A stretch of DNA of 64,000 nt, taken from positions 34,720,001 through 34,784,000 of the forward strand of contig CM060733.1 in assembly GCA_030704615.1 (NCBI GenBank), read 5' to 3'. This DNA comes from Takakia lepidozioides (Eukaryota; Plantae; Bryophyta). The notes beneath the pieces are model-generated. The model worked only from the letters and a program-made list of their open reading frames with translations. It searched no databases and was not told the origin of the DNA. Numbering within the stretch: the stretch's first letter is position 1; the number at the start of each line of letters is the position of its first letter. Below are positions 1 to 64,000 of the stretch, piece after piece. The position numbers were made by a program, and so were the translations under genes.

Positions 1-992
1 TTAGTAGCCTCTGCCTGCCCATTACCTTGTGGGTAATATGTTGTACTTTTCCTAATGCAGAATCAGCACCGTCCGGGGGTCGCAAAGTGCGACGCCTGGA
101 CGTCACAATTTAAGGGGGTACATTTGAATTTAGGCGGGAAAATTTGAATTTGGAATTCGAATTTCAAAAACTTGTGGACCATTGACTCCGGTTCTGTCTA
201 ATGGCGATATGTTCATTGTTCTACATATATTGTGCAATGCATACTTGAACCTAAGACCTCCACGTTATAACATTTCTAAGACATTACAAACTAACCAACA
301 CACCTACGCTACATCTATGTATCACAAAAACAATCTATATATATATATACATATAAAGATTTCCTTCAAGTTCCTTCAAGTTCCTTCTAAGGGGTCTCTC
401 TTGTGACGCCGGGGAATTGCAACCTTCACAGCCTTAGTGCCCAGCCCCAGCCCCAGCCCCAACATCGTCGCCGTTGTTGTACCCCCCCACCGTCAGGCGC
501 CCCAAGTGACGTCATTGTGATGACTTAAGCTGACCACAACACCATTGCGACCCCTGTGGCGATGCCGTTGCGACCCCCTGGCGTTGCAACGTTGGGCGTT
601 CTAGCGCGGGGCGCCCCCAACGACGCTTTTGTGAAGTTAAGGGCCGCAAAGCCCAAAAAAAAAAAAAAAAAAAAAAAAAACTTTCACTCTGGTGATGCTA
701 TTGCGACGCAGAGGCGTTGGGGCGCCCTTAGTGACGCTTTTGTGACGCCGAGGCGTCGCAACGTTTTATTTTTTTATTTTATTTTTTTAAATTTCCGACG
801 CCCGGGAGTCGCAAGAAAAAAAAATCCGTCGCAATGAGGGCCATCTTTCCCCCTTCATGCACCTTACGACGGCTGGGCGTCGTAATGGTGTCGCAAGGGG
901 GGGGGGGGGCGCGCAAAAAAGCGTCGCGGGCTTAGCGCTGCGCGGGGCGTGGGGGCGCGGCTGGCGTCGCAAACCCCCCATTTGCTGTAGTG
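1..992. mobile_element. Right end of a CACTA (En/Spm) DNA transposon, inserted in a LINE
   Basis: Ends ...CTGTAGTG at 992 (reverse complement CACTACAG); many direct and inverted subterminal GCGTCGCAA/TTGCGACGC motifs between ~70 and 975; left end not in window. Confidence 0.7.
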
Positions 993-2139
993 TCTCCACT
1001 CCCCTTTCTTTGCTTACTCGGTTAGGTTGGGTTACTCTATATTAAGGCCAACCACTTCCTTCCTATCTAGATGGTCTGAAAAGTGGAACTACCTCAATCT
1101 GACATCGGCTAACTGGGACTCGATTTGGAAAGACATCTGGAAAAAACATAGGGCAGCTAAGATCTCCGGTTTTTTGTGGAAATTGGCTCACAGGATCCTG
1201 CCAGTCAATGCTAAGACCTCGTGCAACAACTCTACTTACAGTTTATGCTTGACACAGCCTGAGACCATCGAGCATTGTCTGGCAGAATGCTCTTTTTCAG
1301 CCAGAGTTGGAAAGCTGTGTTCAGCTTCTACTCCAATTGGGACATCCCCCACCCTTTCCTCTTTGCTGTTGCTGAATTTCCTCCTCCTCGCTTGCTTTCT
1401 TCATGCCCAATGTGAGACAATCTCAGGACTCTAACCTTGTGGAACCTTTGGAAGGTTAGATGTTGTTTCATGTATGAGGGGAAACCCCCTAGGGGAAGGT
1501 CAATTCTTTTTTGTATACCATGACCTGCTTACTGAGGGGAGGAAAGCATTGGACATATTGTGTGCAGTTTTTCCAGATCTTTTGAAGAACAGGGCAGACA
1601 GCTCGTCAATGACTTTTAGCAATCCTGGGGCAAAACGACACTCTCGGAACTTGTCTTCCCAACATACGGTTCCGCTGGAATGTCTCCACTCCCATAGCTT
1701 GGGATGTCCCCTATTGAGGGCAACGATGCAGACTTTAATTGGAGGCACAAAAAACCCTGCGTGACCAAGTTTGGGACCCAGCTGAGATTTTAGTGTGTAG
1801 TAGTTGTCTCTTTCCTCCACTTTTCTCCATGCTCCCTGTCTTGATTCACTCAAGCTTCTAGAATTTTTTGCTAGTTTGCTTCTCTCCTCATGCTTGTTTT
1901 TCTAGTAATATTTCTTGCTCAGGCTCATAGTATTCTCTTCATTCTCCAACTGCTCTCTACTTCCTCTTACATCTCCTCTTGCTTGTAGCTAGTATGCTTC
2001 GGTTTCGGGGATGTTCCTCCACAGTGTGCCTCACGGCCTCCCTCGTGGTTATTTTTTCCACCCAATGTGAACCTTTATACTTTTAATTTGATTAAAAGGG
2101 CCTCTATCCCCTTTCTCTCAAAAAAAAAGAAAAAAAAAA
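993..2139 (+). mobile_element. 3' end of L1-type LINE (zf-RVT domain, 3' UTR, poly(A) tail)
   Basis: ORF 1027-1434 WKDIWK...FLWKLAHRILPVN...C...ETIEHCLAECSFS is the plant LINE zf-RVT signature; A-run at ~2120-2139. Confidence 0.8.
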
Positions 2140-2549
2140 CATTTGATTATCAACATTATTTAAATAGCTCAAGAATGTTCATCATGCAACACCTTATATG
2201 TATCCTCTGGAAATCACAAACCTCACAAACTGAAAGTCATACAACCAATATTCAGATTGATAAACACTAGGTGTGAAAGTTTCACATGGTGAATTGTCAC
2301 ATCTCTCCAAGTTCTTCCCGACAAACAATAGACAACTCACCCAGGGCTAGGAAGAATTTAGTAGGCGCATGAGCCTTATATAAGAAAATAGTGCACAGGT
2401 TGCAAAAAGTTTTGTTTTCAATTCGGATGTTAGATTTTTGGTTATATGGTATGATTCCCATGCTATATAGATTTAGAAACCTGGATCAAACAGGACCCCG
2501 AAAGATTTTTAAGACTTAAAAAACCCTCTTTGTTGTCAAATAGGCACAG

Positions 2550-4149
2550 GTCCAGAAATGCACATCGCAAGTGATCAGCCTGCACTTGACTGGAAAACGC
2601 GCCTAAATATTGCATTCAATGCAGCACAAGGTAACAATTTTTCGCTTTCATTCTAGACTTCTAACTTTTTTTCCTGAATGTTGTTTAAATTTCAGATTTC
2701 ATGGGGCTATACTTGGATTACTCTTTTGTCATTCTATGACACTCATGTCATAGAATACATACTATATAGACTCATAGAAATGGCTCTGATGTAGTCTAAT
2801 TGGGCGCACAGGGTTAGAGTATCTGCACACAGGTTGCAGTCCGAACATCATTCACCGTGATGTGAAGAGCAACAACATTTTGCTTACGAACAAGATGGTA
2901 GCTAAAGTTGCTGATTTCGGACTCTCCAAGTTGGCAGAGGAGGGGGTCAGTCACGTATCCACCTTCGTTAAGGGCACTCTCGGTTACCTCGATCCTGAGT
3001 ACGTGCATTCCTCGTACATTCCTAACCAACTTATAATACTGTCTAATATATGTCTACTTCAATTTTCCTCAAATGAGCGTCAAATGGGGTTTTGGACGGG
3101 TTCTACTGCAGCTTTTTTATCGTGCTATAGACATCTACAGGTCGCCTAGGTCAATGGCTGGTAGATAATTAGTAGCTAACTGCTCTCATTAAGCAATATG
3201 CAATCCCTTGCATGACATTAAAACTGTAACAGGTATTTCTCAACTTTAAAGTTGACAGGAAAGAGCGACGTTTACAGCTTTGGCGTTGTGTTGTTGGAGA
3301 TTATCTCCGGCCGACCACCTATTAACTACCGGGCTGTCGACTCTAAAGTAATCCTAGTCGATTGGGTAAGTTAATGCAGTTAATGTAACCTGCCTTTGTT
3401 GAGATTCAGCCACTTCATTTGAAGTGTTAAAATGCCCAGCTATACCAGAATGTATGTTTCAATATATTCATGATTTCATCATTCCATGATTGCGACTCTA
3501 TTGTCTACTTGCTTTCCGGTTAGCCATCGATTCCTAGTCAGATTGAGTTCAGTGGTTTGTGACATCTTGGACTTAGTGGGCCTAGAGGAGACTGAAACGA
3601 TCTCGCGACAATGATCACCCTTACTTCTCTAGTTTCGGCGTTCGCATACTTTGGCAAGCACTTGTTACTCCTTTCGCTCAAACATAAATTCTTGCAAGCA
3701 GAATGTATCCTGGTGGCCATCTAGTAGTTTCTGACAGCGTGTTTTTGATGTGGATGAAATCATAAATTACAGGTGAGACCGCATCTACAATCAGGACAGC
3801 TTCAAGAGATTGTGGACCCAAAACTGGGTCAAAATTTCAACGTGACGGGTATGCGAAGGTTGTAGAGTTGGCACTAAATAGTTTGGAACCCATAGGCCTC
3901 CGCAGGCCAACAATGAGAGAAGTGGTACAGGGTCTAGGGGATGCAATGGCGTTGGAATATCTTGGGGATCCATCTCCAGAAATGTCTGCCACCTCGTCAA
4001 GCTTGTCTGACCCCCATCCAACAGCTGTTGGGAACGGAGAACTTAGCAGCTTGCAATCCAGTGCAGAATTTTCACAGAGTTCAGTGGAGATTACTTCATA
4101 TGCCCCCGATGATATTCATGAAATCCTTTCGAATCCCAGTGCAAGGTAG
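2550..4149 (+). pseudogene. 3' kinase exons of LRR receptor-like kinase (copy 1, 5'-truncated, frameshift in last exon)
   Basis: Exons LDWKTRLNIAFNAAQ / [41 protein letters not shown] / KSDVYSFGVVLLEIISGR / RRPTMREVVQGL with GT-AG introns; upstream exons absent. Confidence 0.85.
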
Positions 4150-5269
4150 ATGGTGATAATACTCCTCTTTCTCCATTCTCAGGAATAGGAGTACTCCCAA
4201 AGTCAGGAATGGGCTTCTGTAAATTAATGGGTTTGTGACTTTGTGAAGGAGAGGATCTTCGAGGGAGCTTCCAAGATATTCTCAACCTTTGCTCACTTCA
4301 CGGCACACTGGGCAATCTCACAATCGTTCCTCCAGTTTGATATCACCTACACTACACTACCGCAGGGAAGGGAGGGTGGGGGTCGCCCACAATGTTAAGT
4401 CCACTGTAAGGCGCGACGGTGCACTCCCAAATAAGGATTTTGTTACGTGTCCTTCTCGGGTCTGAGCTACAAGGACTCACCTACCCAGGTCGAGATCGGA
4501 AATTGCTGGGATGGTGGAACGGACAATCATGGTCCATGGATGATCTCTCCTGTGCAGTTTTTATGGTCCGAAGTCTCAACTTTGTTTGGAGACCAGTTCT
4601 ATATCATGCTCGGATGCAGTTCCGCAACAAGCTGGTGCACAAATCAGTAAGGCAACACTTCAGACTGTACAGGTCCCACACCCAGATTTGATCAAGCCCA
4701 TGATTGAAGGCCACGCCTAGATACCGATTTCTTCTGCATCCTCTTATGTAAAGCCTCTGAATCTGGCCGAGTAGTCCCTCGATCTATGAAGTACTTTCCA
4801 GAACTGTTAGTAGCCCTAAAGATCAGGTTATGCTCTTGTCCCTTGCTGTTCAAGAGCATATGTGTAGACCCACTACTGACTAGATCGTTATCCAAAGACG
4901 GTTAAGTGCTATTGGCTGCTTAGAATGCGAACATAACAATGATCTATAACATCGCTTGGGAAATTTAGTTGAGAAACTTGACAGTTTGCGCCTGTTCTAA
5001 TTATAGATCTCTCTAAGAAATCTTGGAGCTGTCCTGAGAAAGAATGTGTCCCAAAGTGAGTCAAGAAAACGTGGCCCTCCAGTTGAACACCTTGCAGCAG
5101 CAGAGCAGCAGCGGCGGCTGAAGCCGTGGGTTAAGGGTGCAGGACCTTCGGGAACCTACTCCTGTGTAGGACGTCCGTTCATGGTGACCAAGGGGCTGGA
5201 GAGGGGACCGAGATGGAAACACGGAAGGAATCTGGGAAAAGATGGTGGTGGCATGGGATGAAGGCTACC

Positions 5270-5500
5270 TTTCAAAATCTCGTTCACGCAGGTCGAATTT
5301 TCAGCCAAGAGGCGCAACGTCATGGAAATGGCGGAGGCAGTGGTCTCGTGGCCAGCAAACATGAGGACGATGAGGTTGTCTAGGATGGCAGCCTCGGTGA
5401 GGAACTGTCCATTCTCGTCCGGCGTCGTCAGGAGCACTGGCAGAAGGTCTTGATGTGCGCGCTATGCAAGTTTGTCTTCGAGTTCCTGACACTGTACAGA
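5270..5500 (-). pseudogene. Cytochrome P450 (CYP85 clan, CYP716-like) I-helix exon, copy A
   Basis: DENGQFLTEAAILDNLIVLMFAGHETTASAI; upstream intron cut by Copia LTR at 5645. Confidence 0.85.
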
Positions 5501-5644
5501 TCATCCATGGTCATAACAATACTTTCAAGAACAGTCCCTGATCTCTTGAAAGAAAGGAAGACAGCAACTAAGATAACTAAATTCACCCTTGACTGCAAGT
5601 ACATCTCATAAATATCGGTCATTTGAGTTGCAATATGTAGCAAG

Positions 5645-8600
5645 TGTTGAAATCGAAGATCTAGTCCCTCATTGACATCTGGACCATGCTGGTCGAATAG
5701 TCATAGTCGGCAACTAGGTGGCAGTCCACCGAGCAGTCACAATCACAGATGCCAGTCAGTCACATTTTGAATCTCTAGCTAGTTGGATCTCCCGCACTTA
5801 GTAGTACTTGTATTTTTTGGTGACAGACGATACTTAGTTAGTTTTTATATATGTTCATAGCGTGGTGTAGTTAAGCTTACAGATGCGTGAGCATCATTGA
5901 TTTCGATGGATTGCCTTGTAGATTGATAAGCCGCGTACTTCTCAGTGTTTCAATAGTGTTGGATAGCTTCTTCATAACTTACTGGCTACTCTGTAAACAA
6001 CTATGAGCAAGCAGTGAAATCAGTATTTTCAAGAGGTTATGGACCCACAATCGCTTATTGTTGTGTGAGAGGTTTTCTTTATGTAGAAGTAAGGGTGATA
6101 GAAGAAATGGGGTCAGTGAAGACAGATTCTAAGAACGTGATGAATATTGAGAAGTTCACGGGAGATAACTTCCAACTATGGAAGTTCCAAATGCAAGTGC
6201 TATTCCGAGCAAAGAAGCTTTTACGTGTTGTTGAGGGAATAGAATTGAGAGAAGAAGCTTTGGATCAAGATGAGTGGGATGACAAGGATAACTGTGCTTC
6301 TTTGTACATCTGCAGGTCGGTAGACAAGAAGCGCATGCAGCAACTCATTGCATGCAAGACATCAGCAGAGATGTGGAGTCGTCTCATCACCATTCATGAG
6401 CAGTGCGCAAGTGAAAATATCCATATGCTACAGCAAAAAAATTTTGAATACAAGATGAGTGATGGTGATGATGTAGGTGAACACATTAGCACCATAGAGT
6501 CCATGGCCTGCCAGCTTAACGATCTTGGGGAGGCCACAACAGATCGAGCAGTAATCACCAAGATTATTTGCAGTTTACCTCCTTCATACCGACACATGAT
6601 CTCAGCGTGGGACAGTGTTCCGAAAGATGAGCAGACGATCGAGAAACTTACCGTAAGACTGCTAAAAGAAGAAACCCTGAACAAAGAACGAGGAGCATTT
6701 GATGAAGCCAGAGATAAGGCCTTTTTTTGTGGTCGGCCAGGTAATATGAAAACAGCGGAAGCGGTGATGGTAAGCCAAGATTGACGTATGCTGAACGTCA
6801 GGAAAAGAGAAGGAGAATCGAGGAATTGAAGAAACGAACTCATTGCAATGGTTGCGGAAGAAGAGGACACTAGGAGCGCGAGTGTCCTGATAAGAAGGCA
6901 ACAAAGAGAAGTCAAGCAAATCAAGTGAGAGTATGTCTCCAGAGGTCAATTTAGCACTGCATACACTGTTCACGGGGCTCAATCTTCTAGAGTTACCATG
7001 GCTCAGAGTAATTGTTGGTATGCTGATGGCGGTGCAAGTGAGCACATGACCGATAAGAGAGAGTGGTTCAAGAATTTGGAACCAATAGCTAAGGGGAAGT
7101 GGCCTGTCGTGGTCGTTAACAATGAGTCTGTGTGGGTTGAGGGAGTTGGGGATATCGAGATTCTGAGTCTTGTTGGAGATAGGTGGGAGTGATTACAAAG
7201 GCTTTGTATGTCCCTAAGTTGAAAAAGAATCTATTCTCAATCGGACAGGCAGCAGACAAGGGAATTGTCACTACCTATAACAAAGAAAGTTGCAAATTAA
7301 TTAGCAATGAGGGACAAGGAAGAATTGTGATAGTAGGTTTGCGTGAAGGGAAACTGTATAAGCTGCAGTTGAAGGTCATTATACCTAAGAATATTGACAA
7401 GGGTTTGTTAAGTGGCAAAAATAAGAGCATCGCTTTCTTGAGTGAGTCAAACCCTAGCAATCTACATCTCTCATGCTATGATCAAGAAAATGGAGGCATC
7501 ACAGAGTGTAGAAGGTCTGAAGATAGGCAGTCTGAGTGAGGCATCTACCTTCTGTGAAGGATGTGCCTATGGCAAGAGCCATAGACAAAGCTTTCCTGTC
7601 AATGATGAGAGAGTAAAAGCTGAGAAAGCTGGAGATTTCTTACACACGGATGTGTGTGGACCGATGAAAATAGACTCCATCGGAGGGTCAAGGTATTATG
7701 TTGTTTTCAAAGATGATTTCTCAGGGTACAGAATGGTATTCTGCATGAAGAGGAAGTCTGAAATCATAGAGCACTTTCGAAAGGTCTTTAAGCAGACACA
7801 ACAAGAAACAAAGAACAATGTCAAGATAGTTCGTAGTGACCGAGGGGGAGAGTTTATGAGTTCAGCTTTTAAAGAGCTTTGTGAGAAAAAGGGAATCCGT
7901 CATGAGCTGACAGCTCCTTATACACTGGAGCAGAACGGTGTTGCCGAGAGAGAAAATAGAACCATCATGGAGTCAACAAGGAGTATGTTGCATATAAGCA
8001 ATATTGGCCTAGAATTCTGGGCAGAGGCGGTACTAACGAGTGCTTACATCCTGAATAGAACAGGAACACGGTTACTGGATGGAAAGACACCGATCGAAGC
8101 ATGGTCAGGAGCAAGACCATCTGTTGTTCATTTCAAGATTTTTGGATCAGATGTCTATTCTCACATTCCAAAGCAGATGAGATCCAAACTTGATCTTAAG
8201 TGCAAGAAATGTGCATTCATAGGATATTGCACCGAGAGCAAAGCATATCGGCTCTGGCACAATGACACTAAGAAGGTGATAATCAGCCGAGATGTTGTGT
8301 TTGATGAGGGATCATACACATCTACAACACAGTCATTGCAAACTCAAAGTGGAGTCTCCATTATGGATCTGTATGATGATCTTGAGACTCACTAGAAGTA
8401 CCTGAAAGTAAGCCGGAACCAGTGGGAGCAATGCAGGGACTAGTGGGAGCAATGCTGGAACAGTGGATGCAGGTGGATGCAGTTGAGGCAATAGAAGAAT
8501 TGATGGGAGCTCAAGAAGGACGAAATAATGAGCAAGCGGTATATGAACCAGTGGGAGTTCAGCTTGAAGTGGTCCTTGATGGATGTGTGGAGAAACCATA

Positions 8601-10701
8601 TGGGCAAATGACGATACGAAACTCGATCACGACAAGCACCAACGAGGTAGAGGTGCAGTCTTTTGCTGGAGTAGCGAGTTCATTGGAAGAGCCCCATGAT
8701 TATTGGACTGCGATCAACTCAGAACAGAGAGTCGAATGGCAGCAAGCGATGGAAGGAATTCAACTCTCTCACTCAAAACGAGACATGGTTGCTTACAGAA
8801 CTACCTCGTGATCGCAAAGCGGTGCAATGTAAATGGGTTTTCAAACTAAAAACAAAATCAGATGGAACAGTTGAGAGATACAAGGCACGATTAGTTGCAA
8901 GGGATTCTCACAGCAGTATGGTATCGACTACGCAGAAACATTTTCTCCTGTAGCCAAGTATGACTCCATTCGCACCATTCTTGCCATTGCAGCATCTGAG
9001 GATATGAATATCATGCAATTTGATATTAAAACCGCGTTTCTCTATGGAGAACTCGAAGAAGAGATCTACATGATCCAGCCGCCGGGCTTCATAGCACCAG
9101 GCACAGAGCACCTGGTATGCAATTTGAAAAAATGTTGTATGGACTGAAGCAGGCTTCACGAGTTTGGAATGCGAAGTTTGACAATTTTTCTGTTTAGGTA
9201 CAATTTGGTACCAAGTGCGGCAGATCCTTGCATTTACTACAGTAAGGAGAAGCCCAAAATCATCACATCTCTTTTCATGGATGATGGACTGGCCTGTTGC
9301 GTTGAGTCAGCAAGGCTTGACAACATGTTTGAATACATGGGTAAGGAATTTGAAACCAAAGTGGGAGAGGCAGACTGTTATGTTGGTTTGCGAATTAAAA
9401 TAGATCGCAACGCAGGACTATTTCAATCGATCAGCAAGTCTACATTGAGAAGATGATCACGAAGTATGGTTTCGAAAATGCAATGGCAGTGACTACTCCT
9501 GCTGACCCTAATACTCAAATGAGTTTCTACTCTCTTTCGGGTGACTCAGAGAGAAGAAGAAAAGGAAAACATCATGGATTACCAATTTCCATATCAGGAA
9601 ATGGTTGGGAGCTTGATGTTTGCAAGCATCGGGAGTCGTCCTGACATCTCATATGCAGTAAGTACAGTGGCGAAATACGCATCAAGACACATACATGTGC
9701 ACTGCAACGCTGTGAAACGGATCATGAAATACTTGAAGGGAACATCTCATTTTGTTCTGACCTACAATGGGAAGCAAGACACAAATCTGCTCACAGGATT
9801 TTGCGACGCAGATTATGCTGGTGACATAGATGAAAATCCAGATCCGGATGTGTCATTATGTTTGAACAAAGAGCAATTGTTTGGAGCAGTCGGAAACAAG
9901 CGTGTACTGCTGGATCGACAACTGAATCGGAGTACGTTGCGGCTCACATGGCTACGAGGGAGATTATTTGGTTACGGAGACTCATGGACTCCATTAGACA
10001 TTCACAGAAGACACCCACCCCACTTCACAGCGATAACCAGAGTTGCATCAGACTGGTTCACAATCCAGAGTACCATCGTTGAACAAAGCACATAGACGTT
10101 CAGTACCATGTCATTCGCGAGAACCAGGCGAAGGGAGAAATTGATATTCAGTATGTTCACACGAACGATCAGATTGCCGATATTTTTACGAAGGCTCTTG
10201 GTCAGACAAGTTCTTTCGTTTTCGCTCCATGCTTGGGTTGCATTCCCCAGCAAGCAATCTCTGTGCAACGATCTTTGAAGCATGCATACAATGTCGGACT
10301 GAGTGGGAGTGTTGAAATCGAAGATCCAGTCCGTCATTGACATCTGGACCATGTTGGTCGAAATAGTCATAGTCAGAAACTAGGTGGCAGTCCACCGAGC
10401 AGTCACAATCACAGATGCCAGTCAGTCACATTTTGAATCTCTAGCTAGTTGGATCTCCCGCACTTAGTAGTACTTGTTTTTTTGGTGGCAGACGATACTT
10501 AGTTAGTTTTTTATGTATGTTCATAGTGTGGTGTAGTTAAGCTTACAGATGCGTGAGCATCATTGATTTCGATGGATTGCCTTGTAGATTGATAAGCCGC
10601 ATACTTCTCAGTGTTTCAATAGTGTTGGATAGCTTCTTCATAACTTGACTGGCTACTCTGTAAACAGCTATGAGCAAGCAGTGAAATCAGTATTTTCAAG
10701 A
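5645..10701 (+). mobile_element. Ty1/Copia LTR retrotransposon with both LTRs and a disrupted gag-pol
   Basis: LTRs 5645-6034 and 10310-10701 (~390 bp, TGTTGAAA...TTTCAAGA, about a dozen differences); PBS GGTTATGGACCCAC at 6035; PPT GAGTGGGAG 10301-10309; gag (IEKFTGDNFQLWKFQM), protease WYADGGASEHM, integrase HTDVCGP/RSDRGGEF/EQNGVAER, RT KWVFKLK..YKARLVA, RNase H FCDADYAG; several stops and frameshifts. Confidence 0.95.
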
Positions 10702-10874
10702 TTGTCATTGTTTTGGGTAGAATTGGCATGATACAAGAAAAGAAAACGTGTTGTAGTAAGAGGCTGATCCAGGTTGGAAGATACATCACATGATTTTTTG
10801 GTAGGAACAGCTGGAGCAACCACAGTTCGGTCTTTCAAGATCACTTGCAGCTTTGGCTCAGCTACGATTCCCAT
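10702..10874 (-). pseudogene. N-terminus of BAHD-family acyltransferase truncated by the Copia 3' LTR
   Basis: MGIVAEPKLQVILKDRTVVAPAVPTK..(HVMYL)SNLDQPLTT..FLFLY resembles the BAHD N-terminal V-x-P...L-S-N-L-D motif. Confidence 0.6.
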
Positions 10875-11572
10875 GCTTTCTGGAAGTCTTTTTCCTCCAG
10901 AAGGGAAGCGAGTACGTCAATGGGTCACTGCAATCGATGTCTAAGATGTTTCGGAAGCTGAGAGCATTCAAATAACCTCAAAACGGAAATTACGAGGTTA
11001 GTACTTCGGACCTTCCTCCGTCCTCGACCCAGTTGCAGATCTTCGGACTTGAACTTTCAGCTGTACAACTTTCTGTCTGTGCCTATCCTCAATATCGTTC
11101 TTCCTTGTGTCTCTTGGCAATAAGCATTCGAGCTATAACGCCCATGAAAACGTGATGAGCTACCGATCTTGCTTCGCCGGAATCTCTTTGTAAACTTTCA
11201 AGTCGCCACATCATTTCTCTATCAACGCGCGTCCCTGCCATGGCCCATGATTGTTTGGCACTGTACTAATTTACAGCACATGTGATAATTTAGAGTAGTA
11301 CTTGGGCATTATGACATCCAGTCCATTAGCTCAGTCTGGTAAAGCAGTGACTGTCACCCGGTGATTCTTTTGTTCAAATCCTGCTACCTTGTTGCACCGT
11401 GTTTTTTGCTCGCCAAAAAGCTCATTTTTGAGGGAGGAGCCGTTCCGATTGTTTGAGCACGAAAGCTGCAGTTCCATCGCTTTGGGCAGGCAACCCTCAC
11501 TGTGGAACTGACTGATGCAGGCGAAGGGAGATTGTGCGTCGCAATGGGCATTATCGTATGGAAACAGAGTAT

Positions 11573-11818
11573 CAGCGTTTTTTTTTTTTGGCGAAAAATC
11601 GCCAAATGGCGACCTCAAAACATTAAAATAAAATATTCTGTCGTAAATTCCCAGTTTTTCATGGATGAAATCGCCAATCTTCTACAAGGGGAAAAAAAAC
11701 AATGGATGAATTTGCCAAATGTGGATGATATAAATGGATGAAAGTACATAGGAGGATGATATAGCTATTTCTTGTAGCCACTCGTGCTATTTTTTCAAAT
11801 TTAAGAAAAAAATCACTG
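11573..11818. mobile_element. hAT-type MITE, copy 1
   Basis: Termini CAGCG...CACTG; 8-bp TSD CAGAGTAT at 11565-11572 and 11819-11826. Confidence 0.85.
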
Positions 11819-12269
11819 CAGAGTATGAGGGTAGGGTTTTATTTATCCCATAAATTCTCCCTCAAAAACAAAACTTTGAAAATGTGTTTCATGATTTTGA
11901 TCCCACAAGACGTCCTCAGGATGAGTTAAGCATCCAATTGGATGATTATGGGTACAATAGGTCTACTTTATCATCCAAACATACAAGCAAAACAATAAGA
12001 AATTAGATAGAAAAACTATCCACAAAAATGTTTAGGCACACAGACAAATGAACTTTCATCCTTCCTCGATCCCTAATTTGGAGGGAGATATGAATTTTTA
12101 AGTTGGGCGGGGGCTGGTTTGAGCCCTAAATTCATTGAATTGGATGTGGGCTTGAAGTTGGAAAGTCTCCGATCCCCTCAAGCGTAACGGTTGTCACTTG
12201 TCAAATGAAAAAGGAAATAAAAACACATAAATGTAGAAAATGTGGAAATTAGAAAACAAAAATATGAAT

Positions 12270-12462
12270 AAAGGAATTTTGGGGGCAGATTCTGCGAGGC
12301 CCTGATTGGCTGCAGGCCATAATGAGCCATTAAAAGTCAAACTGCCGATTATGGCAGTCAAGCAGCCGATTAGGAATGCAGAATGCACCAGCGCCGTGGA
12401 GCGTCGATCTTCTGCATTTTAATTTGCTTCAAAAAAGGCAGAATCTGCCCCCAAAATCCTTT
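12270..12462. repeat. Short element with ~25-bp inverted termini (MITE-like)
   Basis: AAAGGAATTTTGGGGGCAGATTCTGC ... GCAGAATCTGCCCCCAAAATCCTTT. Confidence 0.55.
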
Positions 12463-12828
12463 CCGTCAGACGACATAACTTAGATGCAGTTCGTTTCCTT
12501 GGAACAAGTTGTCGTTCCCTCAAAATGTGATACCCTTCGGCCAACATTTAGTACATGCACAAATGATTAACATCAAAGTACACCAGTCACCTTCGGCATT
12601 TTTTTCCCATTGTCCGCCAAAACGGGAGAGATGAACGAGAGGAAAAATTCGTATGATTGTCAACGTGGACCTGTTAACACTTGCCAGTTGTCAGTAAGCG
12701 GAATTTCTAGAGGTGCCAGCTCATGTTTTCCGGCCACTTGGCGCACCAGGTAGAGTACACTCCCGCTACTTTCGAAAAATGAGAAAAAAACTGCCTTGTT
12801 GTGTGTGGTGTGTCTAACTTCTCCCTTC

Positions 12829-13105
12829 CAGTGTTTTTTTTTCCTGGCGAAAAATCGCCAAATGGCGACCTCAAAACATTAAAATGGAATATTCTGTCGA
12901 AAATTCCCTGTTTTTTCATGGATGAAATCGCCAAACTTCTACAAGGGAAAAAAAAGATGGATGAATTCGCCAAATGTGGATGATATAAATGGATGAAAGT
13001 ACATAGGAGGATGATTCTATCCAAATTTTCAGTGGATGAACAGAATATATAGCTATTTCTTGTAGCCACTCGTGCTATTTTTCAAATTTCAGAAAAAAAT
13101 CACTG
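12829..13105. mobile_element. hAT-type MITE, copy 2 (same family as 11573-11818)
   Basis: Termini CAGTG...CACTG; 8-bp TSD CTCCCTTC at 12821-12828 and 13106-13113; internal sequence shared with copy 1. Confidence 0.9.
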
Positions 13106-13837
13106 CTCCCTTCCCTTTGGCTTCCGAAATCATGAAGGATCTTTGAGGCAGATTATGCGCTTTAGAGACAAATTAAGAAGCAGAATAGGCAGTATGCATT
13201 ATACCCAGCTTCACTGTGTACAGCTCAAAACGATGTACAGCGATCCAAGGCTGCAGAGCTGCCCATTGTGCTTTCCATAATTGCCAGATTGAATTGTAAG
13301 AGACCCTAATTATTAGGGTCAGTTCAGACCTGATGTTATCAACATCGGTAAATCATCATTTTACTATGGTTGTTCCCGGTGTCACTAGGTAGCCTACGTG
13401 GCACGGGCTATCACCAATTAATAATATCGATATTAATATTTACTATTTGACACCCGCCCAAGGAAGCGTAGATTATGGGCCATCTCCCGTGTAACCGTAC
13501 TGCTCTTGGAGCCCGGCACACTTTTCCTCCACCTCTCTACGCCTTGCAAGTTGCCTTCCTCTTGGCACGGGCAGCCTACTAATTTTTCCGTTTTGGGTGC
13601 AACAATCTGCACAGCAGTGTCTATTACTTGCAAAAATGCTCCATATGAAGGGCAAAAAATTCAGGGCCCTTCAAAAGAAAGGCCAGATAAAATCTGAACC
13701 TTTCATCATGAAGGGCTAAGAAAAAGGAAACTTGCAAATGAAAGTCTAAGTTTAATAGTGAAGGGTTCAAGCCTCAATGAACCCTTCACGGTACAAGTGC
13801 TTAATAATGAAGGGTTTCTGCAATGTATAGGGCTAAC

Positions 13838-13951
13838 GGGAGGGCCTCGAGCAGAGGGCCCTCCACTAATTTTCTGCCCAAGGGCGGTAGCCCCAGGCGC
13901 CAGGGCAGAAGCAGAAAATTAGTGGAGGGCCCGACACGAGAGGCCCTCCCC
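13838..13951. repeat. Foldback/hairpin inverted repeat
   Basis: GGGAGGGCCTC..GGGCCCTCCACTAATTTTCTGC pairs with GCAGAAAATTAGTGGAGGGCCC..GAGGCCCTCCC. Confidence 0.7.
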
Positions 13952-14392
13952 AGCGTAAAGAACTGGGCACATTTCTTTTTCTTTTTGTAAAAGATGAGCA
14001 GCAGTGCATTACATCGGCCGTAATGTACACTGTCATTTCCAGAGAATGTACAGCCCCTAACAAACGGGAGAATCCACTACATAGGCGCCCCCTAAATACA
14101 CTAGGGGAAATGTGGCCCAGTTATTTACGCGCCCTAGCGGGGCTGCCTGCGTGGCCCGCCCTTCCCCTCCCCCTCACCCCCCGTGGCGGCTCCTGCGTTG
14201 GTCGCGACCAGTCGCTCCCCATTCGCCCGCCCGTCCGCCTCCGCTTCAAACCCGTTGTACATTAATCATGTCACACAGCCATATATCATGCATGTTCAAC
14301 ATGTTCTATGTAACACAGCCATCCATCATCACCAAGATATGACACCTCGACATAGATGCATGGATCGTCACACATAAATTCAAATTTCAACT

Positions 14393-15130
14393 TCAAAATA
14401 AATATTTTAATCGACTGCGGCGGATGATTTCTGTCATGTTTACTTCCGTACGGGCAATTGGCCAATTGGCACGCTGATTAACCTGCATGGCAGCGAGTTG
14501 AGTAGCTACCGACTCACTAAGACTACCCACAGTATTAGTCAACCCTTGGAGGGTGAATTCACCTGGTTTGCATTGCATAGCAGCAGGAACATATGGAGGA
14601 GATGTTGCATTCATGCCAAGCTCTAAGCCCACGAGAGCTTGAAACTTGGCCTGGGGCCGCTGGATTGATTTGCTGAAGTTTGCCATTTTTAAGCTAATCT
14701 CTGCTAGCATGGTCTTATCATTTACAAAATAGCGGCGTTGAGCCCAAGCCTAGATAGCAGGAGGTAAGCCAAGAAAAAGAACACTCTAACCATGCGATCT
14801 CTCTCAGGTACATCAGTAATATTTTCTGCTGCAGCAGATTTCAGGTCAAGGTACTACTGCCATAGCGACTCACCTGGCTTATAGGTGCGCGAGGAGAATT
14901 TGGTGAAGCAGTCCAATGGACGCTCCGTGGGTTTGAACAAGGTCCAGGCCCACTCAACTACAGATGCCCAACTAAGTTGAGGATCATCCATAACAGCTGC
15001 ATACAATAGATTCCTAGCAGCCCCCTTCATGCTCATCCTAAATATAGCGACTTTAAAATTTTGAAGGACTCCATTAACTGCAGCAATATCTCAAACATTT
15101 GTAAATACTGATCAAGTCTTCCCCCATAGT
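14393..15130 (-). mobile_element. Degenerate retrotransposon gag-like fragment
   Basis: MKGAARN...LSW...F...YKPGESLWQ resembles retrotransposon capsid; many stops. Confidence 0.45.
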
Positions 15131-15499
15131 ATACTTTGGATGGGAAATGCTTGCGCGTGAGCCTGGCCGCGTGGAGTGCGTGAGCCTAGCCAGGCTCACG
15201 CCACGTCAGCAAGGTTTCCCACGTGTAGGACCTAATTCCGTGGATGCCACCTATTTCCGCGGAATTGTAGGCGACTACCACGCCCCAGATTTGCCAACTT
15301 TATTTTCCAAGAAGTCTCCTCCCTCATCCAAATCTTGGTTGGATGAGAAATCACGGGTGGTTTGTGGATGGTTTTTGTCCACGGGCACAAGATATTGCAG
15401 AGAGTACAATGTCTCGTTACGTAATGAACACGAAGGAGAATGAGTTTGTTCTATCAAAGTTCCTCCCCCCCAATTCACATCCACCTTTCATTGATAGAT

Positions 15500-16150
15500 G
15501 TTCTCTAGACAAACACCAGGAAATTCCTAAAGCGACTTTGCGGTTTATGAAAAAACATGGTGCAAAACAGGTTGGCAAATGTACAGCCATTGGGATTGAT
15601 AAGAGGAGTTAAGATACAGATTCAAAAGATGATCTTTATGATCACAGTAACTGTATTGAAAATGGATGAAGTCATGGAAGCTTACTCCTTATTGTTGGGA
15701 CGTCCGTGGCTGAAACAGGCCAGGGTATTCCATGACTGGAATTCCCAGTTACTAACTGTGCATGATGGGATGCACAAGATACAAATTACCACTAAGAAAT
15801 CTAGTATATTACCTGCTACGAGAAGACCTCGAGGGGTCAGGGAGTATGACTGGAGGGGAGGACTTGATGAGGAGCAGGAAGCTACCCTGTTCGCTGCACA
15901 CCCAGAGTGGGAGCAGGTTGCAGAGATGCAGCTAGAAGGCCTAAGTTGTTTAAAAGGTATCTGCTGTGGTGTAGTGACAGCAACATCAATTGAAGGTGAA
16001 ACAAGCAGTTACCCACCACATTTCTATGAAGAAAGAGAGGGAGAAATGGAAATCCTAGAGGAACAGCCACTGTGAGTTTTAGGATGAAGTGGTGACTGGT
16101 TGGACAATCACAGCTGATGAGCAGGTGAGAGAAGTGAATGTGGGAACTGA
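15500..16150 (+). mobile_element. Gypsy aspartic protease C-terminal half and linker, inverted relative to the neighbouring element
   Basis: RLANVQPLGLIRGVKIQI...YSLLLGRPWLKQARVFHDW. Confidence 0.75.
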
Positions 16151-19100
16151 TGATATTCACTCCAGAGCCTCCATCTATCAGTATATCAGTTAGTTCTGTG
16201 CTTCCAATTCTCAACTGGATTACTGACATAGAATCATCAAAGTCCATGACTGTTTATCGCCCTTCCGGCTTCACATTATAACTGGTCACCTTGCTGTTCA
16301 GGTCTGTGTTCCATGTCACATGGGCAATTCGATTGATTGCTTGATACAGCCTGTGTCTACAATAAGGTGCCACAGCTAATAGCTGTCCAATGGTAATCTC
16401 CGCTTTGGACTGGCATATTACTTCAGCCAAAGTCCCTGCATTACCTCTGCATGTCTGCAGCTTCTTTCTTCCCTTCATCCTCACTCACTTCCTCTCTTTC
16501 AGAATCAGAGGAATCTGCCATAGGAATATCAGTACTCTTCTGCATTTCCCTTATGGTATCTGCCACTTCCTTGTGCAGTTCCTTCTCATCTCTCTAAGCC
16601 TCATCATCTTCAGGCACATCACTGCCATCTTCATTATCATCATCTTCCTCATCTACTGGAGGTATTAGTTTGGCTTTGCTTCTCGTTACTATCATTATAC
16701 TTACTTCTGATACAACACATGGCCTAACCATATGAGCTGCCATCACTGGCCCCTCATTCACAGGAGCTCTCATCTCATTCTGGTGTCTGATCCAGAATGG
16801 ACAAGCTGCCTTGCGATGGCCTGCCTGATTACAATAGTAACACAGTTCTTCCCATTAGGTCCTCGCCCTTGGTCTGTTCTGGATTGTTTCTGTAATCCTG
16901 ATTCCCTGGCTGGTAATTCCCCCTTGGATTACCCTGATAGTTGCCTCTGGAATTTCCTTGGTAATTCCCTCTTGGATTACCTCTCCCTTCCATGCCATTG
17001 TTATAACCACCAGGCCTACCATAGTGGTCCTGATCACTGTTTCTTCTTGGCTGGGGCTGCACTTGATGCACCCTTACTTGCCTAGGTTCTCTAGCTGATG
17101 TCATTCTGTTGTAGTAACAATTCTCAGTAGAATGGTTATCCATTTTACAGATAGTACAGTGTTTCTCCTTCATGTGGCATTCAGTGGTGGTATGGCCTTC
17201 ATTCTGGCACTTTGCACACCAAACACCCTTCCTCCAATGTGTTGCAGCCTCTGTGGCATACTTCTTCAAGATTTCTTCTAATCTTTTCTCATAGTTATCC
17301 CTCTTCAACTTCTCCTTCCTCTTACTCTTCCTTTTCAGCTCTTGCTCTTCTTCCTCATCTGACTCATCCTCAGAGTCCTCATCATCCCTTTTCTCTCTCC
17401 TGAGCATTCCCAATTGCTCAATTATGTTCGCTGTTTCAAATGCCGCCTCCACTGTATTATGGGGTAACATATCCACTTTCTTTTGCAACTCTGGTCTTAG
17501 TCCACTCACAAACCAAGTCTTCTGTAAACCTGGTGCTGGTACAGCAGCCAGCTTTTTCATCATCAATTCCATCTTTTCCATATACTCCTCAACAGTTTCA
17601 TGCTTCTTTTGCTTTAACTGTTGTAAACTTCCATACACTTCATCCTCAGTTTTACTTGTCCTAAACCTATTTCGGAATGTTGTATTCAAGTCCATTCCAG
17701 GTTAGGAAATGATTATCAGGGAATCTTGCATACCATTCACTTGCTTTCTTGATAAGTGAACAAGGAAACAGTCTCATCTTGGCATCATCGCCATTCTCAT
17801 TGTTCACAATACACATGTGCTCAAATTGACTAATGTGTACATCAAGATTCCATTTTCCTGAATATATTGGAAAAGGTGGTTTTGCCCGTGTTGGTTGTAA
17901 CGCCATCTGTGGCCCTACCTTCTGCCCACTGACAATGCTGGCCCCCTTGCTGGTGCTGGTCCTTGAGGACCTGTTGTAGTTGTGGTGGAACTTCCACCAA
18001 GTGGTGGCCCCTGAGCACTCCCTGCTACTGGCCCCACTATATTCACAGTATTCCCAGCTCCAGTTGCACTACTTCCCACACTCCCTGTCCCCCCAGAGCC
18101 AGATCCAGGCTGCCCGCCTGATCCCCTGAGCCGACACTTCGTTGGCCTGTGATCCAAGTGCTCTACTTGATCCAGGTCCAATGGGTTGGGATGTCCTGGT
18201 TGTAGTCTCAACCTCAGCTGTTGGGTCTACTTCTTCATACTCTTCCTCTTCCAATTTCTTCTCTCTGTTTTCATCCTCCAAGTCTGCCCTTGGGTTTCTT
18301 CTTCACTCATGTAACTCAACTGCAATGGTGTTGGAGAGTCTGAACTCTCCGTTGGCTCTGCCACATCCTCTCCTCCTTCTTCATCTTCCGTCTCAGAAAC
18401 TGGAGTTCCTGCTTTTGGTGTTCCATGCCAACTCTTATCAAAGATTTCTGTCAAATCTTTTATCCAGGGATGTACCTCAGATCTTTCACCTCGTGGTTGA
18501 TCTTCTTCCAGTACCAATTCCTTAATCTTTCTTGCAAAGAAAAGAAGGAGTGGCATCCAACTCTAGTTCTTCCGGTATGGATGATGTACTCTCTGATCTT
18601 AATGGTGTGAGAGGTCCAGATGATTCCCCTATGTCTATTCCTCTCTCCCAAAGATATGGATAATTAGCTTTCAGATAACTTTCTCTTTTTGCTGAATATC
18701 TCTGGAGTCTAGCTTCTCTTTCATCACTCATGTCCCATGTCTTTCATTTATTTAATGTGGCAATAACCAAAACTCTCTTCTGTAGTATCTCTCGTATATG
18801 CCTGGGTTTCTTTCAAGCTTCAATGCACCCTTGGCTATACTAGAAGTCTCCGTTACCATATAACCATATGGCAAACAAGTCTGGAAAGCTGTTCTTGGTG
18901 TGAGTTTGATCCACAGAATATCCTTTGGAATCCAATTCTTTACTAGTACAAGCTCTTCATGCATATGAGTATAAACATTCACCTTCCTTTCCTCCCAGCC
19001 TTCAAACTCTACTCGCTTAATGGATAGCAATGCTATCACATAAACAGTGTTGGTAACCAACGTGTTCTTCCTCTACAGGCCACCTGATAATTCTTTATCA

Positions 19101-20219
19101 CTCCTTTCTCCAAACCCCACTCAGGGTCAGCATCAATGCACTCTCTTAAGAATTTTTTCTTTAGACAACCATCTGGCAATTCCAAGAACCTCTGAAAGAA
19201 TTGTTTTGGACAATCTTCCTTCTCAGTTTCACAGGGAATGTGATTCACATCAAATTCTTTAATTCACATCAAATTCTTTAATTCTCCAACCACCATGATC
19301 CCACCAGATGTCTGTCACATCTGGTTGTTCATGACCCAGGTCCCCAGTATGGTCGCCAAATGTCGAACGGCTTTTACTCACCCATCCCTTCGCTATCCGA
19401 GGTGGAAACTCCAAGATAGAAGAGTTGGATATCTCTAAGCACTCAGCCCGCTCAGTACTATCAGTCATGACCTGCAGCTAGTGAATCATGGTTGTGCTTC
19501 CCATTTGTATTCCTTCTTGCCTTCATGTTATCAATTTACCTTATCTGATACTGAAGCATCAGATTGCTTCAGTATCTACTTAGTTCCAGTTAATCATGCA
19601 TTCATTTCACAGCTTCACTCATGTCTCTCTACACAGTGTGATTGTATCGAATAAGTATCAGATTATGATATATCAGGTATCAGGCCAATGCCATGGTGAC
19701 ACTAATCCGCCCTACAGTATCACTACAGCTCTGCATGTAATAAGCATCTACTGTTCATCTTTCCTCCTTCTCTGTGCTCTCGTTCTTGCTCTCCGCCTGA
19801 TCTCCTCTTCCCATGACCCAAAAGCGCTCCTCGTGAAGTGATCATCTTTCCGTTATCGCTCTCCTTATCTGCCCGCAAGCTGTTCTAACCACCTAACTAA
19901 CTAAATGTCATCCCTGAAGTAACACGTTCCCTCTGCAGATGTCGTTCCCTCACAGTCGTTCCCTCACAGTCGTTCCATGTCAATGATAACTGTTCCCCAT
20001 GTACTGTGACAGGCTGTGTCAAGCTGTGCCGAGCTGTGATTGGCTGTGTAAGGTTGTGTCGGGCTGTGACTGGCTGTATCGGGCTGTGTCGGGCTGTATA
20101 CCCCCCTTAAAGCCTACTGTTGCCACCCCTAAGGCTCCTGTTGGTCTCAGTCTGCGCAAAAATTAAGGGTACCCAACAGAACCCGTAAAAGCGTCCAAGT
20201 CCCAAGCAGCCCTCTAACA
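16140..20219 (-). mobile_element. 5' half of non-chromovirus Gypsy (Tat/Ogre-like): LTR, PBS, extra ORF, gag, protease N-half
   Basis: LTR 20219-19361 (TGTTAG...TCGACA, with internal GGCTGTGTC tandem repeats); PBS TGGCGACCATACTGGGGA 19358-19341; gag 17906-16829 with LKQKKHETVEEY and two CCHC knuckles (CAKCQNEGHTTTEC, CTICKMDNHSTENC); protease ILIDGGSGVNII. Confidence 0.85.
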
Positions 20220-21890
20220 TCTTGCCCCAATCAGTACAGTGCGAAGAGGTAGCATGATTTTACAGCACCGAGAGAAGACCCATGGACTTCCTCCGGTTTA
20301 TCTTCAAACCAGACCCTAAGCAAAAAATGTGCAAGGCCTAAAGAGCATGGTCTATATTTTTTCGGGATAAATTGTCCAGCAGTAAAGAGGTATCATCAGC
20401 GTACATGGACAGTTTAACCATTTCCGGTGAGAAGGTAGGTAAATGAAGACCAACGATATCCTGCCTAGCTCAAAGAGGTGTCTTAGAGAATGATTCTGCT
20501 GCAATGAGAAAGAGGAAGGGAGCTAAGGGGCATCCCTGTCTGACCGACCTTGAGATAGGGAAAGACTAGGAGATGACACCATTGACCATAACCTTGCTAT
20601 AGGCCGACCGAAGAAGGATCCCAACCCAAGACAAGAAGTGGCCATTCATGCCAGTCTTTTCCAGCGCAGCTAGGAGGAAAGTCCAATCTATTGAGTCAAA
20701 AGCCTTTTCAAAGTCCAGCATTAAGAAAGCAAGGGATTGGTTGTTCAAGGTAGCTCGGTGAAGTGCTTCGTGGGCAAGCAAAATGTTATCCAAAATCATG
20801 CGATCTTTAAGGAAGCCAGTTTGTTCTTTCCTAATGATTTTTGGAAGTAGGGGTTGGATTCTGAGAGCAAGCGCTTGGCGATAATTTTCTAAGTAGTAAT
20901 TGAGCAGGGTGATGGCCGGTAGTTAGCTATATTATCTCTCTCCCTTTCTTTGTAGATCAGAGTGATGAGACCTTCTGAAAATCTGAGAAGGCATCAACTA
21001 TTTGTGGAGAATGTCGTTGGCCATATAGAGGAAATCGTCACCCAGGGTAGACCACATAACTTTGAACAGCTCTACAGGCAGACCGTCCGGACCAGGGCTT
21101 TAAAGGGAGGGCAGGGCCTCCACAGCTTTCCCAAGTTCAGACTCAGTAAACGGTTCTACCAGTTTGACTTTATCCTCCTCCGAAAGGGAACATGGGATGT
21201 TTATGAGGAGAGCCCTCCTAGCCTCCACTACCTTAGAAGTGTGATCTCTTTTCTGAAAAAGCTGTCTGAAGAAGTCAGCAGCAATGTTGGCCATCTTCTT
21301 TGGGACAACACTTTGGATACCAAAGACATCAGACAGAGAGGGTATCAAAGTAGATGCACGACGTTGGGTAGCTTTGACAAAAAAAAATTAGACATCTTCT
21401 CCCCTTTAAGCGACCAATTGACCCCTGCCTTGGTCCTCATAAACTGCTCCTCGGAATGTGACAGTAACGAGCGGTTCTTCTTAGCAATTTTGTAAGAGAT
21501 CTAGGTTTGGGGGTCATCCTTTCTACCTTGGATCTGCAGCTGACATACATGAAGGCATTTAGTCAACGCTTTCTCTTTTCTAGAGTGCTCAGAGCAGTAG
21601 AACCTATCCAAACGAGCTAGCTAGGGAGATGTTTGGAGCATGTAAATTTCAGCTCTCCTACATTGGGGGGGTAGCATCCAACATACCAACCACCAAGCAA
21701 AGCGAATCCCATGCATCTCTTTCAACAGCAGAAAGACCATGGACGTTTGAGCCAAAGCGTCATTGTCACACTCCACCATATTAAAATCCCCTCCCAATAT
21801 CCAATGTTGAATGTCCATACGCTGCATCATTCTCAACCTTACAGTAGACCAAATATCAATATGTTCGACTTCATTGTTAGGGGCATAACC
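20220..21890 (-). mobile_element. L1-type LINE ORF2 fragment (endonuclease end plus RT), interrupted by the Gypsy LTR
   Basis: WILGGDFNMV; LDNILLAHE..LDFEKAFDSIDW; RSVRQGCPLAPFLF; YADD at ~20395. Confidence 0.9.
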
Positions 21891-22831
21891 CTATTTTAAC
21901 TAATTCTGGACTTTTGGCTTAAATCCGGACCAAACTTAATATATATTTGAATTAAAATTAATTCAAATGTTAATAATATAGGTCATCTTCATCAAGTTAT
22001 TTTAATATTTTACTGCCCTTCTCACACCCAAAACATTATTTCAATGGCATCGTCTCTTAATATTGTGCTTGTCAACATGAAGATTCAATGAAAAATTACT
22101 ATCAAGTTGTATCGAGTATGTAGAGTAGGAGTCTACCCCATGTTCGATTCGACACATTTATTTATCGTGATTACATAATGTAATATTACATCATTCGATT
22201 TCCCAATGGACGTTCAATGAATTGTTCAGTATTGCAACTTCACAAGCACTTCAATGTCAAATGGACATCTTATATGTCACATTTTGAAGCAAGTATAACA
22301 TCACCTGTAATTTACAAAGTTCAATCACACAGAGGGAGTGCACTTGTCTCTCCCCCCTACTGCGCCAAGATGCTAGCTTCGTTGAGAAGCGGCGGGGTTG
22401 CATGGAGCATCTGCATGCAAGACACGTCGTCCCTGAACGGTCCAGAGTCGCGCTAAAATAAGGTTGTTTCAAAACAGACGTACGCGCCTAGGGGAATTTT
22501 TGGTTGTCGCTTCAGTGGTGGTGTCTTCTCCACGTCCTCTGCTCATACAATTTCATCCTAGTTGCTTTTCATCTTCAGTTATGACACATCACATCTTAAG
22601 ATAGAATGAACGGGTGGCTAAACGGCTGGTGTCTGTAAAAAACCGTTGGATACAGGCAGTTAATGATTACATATGATACCTTGTCAGATGGGTAATGTGG
22701 ATGGATGAGGATAGATGGCCTAGTGCAAAGTGGAATGAAACTGCTCATCCAGGAGCCGTGCATCGGCAGTGACGTTCCTGTATGGGCGCTTCGATCATGT
22801 TGTTTGATGCTATCCCCAGACGTACGGCTCG

Positions 22832-24920
22832 TTGCTCCAGTGCTGGCACACTTTGTTGGACACTGTTCCCGTACTCTTCTCTGCTTTACGAATGGTTCTC
22901 ACAGGAGAGTTGGTAAAATTCTACTGTGCTTACAAATCGCTCCCCCTCACCAAAGTGCCAGATGCCAATGGGATGGCAACCATGGGAGAGGATGTCCTCT
23001 GTAGAAGCTTGGATCTGCAAGTTGGAACTGTGCATGTGGAGAAAGAAGTGCACGACTCCGCCAGTAGGGTCGACAATATGATGATTCTGGAGCCATTCGT
23101 GTGCGATGACCGTATTAGACAATGGAGAGTTCCAACAGGCACTTACCGCATGCACGGGGATCAACGATATTCATCTGCAGGTTCTACACTCACACCAGGA
23201 ACTGCCACTTCGGTGGCTCCGGCCTTCACACCTGCTACAATTAAGAAAGAGGACACCAGCACATCGACGGTTTTTGTCGTCCTCTCGGAAAGCTCGGGTG
23301 ACGACGACATCTCTGAGATTCCACCACCTCCAACACACCTATTTTTTGTCGAAGAACCAGATGTGCAGGAGATAGGCAGTGTCGTTCCAAAGTTGCAGTC
23401 TATGAAAGGCTTGCCAAACTGCAGAAATGACGTGCGTGGAATTGCATGGGGGACAATAAATATTATAAGAGCAAAATACCTTCCCGCAGAATTTGATGGA
23501 GATGTGGTTTTTGAGCTGCCACCTCTGACGTCTTGTGGAGGTTTGCGGGGACTCATGCAAGGGATGGACAAGAAGCACGACGGACACCCTTGGTGTCGAA
23601 CTAAGACAACCAACATACATAACCCTCATGGCTTGTCTTTCCGTAGATCAGTCTGCGTTGGGCACCTACGTTGTGGAAATGAAGCCTGCAACTGCCTGAC
23701 ATTGAGAGGCTCTCCAAACGAGACAGAGTGGGAGGGTTGCACGGATAACCCATTCGAGGTTGGGTGCCCACCTCCTAAAAACACGACGTTGCCTGCAAAT
23801 ATTGCAAAAATACGGCTCCAACATGCATTGGCGCATGCAAGGCCCGCATGTACTATGTGCTCCATCGTTTTCGCGGCCTTACCCAAGCTTGTGTTCATCT
23901 CGGCAATCATACCCACCCCGTATCGAAAGGGGATTGTCAAGAAAGTCTTGAAACAATTCGGGGACTTCTACGGCACGAGGTGGAGGAATGCTCCTTATGC
24001 ACCGCCATCTGCAATTGCACTTTCTGCAAGCAAGAGCTTCTTGCAAAAACACATTCTAGGAGGATCGGAAGAGAACATAGAGAAATTGGACAGCGAAAAA
24101 CTGGACGTCGTTATAGACTATTTCTCGACCCTTAGTTCACCAAATATACGCAACCAGATCAACGCACTCAGAATGGGAACAGGGAGCACAGGTTATGTGG
24201 ATAACATCCTAGAATTGAAGCAGAAAAGCATGTACGACTTCATTCAAGACAATGTTTTTCCTAGTGAGGGGTCGTTGTTCTTATTCAAGATGTCCACAGT
24301 TGCGGAAGGAAGTGGAATTAGCTTGGTCCGCAGAATGCAGCCCGGTGGCGATCTCCAGAAATCCTGACTCATGTTTGATTATGTGAAACGTGTGAAGGGT
24401 CGGATAACCATGGCTGCCCATGTGTACGATCCTTCTTACCAAAGAGTTATGACAATTGTAGTGTGTAACATGCAATCCAAAGACACTGAGTCTCAAATCC
24501 TGATGTGGAAGTCCCTTGTGAAAGTCATGAGAAATCATGGTGTGTCAGATCCAAACTTTCATGGACTTATGGCCGATAGCGCGCGGGCAAATTGGAATGC
24601 AGTCCGGTCTGTTTTTGGAAGTGGTGATCCGAAAATACCCATAATGGGCAGGGAGCGCACTTGCCTGTTCCATTGGACTTAGTCCCTCCGAAGGCACACC
24701 AAGAATTGCATAAAATCAGAGTTGCAGGAGGAACACATGAGACTCTACCGGCTGTATAAAGATGTGACAAGCAAGATCGAAGCAAACTCCTTATACCAAA
24801 CTATAAGGGCATGGTGGTACTCCTCCGATGCAGCAAGTCAGGATGGCCTCAAAGAACTTGACGACTGGATGGGATTCTGACACTTCAGATACAAACAGTG
24901 GGGAGGGTTCATGACAAGAG
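22832..24920 (+). mobile_element. Mutator-like (MULE) transposase with WRKY/GCM1-like zinc finger, disrupted
   Basis: GHLRCGNEAC...CKARMYY..HLGNHTHP zinc-binding region; MFD...MADSARANWNAVRSVF...RTCLFHW (DD..CxxH MULE signature); frameshifts and stops. Confidence 0.7.
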
Positions 24921-25180
24921 TAAGGTCCCTTCTAAATTTCCGATGTTTGCATGAGTTCAATTTGAAATGAACCTTGTGTTAACACGAGGTTGATTTCAAG
25001 TTCCGAGAATGTTTATTTGAATGTTACTTGATGTGTTCGCAAGTGAACAAATGAGTTTGAGGAACGAATGCAACAAATGGTAGATGCATGCACAATACGA
25101 TTGATGATGTGACATACACCGATAGACATACGACTTCATTTTTAAAAAAAAAATTATTATTATTATTATTTTAAAATCCC

Positions 25181-25612
25181 TGGGGGTGATGCAAATCAAC
25201 CTTGCGTTGACGCAACCTTGATTTGAGAAATGAAAGCATCCCTATATATATATATATTTCCTCCCCTGGGGGTGATGCAAATCAACCTTGCGTTGACGCA
25301 ACCTTAATTTGAGAAATGAAAGCATCATATATATATATATATATATTTCTCCATGGGGGGTGATGCAAATCAACCTTGCGTTGACGCAACATTGATTTGA
25401 GAAATGAAAACATCATTTTTTGAAGTTTGTTTTTTTTTGTTTTTTGTTTTGTTTTTTTTTCCGTCGGGGATGATGCAAATCAACCTTGCGTTGACGCAAC
25501 ATTAATTTGAGAAATGAAAGCATCAATTTTTGAATTTGTTTTTTTTTTCTCCCTGGGGGGTGATACAAATCAACCTTGGGTTGACACAACCTTGATTTGA
25601 GAAATGAAACGA
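25181..25612. repeat. Array of five ~60-bp palindromic repeats with variable low-complexity spacers
   Basis: Unit GGGGTGATGCAAATCAACCTTGCGTTGACGCAACCTTGATTTGAGAAATGAAAGCATC at ~25181, 25268, 25354, 25467, 25554. Confidence 0.9.
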
Positions 25613-27790
25613 CATGGGAGGACTGGATCCTCGTCACAGTGAAGGGCATCCCACTGGAAATCCAGCCTAGTGTGGGCTGCAAAAATATAGTCCACCATTG
25701 GGAAGAAGTTGTGAGCTTGGCAACAAGACCACACCACCACCTCAAAGTGTTTAAAACACTTTTGCAAAAAGTCATAACAGCGTGGTCTCAAAACTACCAT
25801 CTTCTTGCCACACATCTTCCCCACAAAATCTTTGGGAAGGGATGCAGGCCCATTAGTAGAATGAAAAGATTCACATGACAGACCATTTAAGTCCATAATT
25901 AGTAAATGTTTCCTCGCTAGTCCAGGAAGTAAACTGTCATTTGGCTTCAACATGTAAGTAGGAGAAATTAAAGCAACCTGCTTGTTTGTTTTGTCCCCGT
26001 CTGCATCTTCCTCCCCATTTAAACTCCCACATACCTGCATACCAGAATCCGGTGTGCCAGGTGGCTCTGTCACCATTGCCCCCTGGATTGCTATTGCATT
26101 TGTATGTGGCAAGGGCTGAATTTCCACATGTACCTCGCAGCTCGCCTTCCCTGTATCCTGCTGCTGCTCGGTCAAATTCAAAAGATCATCAGTGACAGGA
26201 AGACATAAGGGCTTAGAGTGAGCACCAATTACCGTCTGAAATTGGGATTCCAAACATTTTGACATTGTCACAGCAGACGTATCCATCGTAGATGTCACTG
26301 GTCCTGGGCCTGGTAGATTAATCCCCAATCTGGCCACAAATGGCTTTCTGGTACTCAATCATGCTCTGCATCTGTAATTTTAAGTCTGCCATGTCACGTC
26401 CTTGTGATTCCACCAGTTTGTCCAAGCCATCCATCCTGCCAACTACTGTAGAATATGCGAGACTTCCCTCCTGTCAATCCATGAAAACTTGCCCAAGTAT
26501 GAATCAAACAAAAAAACCTAGCATGAACAACCACTGGAAAGAAAACCCAGGCCAAAAGCCTTGAAAAAAACCCTAGCAACCTATGGTGCAGCAACCACTC
26601 TAGCAAACATGGAAAACACACTTACCCGCCTGTCACTCCCAGCTGACAACCGTGACACTGAACCCTCTTGAATTTCATATAATGTAGGAGGGCACCCTGA
26701 TAGGGTTTCCTGCAAATTAATTAACCCATGCCACAAACAAATCAATGCCACAAGTCAGTAAGCAATGTGAGGGCTGACTATATACACATAGCAATTCAAT
26801 GAGCAACAAAATATAGAGTCGTGATGATGCCACTTACCAAGCGTGCTTCTACCATTGTCTTCCAACCACGGCCAGTCTTGGTAGGATTCTGAATTGCACC
26901 ATTTGCCTTCTTCATGTTGGCCGACACTTTGTGGAACACCTCTGTTTGCCAGTAACTTACAAGCTTGTTCCATACCTCCTCAGATACAGTAATGGGTTTC
27001 CCCTTACCACCCAACCACGCAGTGTGTGCTTCATAACGCTAGCTCTTCATTATTCTGCCAATTGTTTGTTTTAGGTGGAAGTCTTTTAACTTGTGTGGCG
27101 TATATGAAAATAGCTTAGCGCTAGGTGATCTCTGATTTCGTATACAAGTTCATCAGGTTGGTTGTTGATGGCAAGGGAACAATCTAGCTTGCGATAAGTC
27201 TGTCCTTTAAGGGCGGCGTGCCATACATTCCGGGTCTGACCATACGGGGCTCCTTTGAGGTTCGTCACAATCACCGTAGGAGGAAGACCTGCAGCTATTC
27301 TCTCTTCCTTCACCTTGGCAGCTTCAATTTTGGCTGAGGTATTAGCCCTCCTTAAAGCATTGGTTCTATCATTATTTGAAACGGCACCCTCCCCTCCTTC
27401 AGAGACCTCCATGCGCACAGGAGAATTCACAGCAGGATCGTGCCAAGTAGGGACTGGTGGCCAGAAGGCCGAAGACCATACTGGCCATACTGTCCATAAG
27501 TAGGAGGATATTCCAGTGGCCTGCCACCCCCATAGCTATTAGGGGGTGGCAAATATGGTGGAGGAGGATACTGGCCATACTGCCCATATGGAGGAGCACC
27601 ATATTGACCCTGACCATACTGAGTGTCAGATTGTGGGTACTAAGGCATACCATAATAAGGTGGGGTACTGGTGGCACAGAACCCAAAACGATGGGAGAGT
27701 TAGGGCCACCTCCTACGTTCTTATGGGCGCCATCTCCATTGCTAGCAGCAGGGATCGTGGATCCAGTGCGCTTGTGCTTGCCCTGAAAAG
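25610..27790 (-). mobile_element. CACTA TnpA/PTTA-like multi-exon gene with C-terminal FCP1/NIF-like HAD phosphatase domain, disrupted
   Basis: EEVWNKLVSYWQTEVFHKVSANMKKAN...TGRG (Transposase_24-like); coiled coil MDGLDKLVESQGRDMADLKLQMQSM; then KHLLIMDLNG...VLRPRCYDFLQKCFKHFEVVVWS...FQWDALHC. Confidence 0.6.
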
Positions 27791-29149
27791 AAATCCCCCC
27801 AGTACAATGTGCGTAATTACACATACATATAGGCAACAAGCAGCAAATCGTTGAATTCAAGATAACAAACTGGAAGCACATATGATTTGTAAAGACAAGA
27901 TTACCCAAAACTCAGTATGATCTTGGGCAGTAAATCTCCCAAATTTGATTGGCCCCAATGATGTCTTCCCAGTACATTTTTGAATCCTCTTAGGTATGGG
28001 GTGTTCCTGAAATCCATAGCAAGAATTCAAATGGACAAACCTGATGGGTCCATGAGAAGTATCCCTCCAAGTTTTACTGATATTCTGGGTGCATAAATAA
28101 CCCAAGTATCTCTATAAGTAGCCATTGTAGCTTAGTACCAGGACGTTGGTTTCATGGGGCAAAGAATTTGAACACACCTGAAGTCTACATTGGCCTGACA
28201 TCATGCCTTTGGCACTTCAACTTGTCTAGTGGAAATAATTTGTGATTGTGCCTTGGGTGACCCCTGCATCGTCCAACTTCCCTGTCTTGACAACATACCC
28301 TATCTCTTCATGATCTTACCATACCCTATCTCTTCGTGATTTTACCAAAAACATACATAATTTGAATCATGGTCATTGTGAAGATCTATAACTCACAGAC
28401 GGAGAAGGTGTTCGTAGTGTAGATGATGGGCGTTTTTGTCCTGCGACATGAGCCTGGGCATGTTCTCCTCGGCTCGCCGTGGCATCCGCCGACGACGCAC
28501 TTGCCTCGCACTGGTGTGGGAGGAGTGGATCGTCCTCATCATCCTCAGAAGAGCCATCATGCAGAATCGTAGTCTTCATCATCTTTAGTCTGGCACTTTG
28601 CCTTGCAGGACTTTGATCCCCTACCTTTTTCTTTCAGAGCGCGTGGTTTGCGAGGGCGTTTCGCTCCCGCAGGCCTGCACAAACACCTCCATGACCTCCC
28701 TCTCAAACAATCACAAACAAATGCAAACATATATACCCTAATACTCTTAAGCCTACGCTGAACCACAGCCGCACCCTACCAAACTAGACATGGCTGCCCA
28801 CGAATGACGGCGGACATCTCCCGCCTAATGACACACCCTCCTCAAACCTAATCGTAACTCACTGCATGTTGTTTGCCTCTCTGTTTGTACAAGTCGCAGC
28901 TATTCGCCCCCATTTGTGCTATGAAGCTTATGAGAGTTGTAGGAAGGTCAGAGGATAAGGCGAATCGCGTGTTTAGTGGGTGGATAACCAAAGTCAGGAA
29001 CTATACTCACCCATCTATTGACTGCCTGAACGTTGCTTCCACCTCCTTTATGGCAGCAATCCGGCGCTCTCGGAACTTCTCGTACTCAGTGAGAGGGACT
29101 GTCACTTCGAAGACCTTCCGCTTCATCATAGACACTCAGAAACGACACT

Positions 29150-31130
29150 TACAGATGCAGAAGATATATAAATAGCACATTGGCAGCTGGTGCAAAACAA
29201 GAGACAACTGTGCGTAGGATGCAAAGAGGGTAGGGGTGACGTTCAAAGTATGTACAGTGCAGGTGGCGACCGGATGCGTAGGCATAGAATAGATGACCGT
29301 CTATGGCGAATGGAAGAAGCTTATGCCATAAAGAATGGGCATACAAAAATGCTATGCAACTGTGATGAGTGTCATGGAGGAAAACTACTGTTGTTGGAAA
29401 CAGTGAGGAATCATTACATGATACACGGGAGGGATCCTCTTCTCCAACGCTGTTCTCTTCCGGCACGATCGTCACTTTCCCTTCAACACTTTAGTTTGAA
29501 TTTTGAATGCAACGATCCTCTTCTCCACATGTCGACATTTCATTGGGTGATTGTAGTCAAGAAGTCATAAACAGACGTGACTATGACTACTTCACTTCCG
29601 TTATCATTTAATTCATGCACATGTCGTGTTTTCGTTAGTCATGTGTAGTCATGTAGTCATATATGACTAACTAAGTGACTGCAACTATGACTTCAATGGC
29701 TACAAATGTCGTATTTTGATTGGGTGTTATTTATAAGATACATACGTGAATATGACTGCATCACTGCAACGTCACCGTGCCTCCATGTCATAATATGAAC
29801 AAGTGTCACATCGTTGTTGGTCCACTCACAAGATGACTATTGGGGCAAGGATGTGAATATTCAGATGATGAAGACGAAGGCCCTGCGGCACAGTGGGAGC
29901 AATGTCACAGAGAACGCAGAGGATGGTGGATTGGAGGTAGAAATCCAGCATGCATTGCAGGAAGCATTTTCTTTTGCAGATGCAAAGAGAGGACCCCATT
30001 CATGGTGGAACCAATCATTTGCCGATCATGACGATGACCTCGACAATTTCGGAGACAATGAATTTGATGAGAATGCTCACGTGCACGTTGATCCCGAGTA
30101 TGATAAACTCTTCCGACAGTCGCAATGTCCACTTTTTGAAGGGTGCTCGATCAGCCGGCTGCAAGCAACTTTGACGTTGCTGAACGCATGCACTACCCAC
30201 AGTGCACCAATGCATTTGTGGATGAGCTTCTGGGATTGTTGCGTAAGAGTTTTTTGCCTAAAGAGAATTCATTGCCGAAAACTCACTATGAAGCAAAACC
30301 ATGATTGCCAAGATGGGATTGCAGTACCATGATTCATGCCTGTGAGCGTGGTTGTGTACTCTTCCGTGGGGAGTATGAGAATGTAGACATTTGCCCAGTG
30401 TGTCGCAGTTCCCGTTACATTCCAGGTCGTGGAAGTGTGCCCAAGAAAGTATTGCGACACTTCCCTGTCATGAAACGTATGTATCGATGTAAATCGATCG
30501 CTAACCTCATGACATGGCGCGACAGACATAAGAGCCAGGATGGGTTGGTTTGACATCCAGCTGATAGCAAAGCATGGAGACACATTGACACCAAATTTGA
30601 GGATTTTGCTGCAGAGCCACGATCTGTGCGATTTGGATTGGCCTTAGACGGTGTAAATCCCTACGGAGCTCAATCCACCAGCTGGAGCACATGGCCCATT
30701 CTCTTGGTCAATTACAATCTGCCTCCGTGGTTAATGACCAAAAAGTTCTTTGTCATGTTAGCGCTACCGATTCCTGGTAAGGAGTCTGTTACCTCGGACA
30801 ACGTAGATGTTTACCTGATGCCCCTAGTGGAAGAGCTACTGGAACTATGGAGAGGGATTGCAGCCCATGATGTTTCCCGTCCTCGTGGTCGACGCGAATT
30901 CACACTCAGGGCAGTGTTGATGTGGTCAATCCATGACTACCTTGCTATGGCTTGCTCTCAGGTCAAGTGACGAAAGGTTATGCTGGTTGTCCAGCTTGAG
31001 GACCCGGGGTGATTTCACAGCAGTTACACACATGTGGGAAAACTGTTTTCCTGGGCCACCGAAGATTTCTGGCCCGCAATCATCCATATAGAAGGTCAAG
31101 AATGTTCAATGATGCTACTGAGGGGGGCTG
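29150..31130 (+). mobile_element. CACTA TnpD (Tnp2/Transposase_21) transposase, 3'-truncated and frameshifted
   Basis: MLCNCDEC..VRNHYMIHG (transposase-associated domain); IHACERGCVLFRGEYE..CPVC..SRY; FGLALDGVNPY..STWPILLVNYNLPPW..DVYLMPLVEELLELW; FLGHRRFL..HPYR. Confidence 0.9.
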
Positions 31131-33688
31131 CTATTTTCATGAGCGGAATGAGCATGAGCGGGAAAAAAAAAAGCATGAGCGGACTATTGTGTGTCCATGG
31201 AAATAGGGTTAGGAGGCACGGAAAATAGGGTCACGTGAAGTTGGATTGTGGCACCAGTGGACTCGTCATAGCAATGAAATGCAACATTTTATTGCAAATT
31301 TTGTGGCAAGCCACATCTATACAAGTGTGCCCTAACTATCATAGCCGGAAATACACTACTCTCTCCGAGGAACTTGCCCCACCTTCTTCCTCATTCCCCC
31401 CATCCTCCGAGCTCTGTGATGCATCAGTTCCACTATGCCTCACAAAAATTTCGTCCTCTCCTTGGGGGACTGTCCACCTCACCTCCTGGGAATCTTTTGC
31501 CTTTTCTCCCCCACTTTCCTCAGCAGAATCCAAGACAAACCTACGAGCCTGACGGGCTCTAATAGCTGCTGCCTCCTCCCTCATCTTCATTTTCTTGAGG
31601 CTGGCCTCATCTAAAATCTGTTGTACACGACTAGGTTTGGAAGACCTCCTAATGGACACCGAAGCAAGCCGGGCAGCATAAGTAGGAAGGATGTAGTCCC
31701 TTTCTGGACTAGGCATGAAATCCCCCCTGGCAAAATAAGGCACGTTCCTCCTGCCCATGAACTGCGGTGTAGACGTCCCTCCTGCAGTACTTGGCATCCT
31801 ACAGTAAGAACAAATCCACTTCAAGAATGTCAATACTAGCAGAAGCAGAAAGGGTCTTTCAATGAAATAAGAGAGCGAAGAAAGGTGCCTCACAAAATCA
31901 GGAGGCAATTTACAATGCGACCACTCACTCGTAAACCGGGGGCTCCTCGGCCTCGATCCCAACTTGTTCCTCCCCCTGCTCCTTCTCGGATTCTTCCTCA
32001 TCCTCCAAGGATGTCTGTTCCTCTTTCAGCAGACGTTCAGCCGCTGCAAGTTCCGAGTTGTGGAGGGCAGTATCTGGCTCGAAGGTAAAGACATGCCTGT
32101 CGGACAACGTCCCTGCCCACATTGAAGCACCTGAGGGACAAAGCGGGCGGTTAATAGCATGCAGCATGCAATTGCAATCGGGCCAGGGGACAAACTAAGC
32201 ACGTGAAGGCTTACCCGTGCCGCATGTGAGGTCAAGAATCCGCCCTTGGACATCCGAGCACGTCTCCATGAGGGTTTGGATGAAATACTGGAGTGGGGCA
32301 TATAGTTGTAGAGGACATCGTAGGTAACATGGTCCACAGTGGCATCAACAAGACGACCGTCGTTGCGGAATTTGAACGTAGACCCTTTCTTCACAAAACA
32401 ATATGCCTCAACACCAATGTCTGCACATCCAACAAAAGAGGAATCAACTCCAGGGTCTAGTTTAGATACACCACAATATGAAGTGAATGCAATAGATTGA
32501 TAACTTACACTTTGGCCCTCTGATTGCAACCCCTGTGTATTGATGCAGAACCATTTTTTGAGGGGAGGGGGTGACACTTTTCGGTGTCCACCTTGCCACA
32601 ACATTATCTGTGGTCTTCCCTCTTGTGGCAAGGACCACCACCATCCACCGTCATCCAGGAGCATCCCCGCCCCAAACCGACTTCCAGTAGTCCTCAGTAA
32701 ACCTGTTCAGGTGGGCACACCATCCAGGCCTCTAGGAGCTTCCCATCTGGAATGTCGAGGAGAATCATATCGCAGGCTCTCTCCACCTCACCCCCCCCCC
32801 CCGAGTGCTCTTGCAATCCGTGCTCACAGCCGTGAAGAATTCCATCATGGTTTCCAAACCAGGGGTGTCTTTAGGCTCTGTACCGGCAGCCCTCTTCTTG
32901 GCTTTCCCTTTCAGTTCCTCTAGAGACTTGCTGTGTGCCACCTTCTTCGCCCTGGCAGCCAGAGCATCAAGGAAGCTCTCATTGACGCATTGGATGATGG
33001 TTGGGGGTTCTAGCTTTGGCCTGTGCGTAAACGTCACCGCCGAATACCGCCGTGTAGGCTCGCCCTCAAATGCCAACTTCCTGGCAGAGCCAGTCCCAGT
33101 CCGAACTGACTTGGGAACCCGGACGACCGGTGACTTGGTAGCAGCAGCAACAGTCGCAGGACGTTGAAGAAAGTCGTCATCGGAGTCACTCCCTTGGGGC
33201 CCCTCCTACGCCTCCTCCGGTGCCCCGGTGGTTTTTTGTTTTTTGGGGGTTACTGTACTCCCCTGTTTCCGTGTCCTTTTCTATAGTCCTTTATTCTTCT
33301 CATTCAAATTCTCATGAATACTTACCTGAGCAAGCTCTGCCGCTTTCCTGGAGTTGGCAAGCGTTTTTGCCTCCTTTGGACCCAGCGGAGGCAACGGAGC
33401 TCGGTTTCGTCAGGCCTCCGCATCCAGCTTCAATTGAAACTCGGATGGGTCGAGCGAGCCCGGCGGAAGGTCCACATATCAAGGGCAGTCGTGCAAATGT
33501 TCCAGATGCCACTCCTTCACGATAGCGTCACTGTACATGGAGTCATCCCCAGGGTTCCTCCATGCCAGGAAGAATGGTGGCTCGAAGGACAGATGACATT
33601 TCTCCAAAAGTGAGAACTTGTAGTACCTGCATTCAAGAAACACACACAGAATGAGGTCCCTGAACTGGAAATTCGGGGCCCTGAACAA

Positions 33689-33957
33689 GAAATTCGGCAC
33701 CATTTTCCCAGGTTGGGGTCGAAAAGTGCTTTCGCCACTGGGCCTGCAAATGGAAAATGGCGTCGAATTTCCGGTTTCGGTGCCAGCCACCCTAGGGACT
33801 TGGCCATTTTTGGGGCCTTGCATTGGAAATTCGGCACCATTTTCCCAGGTTGGGGCCGAAAATGGCTAAGTCCCATAACTGACTTGGCCCTGAAGTGGAA
33901 AAATGGCGCCGAATTTCCGGTTTCGGTGCCAGCCACCCTAGGGACTTGGCCATTTTC
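33689..33957. repeat. Tandem duplication of ~137-bp unit, probably a transposon subterminal region
   Basis: GAAATTCGGCACCATTTTCCCAGGTTGGGG...CCCTAGGGACTTGGCCATTTT starts at 33689 and 33826. Confidence 0.85.
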
Positions 33958-34057
33958 GACTCTGCTAGAGGTATGATTAACTGCAGAAAATCTAGTGGTT
34001 CAGAATCCTTTGATAATTAAGCCACTCTTAATTAGATCCTTGTGGTTTGGTGTTTAG

Positions 34058-37000
34058 GCGGCTGGAAAACAACAAACTAACAGGGAGCATTCCGGAGCAG
34101 CTGAATCAATTGACAAATCTCCAACAACTGTGAGTTCTTTGTCATGAGCTATCAGATGAGATTCTCCCGAAAGTACCTCTTTGCTCCGGGCTATTGTCTA
34201 CAAAATGTTATTGGCGAGTAATATGCGTTGAGGATCAGGAACTGAAAGTAAAAGTTGCGACTTACATCACCTTTTGTCTTGGGATTCTGACTATTTTGAA
34301 CTTCTAGCTGAACATATGTCTACTTCATCGGGTGCCCATTTCAATCTTGAAGATCCCCGGAAGATTCTGCAGTCTCCCTCAATGATTCGGCTGCCTATAT
34401 AATTCGGAAATCAATTTGGCACAGTATGCTTGAGCAGCTTCCTAATTAATTTGGAAATGATATCCAGGTTCCTCTCCAGCATATGTAGTTTGTGGCTGCT
34501 TCGGACATGAAAAAAAGAGAAATTAGGAAACAAACGATACTTTGTAACCTCTGCTGGAAGCTCAAAGAGCTAATGGGACAAGTGAAAGCATGAAACAAGA
34601 AAGAGAGCGGGCCTCTAGATACAACTAAACTGATGGATTGTCTAAGGGTCATAAAACGCCTCATGCACATGCTGCTAAGAATTCATATTCTCAAAATGAG
34701 ACACCTAAGCTACAGTGCCGGTTAGACAATAGTATCTCCCACGGACCACATTGTAGTAAGTTGAACTTTTTCCGAAGCAAGGGCTGAGCAAGGGTACAGA
34801 TGAGTTTATGGTGTGTTCTTCGGTGACCCTTCTGCTAAGATCTGATAAACATGTAAGGTGCCTGTTGGATGGTGGACAGATTTTTGCAAAACAACAACCT
34901 GAGTGGAGACATTCCCCAAGCTCTTATCAACAAAAGCAACTTGAAGTTGGAGTAAATTTTTCCACCGGTCATGTTCCCTGGTGTCGAATTTCAGTTTTCA
35001 ATGTTTCAATACTTCCTAATAGATTCCCGTTTTGAACCTTTGATTTGTAGTAGTTGCAGCAGACCAGTTATTGCCTTCTCTATGCAGACCCTTTGATGTC
35101 AAGCCTGTGGTTTGTTGGACAGGTGTCGTAACAAAGCTAATTGTTGGCTAGATTGTGTATCTTAAGGCCTCGCTTTTCTCGATGGGTTTTGATAGAGTAC
35201 TAATTGCTTGTACAATTTTCACGAGTAGGAGCAAGGTAATCACTAATAGAAGATGTTTCTATAATTCTAAGATGTTTGTTATTGAAACATCATCTATCTA
35301 TCTATCTATCTATAGATCTATCATCTATCTATTCATCACATGTATCTTAGAATAGAAACATCATCATATGTTTGATATTGCAGATCTTTCTTAACGCCCC
35401 CTTACAAAGTCCAGGAAGCCTCTGAATCTGGCCGAGTAGTCCCTCGATCTATGAAGTAGTTTCCAGAACTGTTAGTAGCCCTAAAGATCAGATTTATGCT
35501 CTTGTCCCAGGCTTGTCCCTTGCTGGTCAAGAGCATATGTGTAGACCCACTACAGACTAGATCGTTATCCAAAGACAGTTAAGTGCTGTGAGCTGCTTAG
35601 AACGAGAACAAGGCAATGATCTATATATCGCTTGGAAAATTTAGTTTAGAAACTTGACGGTTTGCGCCTGTTCTATTATTGCAGATCGTTCTAATAAGGG
35701 TTTGAGGCGGTGTCTGGATGTTTAGATCTCTCTAAGAAATCTTTGAGCTGTCCTGGAAAAGAATGTTTCCCAAAGTGAGTAAAGAAAACTTGGCCCTCCA
35801 GGAGAACACCCTGCAGCAGGAACGGCCGAAGCCGTGGGTTAAGTCATTGTTTTCATGTGGGTGCAGGACCTTCGGGAATCTACTCCTGTGTACGACGTCC
35901 CAGCCGTGCCCCGCACTCCGCCCCGCATCCCCAGGGAAAAAGAGCAACCTGGGCATCATTATCGGTTGTGTCATTGCAGGGGCCATAGTAGTAGCCGGCG
36001 CAGTTACAGGATTGATATACTGGCGCTGCTGCTGTGTCGGCCAACAATCGAGCCCCAAGCGTGAAAACAAGCTGCCAGGGTCTGTATATGTGAACTCTCT
36101 GAAGTTCTGAGATGTAGCAGATCAGATCCGATCCGAGTAAACACTAGTTCTCCGACCTAGTTTCAAAGAGCTATCGCGCTCAGTCAGCCAGCTATTATTC
36201 AGAGACTACATTAAAGTGCACTGTATGGTATGCTGCATGCTAGCAGATGTCCACTTTTTGTGACATCGAATGGAAGGTTAAATGCCGTTCAATTCCTGAT
36301 GGTGACTCCCGGCAGTTCATATTAGTTCTTCAGACGTATGAACTTTCGGAGGAAATCTGTTTTCAGCCTGCGAGATGAGGCTTAGATAGTCACCTATTGA
36401 ATGCGTGTAGTGGTTCACTAAAATTGGAACATACATGACACAAAACTCCACACAGAAAACAGTGAATAGTGCAATGAAGAAAAGTACTATAGAGCCAAGT
36501 AATACAATACTGGACCTTCCTCTGTCACTTGACGCACCACTTAACACTTGCTGCTGACAAAGCTGGAACCCTGCAGCAGGCTTGCTTAACACTAAGGACC
36601 TGTGTAGGCTGGCTAACATATAACAATCAAGAGAGATGGAGATCGCTCCGCACCAGCACCTGTATGTCTGCAGGACTGCTTCTCCCATCCTGTCTCATAG
36701 TATTGCTGATTTATAGGAGTCCTAGTTAAATCACCGCTAGTAGGTGGTGCCCTCCTATTAAGCTGGCACTGATCTAGAGAGCAGATCTAGAGAGAGCAGT
36801 GACGTGTTGGTGTTGCCGAGAATAGGCCATTCAACTGCATAACCTGCTGAAAGTCACGTCTTCATGAGTCTAGTTAGACTTTTTGCTCTGAATGGACTCT
36901 GAATGGACTATTAGTCATAAAATATGTACTTGTTACTATGCGCAAGAACAAACCACAGCTATAGTTTCTGAATCTAGATCCATTTTGATTAAAGTCGGAA

Positions 37001-39875
37001 ATCCCTTGAGAGTACACAAAGTTGTTCAGGATAATATGAGTCAGGACATCTTCAATAATTAATGGGGAAGCGCTTGAATAGGTACAGAAGGAGATGCCTC
37101 ATGTTTGAGACAGAAGCGAGCACACGATTTTCTTTTCACCAGGTGAAAATTGCTACCGACAACTTTAGGAGGAAAATTGGAAAAGGAGGTTTTGGCCCAG
37201 TGTTCTATGGCAATCTTCCTCATGGACAAGAGGTGGCAGTCAAAAAATTGGACGTCAAGTCTCAACAAGGGATGAAAGAGTTCTTCAATGAGGTTCAACT
37301 GACAGCCCAATGTTTAATGTACACTGTATACACTTCACGTATTGCTTGTCTGCTTTTCGGAGTTTTTCGTCAATGTAATAGAATCTATGTACTACGCAAT
37401 ACTTCCCAAATTGTGCACAACTTTGTAACATATATTTTATATAGCTGAGAAAAGACACACGAAAATTACTTCTCATTGACTCGGTTAACTTACTAGTCTC
37501 TGCAAACATTCATATCCAGGACTTAATGCACAGTTTACTCTGGCCAGTTTGGATGCTTACGCTGCTATCGAGCCAATGGTTTTGAATAGCAGCTCTAGGT
37601 GATTTAAAAAATTTAACAGGATTTCCACTGCATCTGTGACCGCATTATGTATCAGGTCGACCTTCTCTCCAGAGCGCGCCACAAAAACCTCGTGTCATTA
37701 ATTGGGTACTGCCAAGAGAACAGCCAGCGAATGTTGATCTATGAGTATCTTCCGATGGGCGACCTGCGGAAACATCTCTATGGTGTGAATTCTGACTTCC
37801 TAAAGGGAATGTATAAAGTCATTTCACGCTCGGACGCTACAGTAGAGTGCAGTACGGCTATACTCAGAGATACATGTATAATATCCCTCCATCGACATGG
37901 TGGAAAGTGGTTGATATATGTAGATCTATGGCCTTACTTTACTAATCCTACTAATTATTTGAGAGGTACAAAAAAACCTGTTGATCAGGCTTATATTGTA
38001 TCACTGCAATGCACTAAGGTTGATCTTTTCTCCTAAAGGATATAATCTAGTTTGTATCTGTAGACCTTCTCAATCTTATAACCACTGGCCGGTCATGGAT
38101 TCACTGTACCTCTAATGTAGTACATTGACTAGAGCGTTTAGTATGACCCAGGGCTTACATATTTTCTTGACAACTTCACCCAGTACCCCATGTGTATATA
38201 GACACACATGCAGTACACAAGGGTTCATTTTTAAGACAACCTCCCCACCAATTCTGTGGGTATAATCCACACTCACCTCAAGCACGATGTTAGATTTTTG
38301 GTTATATGGTATGATTCCCATGCTATATAGATTTAGAAACCTGGATCAAACAGGACCCCGAAAGATTTTTAAGACTTAAAAAACCCTCTTTGTTGTCAAA
38401 TAGGCACAGGTCCAGAAATGCCAATCGCAAGTGATCAGCCTACACTTGACTGGAAAACGCGCCTAAATATTGCATTCAATGCAGCACAAGGTAACAATTT
38501 TCGCTTTCATTCTAGACTTCTAACTTTTTTTCCTGAATGTTGTTTAAATTTCAGATTTCATGGGGCTATACTTAGATTACACTTTTGTCATTCTATGACA
38601 CTCATGTCATAGAATACATACTATATAGACTCATAGAAATGGCTCTGATGTAGTCTAATTGGGCGCACAGGGTTAGAGTATCTGCACACAGGTTGCAGTC
38701 CGAACATCATTCACCGTGATGTGAAGAGCAACAACATTTTGCTTACGAACAAGATGGTAGCTAAAGTTGCTGATTTCGGACTCTCCAAGTTGGCAGAGGA
38801 GGGGGTCAGTCACGTATCCACCTTCGTTAAGGGCACTCTCGGTTACCTCGATCCTGAGTACGTGCATTCCTCGTACATTCCTAACCAACTTATAATACTG
38901 TCTAATATATGTCTACTTCAATTTTCCTCAAATGAGCGTCAAATGGGGTTTTGGACGGTTCTACTGCAGCTTTTTTATCGTGCTATAGACATCTACAGGT
39001 CGCCTAGGTCAATGGCTGGTAGACAATTAGTAGCTAACTGCTCTCATAAAGCAATATGCAATCCCTTGCATGACATTAAAACTGTAACAGGTATTTCTCA
39101 ACTTTAAAGTTGACAGGAAAGAGTGACGTTTACAGCTTTGGCGTTGTGTTGTTGGAGATTATCTCCGGCCGACCACCTATTAACTACCGGGCTGTCGACT
39201 CTAAAGTAATCCTAGTCGATTGGGTAAGTTAATGCAGTTAATGTAACCTGCCTTTGTTGAGATTCAGCCACTTCATTTGAAGTGTTAAAATGCCCAGCTG
39301 TACCAGAATATATGTTTCAATATATTCATGATTTCATCATTCCATGATTGCGACTCTATTGTCTACTTGCCTTTCCGGTTATCCATCGATTCCTAGTCAG
39401 ATTGAGTTCAGTGGTTTGTGACATCTTGGACTTAGTGGGCCTAGAGGAGACTGAAACGATCTCGCGACAATGATCACCCTTACTTCTCTAGTTTCGGTGT
39501 TCGCATACTTTGGTAAGCACTTGTTACTCCTTTCGCTCAAACATAAATTCTTGCAAGCAGAATGTATCCTGGTGGCCATCTAGTAGTTTATGACAGCGTG
39601 TTTTTGATGTGGAACCCATAGGCCTCTGCAGGCCAACAATGAGAGAAGTGGTACACGGTCTAGGGGATGCAATGGCGTTGGAATATCTTGGGGATCCATC
39701 TCCAGAAATGTCCGCCACCTCGTCAAGCTTGTCTGACCCCCATCCAACAGCTGTTGGGAACGGAGAACTTAGCAGCTTGCAATCCAGTGCAGAATTTTCA
39801 GAGAGTTCAGTGGAGATTACTTCATATGCCCCCGATGATATTCATGAAATCCTTTCGAATCCCAGTGCAAGGTAG
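34058..39875 (+). pseudogene. LRR-I-type receptor-like kinase, C-terminal half (LRR exons, TM, kinase); last exon acceptor deleted
   Basis: 72-bp LRR exons 34058-34129 (RLENNKLTGSIPEQLNQLTNLQQL) and 34880-34951 (LQNNNLSGDIPQAL); TM exon GIIIGCVIAGAIVVAGAVTGLIYW; kinase IGKGGFGPVFYG/VAVKKL, HKNLVSLIGYC, HRDVKS, DFG; ~130 bp missing at ~39610 relative to copy A. Confidence 0.9.
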
Positions 39876-41387
39876 CTGGTGATAATACTCCTCTTTCTCC
39901 ATTCTCAGGAATAGGAGTACTCCCAAAGTCAGGAATGGGCTTCTGTAAATTAATGGGTTTGTGACTTTGTGAAGGAGAGGATCTTCGAGGGAGCTTCCAA
40001 GATATTCTCAACCTTTGCTCACTTCACGGCACACTGGGCAATCTCACAATCGTTCCTCCAGTTTGATATCACCTACACTACACTACCGCAGGGAAGGGAG
40101 GGTGGGAATCGCGTGGTCGCCCACAGTGTTAAGTCCACTGTAAGGCGCGACGGTGCACTCCCAAATAAGGATTTTGTTACGTGTCCTTCTCGGGTCTGAG
40201 CTACAAGACTCACCTACCAGGTCGAGATCGGAGGTCGAGATCGCTGGAAATTGCTGGATGGTGGAACGGACAATCATGGTCCATTGATGATCTCTCCTGT
40301 GCAGTTTTTATGGTCCGAAGTCTCAACTTTGTTTGGAGACCTGTTCTATATTATGCTCGGATGCAGTTCCGCAACAAGCTGGTGCACAAATCAGTAAGGC
40401 AGCACTTCAGACTGTACAGGTCCCACACCCAGATTTGATCAAGCCCATGATTGAAGGCCACGCCTAGATACCGATTTCTTCTGCATCCTCTTATGTAAAG
40501 CCTCTGAATCTGGCCGAGTAGTCCCTCGATCTATGAAGTACTTTCCAGAACTGTTAGTAGCCCTAAAGATCAGGTTATGCTCTTGTCCCTTGCTGTTCAA
40601 GAGCATATGTGTAGACCCACTACTGACTAGATCGTTATCCAAAGACGGTTAAGTGCTATTGGCTGCTTAGAATGCGAACATAACAATGATCTATAACATC
40701 GCTTGGGAAATTTAGTTGAGAAACTTGACAGTTTGCGCCTGTTCTAATTATAGATCTCTCTAAGAAATCTTGGAGCTGTCCTGAGAAAGAATGTGTCCCA
40801 AAGTGAGTCAAGAAAACGTGGCCCTCCAGTTGAACACCTTGCAGCAGCAGAGCAGCGGCGGCGGCTGAAGCCGTGGTTAAGGGTGCAGGACCTTCGGGAA
40901 CCTACTCCTGTGTAGGACGTCCGTTCATGGTGACCAAGGGGCTGGAGAGGGGGACCGAGATGGAAACACGGAAGAATCTGGAAAGATGGTGGTGGCATGG
41001 GATGAAGGCTACCTTTCAAAATCTCGTTCACGCAGGTCGAATTTTCAGCCAAGAGGCGCAACGTCATGGAAATGGCGGAGGCAGTGGTCTCGTGGCCAGC
41101 AAACATGAGGACGATGAGGTTGTCTAGGATGGCAGCCTCGGTGAGGAACTGTCCATTCTCGTCCGGCGTCGTCAGGAGCACTGGCAGAAGGTCTTGATGT
41201 GCGCGCTATGCAAGTTTGTCTTCGAGTTCCTGCCACGGTACAGATCATCCATGGTCATAACAATACTTTCAAGAACAGTCCCTGATCTCTTGAAAGAAAG
41301 GAGACAGCAACTAAGATAACTAAATTCACCCCTGACTGCAAGTACATCTCATAAATATCGGTCATTTGAGTTGCAATATGTAGCAAG
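38286..41387 (+). repeat. Segmental duplication, copy B (copy A at 2426-5644)
   Basis: Near identity to 2426-5644. Confidence 0.95.
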
Positions 41388-41780
41388 CGGGAGATTATAT
41401 GGTGGATTCCACTTTGGGGTTGTCTTGTTACCTGGCGCCGAGGCCACTGAGGAGCATCTTACTAGCGCGTTTAGCTTTCCAGAAACGAGTGCCCGAGATA
41501 TCAAAGGGAAAGTCCATAAGGCCATCCACCATAATAGTGAATGCATCCAAAAGATTGTTGAGTTCAGAGCCCTCCTTTAAGCTCAAGAAGAGATCGCATG
41601 CCGAAACAAATGCAAATTGTCTGATGCACTCAGATCCTGTCACTTGGTCTTTATTCTCCCAATGCTTGGATATGTGGGCAGCTGCAAATACCTCCATTCT
41701 TGGCACAAAGCTCTGGATCGATTCAGGATTGAGGAAGGTCATTAGATGCGGCGGAGCGTCTGTGGCAATCTCCCCACAGT
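41010..41780 (-). pseudogene. Cytochrome P450 (CYP85 clan, CYP716-like), two internal exons
   Basis: MTFLNPESIQSFVPRM...ACDLFLSL...PFDISGTRFWKAKRAS and the AGHETT exon; no N-terminus or heme-binding exon seen. Confidence 0.85.
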
Positions 41781-43566
41781 AGAGATTAGTTCAAAGCAGC
41801 AGCATTGCGATCACCTATGAGAACTTTTAGGAAATGTTATTGTGGGTCATATTGTCTCGCAATATTGGCAAGGTCGAGCACAGCCTGTTCCAGCATGCCA
41901 GTCTAACTTGTCTAAGTAGAGCAGTGATCATCATACCACACGCAGCCATGTGGTGTGTACACAGACATGTTGCAAATTCGAGACTAACTGAACAGAAGGA
42001 TGGTCTGTGCAGGGGTGATGATTAACCGAAACTTATGGCTCCTGCCTTTGGCAGCTTGAGTAGGTCCAGTTGGGCACACGTGTCCCATCAGCATTGAGAT
42101 GAATAGAGATATTATGTGGTTTTTAAATTTTTTAAATTTTATTAAGTAAATTGTTTTCTATCATCTTCTTGAATATTATTGGTTTGCACTAGACAAATAC
42201 ACTCAAGAAGATGATAGAAAAAACTGAGGGTATTTGTCAAAACCAAAATGATCAGTGGAAGTGCCCTGAGAGCGATGGCGGAGCGGGGCCCGAACGGTCG
42301 CTTCGTCTCTCTCGCTGCCGTAGTCCTACACTCCTGGGTTGCTTCTAGGACATGGATCCTTCTCCCCTTTCCAGCTTATTCTTCTCATTAGCTTCATATC
42401 AATAGGAAGTCTGGGGTACAGAGAAAGCTAAATGTCACGTCTTTGAAAGGTTATAGCCAGACAAGTTTGAATCCAGAGTTCTAATTTTTGAACCTTGCTA
42501 AGTTCTTAATTTCACAAAATGTTGGTCATCCATAATGAGAGAAAAATGGAACATATTCAGGGTGGCTCTTTCAATTGCATTGGAAATGAAGTATGATTTT
42601 CCACAGAAAAGGGCGTGTCTTGTCCTGTTTTAACGGAAAAGACAATATGCTATCAAGAAATTAGACATGGGTGTTGGATCACCCGTAAGAACTAATCTAC
42701 TGGGTACGATCGAGATCACCTTTCCAAAGACCAATACTCCTCTCACTCAATGTCTGGCTTTCCTCAGGTCGCTGGTTCTTTCATATTACTCCAAATTTGT
42801 ACTCTCCAGTACAACGATTTTAATGGATCTTGATTGTCTGTGATCTGTTCCTCACTTTGCATATCTGGTAATGCTACTACCTTCTCAGCCTTCAAATATC
42901 TCAATGCAAAGCAGGGAGAAGGAATTGAGTTGAGTACCGCTTAGCTGACAAAATCAACTGGCAGGGAGATACACTGTTTGATCTAGCCATTCTCCCCAAA
43001 AAATTGGACAATGAGAAGAACATCGGTGAGATAACTTTTCTATATTGAGAGCAACGGACAAATCCCCGAGAATATAGGAGAGTATGGTTTCGTCCACAAC
43101 AGTGATAGCCACAGCGAAGTCTTCTGGGACTTTGGTGGCCAATTCCTATTATCTTGGAGGAGACGGAGACGGCAAAAATGGCACGGGCAGCTGCCGCCCT
43201 AAACTATGACGGAGATCCTTAGTGTAGATAGCAGTAGTTAGAGCTAAAATATCTGGAGCAGGGCAGTGCAGCCGAAACTTTCTGGCTAGCACTAGCATAC
43301 CAGTGGGCGGGGCCTTTAGTAGAAGTAGCACTAGCCACAGAAGACTTTGACCAAAGCCAGCGTAACTGATCTTTTCGCTACTTTTCGTTTCGAAGGTCTC
43401 GTGTCTTACGTGAGCATGCAGTAGGTGGGTGTGTATTCATGGCTTCCTTCAGCCTTGGTGTGAGTTATGTCATGGTGTTATGGATTCAATGTTTTCTTCG
43501 TCTGCTAGTGATCTCGGGGTCTTTTGACCTTGGCACGGGAAGTGGGCTTGTAAAGGAAGTCGAGAT

Positions 43567-45760
43567 ATGAAGATGGAGGCGGGGACAAGGTTTCAACTCC
43601 GCAGAAGCATGCGGGTTCCGCTGTCCCTGATCACAGTGGGAGTGGGATTGATGATTGCATTGCTAGGCCTTGGCGTGTCACGGACATGGGCCCAACAAGC
43701 TGGTTTGTTCTTCATCCCGCTTTCCTAAAACTGAGCTAGACTCCAGAAAGTTCCGTTTCCTGCTAGAAATGTAATACAGCACTCAAGTGTCATGAATTAG
43801 TGAGAATTGGACTATGAACTGTAATTGCTGATATTGAGCCTCAGAGGCAAACAGATTTGGCGGATTATTGGGCTTTTTGGTCCGTGGAAGCAATTCAAGC
43901 AGTTCATCTGGTATGATCACTGCATGATGTGACCACTGATCAGGCCCTCGTGGAAATAAAAAGGAGTAGTAAAATGGGCGTGCGATTGTGGGCTGAATTT
44001 CAGAGTTTATCAGCATCGACTGTGGAGCCAGTCAAGCATATGTTGATCCTGTGACTAACATCTCCTGGGTCCCTGATGATGGCTACATTGCAACCGGGAA
44101 AAGTTGGAAAAACGTTATGGGCAGTAATGACACCACTCTTCAGACTCTTCGATACTTCCCCGAGTCGCGGGGGAAGGACTGCTATATTTTGCAGCCTGTA
44201 CAGGCAGACAACACTTATTTGATTCGTGCAACATTCTCATATGGTTCATACGACGGCCTCCCACCTCCCACCTTTTACCTTGACATAGAGGCGAGCAGGA
44301 GGAGCACATTGACCTTCAACAAGAGCGGTGACTGGGTGGAACTCGAAACAATTATTCTTGCCACAAACAACAGCATTTTCGTCTGTCTTTCCCGCATATC
44401 ACCGTCAGAGACCCCTTTCATTTCTTCCCTGGAGTTGCGCCCTATATTTGCAATGAACAGTAGCTACTTGTTCGAAGGTACATCTCCCGGATCAGTCTAC
44501 TTGTATGGCCACGGTAGAGTGGACCTCGGAGCTGATGCAAACACAGTTGTAAGGTCAGTATTTTCTTAACCTCATGAAACAAGGTAGAAGGTAGGGCATC
44601 CTCATTTTCCTCTGGTTAGAATTGCAAATGAATATCCGCAACTTGTAGGCCTAGTAGAGAGACTGTCGCGAGGGGTCTCCAAGGCTATAATGGGGCTAGA
44701 ATGCGGTCCATGGATAGGACTTCAGGAAAATTAGGTAGCGTGCACCACTTCTGCAGGATCAGTGTACCTAGGAAAGGCACAACTTCGCACATATTTCTAG
44801 GTTTGGATTCATATAAGATGTCCAAGGCACAAATGGCTCAACCACAGTTTTTGAAATTCAGTCCCGAGTCTCTTGGATCATGGACCTTATGCCTCGTTTG
44901 TACTGCATGTCACCAGGTACCCTGACGACCTTTACGATCGCAAGTGGCGTGGTTCGGGGCGCACAGGGTCCAATTATGAATTTCTCAGCACATCCCATGT
45001 AGTGAATGTAGCTGATCTTCTTCAAAATCCACCCACGACCGTCATGCAAACTGCCATAACCTGTTCTCGGGACAAAAGTTTCAATTTTCAGCTTTCCGGA
45101 TTCAAATTATCAAGCAAACTCTTTCTACAATATCCTTTTCTACTTTGCTGAGATACAACAGTTGTCAAGCAACGAGTCACGTTACTTTGACTTCTGTAGT
45201 CACATACTGGCGAATGACGCATTATACGGTACTTGTGTCAATGCATACACTGTTTCTGATAGTGTCGAAGCTATTCACAACTCTCATATCATCATCTCAC
45301 CCAACAAGCCCATGAATGACCAGTCGTATCTCAGCTTCGTTCCAGATTCTAACTCGACTCTGGGTCCCATTCTGAATGCCGCCGAAATTTATGAGATTTC
45401 TCAATCTGTTTCTCCGAGGACATACTATGCAGATGGTAAGTGATCGTCGAAAGTTCTGTGCAGCGGTTTAATTCGGCTGGAAACCCAAGCAAACGGTGAT
45501 TCAAATGAAAATGAAGATGTGATAAGGATTGAGGAAGCTTGATTATCTTTAGCGGGTGTTCCTTGTACATCTTTTGGGGATTAACATTTTCATGGCTCCT
45601 ACTCATCGGAACATGCGTGTGGAATGGATCTTGCAGAAAACGTGATTGACATTGTCAAGATAGCCTTCAATCTGACCGATTGGACTGGGGATCCTTGCTC
45701 GCCAACTCCGTATGATTGGATAGCTTGTACTTCTGACACGCCTCCCAAAGTCTATACTCT
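43567..45760 (+). pseudogene. Malectin-like LRR-RLK N-terminal half (signal peptide, malectin-like domain, LRRNT); no LRR or kinase follows
   Basis: Exons 43567-43702 (signal peptide), 44004-44553 (EFISIDCG, TLRYFP, YLIRATFSYGSYDG, PFISSLELRP), 44917-45436 (YPDDLYDRKW, STLGPILNAAEIY; frameshift ~45130), 45637-45760 (WTGDPC..YDWIAC). Confidence 0.85.
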
Positions 45761-46681
45761 GTAAGCAGCCTAGTTGTTTTTTCTGCTGTTGATTGTTGAT
45801 CGTTGAGCGTCCCCGTCGTCTGTAGATAAGAGGCCCTCACACGCTCTCACTTTTTCTAGGGCCATAGCCAGCTGGCTGAAGACCTTCCTGTTCTCATCTG
45901 AACAGTTTTTTCAGTTTTACATCACTTGTCCCATTGCATCTGCATGAACTTGCAGGTCAGCTTCTCTTGTCTACTCTTTCCTGGTGGGATCCGGTATGAA
46001 ATTATAGACAAAGAATTCTAACTAGTAAAGGATTGTCTGGATTTACATATACTCTACTAATGTGCAGGTTAGATTCTTTCCTATCTGCAATAAGTAAGTA
46101 GCACTTGAAAATCAGGTGTCTTGTACGTATGGTTACATTCCTCGTTATTAGGCAAGAGAATCTGCAATTGAAGGAGTGCAACCCATTACCTAGACGTCGA
46201 TACACGCAGCGTATATCTCTAGCATTTTTTGTCACGCTGAGGAGGGTTGAAAGGCCCCTCTCCTTTGCTTTTTCAGTTTCAAAAACATGACACACGTGTA
46301 CAAACTGTTCAGAATCTAATTTAAGTCTCGAAGCATTTGCTGATACAAAGGGGTCCGGTTGCGAAGTGGTAGCAGAGTGGTACTGACTACGACTGCAGCA
46401 GATTGGAAATGAGAAAGCGACCGATTAATGTTGCAACTACACACTTTACAGATGGCCTTGTTACTCCCCATTTGAAAGAGGTTTCCTCATCCGATTTCTG
46501 ATCCTGACCCGTTTCCAATCACACAGCTCAATCGAAGGAACGTGAACAAGGAAATATCGTTCCACGTGAGCTTACTACAACACGAAAACAATCCAAGTGG
46601 CTGCTCGAATCAACCTCCCCATAGAGAACACCAAAGCATATGGAAGAGCTAGTTGGTTGTTAATTACAAATGTGCAAGAGT

Positions 46682-47848
46682 TCATCTGGGAGAGACGGTG
46701 ATGCTGGAGGCGGACTCGATCAGCTTGCCATTCCTCAACTCGCTCACTGCAGCCAGAGGCCATGTGAATCCCTTCCACAAAAGACTGGTTGCAAGGGGGA
46801 CGTCGATGATGATCTCCTTCTCGGTAGGCTTCTTGGCGCTCCTGACCGCGATTAAATAGCTCCTGCCAACCCATCCAATCCATCCGGCGATGTACAAGAA
46901 TACGATTCCTGGGTAGACAAACTCTCCCAAATGGGCCTGGTCGCCATCAACGATCAAATGAGGAAGACCATCAGTTCCACACAGCAATCCCTCGCTGCCG
47001 TAATAGGCAAACCGTCTCTTGGTCTTCTCAATAGTGGCATTAATAGCCAGTGCCGGTGCGCTGTCAGGTGCGTAGAGTTTTAACCTGCCCTCGAGCTTCT
47101 TGATCTCCTGCTTCTCCCGCTTGGCGAAGCCCTTGCTCTCCTTGCAAGGAGTGAGGCCAGCGATATCAGCCAAGGCGTCCTGGGGGGTAGCAAAAGGGGC
47201 AGTGCTCACAATCGCAGCCAGGGCCAGAGCTGCGGCCATCTTCCCAGCTGTTTCTGCCACGGACTCCTCGCTCTTCGCGCGAGCAGAGAGAAGCAGACCC
47301 CAGAAAGTCAGCTAATAAGATACTCCAAAACCGGTTACATTGCGACATTCACGACATATCCACATTAATGAATCTACGAAGACACAGCGAGAAAAACCTT
47401 CACATTGACACGCTAGCTCAACGCAAATAGCAGATGCGATATATTTCAATACTGGATACTATCAGCCCACCTCCAAAACGAATGTGCCAACAATCTACAA
47501 AGGACAACTACAAGAAAAACAATTATACAATCACTATGACCCCTACTCCGTCTTGCAATTCGAGGATAAACAAGAGTGCACCTTGAACCCAAATCCAATC
47601 CACTAACTAAATTTCGTAGTACTTCCCAAGAAGCATATGTTTCACGAATGCCCTCATCCTCAATCTACGTAGAGTCTGACCTTCACATGCTTGTCAGAAG
47701 TTGCTCGCACAATTAAACAAGGACCCCGGGAGGAGACGGAGGGGGCAGACGACACACGCAATGCGCGCCCACCGAGCAACCTCGGCTGCCGACCAGCATC
47801 CACTCTTGCAGCGGGGGTCACCAACGCCCTCGCAGCTACGCTCGCCAT
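46682..47848 (-). CDS. PSAF: Photosystem I subunit III precursor; exons 47848-47681 and ~47273-46682
   Basis: Transit peptide exon, then [60 protein letters not shown]. Confidence 0.97.
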
Positions 47849-47899
47849 CTCTGCCTTCTTCTTCCTTCATCTGCTCTCCCCCTCCCTCCCTCTTCTTGT

Positions 47900-48380
47900 G
47901 AGAAGCTACACACGTGTGGAGTAGGGCCGGGGTCGGGCCAATGAGAAGCGAGCCTTATCCCCGCCTCACCCAAAATCCCTACTGCGCTTCCACACCGTGC
48001 GATGGGCTTGCACTTTCACACATACGAAGTCATTCATCCATCATATCCGAGAATCATCCGAAAAAATGGCGGTACGAATTTTGAGGAAAAAAAAATTAAT
48101 ATATATATATAATATTCGACTTTCAGAGAATTTTTGTCTAAATTTTCTGAAAAAATGAGGATGAAAGTGATGAAGTGGACTTCGTCACGTCCACTTCATC
48201 ACCACGTCCACGTGACGTCACGTCCACTTAATCACTGTTGGCACTTCATCACTTCGTCATGTCCACTTCATCACTGTGTTTGCCACGTTACGTCACTGTG
48301 TTTTGCCACGTCCACGTGACGTCACGTCCACTTCATCACCGGAAACCACTGTGTACTGGAAACCACGTACACGTGCAAAG
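47900..48380. promoter_or_regulatory. Light-responsive-type promoter of PsaF with adjacent ACGT-rich repeats
   Basis: G-box CACGTG ~47911, CCAAT ~47938, I-box CTTATCC ~47955; repeated CACGTGACGTCACGTCCACTTCATCAC units ~48180-48375. Confidence 0.5.
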
Positions 48381-49250
48381 CTGGGTTCTTTCAGCTGCAG
48401 TGCTGCAAAGAAAATCACCCAACAAAACTTCAAACAAAAACCTGCCTTCATGAGTCATTAGTGAGCAGCTGAAAGAAGGAATCACCCAGTGTTTTTTTTC
48501 TTTTTGTTTTCTTCTCCAGTGTAATTTGATGGTGTAAAATCAACCGGCAGCATATGAATGATGCCATATATATCTTCAAAAAATTTACTAGTAATTACTA
48601 GCGATTGAGAGTACAAATGGAAGTGATGGAAGAGAAGAGAAGTAGGTTGGGATGATTGAGAAGTTTGAATACCATACTAGCCTATGCTATTCGTCTGGAC
48701 CCTGCCGGACTAATTAATTTTTCTTAAAGAAAGGGTCCGGCAGGCTTTTTTTAAATTTCTGCAGTTCCGAAATTTTCATGATAAATAATAAAAAAGCACT
48801 TATATTACATTTGTGTGCGACTAGTGCAGCGGTATTGCAAGTGAAATTGGCAGGGCGGGGTCGAATTTTTGACATTAGATCCTGGGAGGGCTTCATTTTA
48901 AAATTTTCCGGCAGTCTGTTTTTGCATTTAATTTCATTGGACAGCGTAGGCAGGTACTGTAGTTTAGCTTAGCTCGCTTCCCTTTCCTCCCTTCTTTGTT
49001 CTTTCCCAGGTTCTGGGGTTTTTCTATCATATGTTCAAATACCTCATGTTTCATGTTTCCTGTAAATAAAGCTGTACAGGTTTTCATCAACAGAACTGAA
49101 TGTTCTCTCCAAAGGTGTGGTGGATGGGGTGTAGTGGAGGAGACAGTATATCGGTTTTTGTGTGTGAGGGTGAGAAGGAGAGTGCGGGTGTGAAGAATGG
49201 TGTGCTGGAGGTATGGGATGTAGGACGTGAGGCGGAGAAGAGAGAAAGCG

Positions 49251-49937
49251 ATGGCAGGGGGAAGGAGGTTAGAGGTGTGGAGGATGGGTATGGTACGCTA
49301 TGCAGAGGCGCTGGCCCTGCAGAATGAGCTGGTGGCACAGCGCCGTGCAGGGGATATCTGTGATACCGTGTTGTCATTGCAGCATCCCCCAACATTCACC
49401 GTGGGAAAGCGGCGCACTCTCCACAACCTTCTCTCCTCTGCTGACACTCTTCAGAGCCTGGGAGCTGAGGTCCATCATGCTGAAAGGGGTGGCGACATCA
49501 CGTTCCATGGACCCCGGCAGGCAATTCTGTATCCCATAATATCGTTGAGAGAGCTAGGGCTGGGGGCCCGCACGTATGTTGTTGGCCTGGAGGACCATGT
49601 AAGGGCTGGTCTGTACGGGGTGAATGCCAAGGGAAGAATGGAGAAACAGACGGGAGTGTGGGTGGATGACCGCAAGATCGGTGCCATTGGGGTGAGGATC
49701 TCGTCTGGCGGCATTACCTCGCACGGCCTCGCCTTCAACATAGATCCTGATCTAAGCTTCTTTTCACACATTGTGCCATGTGGAATCGCAGACAAGGAGG
49801 TGACTTCTCTGATCAGAGAAAGCTCTTCAGTGGTGCCCAAGGAAGAGGAGGTGACTCAGCAGCTAATTCAGAGCCTTGCCGAAGTGTTTGGGTTTCAAGC
49901 ATTCAAGCGGGCCTCTGATTTGGAGAAGCCCTCATAG
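49251..49937 (+). CDS. LIP2: Lipoyl(octanoyl) transferase, LIP2/LipB, intronless
   Basis: LEVWRMG..LSLQHPPTFTVGKRR..RGGDITFHGP..RKIGAIGVRISS..TSHGLAFNI..IVPCGIADKEVTSL; the helix after GLED looks slightly short. Confidence 0.93.
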   Translation: MAGGRRLEVWRMGMVRYAEALALQNELVAQRRAGDICDTVLSLQHPPTFTVGKRRTLHNLLSSADTLQSLGAEVHHAERGGDITFHGPRQAILYPIISLRELGLGARTYVVGLEDHVRAGLYGVNAKGRMEKQTGVWVDDRKIGAIGVRISSGGITSHGLAFNIDPDLSFFSHIVPCGIADKEVTSLIRESSSVVPKEEEVTQQLIQSLAEVFGFQAFKRASDLEKPS

Positions 49938-51027
49938 GCATGACAGCAAGTGTAAAGCTGAGCACTGTTCTTGATGCAGCTTGCAGCTGTCACCCAACAT
50001 TCACCCAGCAAAGTCTGTCCATACTGCGGCTGGAGCACTGATCATCGAAGACTTGTTAGTGAGAAAGGTACTCATCTACATCTATTTCAAATGGCTTGCT
50101 AAAACACTTCTAATATCTTAACTCATAACCGAGCAGTTTGAAGACAAAACACAAACTGCAGCAGAAGCTGTGTTGACGTGACCAAGGTTCCGCTCTTACT
50201 TTTCGGGACAAGCTTTGCAATGGGGACAACAAGGGGAAGTGCAGAATGGGCAAACTACTAACTACTAACTTCTATAGTGACACTCCTGAAGTTGATATGG
50301 GTCCCTCAAGAGTACCTCAAGTAATTTTATCAATTGATGTGCAGAGCTACCCTAAGGATCAACCCTGCAACAATTCACCGAATATTGTGTAGCTCCTTCA
50401 GCTAGTGCTTCCATGTGACATGCAGTGCATACTTGAGGGGTTTACACCTTGGATTTTACACATCAGGACCTTCATGTCTATGAGACTCATACCTGCCTCG
50501 GTCTGGTGCAGAATCAGTCCGGTGTGAATCAACCAGGCGACAGGAAGCTGGCATTTTCTTGCAGGTCGGTGGCTAATTTGTCTTCATAGGTGCTCTTCAC
50601 TGGATTGAACATTAAGTCACCTGTTGAGGTCAATTAGCCGCACAACCTGCATTTTTGCATTATTTACTCTCTCAAGTCATGCTTCTTCTTGTTAGAAACA
50701 TGCAGTGTTGTATTGTCTTTTAGATCTCAGAAAGATACTCCTGTCTCTATCAGCATGTCAGATTCTGCCAGCTTCAGGCCAGTTGGAGTGTAGACCAGAT
50801 TGACATGTACAGCATATATCATGGACTTCAAAGAAGCCCTTGTCCTTTTGTGCCCTCAAAATGCCATGGATAGTTTTTGCATTGTGCTTCAACATTGGCC
50901 TTGCCCACAGCTCTGGTGCATGGAAGAGCTGCTCAGCACAAAGTGGCAGGGTAGAATCCAAGACCTCTGAGAATCTTGTTGAAGTATCGATTCATTCTGA
51001 AAGGTAAGCAGCTACAAAAGAAGTCTG

Positions 51028-51299
51028 CTATGTGTGGAGGCCATGAAGAAGACTCTCATACTTGCTCAATAAGATTCCTGTGATTTCAAGAGCATCACCC
51101 TTTGGATGAACAGGATATATGTCACTGGCAACCTGCCACTGATTAGTCAGTTCAATCCATCCTTGTCTCTCTAACATCAAATGCAAAAGGTGTATGGTTG
51201 TTGAGTGCTTGCTGCAGATGGTGAATATATAGTGAAGCTTAGAGGTAGATAATAATCACGCACCAGGCCACTCCACATCTTGTTGGCTGCACATAGATC
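51028..51299 (-). pseudogene. Captured fragment: alpha-N-acetylglucosaminidase (NAGLU) C-terminal exon
   Basis: After TTTTTAG acceptor: ANKMWSGLVRDYYLP ... WIELTNQWQ..YPVHPKGDALEITGILLSKY, frameshifted. Confidence 0.7.
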
Positions 51300-51467
51300 C
51301 TAAAAAATGAGTACAACTAAATCCACTCTAGAAGGTTGTGTATGTAGGATGTATGATAGCTATAGCCAAGAATAGAAGGAGGATATTTTCCTAATACACA
51401 TGTGTTTCCAAGAGAAAAAGGACATCACAATGCAAGAAAGAACAGAAGGCACTTTGAGAAAGTTTAC

Positions 51468-51900
51468 TTTCAGCAAAGATGAGCCGTGCCAGATCTTCTA
51501 TGACGCGAATGTCATGATGTGGAGGTGGGCTGATAAGGCCCACTCCCTATGTAGAATTGTGTGATAGCTATGTCTCCAATCACCCTATGGCCCAGCAACT
51601 CTCCACCCTCCTTGGCTCCCTGTTTTTCACATGATAAAAGATTCATCTTAACATTAGCAAAAGAAGCTTGAATCCGAAACACCATTTATGAAAATCATAG
51701 GAGTTCAGTTGCATAAGAAGAATGAATGACGATAAATATGTACCTGGGCCATCTTAATTTGAAGTTCATCAGCGTTGGTGAGAGTGACTCCAAAGTACCC
51801 ACTGGCAGCCTGCTTTATTGCACTGCGCTTTGGGTTCATGAAATCATTTTTGAGAGGTTCAAGCCTTCTTGGATTCTCTCCTCCCTCACCTACACTCATC
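51468..51900 (-). pseudogene. Captured fragment: NADH-glutamate synthase (GOGAT), two exons with intron retained
   Basis: [41 protein letters not shown], intron 51743-51620, then GAK.EGGEL.GH.VIGDIA...[18 protein letters not shown]. Confidence 0.88.
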
Positions 51901-51980
51901 ATAATCTTGTCAAAACAAACACAACTGTGACAAAAACTAACAAGAGATATTCTACATTGACTGCTATGTCGTGCGCATAC

Positions 51981-52051
51981 ATATCGCTACACAACTACAT
52001 CGTTGTCCAAACCACACCACACATATATGCACCATAAAGTAGTCTGCCACA
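51981..52051 (-). repeat. Block A': inverted copy of the first 71 bp of the 3' LTR (62866-62936)
   Basis: 68/71 identity by manual comparison. Confidence 0.92.
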
Positions 52052-52052
52052 A

Positions 52053-52412
52053 TGATTGACAAGCTAAGAGACACACTGTTCACACCAGAAACAACATGAA
52101 TCCATCAGCATCACTCTTTAAAAACAGAAGTCGAGCCAAGGGCACCCCAAGCTATGGGGACTCCACCCCACAACAACCTATCCTCCTATCATAAGCACAC
52201 TCAGTTCTAAACGCATGAAGGAGCTCGGTCGCGCAGGCTCAACTCGAGAGAGATGAGCTGCGCGACTGACGCTCTCGTGAAGATAAGATGGTTCAGGTGT
52301 CAAACTCAAACTTGACACCTGACTTAACACTTGAACTAAATCCAAGTGTTAAATACAAATAACTAGTTTTATTCTAGTTAGTTTCACACTGTGTTTATTT
52401 AACTTGACAGCT
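52053..52412 (+). repeat. Block B (~360 bp), direct repeat with 63539-63899
   Basis: TGATTGACAAGCTAAGAG...TTTAACTTGACAGCT in both; internal hairpin TCAGGTGTCAA-n8-TTGACACCTGA. Confidence 0.95.
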
Positions 52413-52484
52413 GTCGTGCGCATCATCTGCTTCTCGGAGGGTTTTCCGTAAAGGCCCGGAGAATTTAATCCATACAATGGCAAC

Positions 52485-52758
52485 CTAGGTGAGGTACCGA
52501 ATCAACTCTGAAGCAGTGGCTATGGCGCCACCAGTGATTGCCGTGCGAATCATCTTGTCGTGATTAAAAGTGATCACGCTTTGTCACCCTTTCGTTCTTC
52601 AACATTGAGAAGGCCTCTAGCAATGTTCCATGAGTAGCTTCCACCCCTCCAATCTTGATGAAGCCGTCCAAAGTGTAGTTCAGAAAAGGATGGCCCAAGT
52701 CCACCAGCACATCTATAGTGGGAGAGTCAACTCTTGCTGATAGCCTCGAGTGCGGCAT
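52485..52758 (-). pseudogene. Captured intronless OEP16-like chloroplast outer envelope porin, internally deleted
   Basis: MPHSRLSARVDSPTIDVLVDLGHPFLNYTLDGFIKIG...; after deletion HDKMIRTAITGGAIATASELIRYLT-stop; UTR-like flanks. Confidence 0.85.
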
Positions 52759-52855
52759 TTCGCTCTGCTTTTCACACCCAAGTTCTTCTTTCCTGCATCG
52801 GCAACAAATCTCTCTCTGCTGTCGCTGACGGATGGAGAGAGACACGGAGAGATGG

Positions 52856-53043
52856 AGATCTCATTGATGGCAAGAATCTGCCCGTGGGACCTCTTCACCT
52901 TCTTCAACTTCTGAGGAAGTACCAAAACTTGGACTTTGCCCGCACCTCGTTGGTCGCCCACAACGTCATGCGGTACGCCTTCGGCTGCTCATCGGTTGGG
53001 GTAGGCAGTGCTCGCCCCACCACCTGGTACTGGTGAAACTCAT
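52856..53043 (-). pseudogene. RPL18A: Captured 60S ribosomal protein L18a (eL20) 5' fragment
   Basis: [43 protein letters not shown] / [18 protein letters not shown], frameshifted. Confidence 0.93.
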
Positions 53044-53121
53044 GGCTCCTGCCTGCTCTCTCTCTCGGATCAGCAGAAGCTAGAAGGAGCGCGAGACGGC
53101 CAATGCAGGGCGCTGCCGAGT

Positions 53122-53611
53122 CTAAAAAGGTAGGCTCATAACCATTGGTTGCAATGGCCAGGATGGCGAAACCAATGGCATGACCCAGAGCTCCCCAAGC
53201 AAGCACATCGACGAGGGTGAAACCAGCGGGGTCATTCGTCTTCAAAAAGCCAACGACCTCCTGTGCCCGGCTATCACCTCCTCGAAGTGAGTAACGCCAT
53301 TTTGTACAGGAGTCATTGCCTTGCAACATTGTCTCTCTGGAAGGGGAGGAACACAAATCGTCCCAGAAACAGAAGAGCTCCGGTGCTCAAGGAGATCACA
53401 ACCGCTGCATTGCATGTGGTCTTCGCCGAGGACTTGGCGATTCTAGTTTGGCTCGAAAACGACCGGTTGCTCATTGCCAGGGAATCCAGTCGGTTGCCAG
53501 ATCGCAGGCCGGGGAAGCTGGCCTGGACGGAGGCCACTCTTGCAACCTTCTCTTCCCGGACAGAGTGGGAATGCCAGTGGCCACCCATGAAGATGCAGCA
53601 CAGGCAGCCAT
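53122..53611 (-). pseudogene. PSAG: Captured full-length photosystem I subunit V (PsaG) copy, frameshifted
   Basis: MAACAASS transit peptide; [29 protein letters not shown]; [49 protein letters not shown]. Confidence 0.92.
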
Positions 53612-55554
53612 TATTGAAACAAACCGTATCAAAATCTGCACAAACTGTAGGCGAAGCTTCAGAGACGGGCGCTGTGTGCAAAGATCTGTGCAAGACCTGC
53701 GAGCTAGAGCGACAAGCCTGTGGTGGTGCACCTGTAACTGCAAATGAAACCTGGGAACGGTTTTTAATGGCGGTTTTTAACGTTTTGGTGTTAAAAAATA
53801 AAAATAAAAAATAAAAATAAACCTTTTGATCTAATTTAAATGATTTAGAGCCTGGTTGGCCATATCTTTGTCAAATGAGCTCCGTTTGACTCAGTTTTGG
53901 GGGGATAGCTGCAGAAAGGGGAAATCTACTTATCTAGACCTGGTTTCTTTTTTTGGGACTCTGCTAAAAATCTATGGAATTTTTAGAGTGTGAGTGTGCC
54001 GTGAAAGATCCACAATTCTGTTTCTAGAACCTGTTCTGGTCTATTTGAGAGACAAATCTGTGGATGTCCTCCTTGTATGGCTGGGGGAAATGAGGACGTA
54101 ATTGAAGGGCAGGTCTCTTCTCTTAGCTTGTGCACACAATGGGACAGGATTTATGTTTCCCAAGGAACTCAGACTGATTTGAGTGGAGAACAGTTGGACG
54201 AGTTGATTGCATACTGGGAGTCAGGCATTAGCAGTAGACAACAGACTGCTGTAGTTGGCGTTGAGGGCCTCAATATCGCTTTGGACAGTCAGAACTCTGT
54301 TGGAGCCAGCAGTTCTGCAGCTGTAAGTGAAATACCAAAGTGGGTGAAAGCTAGGCTTGGAACACAGCCAAAGACAGCCCCGGGGACCAAGGTGTTCAGC
54401 CACAGGCTGTGGTGTACTGGAGCAGAGGAGCAGGAGCTACACAAGTTTTTGTGCAATCAGATAGCGTTGCAGCCGGACACGCTCTGCACAAGGCAACCAC
54501 GAGCGGGGTTTCATTAGCGAGGACAAGTTTGTTCTGTTTGAAAGGAGATGCAGTCATTCGCAATGAGACACCCGCACCGTTTCAAAGCTTTCGAGTTGAG
54601 AGACTATTAGACCCTACCTTTGTTTTCTTTAGTGTTCAGTGAGCGGGACAGCAGAGTGTTGCTTTGTCTCTACCTGGCAGAAAGAGGAGGAGGGTTGGTT
54701 AGAGCGAGCTACTGTAGTAGCTTGGGACAAGGTTAGTGGCAGGTTTCTGGACATAGATAACCTCCTACCCTACCATCATGTAGAGCGAGCACTTTGAGAG
54801 AAGTCGGGAGTTGATAGCATAGATCAGGATTAGATCTTGCTTGGGCAGGCTTCTATGTTCCCCTCCATCTCTGACTATTTTCATTACCTTGTACTCGTAG
54901 TTGCCAAAGCCTCTCTTGGTGGAGGCCAGTCAGTCCGGGGTTTTGGGCTGGGATATTCTGCACGATCAGCATTGCAGCTGGATTTTGGTGTGGGGGGTGT
55001 TGATGTTTGATTTCTTGTGTTTGGATCCCCCCCAACACCTGCATGCTTGACTGTGCGCCATGTTGGTTTTTGTGTGGGCGCTTGCTTTCATAGGGATTAT
55101 TATTTCGATCACCGGTCAATCCTAGAGTATGCTGTCGGTGGTGAGGCTGGAGTGATGACCCAGCAAGACCACCAGTGTTTCTTCTATGGTGAGCTGGGTT
55201 GATGACCAGCCAACCATATATAGTTCTTGCGGTGGATGCAGGTGCAAGGTGCCCTGAGCCATTGGGATATGATCCTTAGACTGCAACAGGTGCCCACCCG
55301 TGTCACTATTAGATTAGTACTAGAGCCTTATAGTGTCACTGGAGAGAGGTGCACATTGTGAGTGTCATTACAGAGTTACCCAAGGGTTTTGAGGGGAGTA
55401 CGGCTACAGGCAGTAACAGTGAGAGTGGTTCACAAGACGAGGTATTCGGTTCAGACCACCTTCAACCGCCACCCTCAACTATTGTAGAGTCAGACACAGA
55501 CTCGGAGGCTTCATCAAACATGTGCAGTTTCATTTTCGCCATTGTTGGGGACGA

Positions 55555-56880
55555 CATGGAAAGGATGTATGGAGCTACCAAGGGGCCTCGTAGGTACTCT
55601 GGAGCTGTGGGCACAATCGAGTTGGATGACTTTATATCCAGGAGTTCGACAGCTGGTGTGATTTGCAGCAGATGCGCAATCCACAACTATTCACCCCATT
55701 CATGGCGTGGAAGGGACTGTTCCAGCATTTGGAAGGCCCCGCCTATGGACGATTACCACGAGTTCAGGCGAGGACATGAAGCAAGAGATTGAGGAGTGGA
55801 GGATGTATTGGTCACCCCTGACTATGTTTCCATTACTGGAGGCACGATGCGACCAGTAGCTGCAATCAGTAACCAATATCTCCCACTGCCAGCACTATGA
55901 GTAGTGGAACAAATAGTGCCACTTCTGCAGGTGGTACTAGTTCAAAAGGTGCTACTACTCCTCCTGCCACGACTACAACACATGTGCCTAGATTCAACCC
56001 GGTGGTGGAGTTCTTCCAGGAGTTGCGGAGGAATTACCAAGATGTACGGACAGAGAAGCTGCGAAGTTTGCAAGACTTCCAGCGCAAACCCAATGAAAGC
56101 CTGCGAGAGGTACACTCGTATGAGGCGCTTGATAAGTGTGACCCAAGGGGTTACTGAAGCTCAGGCAATCCAATTTTGGTATGGAATTCTGGACAAGGAG
56201 CTCAAGAGAAGGGTGCGAGATGCAACCCTGTTACAAGCAGCCCAACCCACATTAGCAGATGTGTTTCTGCTGGCTGAGCGGATTGAGCTCAACATGTGAG
56301 GAGCGAGTTGTCACCATTGGATTTGGCAAGGACATGCCTGCACGAGGCGCAGCTGCCAGCCCACAAGCACAAGGTACTGCCCAGCAACGTGGTCAGGGGG
56401 GCAGGTTTCCCAACCCAAGTTCCATGGATTTTATAGGGGACCTCAGGTGCAGAGGCCCGTGGCATCTTTTACAGGCCAACAACAACCAGGGGTGGTATGT
56501 TGGACATGTGGAGGACCCCATGTCAAGAAGATTGCCCAGAGAATGGCAGAAGGCCGGCACACACAACCTGCACAGTTGCAGTGTGGGCATTGTGGCAAGT
56601 ATGGACATGGAGATGCCCAGTGTTATGACTTGCACCTTGAGTTGCGCCCAGGCCAGTTCCAAGGGAACAATGGTGGCCGGGGGCGAGGTGGACCAGCCCA
56701 GAGGACGAGGTGGTCGGGCACGAGGTGCAGGCCAAGGGCAAGCTCAACATGGCCAAGGACGCGGAGGTCAGGGTGTTGCCAAGGCATGGCCAACCGGCTT
56801 CAGCAGCTAGAGCAGAGGCTCGCTGCCATGGCTACAGCTCAGGCGGTACCGGCTCCCAGGCGGGATGGTCCCACCTCCTG
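55555..56880 (+). CDS. Gypsy gag (frameshifted) with two CCHC zinc knuckles
   Basis: KLRSLQDFQRKPNESLRE; FWYGILDKELKRRV; CWTCGGPH and CGHCGKYGHGDAQC. Confidence 0.8.
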
Positions 56881-57499
56881 TTCCTGAGGGGAGATATGGG
56901 CATGGGATTCATGTGCGGAGCAACACTACCACTAGAGTAGGTGGAGTCTGCTGCAGCCGTGACTCGAGGAGCAGCACGAGTTCCTGAGCCACGAGGTGTA
57001 GAGGTGGAGTTGGATCCACAACGTGGGGAGGCAAGCCGTCAAGCGAGGCTGCCTCAGTCATTCATCTTGGCGGAGACAGTGTCAACACACCATGGCACCT
57101 AGTTTCTCGCCCGACTGTTACCGAGGCGGAGGGTTCTATGCCATTGGGGAGAGCTACACGTGCAATACTGACCTGCTGCCAAGGCTAGTGCAGCCGGTGT
57201 GTTGTTGGGGGCAGCCACCTCTGTGTGTCAAGCCCCCACTGTTCTCGGCAACCATGATTGCGACGCCGGGGGTAGACCAGCTGCAGTGTTCAGACTAGCA
57301 GCAACACTCTGTGAGAGTGGGGAGTCACTTCATCTTCTTCGGAGTTAGTGGAAGGTATAGTGGCAGAGGGATCCTTGGATTGAGGGTCACTGCCATGGCT
57401 GCGCCATGGCAAGCTGCAGCTGCCAGGTTGACGGAGCTGCCAGCTAGGCCAGCCTTTGAGCGCGCCATGGTGAACACCTGGAGTTGTCTTGTTAGACAC

Positions 57500-57860
57500 C
57501 AGGGAGGCATTTTCACTTGAGTGGACCGGCAGGCAAGAAGTACCGGCCACTGCGGGTCTTGTTGGACTCGGGAGCTCAGCCACTGATTTTGGGAGCTGCT
57601 ATTGCAGGTTTGGGCCATGGAGGCGGATATGGAGCCTTGTCTTTCCAGATACAGACATCTCTGGGAGGATCAGAGCAGGCTCGGGCATGACACGGCGTGA
57701 GTTGGCCATTGGAATACAAGCAATCATCCTGTAGATGGTCAGTGATGCGAGCCAAGGCCATTGTGACAGACGCGGTCTCTTACGATGTCCTCGTTGGTGG
57801 GGCAGTGTTATATCCCATGGGCTTCACCCTGGACTTTTGGGAGGAGTCAGCATCCTACAG
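57500..57860 (+). CDS. Retroviral-type aspartic protease (frameshifted)
   Basis: VLLDSGAQPLILG at ~57556-57595; YDVLVGGAVL. Confidence 0.85.
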
Positions 57861-58257
57861 CCTGGATGGCAGTCAGGGATGGTCATCGTGCACAGCTCCC
57901 GTGACATTCATTGGGGGTATTGCGGCTGCCCAACGGGGCAAGATGCCAACACTAGCCGCCTTTACAGCTGCAGTTAGTTGGCCTGGAGAGTTGCTGGAGG
58001 GCAATGCCCATGCAGAGGATGTGCCACCTCCAGCAGAGCAGGATGACATGCATGGTATGGCGGAGTTGTCTGCCATGGTTGCTCACACTCCATTGTGGGG
58101 TACGAGCAAGGATTTGCAGCAGGTTGCGGATCGACGGGTGCAACAAGCCTGGGTAGAGGCTTTTGTACCGTCAGAGAGGAGGAGAGTGCGGGTATTGCAC
58201 CAGGACCACCTCAGTTGTCACCACATTGGATACCACACCTATTGTGGCAGTATATGA

Positions 58258-59225
58258 TGAAGGAATTTGCCTTCTGGACTTGTTTGGCGGGATCAGCACC
58301 GGATTGGCTGCTGTGCTATAGGCAGGTGTGCGACTAAGGCGTTACCTGTATGTGGAGAGGGATGAGACTGCACGACGCGTCTCATTGCACCATGTGGCTC
58401 AGTTGGTACAGCAGTACCCTGACTTGTTGCCTGTTTCTGCAGTTTGTGGATACCAACAAGCCTTATCAGCAGACATTTCATTGTTGGGGGCGCAAGATTT
58501 GGAGCAGGTTGGCTCCATTGATCTGATAGTGGCAGGTTGGCCCTACCAAGGGCATTCATCAGCCGGGCATGGCAATGGATTGCGAGACTCGAGGACGGGT
58601 CTGTTTTGGGAGATGGTGCGGGTTTTTTGCGCCACTTGCAGCTTCATCAAGCTGTATCTCCAGCATACATCTTGGAGAATGTGCCACTGATGGGTGATTC
58701 TCGGGCCAGGGTGATGGCCAGTGTGCATCAAGTCCGGTCGTGGCTTGGGTCAGCAGTGCTGCTGGATGCAGCTGCAGTGGGATCACGGGCTCATCGTCCA
58801 CGGCTTTGGTGGACTAACTTGATGCCACTCATACTGCTCAAGCATGCATTTGATGGGGTGCAGCGGCCAGCACACCTCACCGTGGATGGCATTTTGGACA
58901 CAGGGAGGCAGTCTCAACATGTGAGACACGATGACCGTTCGCCTTTGGCAGTGGTCAACAGGGTGTCAACCACGAGCAGCATTACCTACACTGCTCAGTT
59001 TCCCAGGATCCCATGCTTTTCGGGATGGTGGACCTGGCCTCTTGTGGGATAGCCAGTTGCAACAGTTAGTGGAGCCTAATGCCGACAGCGAGAGCGGGCT
59101 ATGGGATTTTCCACTGGGACCACGGCGGTGCCTTCTCTTTTTGAGGCATCACGTTGTCAGGTGTTGGGGCAAGCAATGGATCTCAATTGCTTGACCTGGA
59201 TTATCAGCTTGGCTATGGCTGAGCA
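58258..59225 (+). CDS. DNMT3-like C5-cytosine DNA methyltransferase domain inside pol (disrupted)
   Basis: Motif I LLDLFGGISTG; II YLYVERD; IV IDLIVAGWPYQGHS; TGLFWEMVR; VI YILENV; VIII DAAAVGSRAHRPRLWWTNL; IX-X ERAMGFSTGTT...RCQVLGQAM. Confidence 0.93.
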
Positions 59226-59639
59226 ACGTAAAGTGCGGAGTGCCCTTCCCTTGACGGTCTCTCTGCCTACCGAGACGGTACAGGCAGCGAGTGGGGGCGA
59301 GCCGGTGAGGACCACGGGGTGTAGACATCCATGGCACACGTGGGAGGTGCTCGAGTTCAGAGGAGTTGGCAGCCAAGGCAGCTGTGATGGATGAGGTTGG
59401 GGATTCTTCTCGGGATGAGGAGGTTCTCAATGATGAGATGATGGGGCAGGATGAGGCCTTGTCATTGACTGAGTAGAAGGGAGTACTGCTCAAGAGGTTG
59501 CAGCATAGCAACCACGGGACGCGTCCTCTACCTCTAAGCCCACGGACTTAAGGTTGCAGTTACGGAGGACAATTGGGAGCCTGACATTGGACCCATTGTC
59601 ACCGGAGGAGAGAGACGACGTATACGGCGGTTCCGAGGG

Positions 59640-61010
59640 CTTACAGGAATTGCTTTGCCTTCAGTTTGAAGGACTTGAGCACTGAAGGGTCAAGAGATCC
59701 GTATTGAGTTGGCCACTGACACGCCAATCTTTCGGAGACCCTATAGATACAGTGACATGGAGAGGTCTTTGATTCAGTTGAGGACTCAAGATCTCTGGGA
59801 GGCAGGTTTGGTGGAGTTCTCTGATGGAGAGTATGCTTCAGCCACAGTGATGCCAGCCAAGAAGGATGTCTATGGCAATTGGACGGAGAGACGATGTGTG
59901 CGGTGATTACCGGCCTGTTAATCGTCAGACCAAGTCCAATATGTATGCCATGCCGACACCAGAGGAGATCTTTGATGCCATTGGGCATTCCAAGGTCTTT
60001 AGCACGTTGGATTACGATCCGGATATCACCAGTTGCCGATCAAGGAGGCGGATAAGCAAAAGACGGCATTCTGGGGGATCAATGAGCACGGGAAGGATTG
60101 CCTATACCAGTGGCGGTTTTTACCATTTGGCTTAAAAACGCTCCCGCTGAGTTTTCAAGAGTCATGGACAGGATTCTAGCAGGGTGGAGTTTGCTCGGTG
60201 CTACATAGATAACATCATCATCTTTAGTGCTACGGTGGAGGAGCATGAGAGACACCTTCAGGGGGTATTTGAGCGCTTAAGGACGCACGGATTGAAGTTA
60301 CATCCAGGCAAGTGCAAGTTTTTCCACAACCAGATTGACTATCTGGGTCACATGATATATCCTGGAGGATTGGGGGTACAGCAGACTAAGGTAGAGTCCA
60401 TTGCACATGTTTCCACGCCCCACGGATGTGAGCCGAGTTCGAGCTTTCATGGGTTAGCAAACTATTACAGACGGTTTGTTAAGGGATTTAGTGCCATTGC
60501 AAAGGCTCTAACCAAGCTGACCAAGGTGGACCAGGAGTGGCAGTGGGAAGATGAGCAAACAAGCTTTTCAAGAGCTCAAGGCGAGGTTAACCTCGGCGCC
60601 CATCTTGAGACGACCTATCAGGGGGCGTCCTTTTCAGCTACATACAGATTGGAGCATGCTGGGGCTTGGAGCGGTGCTCACATAGGTGGATGATGAGGGA
60701 AGAGAGTTCGTAGTGGCTTATGCTAGCCGCTCGAACAATGCTGCAAGTCAAGTATAGCTCATATGAGGGAGAATGCTTAGCTGCAGTGTGGGCCGTGGCA
60801 CACTTCAGGTGCTATCTATACGGCAATCTCTTCACCCTTGTCACGGATCACCAACCACTCAAGTGGTTGATGGAGTTAGACAAGCTTACGGGGAAGCTTG
60901 CACGGTGGGCACTCATCCTTCAAGAGTATGACTTTCAGGTGGTGCATCGACCGGGTTTGGTCAATCGCAATGCAGATGGGTTGAGTCGCAATCCATGCAC
61001 GAGCCAGCAG
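59640..61010 (+). CDS. Reverse transcriptase and RNase H (frameshifted)
   Basis: PIFRRPYRYS; CGDYRPVN; FSTLD; PFGLKNAP; CYIDNIIIF; KCKFF..YLGH; GLANYYRRFVKGF; YSSYEGECLAAVWAV..TDHQPLKW. Confidence 0.95.
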
Positions 61011-61379
61011 GATGACACTGGAGCTCGGTGGCATGGTGAGATGGACGAGGAGATGGTGCCCGGATGGCATGCATCTGCATTTCTGTGTATCTTGGCAGCG
61101 GAAAGCCAGGTTGGACCTGCAACAGGGATGACTGTAGATCAAGTGTCTGAGGACCCTGAGGCCAGAATGAGCAAGGTGGCGCCAAAGATATACATGGGTT
61201 CAGTTGTGTTGGACTACCTCCGCACTGGAGACACTGCAGCCACTGTGACTGCCAAGGAGAGGGATCGGATCCTACAACGAGCCAAGAGGTTCAAGTGGGA
61301 GGGGACACACCTGCTCCGAGTGTGGGAGGATGGTCGAGTGAGGGACTGTGCCTCACCCAACACAGCGGGCACGGTTAGT

Positions 61380-62400
61380 GCGGCATGCCCATGAGGAGTT
61401 GGGGCATTTTGGGGTGCGACGCACTCATAGTCTACTGCAGGGGCAGTATTGGTGGCGTGGTATGCACACAGAGGTGCAACAATTTGTGGCTAGGTGTGGT
61501 GTGTAACAGGTGCGTGCTTCATTCAACGCCCCTACTCCACAATTGCACCCTCTTCGATCATGGGATTGGGCTACAGGTGGAGTCTTGACTTCGCAGGGCC
61601 GTTGCCACTGACCATGCGTCACAACAAGTACGTATGCATTTGGAGAAGTGTTGGTTCCATTGCCTGATAAGGCTAGTGAGGGAGCTGCGTATACATTCTT
61701 GGATTGTGTGCTTAGCCGATTCGGTGCTCCAGCTGAGGTATTCACGGACCAAGGGAGAGAGTTCTTGGGGGAGTTTCAGGCTTTGTGTGACAAGGCCTTG
61801 ATAGACCACCGCACCACTTCTCGGGATCATCATAAGGCCGATGGCTTGGCAGAGAGAGTTGTTCAGACAGTAAAGAGGGATTTGCGCAAGTATGGCTTGC
61901 AGAAGGGACACCTAGGAGATTGGGACCTTCAGTACCCCTGGTTAGCCATGGGCTACAGGTTCAGCAAGCAAGCATCACTTGCCTCCTTCTCACCATACTT
62001 TCTTCTCTTTGGCCGAGAGCCGGATTTGCCTATATCCATTCGCAGAGAAGCTGCTACAGTTCTTAATCTTGACGATCCAGACGTGTGGGCACGTGCATGT
62101 GAGCAGCGTGCAGAGTTGTTCAAGAAAGTCATGCCCATGGCTTTCGAGAACCTTGCCATTGCACAACCGTGATACGTTGAGGTATGCTACCATACGTGGT
62201 GGGGGCTATCGTCCTGGGGTTCGGAGATTCAACCCTGGTGACTATGTCTATCTGCAGCAGACTGCTCCTACGACCTTGGATGTGACTGCATGACGTGTTA
62301 TTTTGAGGGTTCGAGAGGTCTTGCCCTCAGGCGTCTTGGTCTTGGAAAGTCGGGATGGCATCACTTGGAAGGACCATGTGCGTAATTGTGCGCCATGTCA
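61380..62400 (+). CDS. Integrase (HHCC zinc finger, rve core, C-terminal region)
   Basis: HEELGHFG..YWWRGM; WSLDFAGPLP; RFGAPAEVFTDQGREF; DGLAERVVQTVK; SPYFLLFGREP. Confidence 0.93.
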
Positions 62401-62459
62401 CCTTCCGAATGTCGATGGCAGGATTGACCCAAACCTGGCAGTGGTATCTGCAGGTTTGA

Positions 62460-62605
62460 GGTGCATGTTGTGTGGGTCTGCTAAAGGGGCAGCCACCATG
62501 ATGGTGTGTGATCGATGCTCTAGAGGTTGGCATATGGGATGCTTGACTCCACCTCTTGAGATGGTTCCGGATGCGGATTGGTTATGTCCACATTGCATTG
62601 GATAG
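62460..62605 (+). CDS. PHD finger at the integrase C-terminus
   Basis: CMLC...MMVCDRCSRGWHMGCLTPPLEMVPDADWLCPHC, canonical C4HC3 with PPL..VP...W.CP.C. Confidence 0.95.
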
Positions 62606-63538
62606 TGGGAGTGGATACAACCATGGAAGACTAACAAGAAACGCAAGGCCCAGCTACTAGGAGACCTTGAACACACGAGGTCCTGGCTCAAGTTCACAGA
62701 TTGCAAGACGACGACTAACGATGGGGCTACTCTTGTACCCGGGCTCTTGGTCTATAGAGTTTGAGTACAATAGGGACAGTGATAGAGGACTTAATACGGC
62801 TGTGGCTATTACATCTTGTAGCTATCTGGAGGTAGAGGGACCTATCCACCAGCTAGGGGGGCGATTGTGGCACACTACTTTATTGTGCATATATGTGTGG
62901 TGTGGTTTGGACAGCGATGTAGTTGTGTAGCGATATATAGATTGCCCGTCAGATTCTGCTTGTAAATCAATCTTGTTAGCCAGCGATTGCAGGGCCTGCA
63001 CCTGGAGCTCCAGGAACATCAATAATCAGCAATCTCCTCCAGCAAAATGGCTTTAAGCGGAACTCACTGGCTCAATGAGTTCCAGATCAATAACCTTTCC
63101 AAACCTGCCTTCAAATGCTCACCCCTGAGATCAGAACACCTGCCAAACACAACTGTCAGATGCTCAATCTACACAGTTGATGAGAACACCTGTGCCACAT
63201 GTCTTCAGACATCATCTTTTGATTAAATCGCTCAAAGCACTCGCTTGCATGTGACGTTTCTACACATATCCGCCACTTCACCATAGCGTAACCGTCACCG
63301 CGTCCTCAACGAGGTTGTGTGAAGTCCCCAGCAATTGCAGAAGGAAGGCAGAACATGTCAAGCTGCCAAGGGAGCCGGAAGACGTGAAGTTCCGTCTTAA
63401 AAATACGTTGCGTTTGCCCATTAAAGTTGCACTATCAACTAACACCTCCATCCGTTTCTCACTTTCAAAACAAAAACCACAAGTGCTAAAACTAAACTCA
63501 CCTCCGGCACTCACAGATGCAAGCTCATCTCTCTCGAG

Positions 63539-63899
63539 TGATTGACAAGCTAAGAGACACACTGTTTACACCAGAAACAAAATGAATCCATCAGCATCAC
63601 TCTTTAAAAACAGAAGTCGAGCCAGGGGCACCCCAAGCTATGGGGACTTCACCCCACAAACAACCTATCCTCCTATCATAAGCACACTCAGTTCTAAACG
63701 CATGAAGGAGCTCGGTCGCGCAGGCTCAACTCGAGAGAGATGAGCTACGCGACTGACGCTCTCGTGAAGATAAGATGGTTCAGGTGTCAAGCTCAAACTT
63801 GACACCTGACTTAACACTTGAACTAAATCCAAGTGTTAAATACAAATAACTAGTTTTATTCTAGTTAGTTTCACACTGTGTTTATTTAACTTGACAGCT
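63539..63899 (+). repeat. Block B, second copy, inside the putative 3' LTR
   Basis: Near identity to 52053-52412. Confidence 0.95.
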
Positions 63900-64000
63900 A
63901 CTACAGAGTTTCTTAAGGGGATCCAGATTTTATATTGCCCAGAGAAACAGCCAAATTCTCCTTGTGCTTTTGTGTTCTCCAGCCGAAATCTAAGACTCTG

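Follow-up and report, generated by a model that had tools for sequence, protein, structure and literature searches.

Reverse transcriptase of LINE elements can jump between templates, and in this way it makes the chimeric retrocopies of mammalian genomes, both U6-L1 and mRNA-mRNA fusions. The maize element Bs1 reportedly contains fragments of three host genes. The capture of gene fragments by plant LTR retrotransposons has been described in surveys of rice and sorghum (PMC3726574) and in a review (PMC13317346), and the accepted cause is a switch of the reverse transcriptase to another RNA in the particle (PMC3726574, PMC13317346). In maize, gene capture has been discussed as a source of 'epigenetic conflict', in which small RNAs against a cargo-bearing element could hit the donor genes (Muyle et al., bioRxiv 10.1101/777037). 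A gymnosperm survey found cargo-bearing elements without a methylation advantage in Platycladus (PMC13477047). As for the carrier, the closest described element is KnitGypsy-Dnmt3 from the alga Klebsormidium, which has end repeats in the order A-coding-B-A-B and was described without any host cargo (de Mendoza et al. 2018, PMC5890265).

We analysed a window of 64,000 nucleotides from the moss Takakia lepidozioides (contig CM060733.1, positions 34,720,001 to 34,784,000), and all coordinates below are counted from its first letter. On the minus strand, from 52424 to about 53757, pieces of PsaG, RPL18a/eL20 and OEP16 are joined head-to-tail.

Three host gene pieces on the minus strand

An earlier note, made from the letters of this DNA, had described the three as unrelated genes, linked on the minus strand with neither introns nor poly(A). 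Homology and the separate parental transcripts bear this description out. We found no poly(A) and no intron-like inserts within or between the pieces of the chain. All three are frameshifted, and in all three the 5' part is kept and the 3' part is missing. At sites where Selaginella OEP16 and rice RPL18a have introns, the OEP16 and RPL18a pieces have none, the comparison being with genes of other plants. In itself the chain is functionless.

RNA-like contigs from this moss (runs X5 and X9) match 53125-53717, 52860-53052 and 52572-52813, each interval as a separate transcript, and they depart from the window at each joint, with loose ends at 52572, 52813, 52856 and 53125. The sources of the chain are three separate, expressed host genes. 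The joint between PsaG and RPL18a is spanned in an independent DNA sample (X6 record 19, 53046-53310).

The PsaG piece (53125..53757, minus strand) contains the 5'UTR and the whole coding region, frameshifted and without a 3'UTR, with the 5' limit proven only to 53717. Its ATG is positioned at 53611-53609 and its last codon at 53128-53126. It matched Pfam PSI_PSAK (3.9e-12), and its best match among solved structures was moss PSI-G (6l35_G, 2e-22). X5 record 11 covers 53125-53639 of this piece and X9 record 30 covers 53125-53717, each about 97% alike. Past 53125 the parental transcript continues with TAG and then with its own 3'UTR. The intron site of PsaG is uninformative, as Ceratodon has an intron there and Riccia has none; a DNA contig with the parental alleles crosses the site.

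The RPL18a/eL20 piece (52857..53124, minus strand) consists of a leader of about 80 nt and codons 1-66, with the ATG at 53043-53041 and two frameshifts. It aligned to residues 3-48 of plant eL20 (2.7e-22), and tblastn with rice eL20 extended the match to ...AINEI. Its proposed 3' truncation is confirmed by the parental contig, which goes on with ..EKYPTTIKN. In rice (gene L003) introns follow codons 5 and 44; the piece crosses both sites without one, and its end is 4 nt beyond the third site. The gene ranges of fern RPL18a indicate introns. A search for parental loci with the PsaG and RPL18a ORFs gave best matches of 85-88%, from other species.

OEP16 is present as two parts on the minus strand. 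The first (52572..52856) comprises the leader and codons 1-62 (to 52572), with the ATG at 52758-52756, and belongs to the Tim17 family. The second (52424..52571) comprises the last 28 codons with their stop (52485-52487), followed by 61 nt of 3'UTR that lack poly(A). We obtained 98 representative matches for OEP16, of which the best was at 2e-14 and about 52% identical across residues 1-62 of 147-aa proteins; the matched proteins carry Pfam Tim17. The ORF at 52485-52577 aligns to the C-terminus of the OEP16 homologues P0121 and P0122. X5 record 10 and X9 record 28 match OEP16 from 52572 and from 52593, respectively, to 52813, and upstream of 52813 the parental contigs run for about 394 nt of other sequence. 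The DNA contig X6 record 17 equals 52423-52572 at 95% and departs at both ends.

The internal deletion of OEP16 seen earlier is likewise real, with the parental contig going on with ..LEKVVKESGR. Both ends of the deletion lie inside exons, and exon skipping was therefore ruled out as its cause. The piece has no introns at the Selaginella sites after residues 38 and 55 (55.3; gene L006), and X9 record 28 stops at 52593, which is the second of these sites. A search for the parental locus with the OEP16 ORF gave no candidates. As for the UTR-like leaders claimed for all three genes, the claim holds for PsaG up to 53717, while 53044-53124 of RPL18a and 52814-52856 of OEP16 are without a parental transcript match.

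The carrier element and the place of the chain

The segment 51967-63896 is one integrated copy of a Ty3/Gypsy family which carries DNMT3 and PHD. It is bounded by TG..CA ends and by a perfect 4-bp target duplication, GCTA, read directly at 51963..51966 on the left and 63897..63900 on the right. This copy is dead. In 65 contigs of run X1, other copies continue differently before 51967.

The end repeats have a permuted order which, by the polarity of the termini, is a (63896-63540), internal part, b, a (52411-52054) and b (52053-51967). Unit b has 88 nt, a 76-nt block A plus 12 nt. Its copy at 51967..52053 (minus strand, very high copy) is the right-hand end by the element's own polarity, is 95% alike to 62864-62939 in inverted orientation, and gives a terminus that begins TGTCGTG on the plus strand. 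Unit a has 360 nt. Its 3' copy, which is block B, lies at 52054..52411 (minus strand, summed contig depth about 6e5) and its 5' copy at 63540..63896 (minus strand), where the terminus ends ...CTTGACA on the plus strand. At the a/b boundary we found an intact 10-nt palindrome, GACAGCTGTC (52406..52415, checked by script), and the two chromosomal ends of the element are the two halves of this palindrome. The inner unit b is split with a 1-nt overlap. Its last 12 nt are at 52412..52423 (minus strand) and repeat 51967-51978 exactly, and the other 76 nt are now at 62864-62939, on the other strand.

The conserved retrotransposon leader (53758..55348, plus strand) is of very high copy, with a summed depth of 9e4-5e5. 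It is followed on the same strand by a decayed gag-pol (55349..62851), defined by Pfam matches: the DNMT at 58328-58690 (PF00145, 1.7e-07), the reverse transcriptase from 60184 (RVT_1, 1.1e-12), the RNase H from 60720 (RT_RNaseH, 4.8e-20), the integrase at 61648-62172 (rve, 4.4e-05, below the cut-off of Pfam) and the PHD finger at 62303-62605 (6.3e-11). Next come a polypurine tract (62852-62863) and block A, the initial 76 nt of the inner unit b (together 62852..62939, plus strand). Part X (62940..63539, minus strand) opens the leader when the element is read by the polarity of its termini. In a search for host-gene fragments in 62940-63538, two ORFs gave no Pfam match. The first 18 nt of part X (63539-63522) are a perfect complement of 63729-63746 inside unit a.

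Several candidate features were rejected. A resemblance of 55289-55303 to a tRNA-Lys primer site was dropped. No tRNA-iMet box was found near the element, and no tRNA genes in the window. The 12-nt repeat (51967-78 and 52412-23) is not the target duplication of a 435-bp insert, as the 65 contigs put the 12 nt in the repeat family; nor is it a self-priming site complementary to the LTR, as the apparent complement is the same segment on the other strand. In metagenomes no match was found to a 27-mer from block A, and the leader ORF at 54077-54517, used as a query for other family copies, found nothing.

On the left, the element adjoins a fragment of a glutamate synthase (GOGAT) pseudogene with retained introns (51000..51966, minus strand; Pfam Glu_synthase, 2.2e-09 and 1.2e-04). 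This fragment matches residues 895-945 of PDB 7mfm_G, its exon ends ...KMAQ and is followed by gt, and the element is inserted in one of its introns. A second GOGAT copy, 88-96% alike, is present in DNA and RNA-like contigs.

Since the element ends at 51967 and 63896 and 53758-55288 has no match in 62864-63896, the chain sits in the internal leader, outside any end repeat. Its position was probably the same before the inversion. We also found no second copy of 53758-55288 anywhere else in the window. The chain had earlier been placed inside a putative 5' LTR, and this placement fails on the same grounds, the TG..CA ends with GCTA and a right end that lacks 53758-55288. Of the two landmarks used for it, block B stands as a 98% repeat (52053-52412 and 63539-63899), while no repeat supports the candidate LTR end at 55288. 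Block B adjoins the chain and is oriented opposite to gag-pol, because the coding segment is inverted relative to the element ends. The joints of this inversion are J1, 52423|52424, and J2, 62939|62940, and the chain lies at J1.

Contig depth, which is a poor copy count, was about 1e2-1e3 over the chain (450-1000 over 52576-53757) versus 1e5-7e5 on both sides. The chain is low-copy and is positioned between very high-copy family sequences. At 52716 the allele depth was 449 for the chain lineage and 107 for the parental one, and the chain alleles were several-fold above the contigs of the single-copy flank. Moreover, X1 record 6 has variants absent from the window and from the RNA contigs. The allele-specific depths and this private-variant contig suggest a handful of chain-bearing copies; the chain therefore probably travelled with a small subfamily.

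Origin of the chain

The earlier note proposed that copies of processed mRNAs were joined by template jumps. This is supported by pieces which are collinear with mRNA, cross intron sites, keep their 5' parts and lack poly(A). The chain is an ordinary by-product of retrotransposon copying. On balance, we favour reading it as a dead processed pseudogene of chimeric make-up, a product of reverse transcription lodged in the internal leader of 51967-63896, a copy from an abundant DNMT3/PHD Ty3/Gypsy family. Signs of the LINE type, a 3' poly(A) and a target duplication directly around the retrocopy, are absent from the chain, and its flanks are element sequence.

One DNA strand would have been synthesised 3' to 5' along RNA, starting inside the 3'UTR of OEP16. 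The growing strand would have skipped 56 OEP16 codons and, on reaching the 5' end of OEP16 or its vicinity, may have switched to RPL18a at codon 66. A further jump, from the end of RPL18a, would have led to the last codon of PsaG, from where synthesis may have gone on to the PsaG 5' end. Since the pieces are antisense to gag-pol and follow in the order OEP16, RPL18a, PsaG towards gag, the stray strand was most likely either the element's plus strand, as it grew in the leader, or a free cDNA patched in there. The chain probably moved with the small subfamily of the element, and an inversion of the whole coding segment in this copy would have brought it beside the 12-nt end-repeat stub.

The chain lies exactly at J1, beside a clean break in unit b with a 1-nt overlap, and the other joint (62939|62940) holds nothing comparable. 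Both points favour a free chimeric cDNA that was ligated into J1 when the 9.2-kb coding segment flipped, in an unintegrated or a chromosomal element, and that never travelled. Capture of cDNA at double-strand breaks is known in yeast and in mammalian cells. We nevertheless regard this as unlikely, since the chain-lineage alleles are several-fold deeper than the single-copy flanks and, with the private-variant X1 contig, suggest several copies. An inversion from two breaks with both joints clean also needs fewer assumptions when the leader already contained the chain.

Read in the direction set by the termini, the chain is in sense and stands directly before the last 460 nt (12 nt of b, then a, then b). 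It could come from an aberrant minus-strand copy, in which synthesis began at the 3' end of the element RNA, abandoned this template after 460 nt and moved on to the three mRNAs. The minus strand of 51967-53757 agrees with such a copy in order and polarity, and each piece is complete in its 5' part. However, such a copy leaves 9.2 kb of opposite-sense gag-pol, a correct 5' repeat and the target duplication unexplained and requires several further unlikely jumps, and we consider it improbable.

Capture at the DNA level by a Pack-MULE, a Helitron or a CACTA element, or a chimera of the assembly, has a very small likelihood. The adjoining GOGAT fragment retains introns, which speaks for this reading, but it lies outside the target duplication. 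No terminal inverted repeats and no 9-bp duplication surround the chain, with no flanking inverted repeats found over 52.4-53.8 kb, and the pieces are mRNA-collinear across conserved intron sites. The presence of the PsaG/RPL18a joint in an independent DNA sample argues against a chimeric assembly. Least probable of all is a plus-strand element whose 5' LTR, over 3 kb long (52053-55288), contains the chain and whose 3' LTR runs from 62864 past the window: the repeat of block B at 63539-63899 and the polypurine tract before 62864 fit it, but the element already ends at 63896 with TG..CA and the 4-bp duplication, 62864-63896 matches neither 53758-55288 nor the chain, the first 76 nt after the polypurine tract recur at 51978-52053 inverted and not direct, and RNA-like and DNA contigs run unbroken across 55288 (X5 record 13, 54809-55412).

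Comparison with known systems

A dead pseudogene chain alone says little on host biology. As a fossil of reverse transcriptase behaviour it is clean, with three consecutive jumps and retained 5' parts in a family with unusual permuted ends. The corrected ends, the duplication, the palindrome and the inverted core matter for annotation, as the 'LTRs' of this family are easily mis-drawn.

It is rather doubtful, with one such chain in the present data, that the leader of this family is a recurrent capture slot, where plus-strand synthesis would repeatedly stray along abundant capped mRNAs to their 5' ends. If it were, many copies should carry pieces of highly expressed genes, different from copy to copy, mostly antisense and 5'-complete, and the family would have a built-in source of antisense RNA against housekeeping and photosynthesis genes of the host. 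A leader that served genome-wide as the preferred, mostly antisense capture site would give a testable model of how LTR elements pick up host sequences. It would also provide a natural data set for asking if elements are shielded from silencing by the gene pieces they captured. The earlier note had proposed that antisense cargo might make silencing costly, which is the same idea as epigenetic conflict.

Like the LINE chimeras, the chain fuses unrelated RNAs head-to-tail and all in the same direction, and its joints fall close to or at the 5' end of the downstream template. Unlike them, it has neither poly(A) nor a target duplication of its own and lies inside an LTR-type element. With the captures of plant LTR retrotransposons it shares intronless pieces of unrelated host genes inside an element with its own ends and target duplication. 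However, the pieces here run antisense to gag-pol, their place is the 5' leader and they do not replace coding sequence, they form a strict chain in which the 5' parts are kept and the 3' parts are missing, and the end repeats of the carrier are permuted. The carrier itself resembles KnitGypsy-Dnmt3, as both are Ty3/Gypsy elements with a cytosine-5 DNA methyltransferase inside pol and with A-coding-B-A-B repeats, but the moss carrier differs in its PHD finger after the integrase, its inverted coding segment and its host cargo.

Pieces of three host genes and their donors

The earlier note had described three unrelated host genes joined head to tail, and we found all of them on the minus strand from 53757 down to 52424. 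The PsaG piece runs from its ATG (53611-53609) to its last codon (53128-53126), matches Pfam PSI_PSAK (3.9e-12) and the moss PSI-G protein (6l35_G, 2e-22), and has frame shifts close to 53315 and 53285. The RPL18a/eL20 piece starts at 53043-53041, matches plant eL20 residues 3-48 (2.7e-22) and ends with codon 66 (..AINEI) at 52857. The OEP16 piece starts at 52758-52756; its residues 1-62 share about 52% identity with OEP16/Tim17 proteins of 135-156 residues. Its frame is broken at 52572; beyond this come the final 28 codons, the stop codon (52487-52485) and a 3'UTR stretch of 61 nt. Every piece has kept its start codon and leader and is missing its 3' part. Only leader-like stretches lie between the pieces, and no A run was found anywhere in the chain. 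Where 43 nt (52814-52856) separate the RPL18a piece from the parent-matched part of the OEP16 leader, the OEP16 parental contigs have about 394 nt of different sequence, ending ...TGTGC before AG; these nucleotides may stem from a spliced first exon, from another start site or from a tiny fourth fragment.

We compared 51000-56900 at 85% likeness with Logan contigs, not raw reads, from one DNA run of the species (X1), from X5 and X9, both guessed to be RNA, and from a plant metagenome of independent origin (X6). The RNA-like contigs matched the chain pieces as three separate transcripts, which indicates that the donors were separate expressed genes. PsaG was covered by contigs over 53125-53639 and 53125-53717 (about 97% alike), and the parent continues with TAG and its own 3'UTR. 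One RPL18a contig (52860-53052, about 85% alike) perhaps represents a paralogue, and a second extends beyond 52856 as ..EKYPTTIKN. The OEP16 contig (52572-52813, about 94% alike) reads ..LEKVVKESGR beyond 52572. Since these parental contigs continue past 52856 and 52572, the RPL18a truncation and the internal OEP16 deletion, as the earlier note had them, are features of the chain, not of the donors. At joints with a known parent the overlap is 0-3 nt. No RNA-like contig from X5 or X9 crossed a joint, so we saw no sign of chain expression there. A chimeric assembly fails as an explanation of the PsaG/RPL18a joint, because the same joint is spanned in DNA from another study (X6 record 19, 53046-53310).

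Intron sites were taken from the genes of relatives. In Selaginella, OEP16 (gene L006) is interrupted by introns after residues 38, 55.3, 66, 77.3 and 100; the chain reads straight through the first two sites, and one RNA-like OEP16 contig stops at 52593, the second of them. In rice RPL18a (L003) introns follow codons 5, 44 and 65. The chain crosses the first two sites uninterrupted and ends 4 nt past the third. The PsaG site is uninformative, as Ceratodon has one intron and Riccia none, and a DNA contig with parental PsaG alleles runs across it. No inverted repeats were found flanking the chain. Judged on relatives' genes, an mRNA origin is well supported, not proven, for two of the three pieces. 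The earlier proposal of serial template switching onto mRNAs is supported in outline. Exon skipping was rejected as the origin of the OEP16 deletion: both deletion ends fall within exons, which points to a polymerase slip or a later deletion.

The carrier element and its probable inversion

The chain lies in an element with TG..CA termini (TGTCGTG from 51967, CTTGACA up to 63896), flanked on both sides by GCTA (51963-66 and 63897-900), a perfect 4-bp duplication. The interval 51967-63896 (11,930 bp) is therefore one integrated copy. It interrupts, within an intron, a fragment of a glutamate synthase (GOGAT) pseudogene (51000-51966, minus strand); the fragment has kept its introns and carries a frameshift. 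A second GOGAT copy in the genome, 88-96% alike, is present in RNA-like contigs.

Block B (52053-52412) is repeated at 63539-63899 (98%), block A (76 nt, 62864-62939, behind the polypurine tract) is repeated inverted at 51978-52053, and a 12-mer occurs at both 51967-78 and 52412-23. Judged by its ends the element is minus-oriented. Its order is unit a, the longer end repeat (63896-63540), leader part X (63539-62940), the internal region followed by unit b, the shorter end repeat, unit a again (52411-52054) and unit b again (52053-51967). DNMT-carrying Gypsy elements with repeats in the order A-coding-B-A-B have been described (de Mendoza et al., PMC5890265). At the sole intact internal boundary the two end sequences join as a 10-nt palindrome, GACAGCTGTC (52406-15), and the chromosomal ends are the halves of this palindrome minus the central GC. 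Together with GCTA, this fits integration via the internal site of an end-joined or circular DNA copy. The 18 nt right behind the 5' end repeat (63522-63539), the expected primer-binding-site position, are the perfect complement of 63729-63746 within the repeat, also found at 52242-52259. No tRNA-type primer site was found, and this complementary pair is a candidate through which reverse transcription could prime itself.

The inner unit b retains only its last 12 nt (52423-52412) in position. Its first 76 nt are at 62864-62939 on the opposite strand, still attached to the polypurine tract, PHD finger, integrase, RNase H, RT and DNMT. This arrangement is most simply read as an inversion of the entire coding segment with respect to the termini of the element. 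The inverted segment (52424-62939) would hold the leader, gag, DNMT, RT, RNase H, integrase, PHD, polypurine tract and first 76 nt of the inner end repeat, and 51967-52423 and 62940-63896 lie outside it. The breakpoint in unit b is clean, with an overlap of 1 nt; the inversion could be older or younger than the integration.

The chain is located between the 12-nt stub of unit b and the conserved leader. Its earlier placement in a 5' LTR at 52053-55288 is refuted: 62864-63896 has no match to 53758-55288 and contigs continue uninterrupted over 55288, so 53758-55288 is conserved leader and not LTR. Turning the inverted segment back, with the chain counted as part of it, would give the order a, leader part X, chain (antisense), conserved leader, gag-pol, b, a, b, that of an ordinary family member with cargo in its leader.

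Left of the element, 44051-49937 holds apparently intact host genes: a malectin-like receptor kinase (from 44051, plus), PsaF with one intron (47848-47660 and 47260-46682, minus) and an intronless lipoyl/octanoyl transferase ORF (49227-49937, plus). PsaF, a real photosystem I gene, lies 5 kb from the PsaG pseudo-copy, which is probably a coincidence. Direct repeats of about 3.2 kb (2426-5644 and 38286-41387; 97-99% alike, 35.8 kb apart) probably represent the LTRs of a further large element that contains nested insertions. A tandem array of five units, each 86-110 nt long and with a short palindromic core (…CAACCTTGCGTTGACGCAAC…), occupies 25172-25638.

Copy number and formation of the chain

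Summed Logan contig depth in X1, a poor copy count, was 130-200 over the left flank, 1.2e5 to 6.3e5 over 51788-52575, 450-1000 over the chain (52576-53757) and 9e4 to 7.5e5 over 53758-56900. The chain differs from the family sequence on either side by two to three orders of magnitude, a difference that can be considered safe. As a low-copy island amid very high-copy family sequence, the chain is not a family-wide part of any repeat. The window's allele had a depth of 449 versus 107 for the parental allele at 52716, and 306 versus 151 at 52997 and 53009, with single-copy flank contigs at 60-107. X1 record 6 has variants at 53519 and 53520 that are absent from the window and from the RNA-like contigs. 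These values hint that the chain is carried in a handful of copies.

The order toward gag is OEP16, RPL18a, PsaG, all antisense to gag-pol. One DNA strand may have been synthesised 3' to 5' on RNA templates, in four stages: copying would begin within the OEP16 3'UTR, slip across 56 codons to arrive in the 5' region of OEP16, move onto RPL18a at codon 66 and finally onto the last codon of PsaG. Sense cargo would be expected from a minus strand straying onto mRNAs; the antisense orientation would require a growing plus strand straying onto RNA, or free cDNA patched in. In the main rival model the chain would be filler, ligated into the inversion joint; the hint of several chain copies speaks against this model.

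A proposed silencing cost

About 14 positions in 515 nt distinguish the PsaG piece from its parent, so the two must share identical stretches of more than 24 nt. The chain-bearing copy is dead and rearranged. The selective story, in which antisense cargo would make silencing costly for the host, is not new and has been published as the 'epigenetic conflict' hypothesis (bioRxiv 10.1101/777037). A survey of gymnosperms found cargo-bearing elements to be without a methylation advantage (PMC13477047).

Follow-up and report, generated by a model that had tools for sequence, protein, structure and literature searches.

The window (the whole 64-kb stretch of Takakia lepidozioides DNA analysed here) carries a retroelement whose Gag, protease (PR), reverse transcriptase (RT), RNase H (RH) and integrase (IN) stand in the Ty3/Gypsy order, with a DNMT3-like cytosine methyltransferase (DNMT) between protease and RT (Table 1). 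The initial annotation had described this protease-DNMT-RT arrangement, which was recovered here; a PHD finger, split terminal repeats and an inversion had been overlooked. We found a DDE integrase core, indicating that a tyrosine recombinase is not the integration enzyme of the window element. A C-terminal chromodomain is absent from this element; the PHD finger is followed by a stop. The PHD finger itself lacks the Trp that in PHD fingers forms part of the H3K4me3-binding cage, and would therefore favour H3K4-unmethylated chromatin; the ADD domain of DNMT3 reads chromatin unmethylated at H3K4.

Table 1. Features of the element and its surroundings, in window coordinates
Feature	Position	Strand	Basis or remark
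4-bp target-site duplication GCTA, left	51963..51966	.	raw sequence lines
Y2 repeat, element 3' terminus, ends CACGACA	51967..52052	-	family contigs run from 51967 into X end
X2 repeat	52053..52409	-	98% identical to X1; repeat comparison
Palindromic junction CACGACA-GC-TGTCA (right-end and left-end sites separated by 2-bp spacer)	52403..52418	-	
Last 12 bp of Y1	52412-52423	-	after junction palindrome
Low-copy filler, PsaG and ribosomal L18a gene fragments	52424..53738	-	not of element family; depth falls
5' leader of inverted coding core	53740..55555	+	high family depth; start resembles post-PBS leader of relatives
Gag, Zn-knuckle-like CCHC motifs, frameshifted	55556..56900	+	about 40-48% identity to Marchantia P0007 N-terminus
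Aspartic protease, DSG at 57565	57425..57900	+	alignment of relatives
DNMT3-like C5 cytosine methyltransferase	58259..59229	+	this copy: stop 58319, Cys>Tyr 58544, three frameshifts
Conserved stop, predicted readthrough site TAG-CAA-CCA	59506..59514	+	alignment of relatives; TMV-type context
Reverse transcriptase	59574..60560	+	PF00078 (RVT_1) E 1.1e-12
RNase H	60587..60974	+	PF17917 E 4.8e-20
Integrase, HHCC region and DDE core	61380..62170	+	PF00665 E 4.1e-5, under gathering score
PHD finger, integrase C-terminus	62450..62602	+	PF00628 E 6.7e-11; retained in relatives
Polypurine-tract-like run	62851..62864	+	same run ahead of Y1 in relatives
Y1 repeat without last 12 bp, right edge of inverted core	62865..62939	+	
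Low-copy filler	62940..63521	.	depth
PBS-like site, 17 nt, predicted self-priming	63522..63538	-	exact complement of X positions 152-168
X1 repeat, element 5' terminus, starts TGTCA	63539..63896	-	
4-bp target-site duplication GCTA, right	63897..63900	.	raw sequence lines

Inversion, filler and decay of the window copy

The termini of this copy lie on the minus strand (X1 63896-63539; Y2 end at 51967) within an intact GCTA duplication, and the coding core (53740-62939) lies on the plus strand, inverted with respect to both terminal segments (51967-52423 and 63522-63896). The core is missing exactly what the ends retain, namely the final 12 bp of Y1 together with the PBS-like site, and TGCA is found at both of its inner breakpoints. 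A DIRS-type inverted terminal repeat was rejected as an explanation of the Y copy in inverted orientation: in relatives the split repeats are direct, and the inverted Y is therefore a private inversion. Both breaks are occupied by low-depth filler that includes the PsaG and L18a fragments; segment 62940-63521 is probably the other half of 52424-53738, and we infer a history of insertion into Y1 followed by inversion. The best match of the PsaG fragment was PDB 6L35, the Physcomitrium photosystem I, which together with the bryophyte origin of the closest named relatives points to a bryophyte and probably a moss as host. The host-gene pieces in the filler (PsaG, L18a and perhaps a third) share one orientation, and the filler is like a gene-capturing element or captured mRNAs.

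Other repeats were also present in the window. Two copies of about 3.2 kb (2426-5644 and 38286-41387) are 97-99% identical and 35.8 kb apart, with a third, partial copy at 35416-35900; this repeat is probably another LTR element. Direct repeats at 5696-5980 and 10362-10646 (98% identity, 4666 bp apart) are probably the LTRs of a short retrotransposon, and a tandem array of five units of about 90 bp occupies 25172-25638.

The window DNMT is interrupted by a TAG stop at 58319-58321, and its catalytic codon is TAC at 58544-58546. In other family contigs, a Gln codon stands at the first site in 243,960 of 244,699 summed depth (99.7%; run X2). At the second, a Cys codon accounts for 818,144 of 828,812 in run X2 and 21,020 of 21,293 in run X1, which are runs of one sample; the catalytic Cys is intact family-wide, at 98.7% of the pooled contig depth. 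It was likewise present in run X9, which comes from another organism. Both window changes are C>T-type transitions in a CAG (CHG) context and are private to this copy, in line with their initial description as deamination-type CAG>TAG and TGC>TAC events. Three frameshifts within the DNMT (near 58623, 58964 and 59086) and four more between DNMT and RT were not seen in other copies; the many 1-2 bp indels of the window copy reflect either decay or assembly error. Both the stop and the Cys-to-Tyr change represent decay confined to the window copy, which is dead. Between its X1 and X2 repeats, about 358 bp long, we counted 6 substitutions and 1 gap (98% identity), and the insertion is therefore fairly young.

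The methyltransferase domain and its element family

The DNMT motifs run in linear order on the plus strand (DLFGG 58277, GWP-x-QG 58535, ENV 58675, HRPRLWW 58792, MGF 59101, LGQA 59164) and sit between the DSG motif of the protease (57565) and the RT (YIDN at 60202). A profile search of the window yielded a PF00145 match at 58322-58687 that exceeds the gathering score (E 1.7e-7). By alignment, the window DNMT pieces are collinear with unbroken relatives, with no intron-sized gap. We therefore turned to P0003, an unbroken natural relative about 70% identical to these pieces. Its best solved structure in a sequence search was human DNMT3A (E 6e-12), compared with E 1e-4 for DRM2, where the alignment was limited to the C-terminal part, and E 4e-3 for M.HhaI. 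The predicted structure of P0003 (pLDDT 88.9) retrieved DNMT3A, DNMT3B and DNMT3C exclusively among the Foldseek matches listed (best E 8.7e-19), with a TM score of 0.83 on target and about 22% identity against DNMT3A; as modelled, the fold is that of a complete DNMT3 catalytic domain. These comparisons confirmed, at the level of sequence, that the window domain is an intron-free, non-permuted DNMT3-type C5 methyltransferase. The initial annotation had proposed just this, contrasting the domain with the DRM type and placing it co-oriented between protease and RT, and it was correct in each respect.

Host bryophyte DNMT3s bear a C-terminal DUF3444 (PMC6453930). This domain is absent from the Marchantia protein P0007, for which PF00145 was the sole profile match and which ends 75 aa past it. 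The window family shares linear motif order and fold with host DNMT3 (PpDNMT3a/b; PMC6453930) and animal DNMT3A/B, but differs from them in having no DUF3444, PWWP or ADD domain and in sitting within a retroelement.

Of 1089 candidates in a protein search, 48 were longer relatives, with identities of 64-73% for the closest of them. Named hosts were Marchantia polymorpha, Calypogeia fissa and Sphagnum, to which a further search added M. paleacea and Riccia. In Marchantia P0007, Gag-PR-DNMT forms a single reading frame. We additionally compiled 81 related loci (80 kept of 92, plus L081 from the prokaryote collection), which cannot reveal DNMT-less members because they were selected by DNMT. All seven domains were present in the order Gag-PR-DNMT-RT-RH-IN-PHD in 12 of the 81; the remainder are shorter contigs or carry deletions, and none has a permuted order. 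Three loci (L079, L080 and L031) have lost RT-RNase H and retain Gag, PR, DNMT, IN and PHD. L081 is filed in a cyanobacterial bin, and the proteins P0216 and P0300 under bacterial bins, likely reflecting eukaryotic contamination. Contig depth in run X2, which is not equivalent to copy number, was 618-927k over the DNMT and 790-1,187k over RT-IN, as against 131-169 in the flank, with no dip over the DNMT.

The DNMT shows the mark of purifying selection, as the dN/dS check proposed at the outset indicated: pairs within a distant group (L047, L048, L049 and L081) gave values of 0.109, 0.069 and 0.109. For the window DNMT against four peat-moss-type loci, dN/dS was 0.09-0.11 with dS near saturation, and pN was about 0.20, equal to that of RT. 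Between closely related dead copies, the DNMT dN/dS was 0.37-0.58. The catalytic Cys is kept in 78 and the Glu in 71 of the 81 loci, and both residues, together with the SAM-binding motifs, are retained across deep divergence.

In separate trees of the DNMT and the RT (40 proteins), 'DNMT before RT' elements stood apart from 'RH-DNMT-IN' elements (support 0.98 and 1.0), and DNMT-RT proteins lacking a stop between the two domains were the sister group of the window family. These trees sampled 20 of 93 RH-DNMT-IN proteins plus named ones, and the deep nodes of another tree in the same analysis were poorly supported. In 71 of the 150 nearest representatives, the DNMT lies between RNase H and integrase. 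Proteins of this chlorophyte type include P0057, P0099, P0159, P0211, P0231 and P0274, with Monoraphidium, Haematococcus, Chromochloris and Cymbomonas among the named hosts. Other retroelement domains were present in at least 90 of the 150, the other 60 being mostly short fragments. Among the relatives listed in the protein searches, from which the trees were drawn, there was neither a Klebsormidium-named protein nor a host DNMT3, and the viral contigs searched contained no relatives. Some distant members (P0067; P0106 and P0148) carry an additional domain, either a PTM/DIR17-like Tudor downstream of the PHD finger or a G-patch that precedes the integrase.

These data bear on whether the DNMT stems from a single insertion of a host DNMT3 gene or retrocopy into the window copy, which we regard as extremely improbable. 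Nothing except the decay of the window copy speaks for such an event. Against it, liverwort, peat-moss and more distant relatives all have the domain at this place, the depth profile lacks a dip, dN/dS stays near 0.1, and other retroelement domains accompany the DNMT in at least 90 of the 150 nearest representatives. A one-off insertion, named in the initial annotation as the outcome that would overturn its reading, is thereby ruled out. The sequence data instead support the DNMT as an inherited, selected component of an abundant bryophyte element family.

Conserved stop and split terminal repeats

Forty-nine of the 81 loci span the region from the DNMT end to the RT start, corresponding to 42 distinct sequences and, as L040 and L053 have common flanks, to 41 insertions. 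A stop was present at one aligned site in all 42 (27 TAG, 15 TAA), and the codon after it was CAA or CAG in 41. In L048 and L081, this is the sole in-frame stop from Gag to PHD, over about 6.5-7 kb. The DNMT had initially been thought to be released from Pol. This does not hold: it precedes the conserved stop in 42/42 distinct spanning loci and RT lies beyond it, so that, judged from the reading frames, the DNMT ends a Gag-PR-DNMT frame and is not part of Pol.

Because the conserved stop separates RT-RH-IN from Gag-PR-DNMT, production of the former likely needs readthrough. The UAG-CAR-YYA context is essential for readthrough in tobacco mosaic virus (TMV), according to the sections of PMC2754532 covered here, and the same stop context is found in the window and in L047, L048, L049 and L081 (TAG-CAA-TCA or TAG-CAG-TTA in the four loci). 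In 37 of the 42 sequences, all peat-moss-type, the stop is followed by CAA-CCC or CAA-CTC, a hexamer whose final C departs from CAR-YYA and behind which an ATG lies; both this and the 15 TAA stops count against readthrough. A further difference from the TMV-type stop is that the one in the window family would gate RT-IN behind Gag-PR-DNMT. Reinitiation at the post-stop ATG was rejected as a general route, since this ATG is missing in the window, L047, L048, L049 and L081. We detected no shared RNA structure downstream of the stop among three folded sequences, a comparison made with no shuffle control. Readthrough thus appears the likely source of RT-RH-IN; if this is right, DNMT output would match that of Gag, with RT-IN reaching a few percent of it. 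The stop is absent in related groups (P0047, P0064 and kin). Gag-level dosage of the DNMT is therefore not needed everywhere, given these groups and those with the DNMT between RNase H and integrase.

The relatives do not possess two full direct LTRs. Their layout is X1, PBS-like site, ORFs, purine run, Y1, GC, X2 and Y2, with the repeats split as X-ORFs-Y-GC-X-Y. The termini are of the TG..CA type (TGTCA and CACGACA), and the 4-bp duplications were perfect in seven of the eight insertions showing both ends, with three of four bases matching in the eighth. The internal junction CACGACA-GC-TGTCA equals both termini joined by 2 bp. This motif is common to the window, the peat-moss-type loci, L047, L048 and L081, between whose lineages synonymous sites are saturated, and the CpG and CAG/CTG sites that it contains are conserved across them. 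If U3 is taken to begin at the purine run and U5 to extend to the PBS-like site, Y-GC-X can be read as an ordinary LTR; the inserted form can then be read as a circle with two LTRs, the upstream one of which has been cut at its GC. In L025 (13441-13458; the same insertion as L026), roughly 10 nt from the PBS-like site, along with a few additional bases, remain at the X|Y joint, which fits the expectation for end-joined cDNA circles.

Two further kinds of evidence were considered and set aside. Short X-ORFs-Y forms (L027, L035 and L079) are uninformative, as they can result from direct insertion, from recombination between Y1 and Y2 or from collapse during assembly. The circular assembly of L081 was rejected as evidence for circles, since split repeats collapse in assembly. 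In L010 and L011 (6330-6590), an inverted purine run and Y form the left end directly before the PBS-like site; this is another rearranged copy, possibly an autointegration product.

Since a random cut of a two-repeat circle would produce it, the mirror form is expected half the time. However, none of 16 distinct 5' ends was preceded by Y-GC, as against 8 distinct Y-GC-X 3' ends. This constantly upstream cut would be accounted for if strand-specific methylation of the palindrome during reverse transcription picked which of the two identical junctions the integrase cuts. The CpG and CAG/CTG sites conserved in the junction across saturated lineages are in line with such a role, as is the A-ORF-B-A-B layout that other published DNMT3 elements have as well. 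The same asymmetry could nevertheless arise from protein binding close to the PBS or from the order in which the strands are synthesised, and the mirror form may be lost or collapsed in assemblies, leading us to consider this explanation decidedly unlikely.

The site following X1 is complementary to the interior of X. This complementarity was 17/17 in the window and 14/14, with different letters and at X 166, in L024 and L046. Of 13 peat-moss-type 5' ends, 7 showed strong complementarity (at most 8 of 200 shuffles reached the score) and 6 weak complementarity (more than 10 of 200 did), and L081 offered a 13-nt candidate only. The pattern fits, and leads us to predict, Tf1-type self-priming. 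Self-priming has also been predicted for moss Tcn1 elements in the covered sections of PMC6317226; Tf1/Sushi-Tcn1 elements share with the window family the post-5'-repeat site that complements the repeat interior, and moss hosts, but have ordinary LTRs and a chromodomain instead of a PHD finger, DNMT and split repeats. A parallel for the predicted cleavage is provided by foamy virus, whose integrase cleaves the palindromic 2-LTR junction of circular cDNA (PMC1180852, sections covered). In both cases, integrase would open a palindrome in circular cDNA. The foamy-virus palindrome is the joint of the cDNA ends, whereas that of the window family is internal to the repeat and the joined ends persist in the inserted copy.

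Proposed role of the methyltransferase and related systems

Our preferred reading is that the window holds a dead, internally inverted copy of a high-copy Ty3/Gypsy element whose DNMT closes the Gag-PR-DNMT frame, is packaged at near-Gag level and methylates the cDNA before integration, which we consider probable, if well short of certain. RT-RH-IN-PHD would be made solely by readthrough of the TAG-CAR-YYA stop, and the protease would free the DNMT within the particle. The RNA 5' end would prime its own reverse transcription at the site after X1, as in Tf1, and the resulting linear cDNA would be flanked on both sides by a Y-GC-X repeat. Once the cDNA ends are joined, the integrase would open the CACGACA-GC-TGTCA palindrome within the upstream repeat, remove the 2-bp spacer and insert the DNA with a 4-bp duplication, resulting in X-ORFs-Y-GC-X-Y. 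The PHD finger would steer integration toward H3K4-unmethylated chromatin, where the pre-methylated copy would arrive resembling host heterochromatin.

The support for cDNA methylation is positional and evolutionary, and is complemented by the SymbioDIRS-Dnmt3 domains, which methylate CG de novo in yeast (PMC5890265, sections covered). In the window, neither the CpG observed/expected ratio (0.49 in the element, close to 0.58 in the flank) nor the private transitions (5, 8 and 19 of 32 in CG, CHG and CHH contexts, following the background mix) revealed a self-methylation signature in element composition. This null result is one of two observations that would fit retention of the domain for a job other than DNA methylation, such as cDNA or RNA binding, RNA methylation or particle assembly; the other is the inactivity on yeast DNA of the corresponding K. 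nitens domain, a result that its authors call inconclusive (PMC5890265, sections covered). Both observations also weigh against cDNA methylation. Such a non-methylating job is quite unlikely in our view, as the catalytic Cys, Glu and SAM-binding motifs are kept over deep divergence and the P0003 model (pLDDT 88.9, TM 0.83) shows a complete DNMT3 catalytic fold.

Alternatively, the enzyme could act mainly on nuclear chromosomal DNA, so as to silence copies of the family or its competitors, or to reshape the methylome of the host. Expression at Gag level would supply free enzyme, repeat copies are heavily deaminated, and host-level effects have been raised by de Mendoza et al. (PMC5890265, sections covered). 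We nonetheless regard mainly nuclear action as unlikely. Because it is fused to Gag and protease, the DNMT would be packaged; moreover, P0007 is missing the DUF3444 of host bryophyte DNMT3s, and the K. nitens methylome is ordinary as described in PMC5890265.

The closest known system is KnitGypsy-Dnmt3 of Klebsormidium nitens, a Gypsy element with a DNMT3 domain that was described by de Mendoza et al. (2018, PMC5890265), a study already cited in the initial annotation, which we likened to the window family by its published description in the sections covered. Shared features are an intron-free, non-permuted DNMT3 in a Gypsy element, purifying selection and DIRS-like split repeats (A-ORF-B-A-B); the paper gives an 'A-coding region-B-A-B' layout for SymbioDIRS-Dnmt3 and says that it is common to K. 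nitens. The two differ in that the paper puts the DNMT in the Pol ORF, whereas that of the window family ends the Gag-PR ORF, and in their hosts, an alga and a land plant, respectively. The sections of PMC5890265 covered do not describe a PHD finger, readthrough, self-priming, 4-bp duplications or a junction motif for KnitGypsy-Dnmt3. SymbioDIRS-Dnmt3 likewise combines a DNMT3 domain, with CG activity shown for it, and the repeat layout, but has a tyrosine recombinase where the window family has a DDE integrase, an unrelated RT class and a dinoflagellate host.

Our literature search, which covered few subscription papers, found no land-plant description of a DNMT3-bearing Gypsy element and no split-repeat or PHD Gypsy elements. 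A 2026 preprint refers to 'streptophytes (Gypsy-DNMT3)', the text covered containing no mention of moss, Marchantia or land plant (10.64898/2026.05.21.726589), and PMC12344493 to 'streptophytes and dinoflagellates', with nothing more in the one supplement searched. The parts covered of papers on Gypsy-DNMT3 name streptophytes only, whereas chlorophyte RH-DNMT-IN relatives exist. Gypsy-borne DNMT3 is thus already known; what appears new from the sequences is its abundance in bryophytes and the position of Gag-PR-DNMT before a conserved stop. New for such a family, relative to the literature found, are also the conserved leaky-type stop, which would set the methylase dose, the predicted self-priming site and the proposed insertion by an intra-repeat cut.

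Practical consequences follow for genome annotation. Standard LTR finders would miss split-repeat elements because they require two full LTRs (PMC6317226, sections covered), and gene models of such elements can inflate counts of plant DNA methyltransferases. Should methylation indeed select the junction to be cut, the methylase would be a built-in part of integration and not camouflage alone, and the A-ORF-B-A-B layout common to the published methylase-bearing retroelements would be explained. Green-lineage integrase elements would then insert end-joined cDNA via an internal palindrome, with DNMT3 present at capsid level. DNMT3-Gypsy elements had previously been described from one alga, where enzyme activity and role were left open. 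Given the unbroken Gag-PR-DNMT models in Marchantia polymorpha, the question of why a transposon carries a silencing enzyme becomes directly testable.
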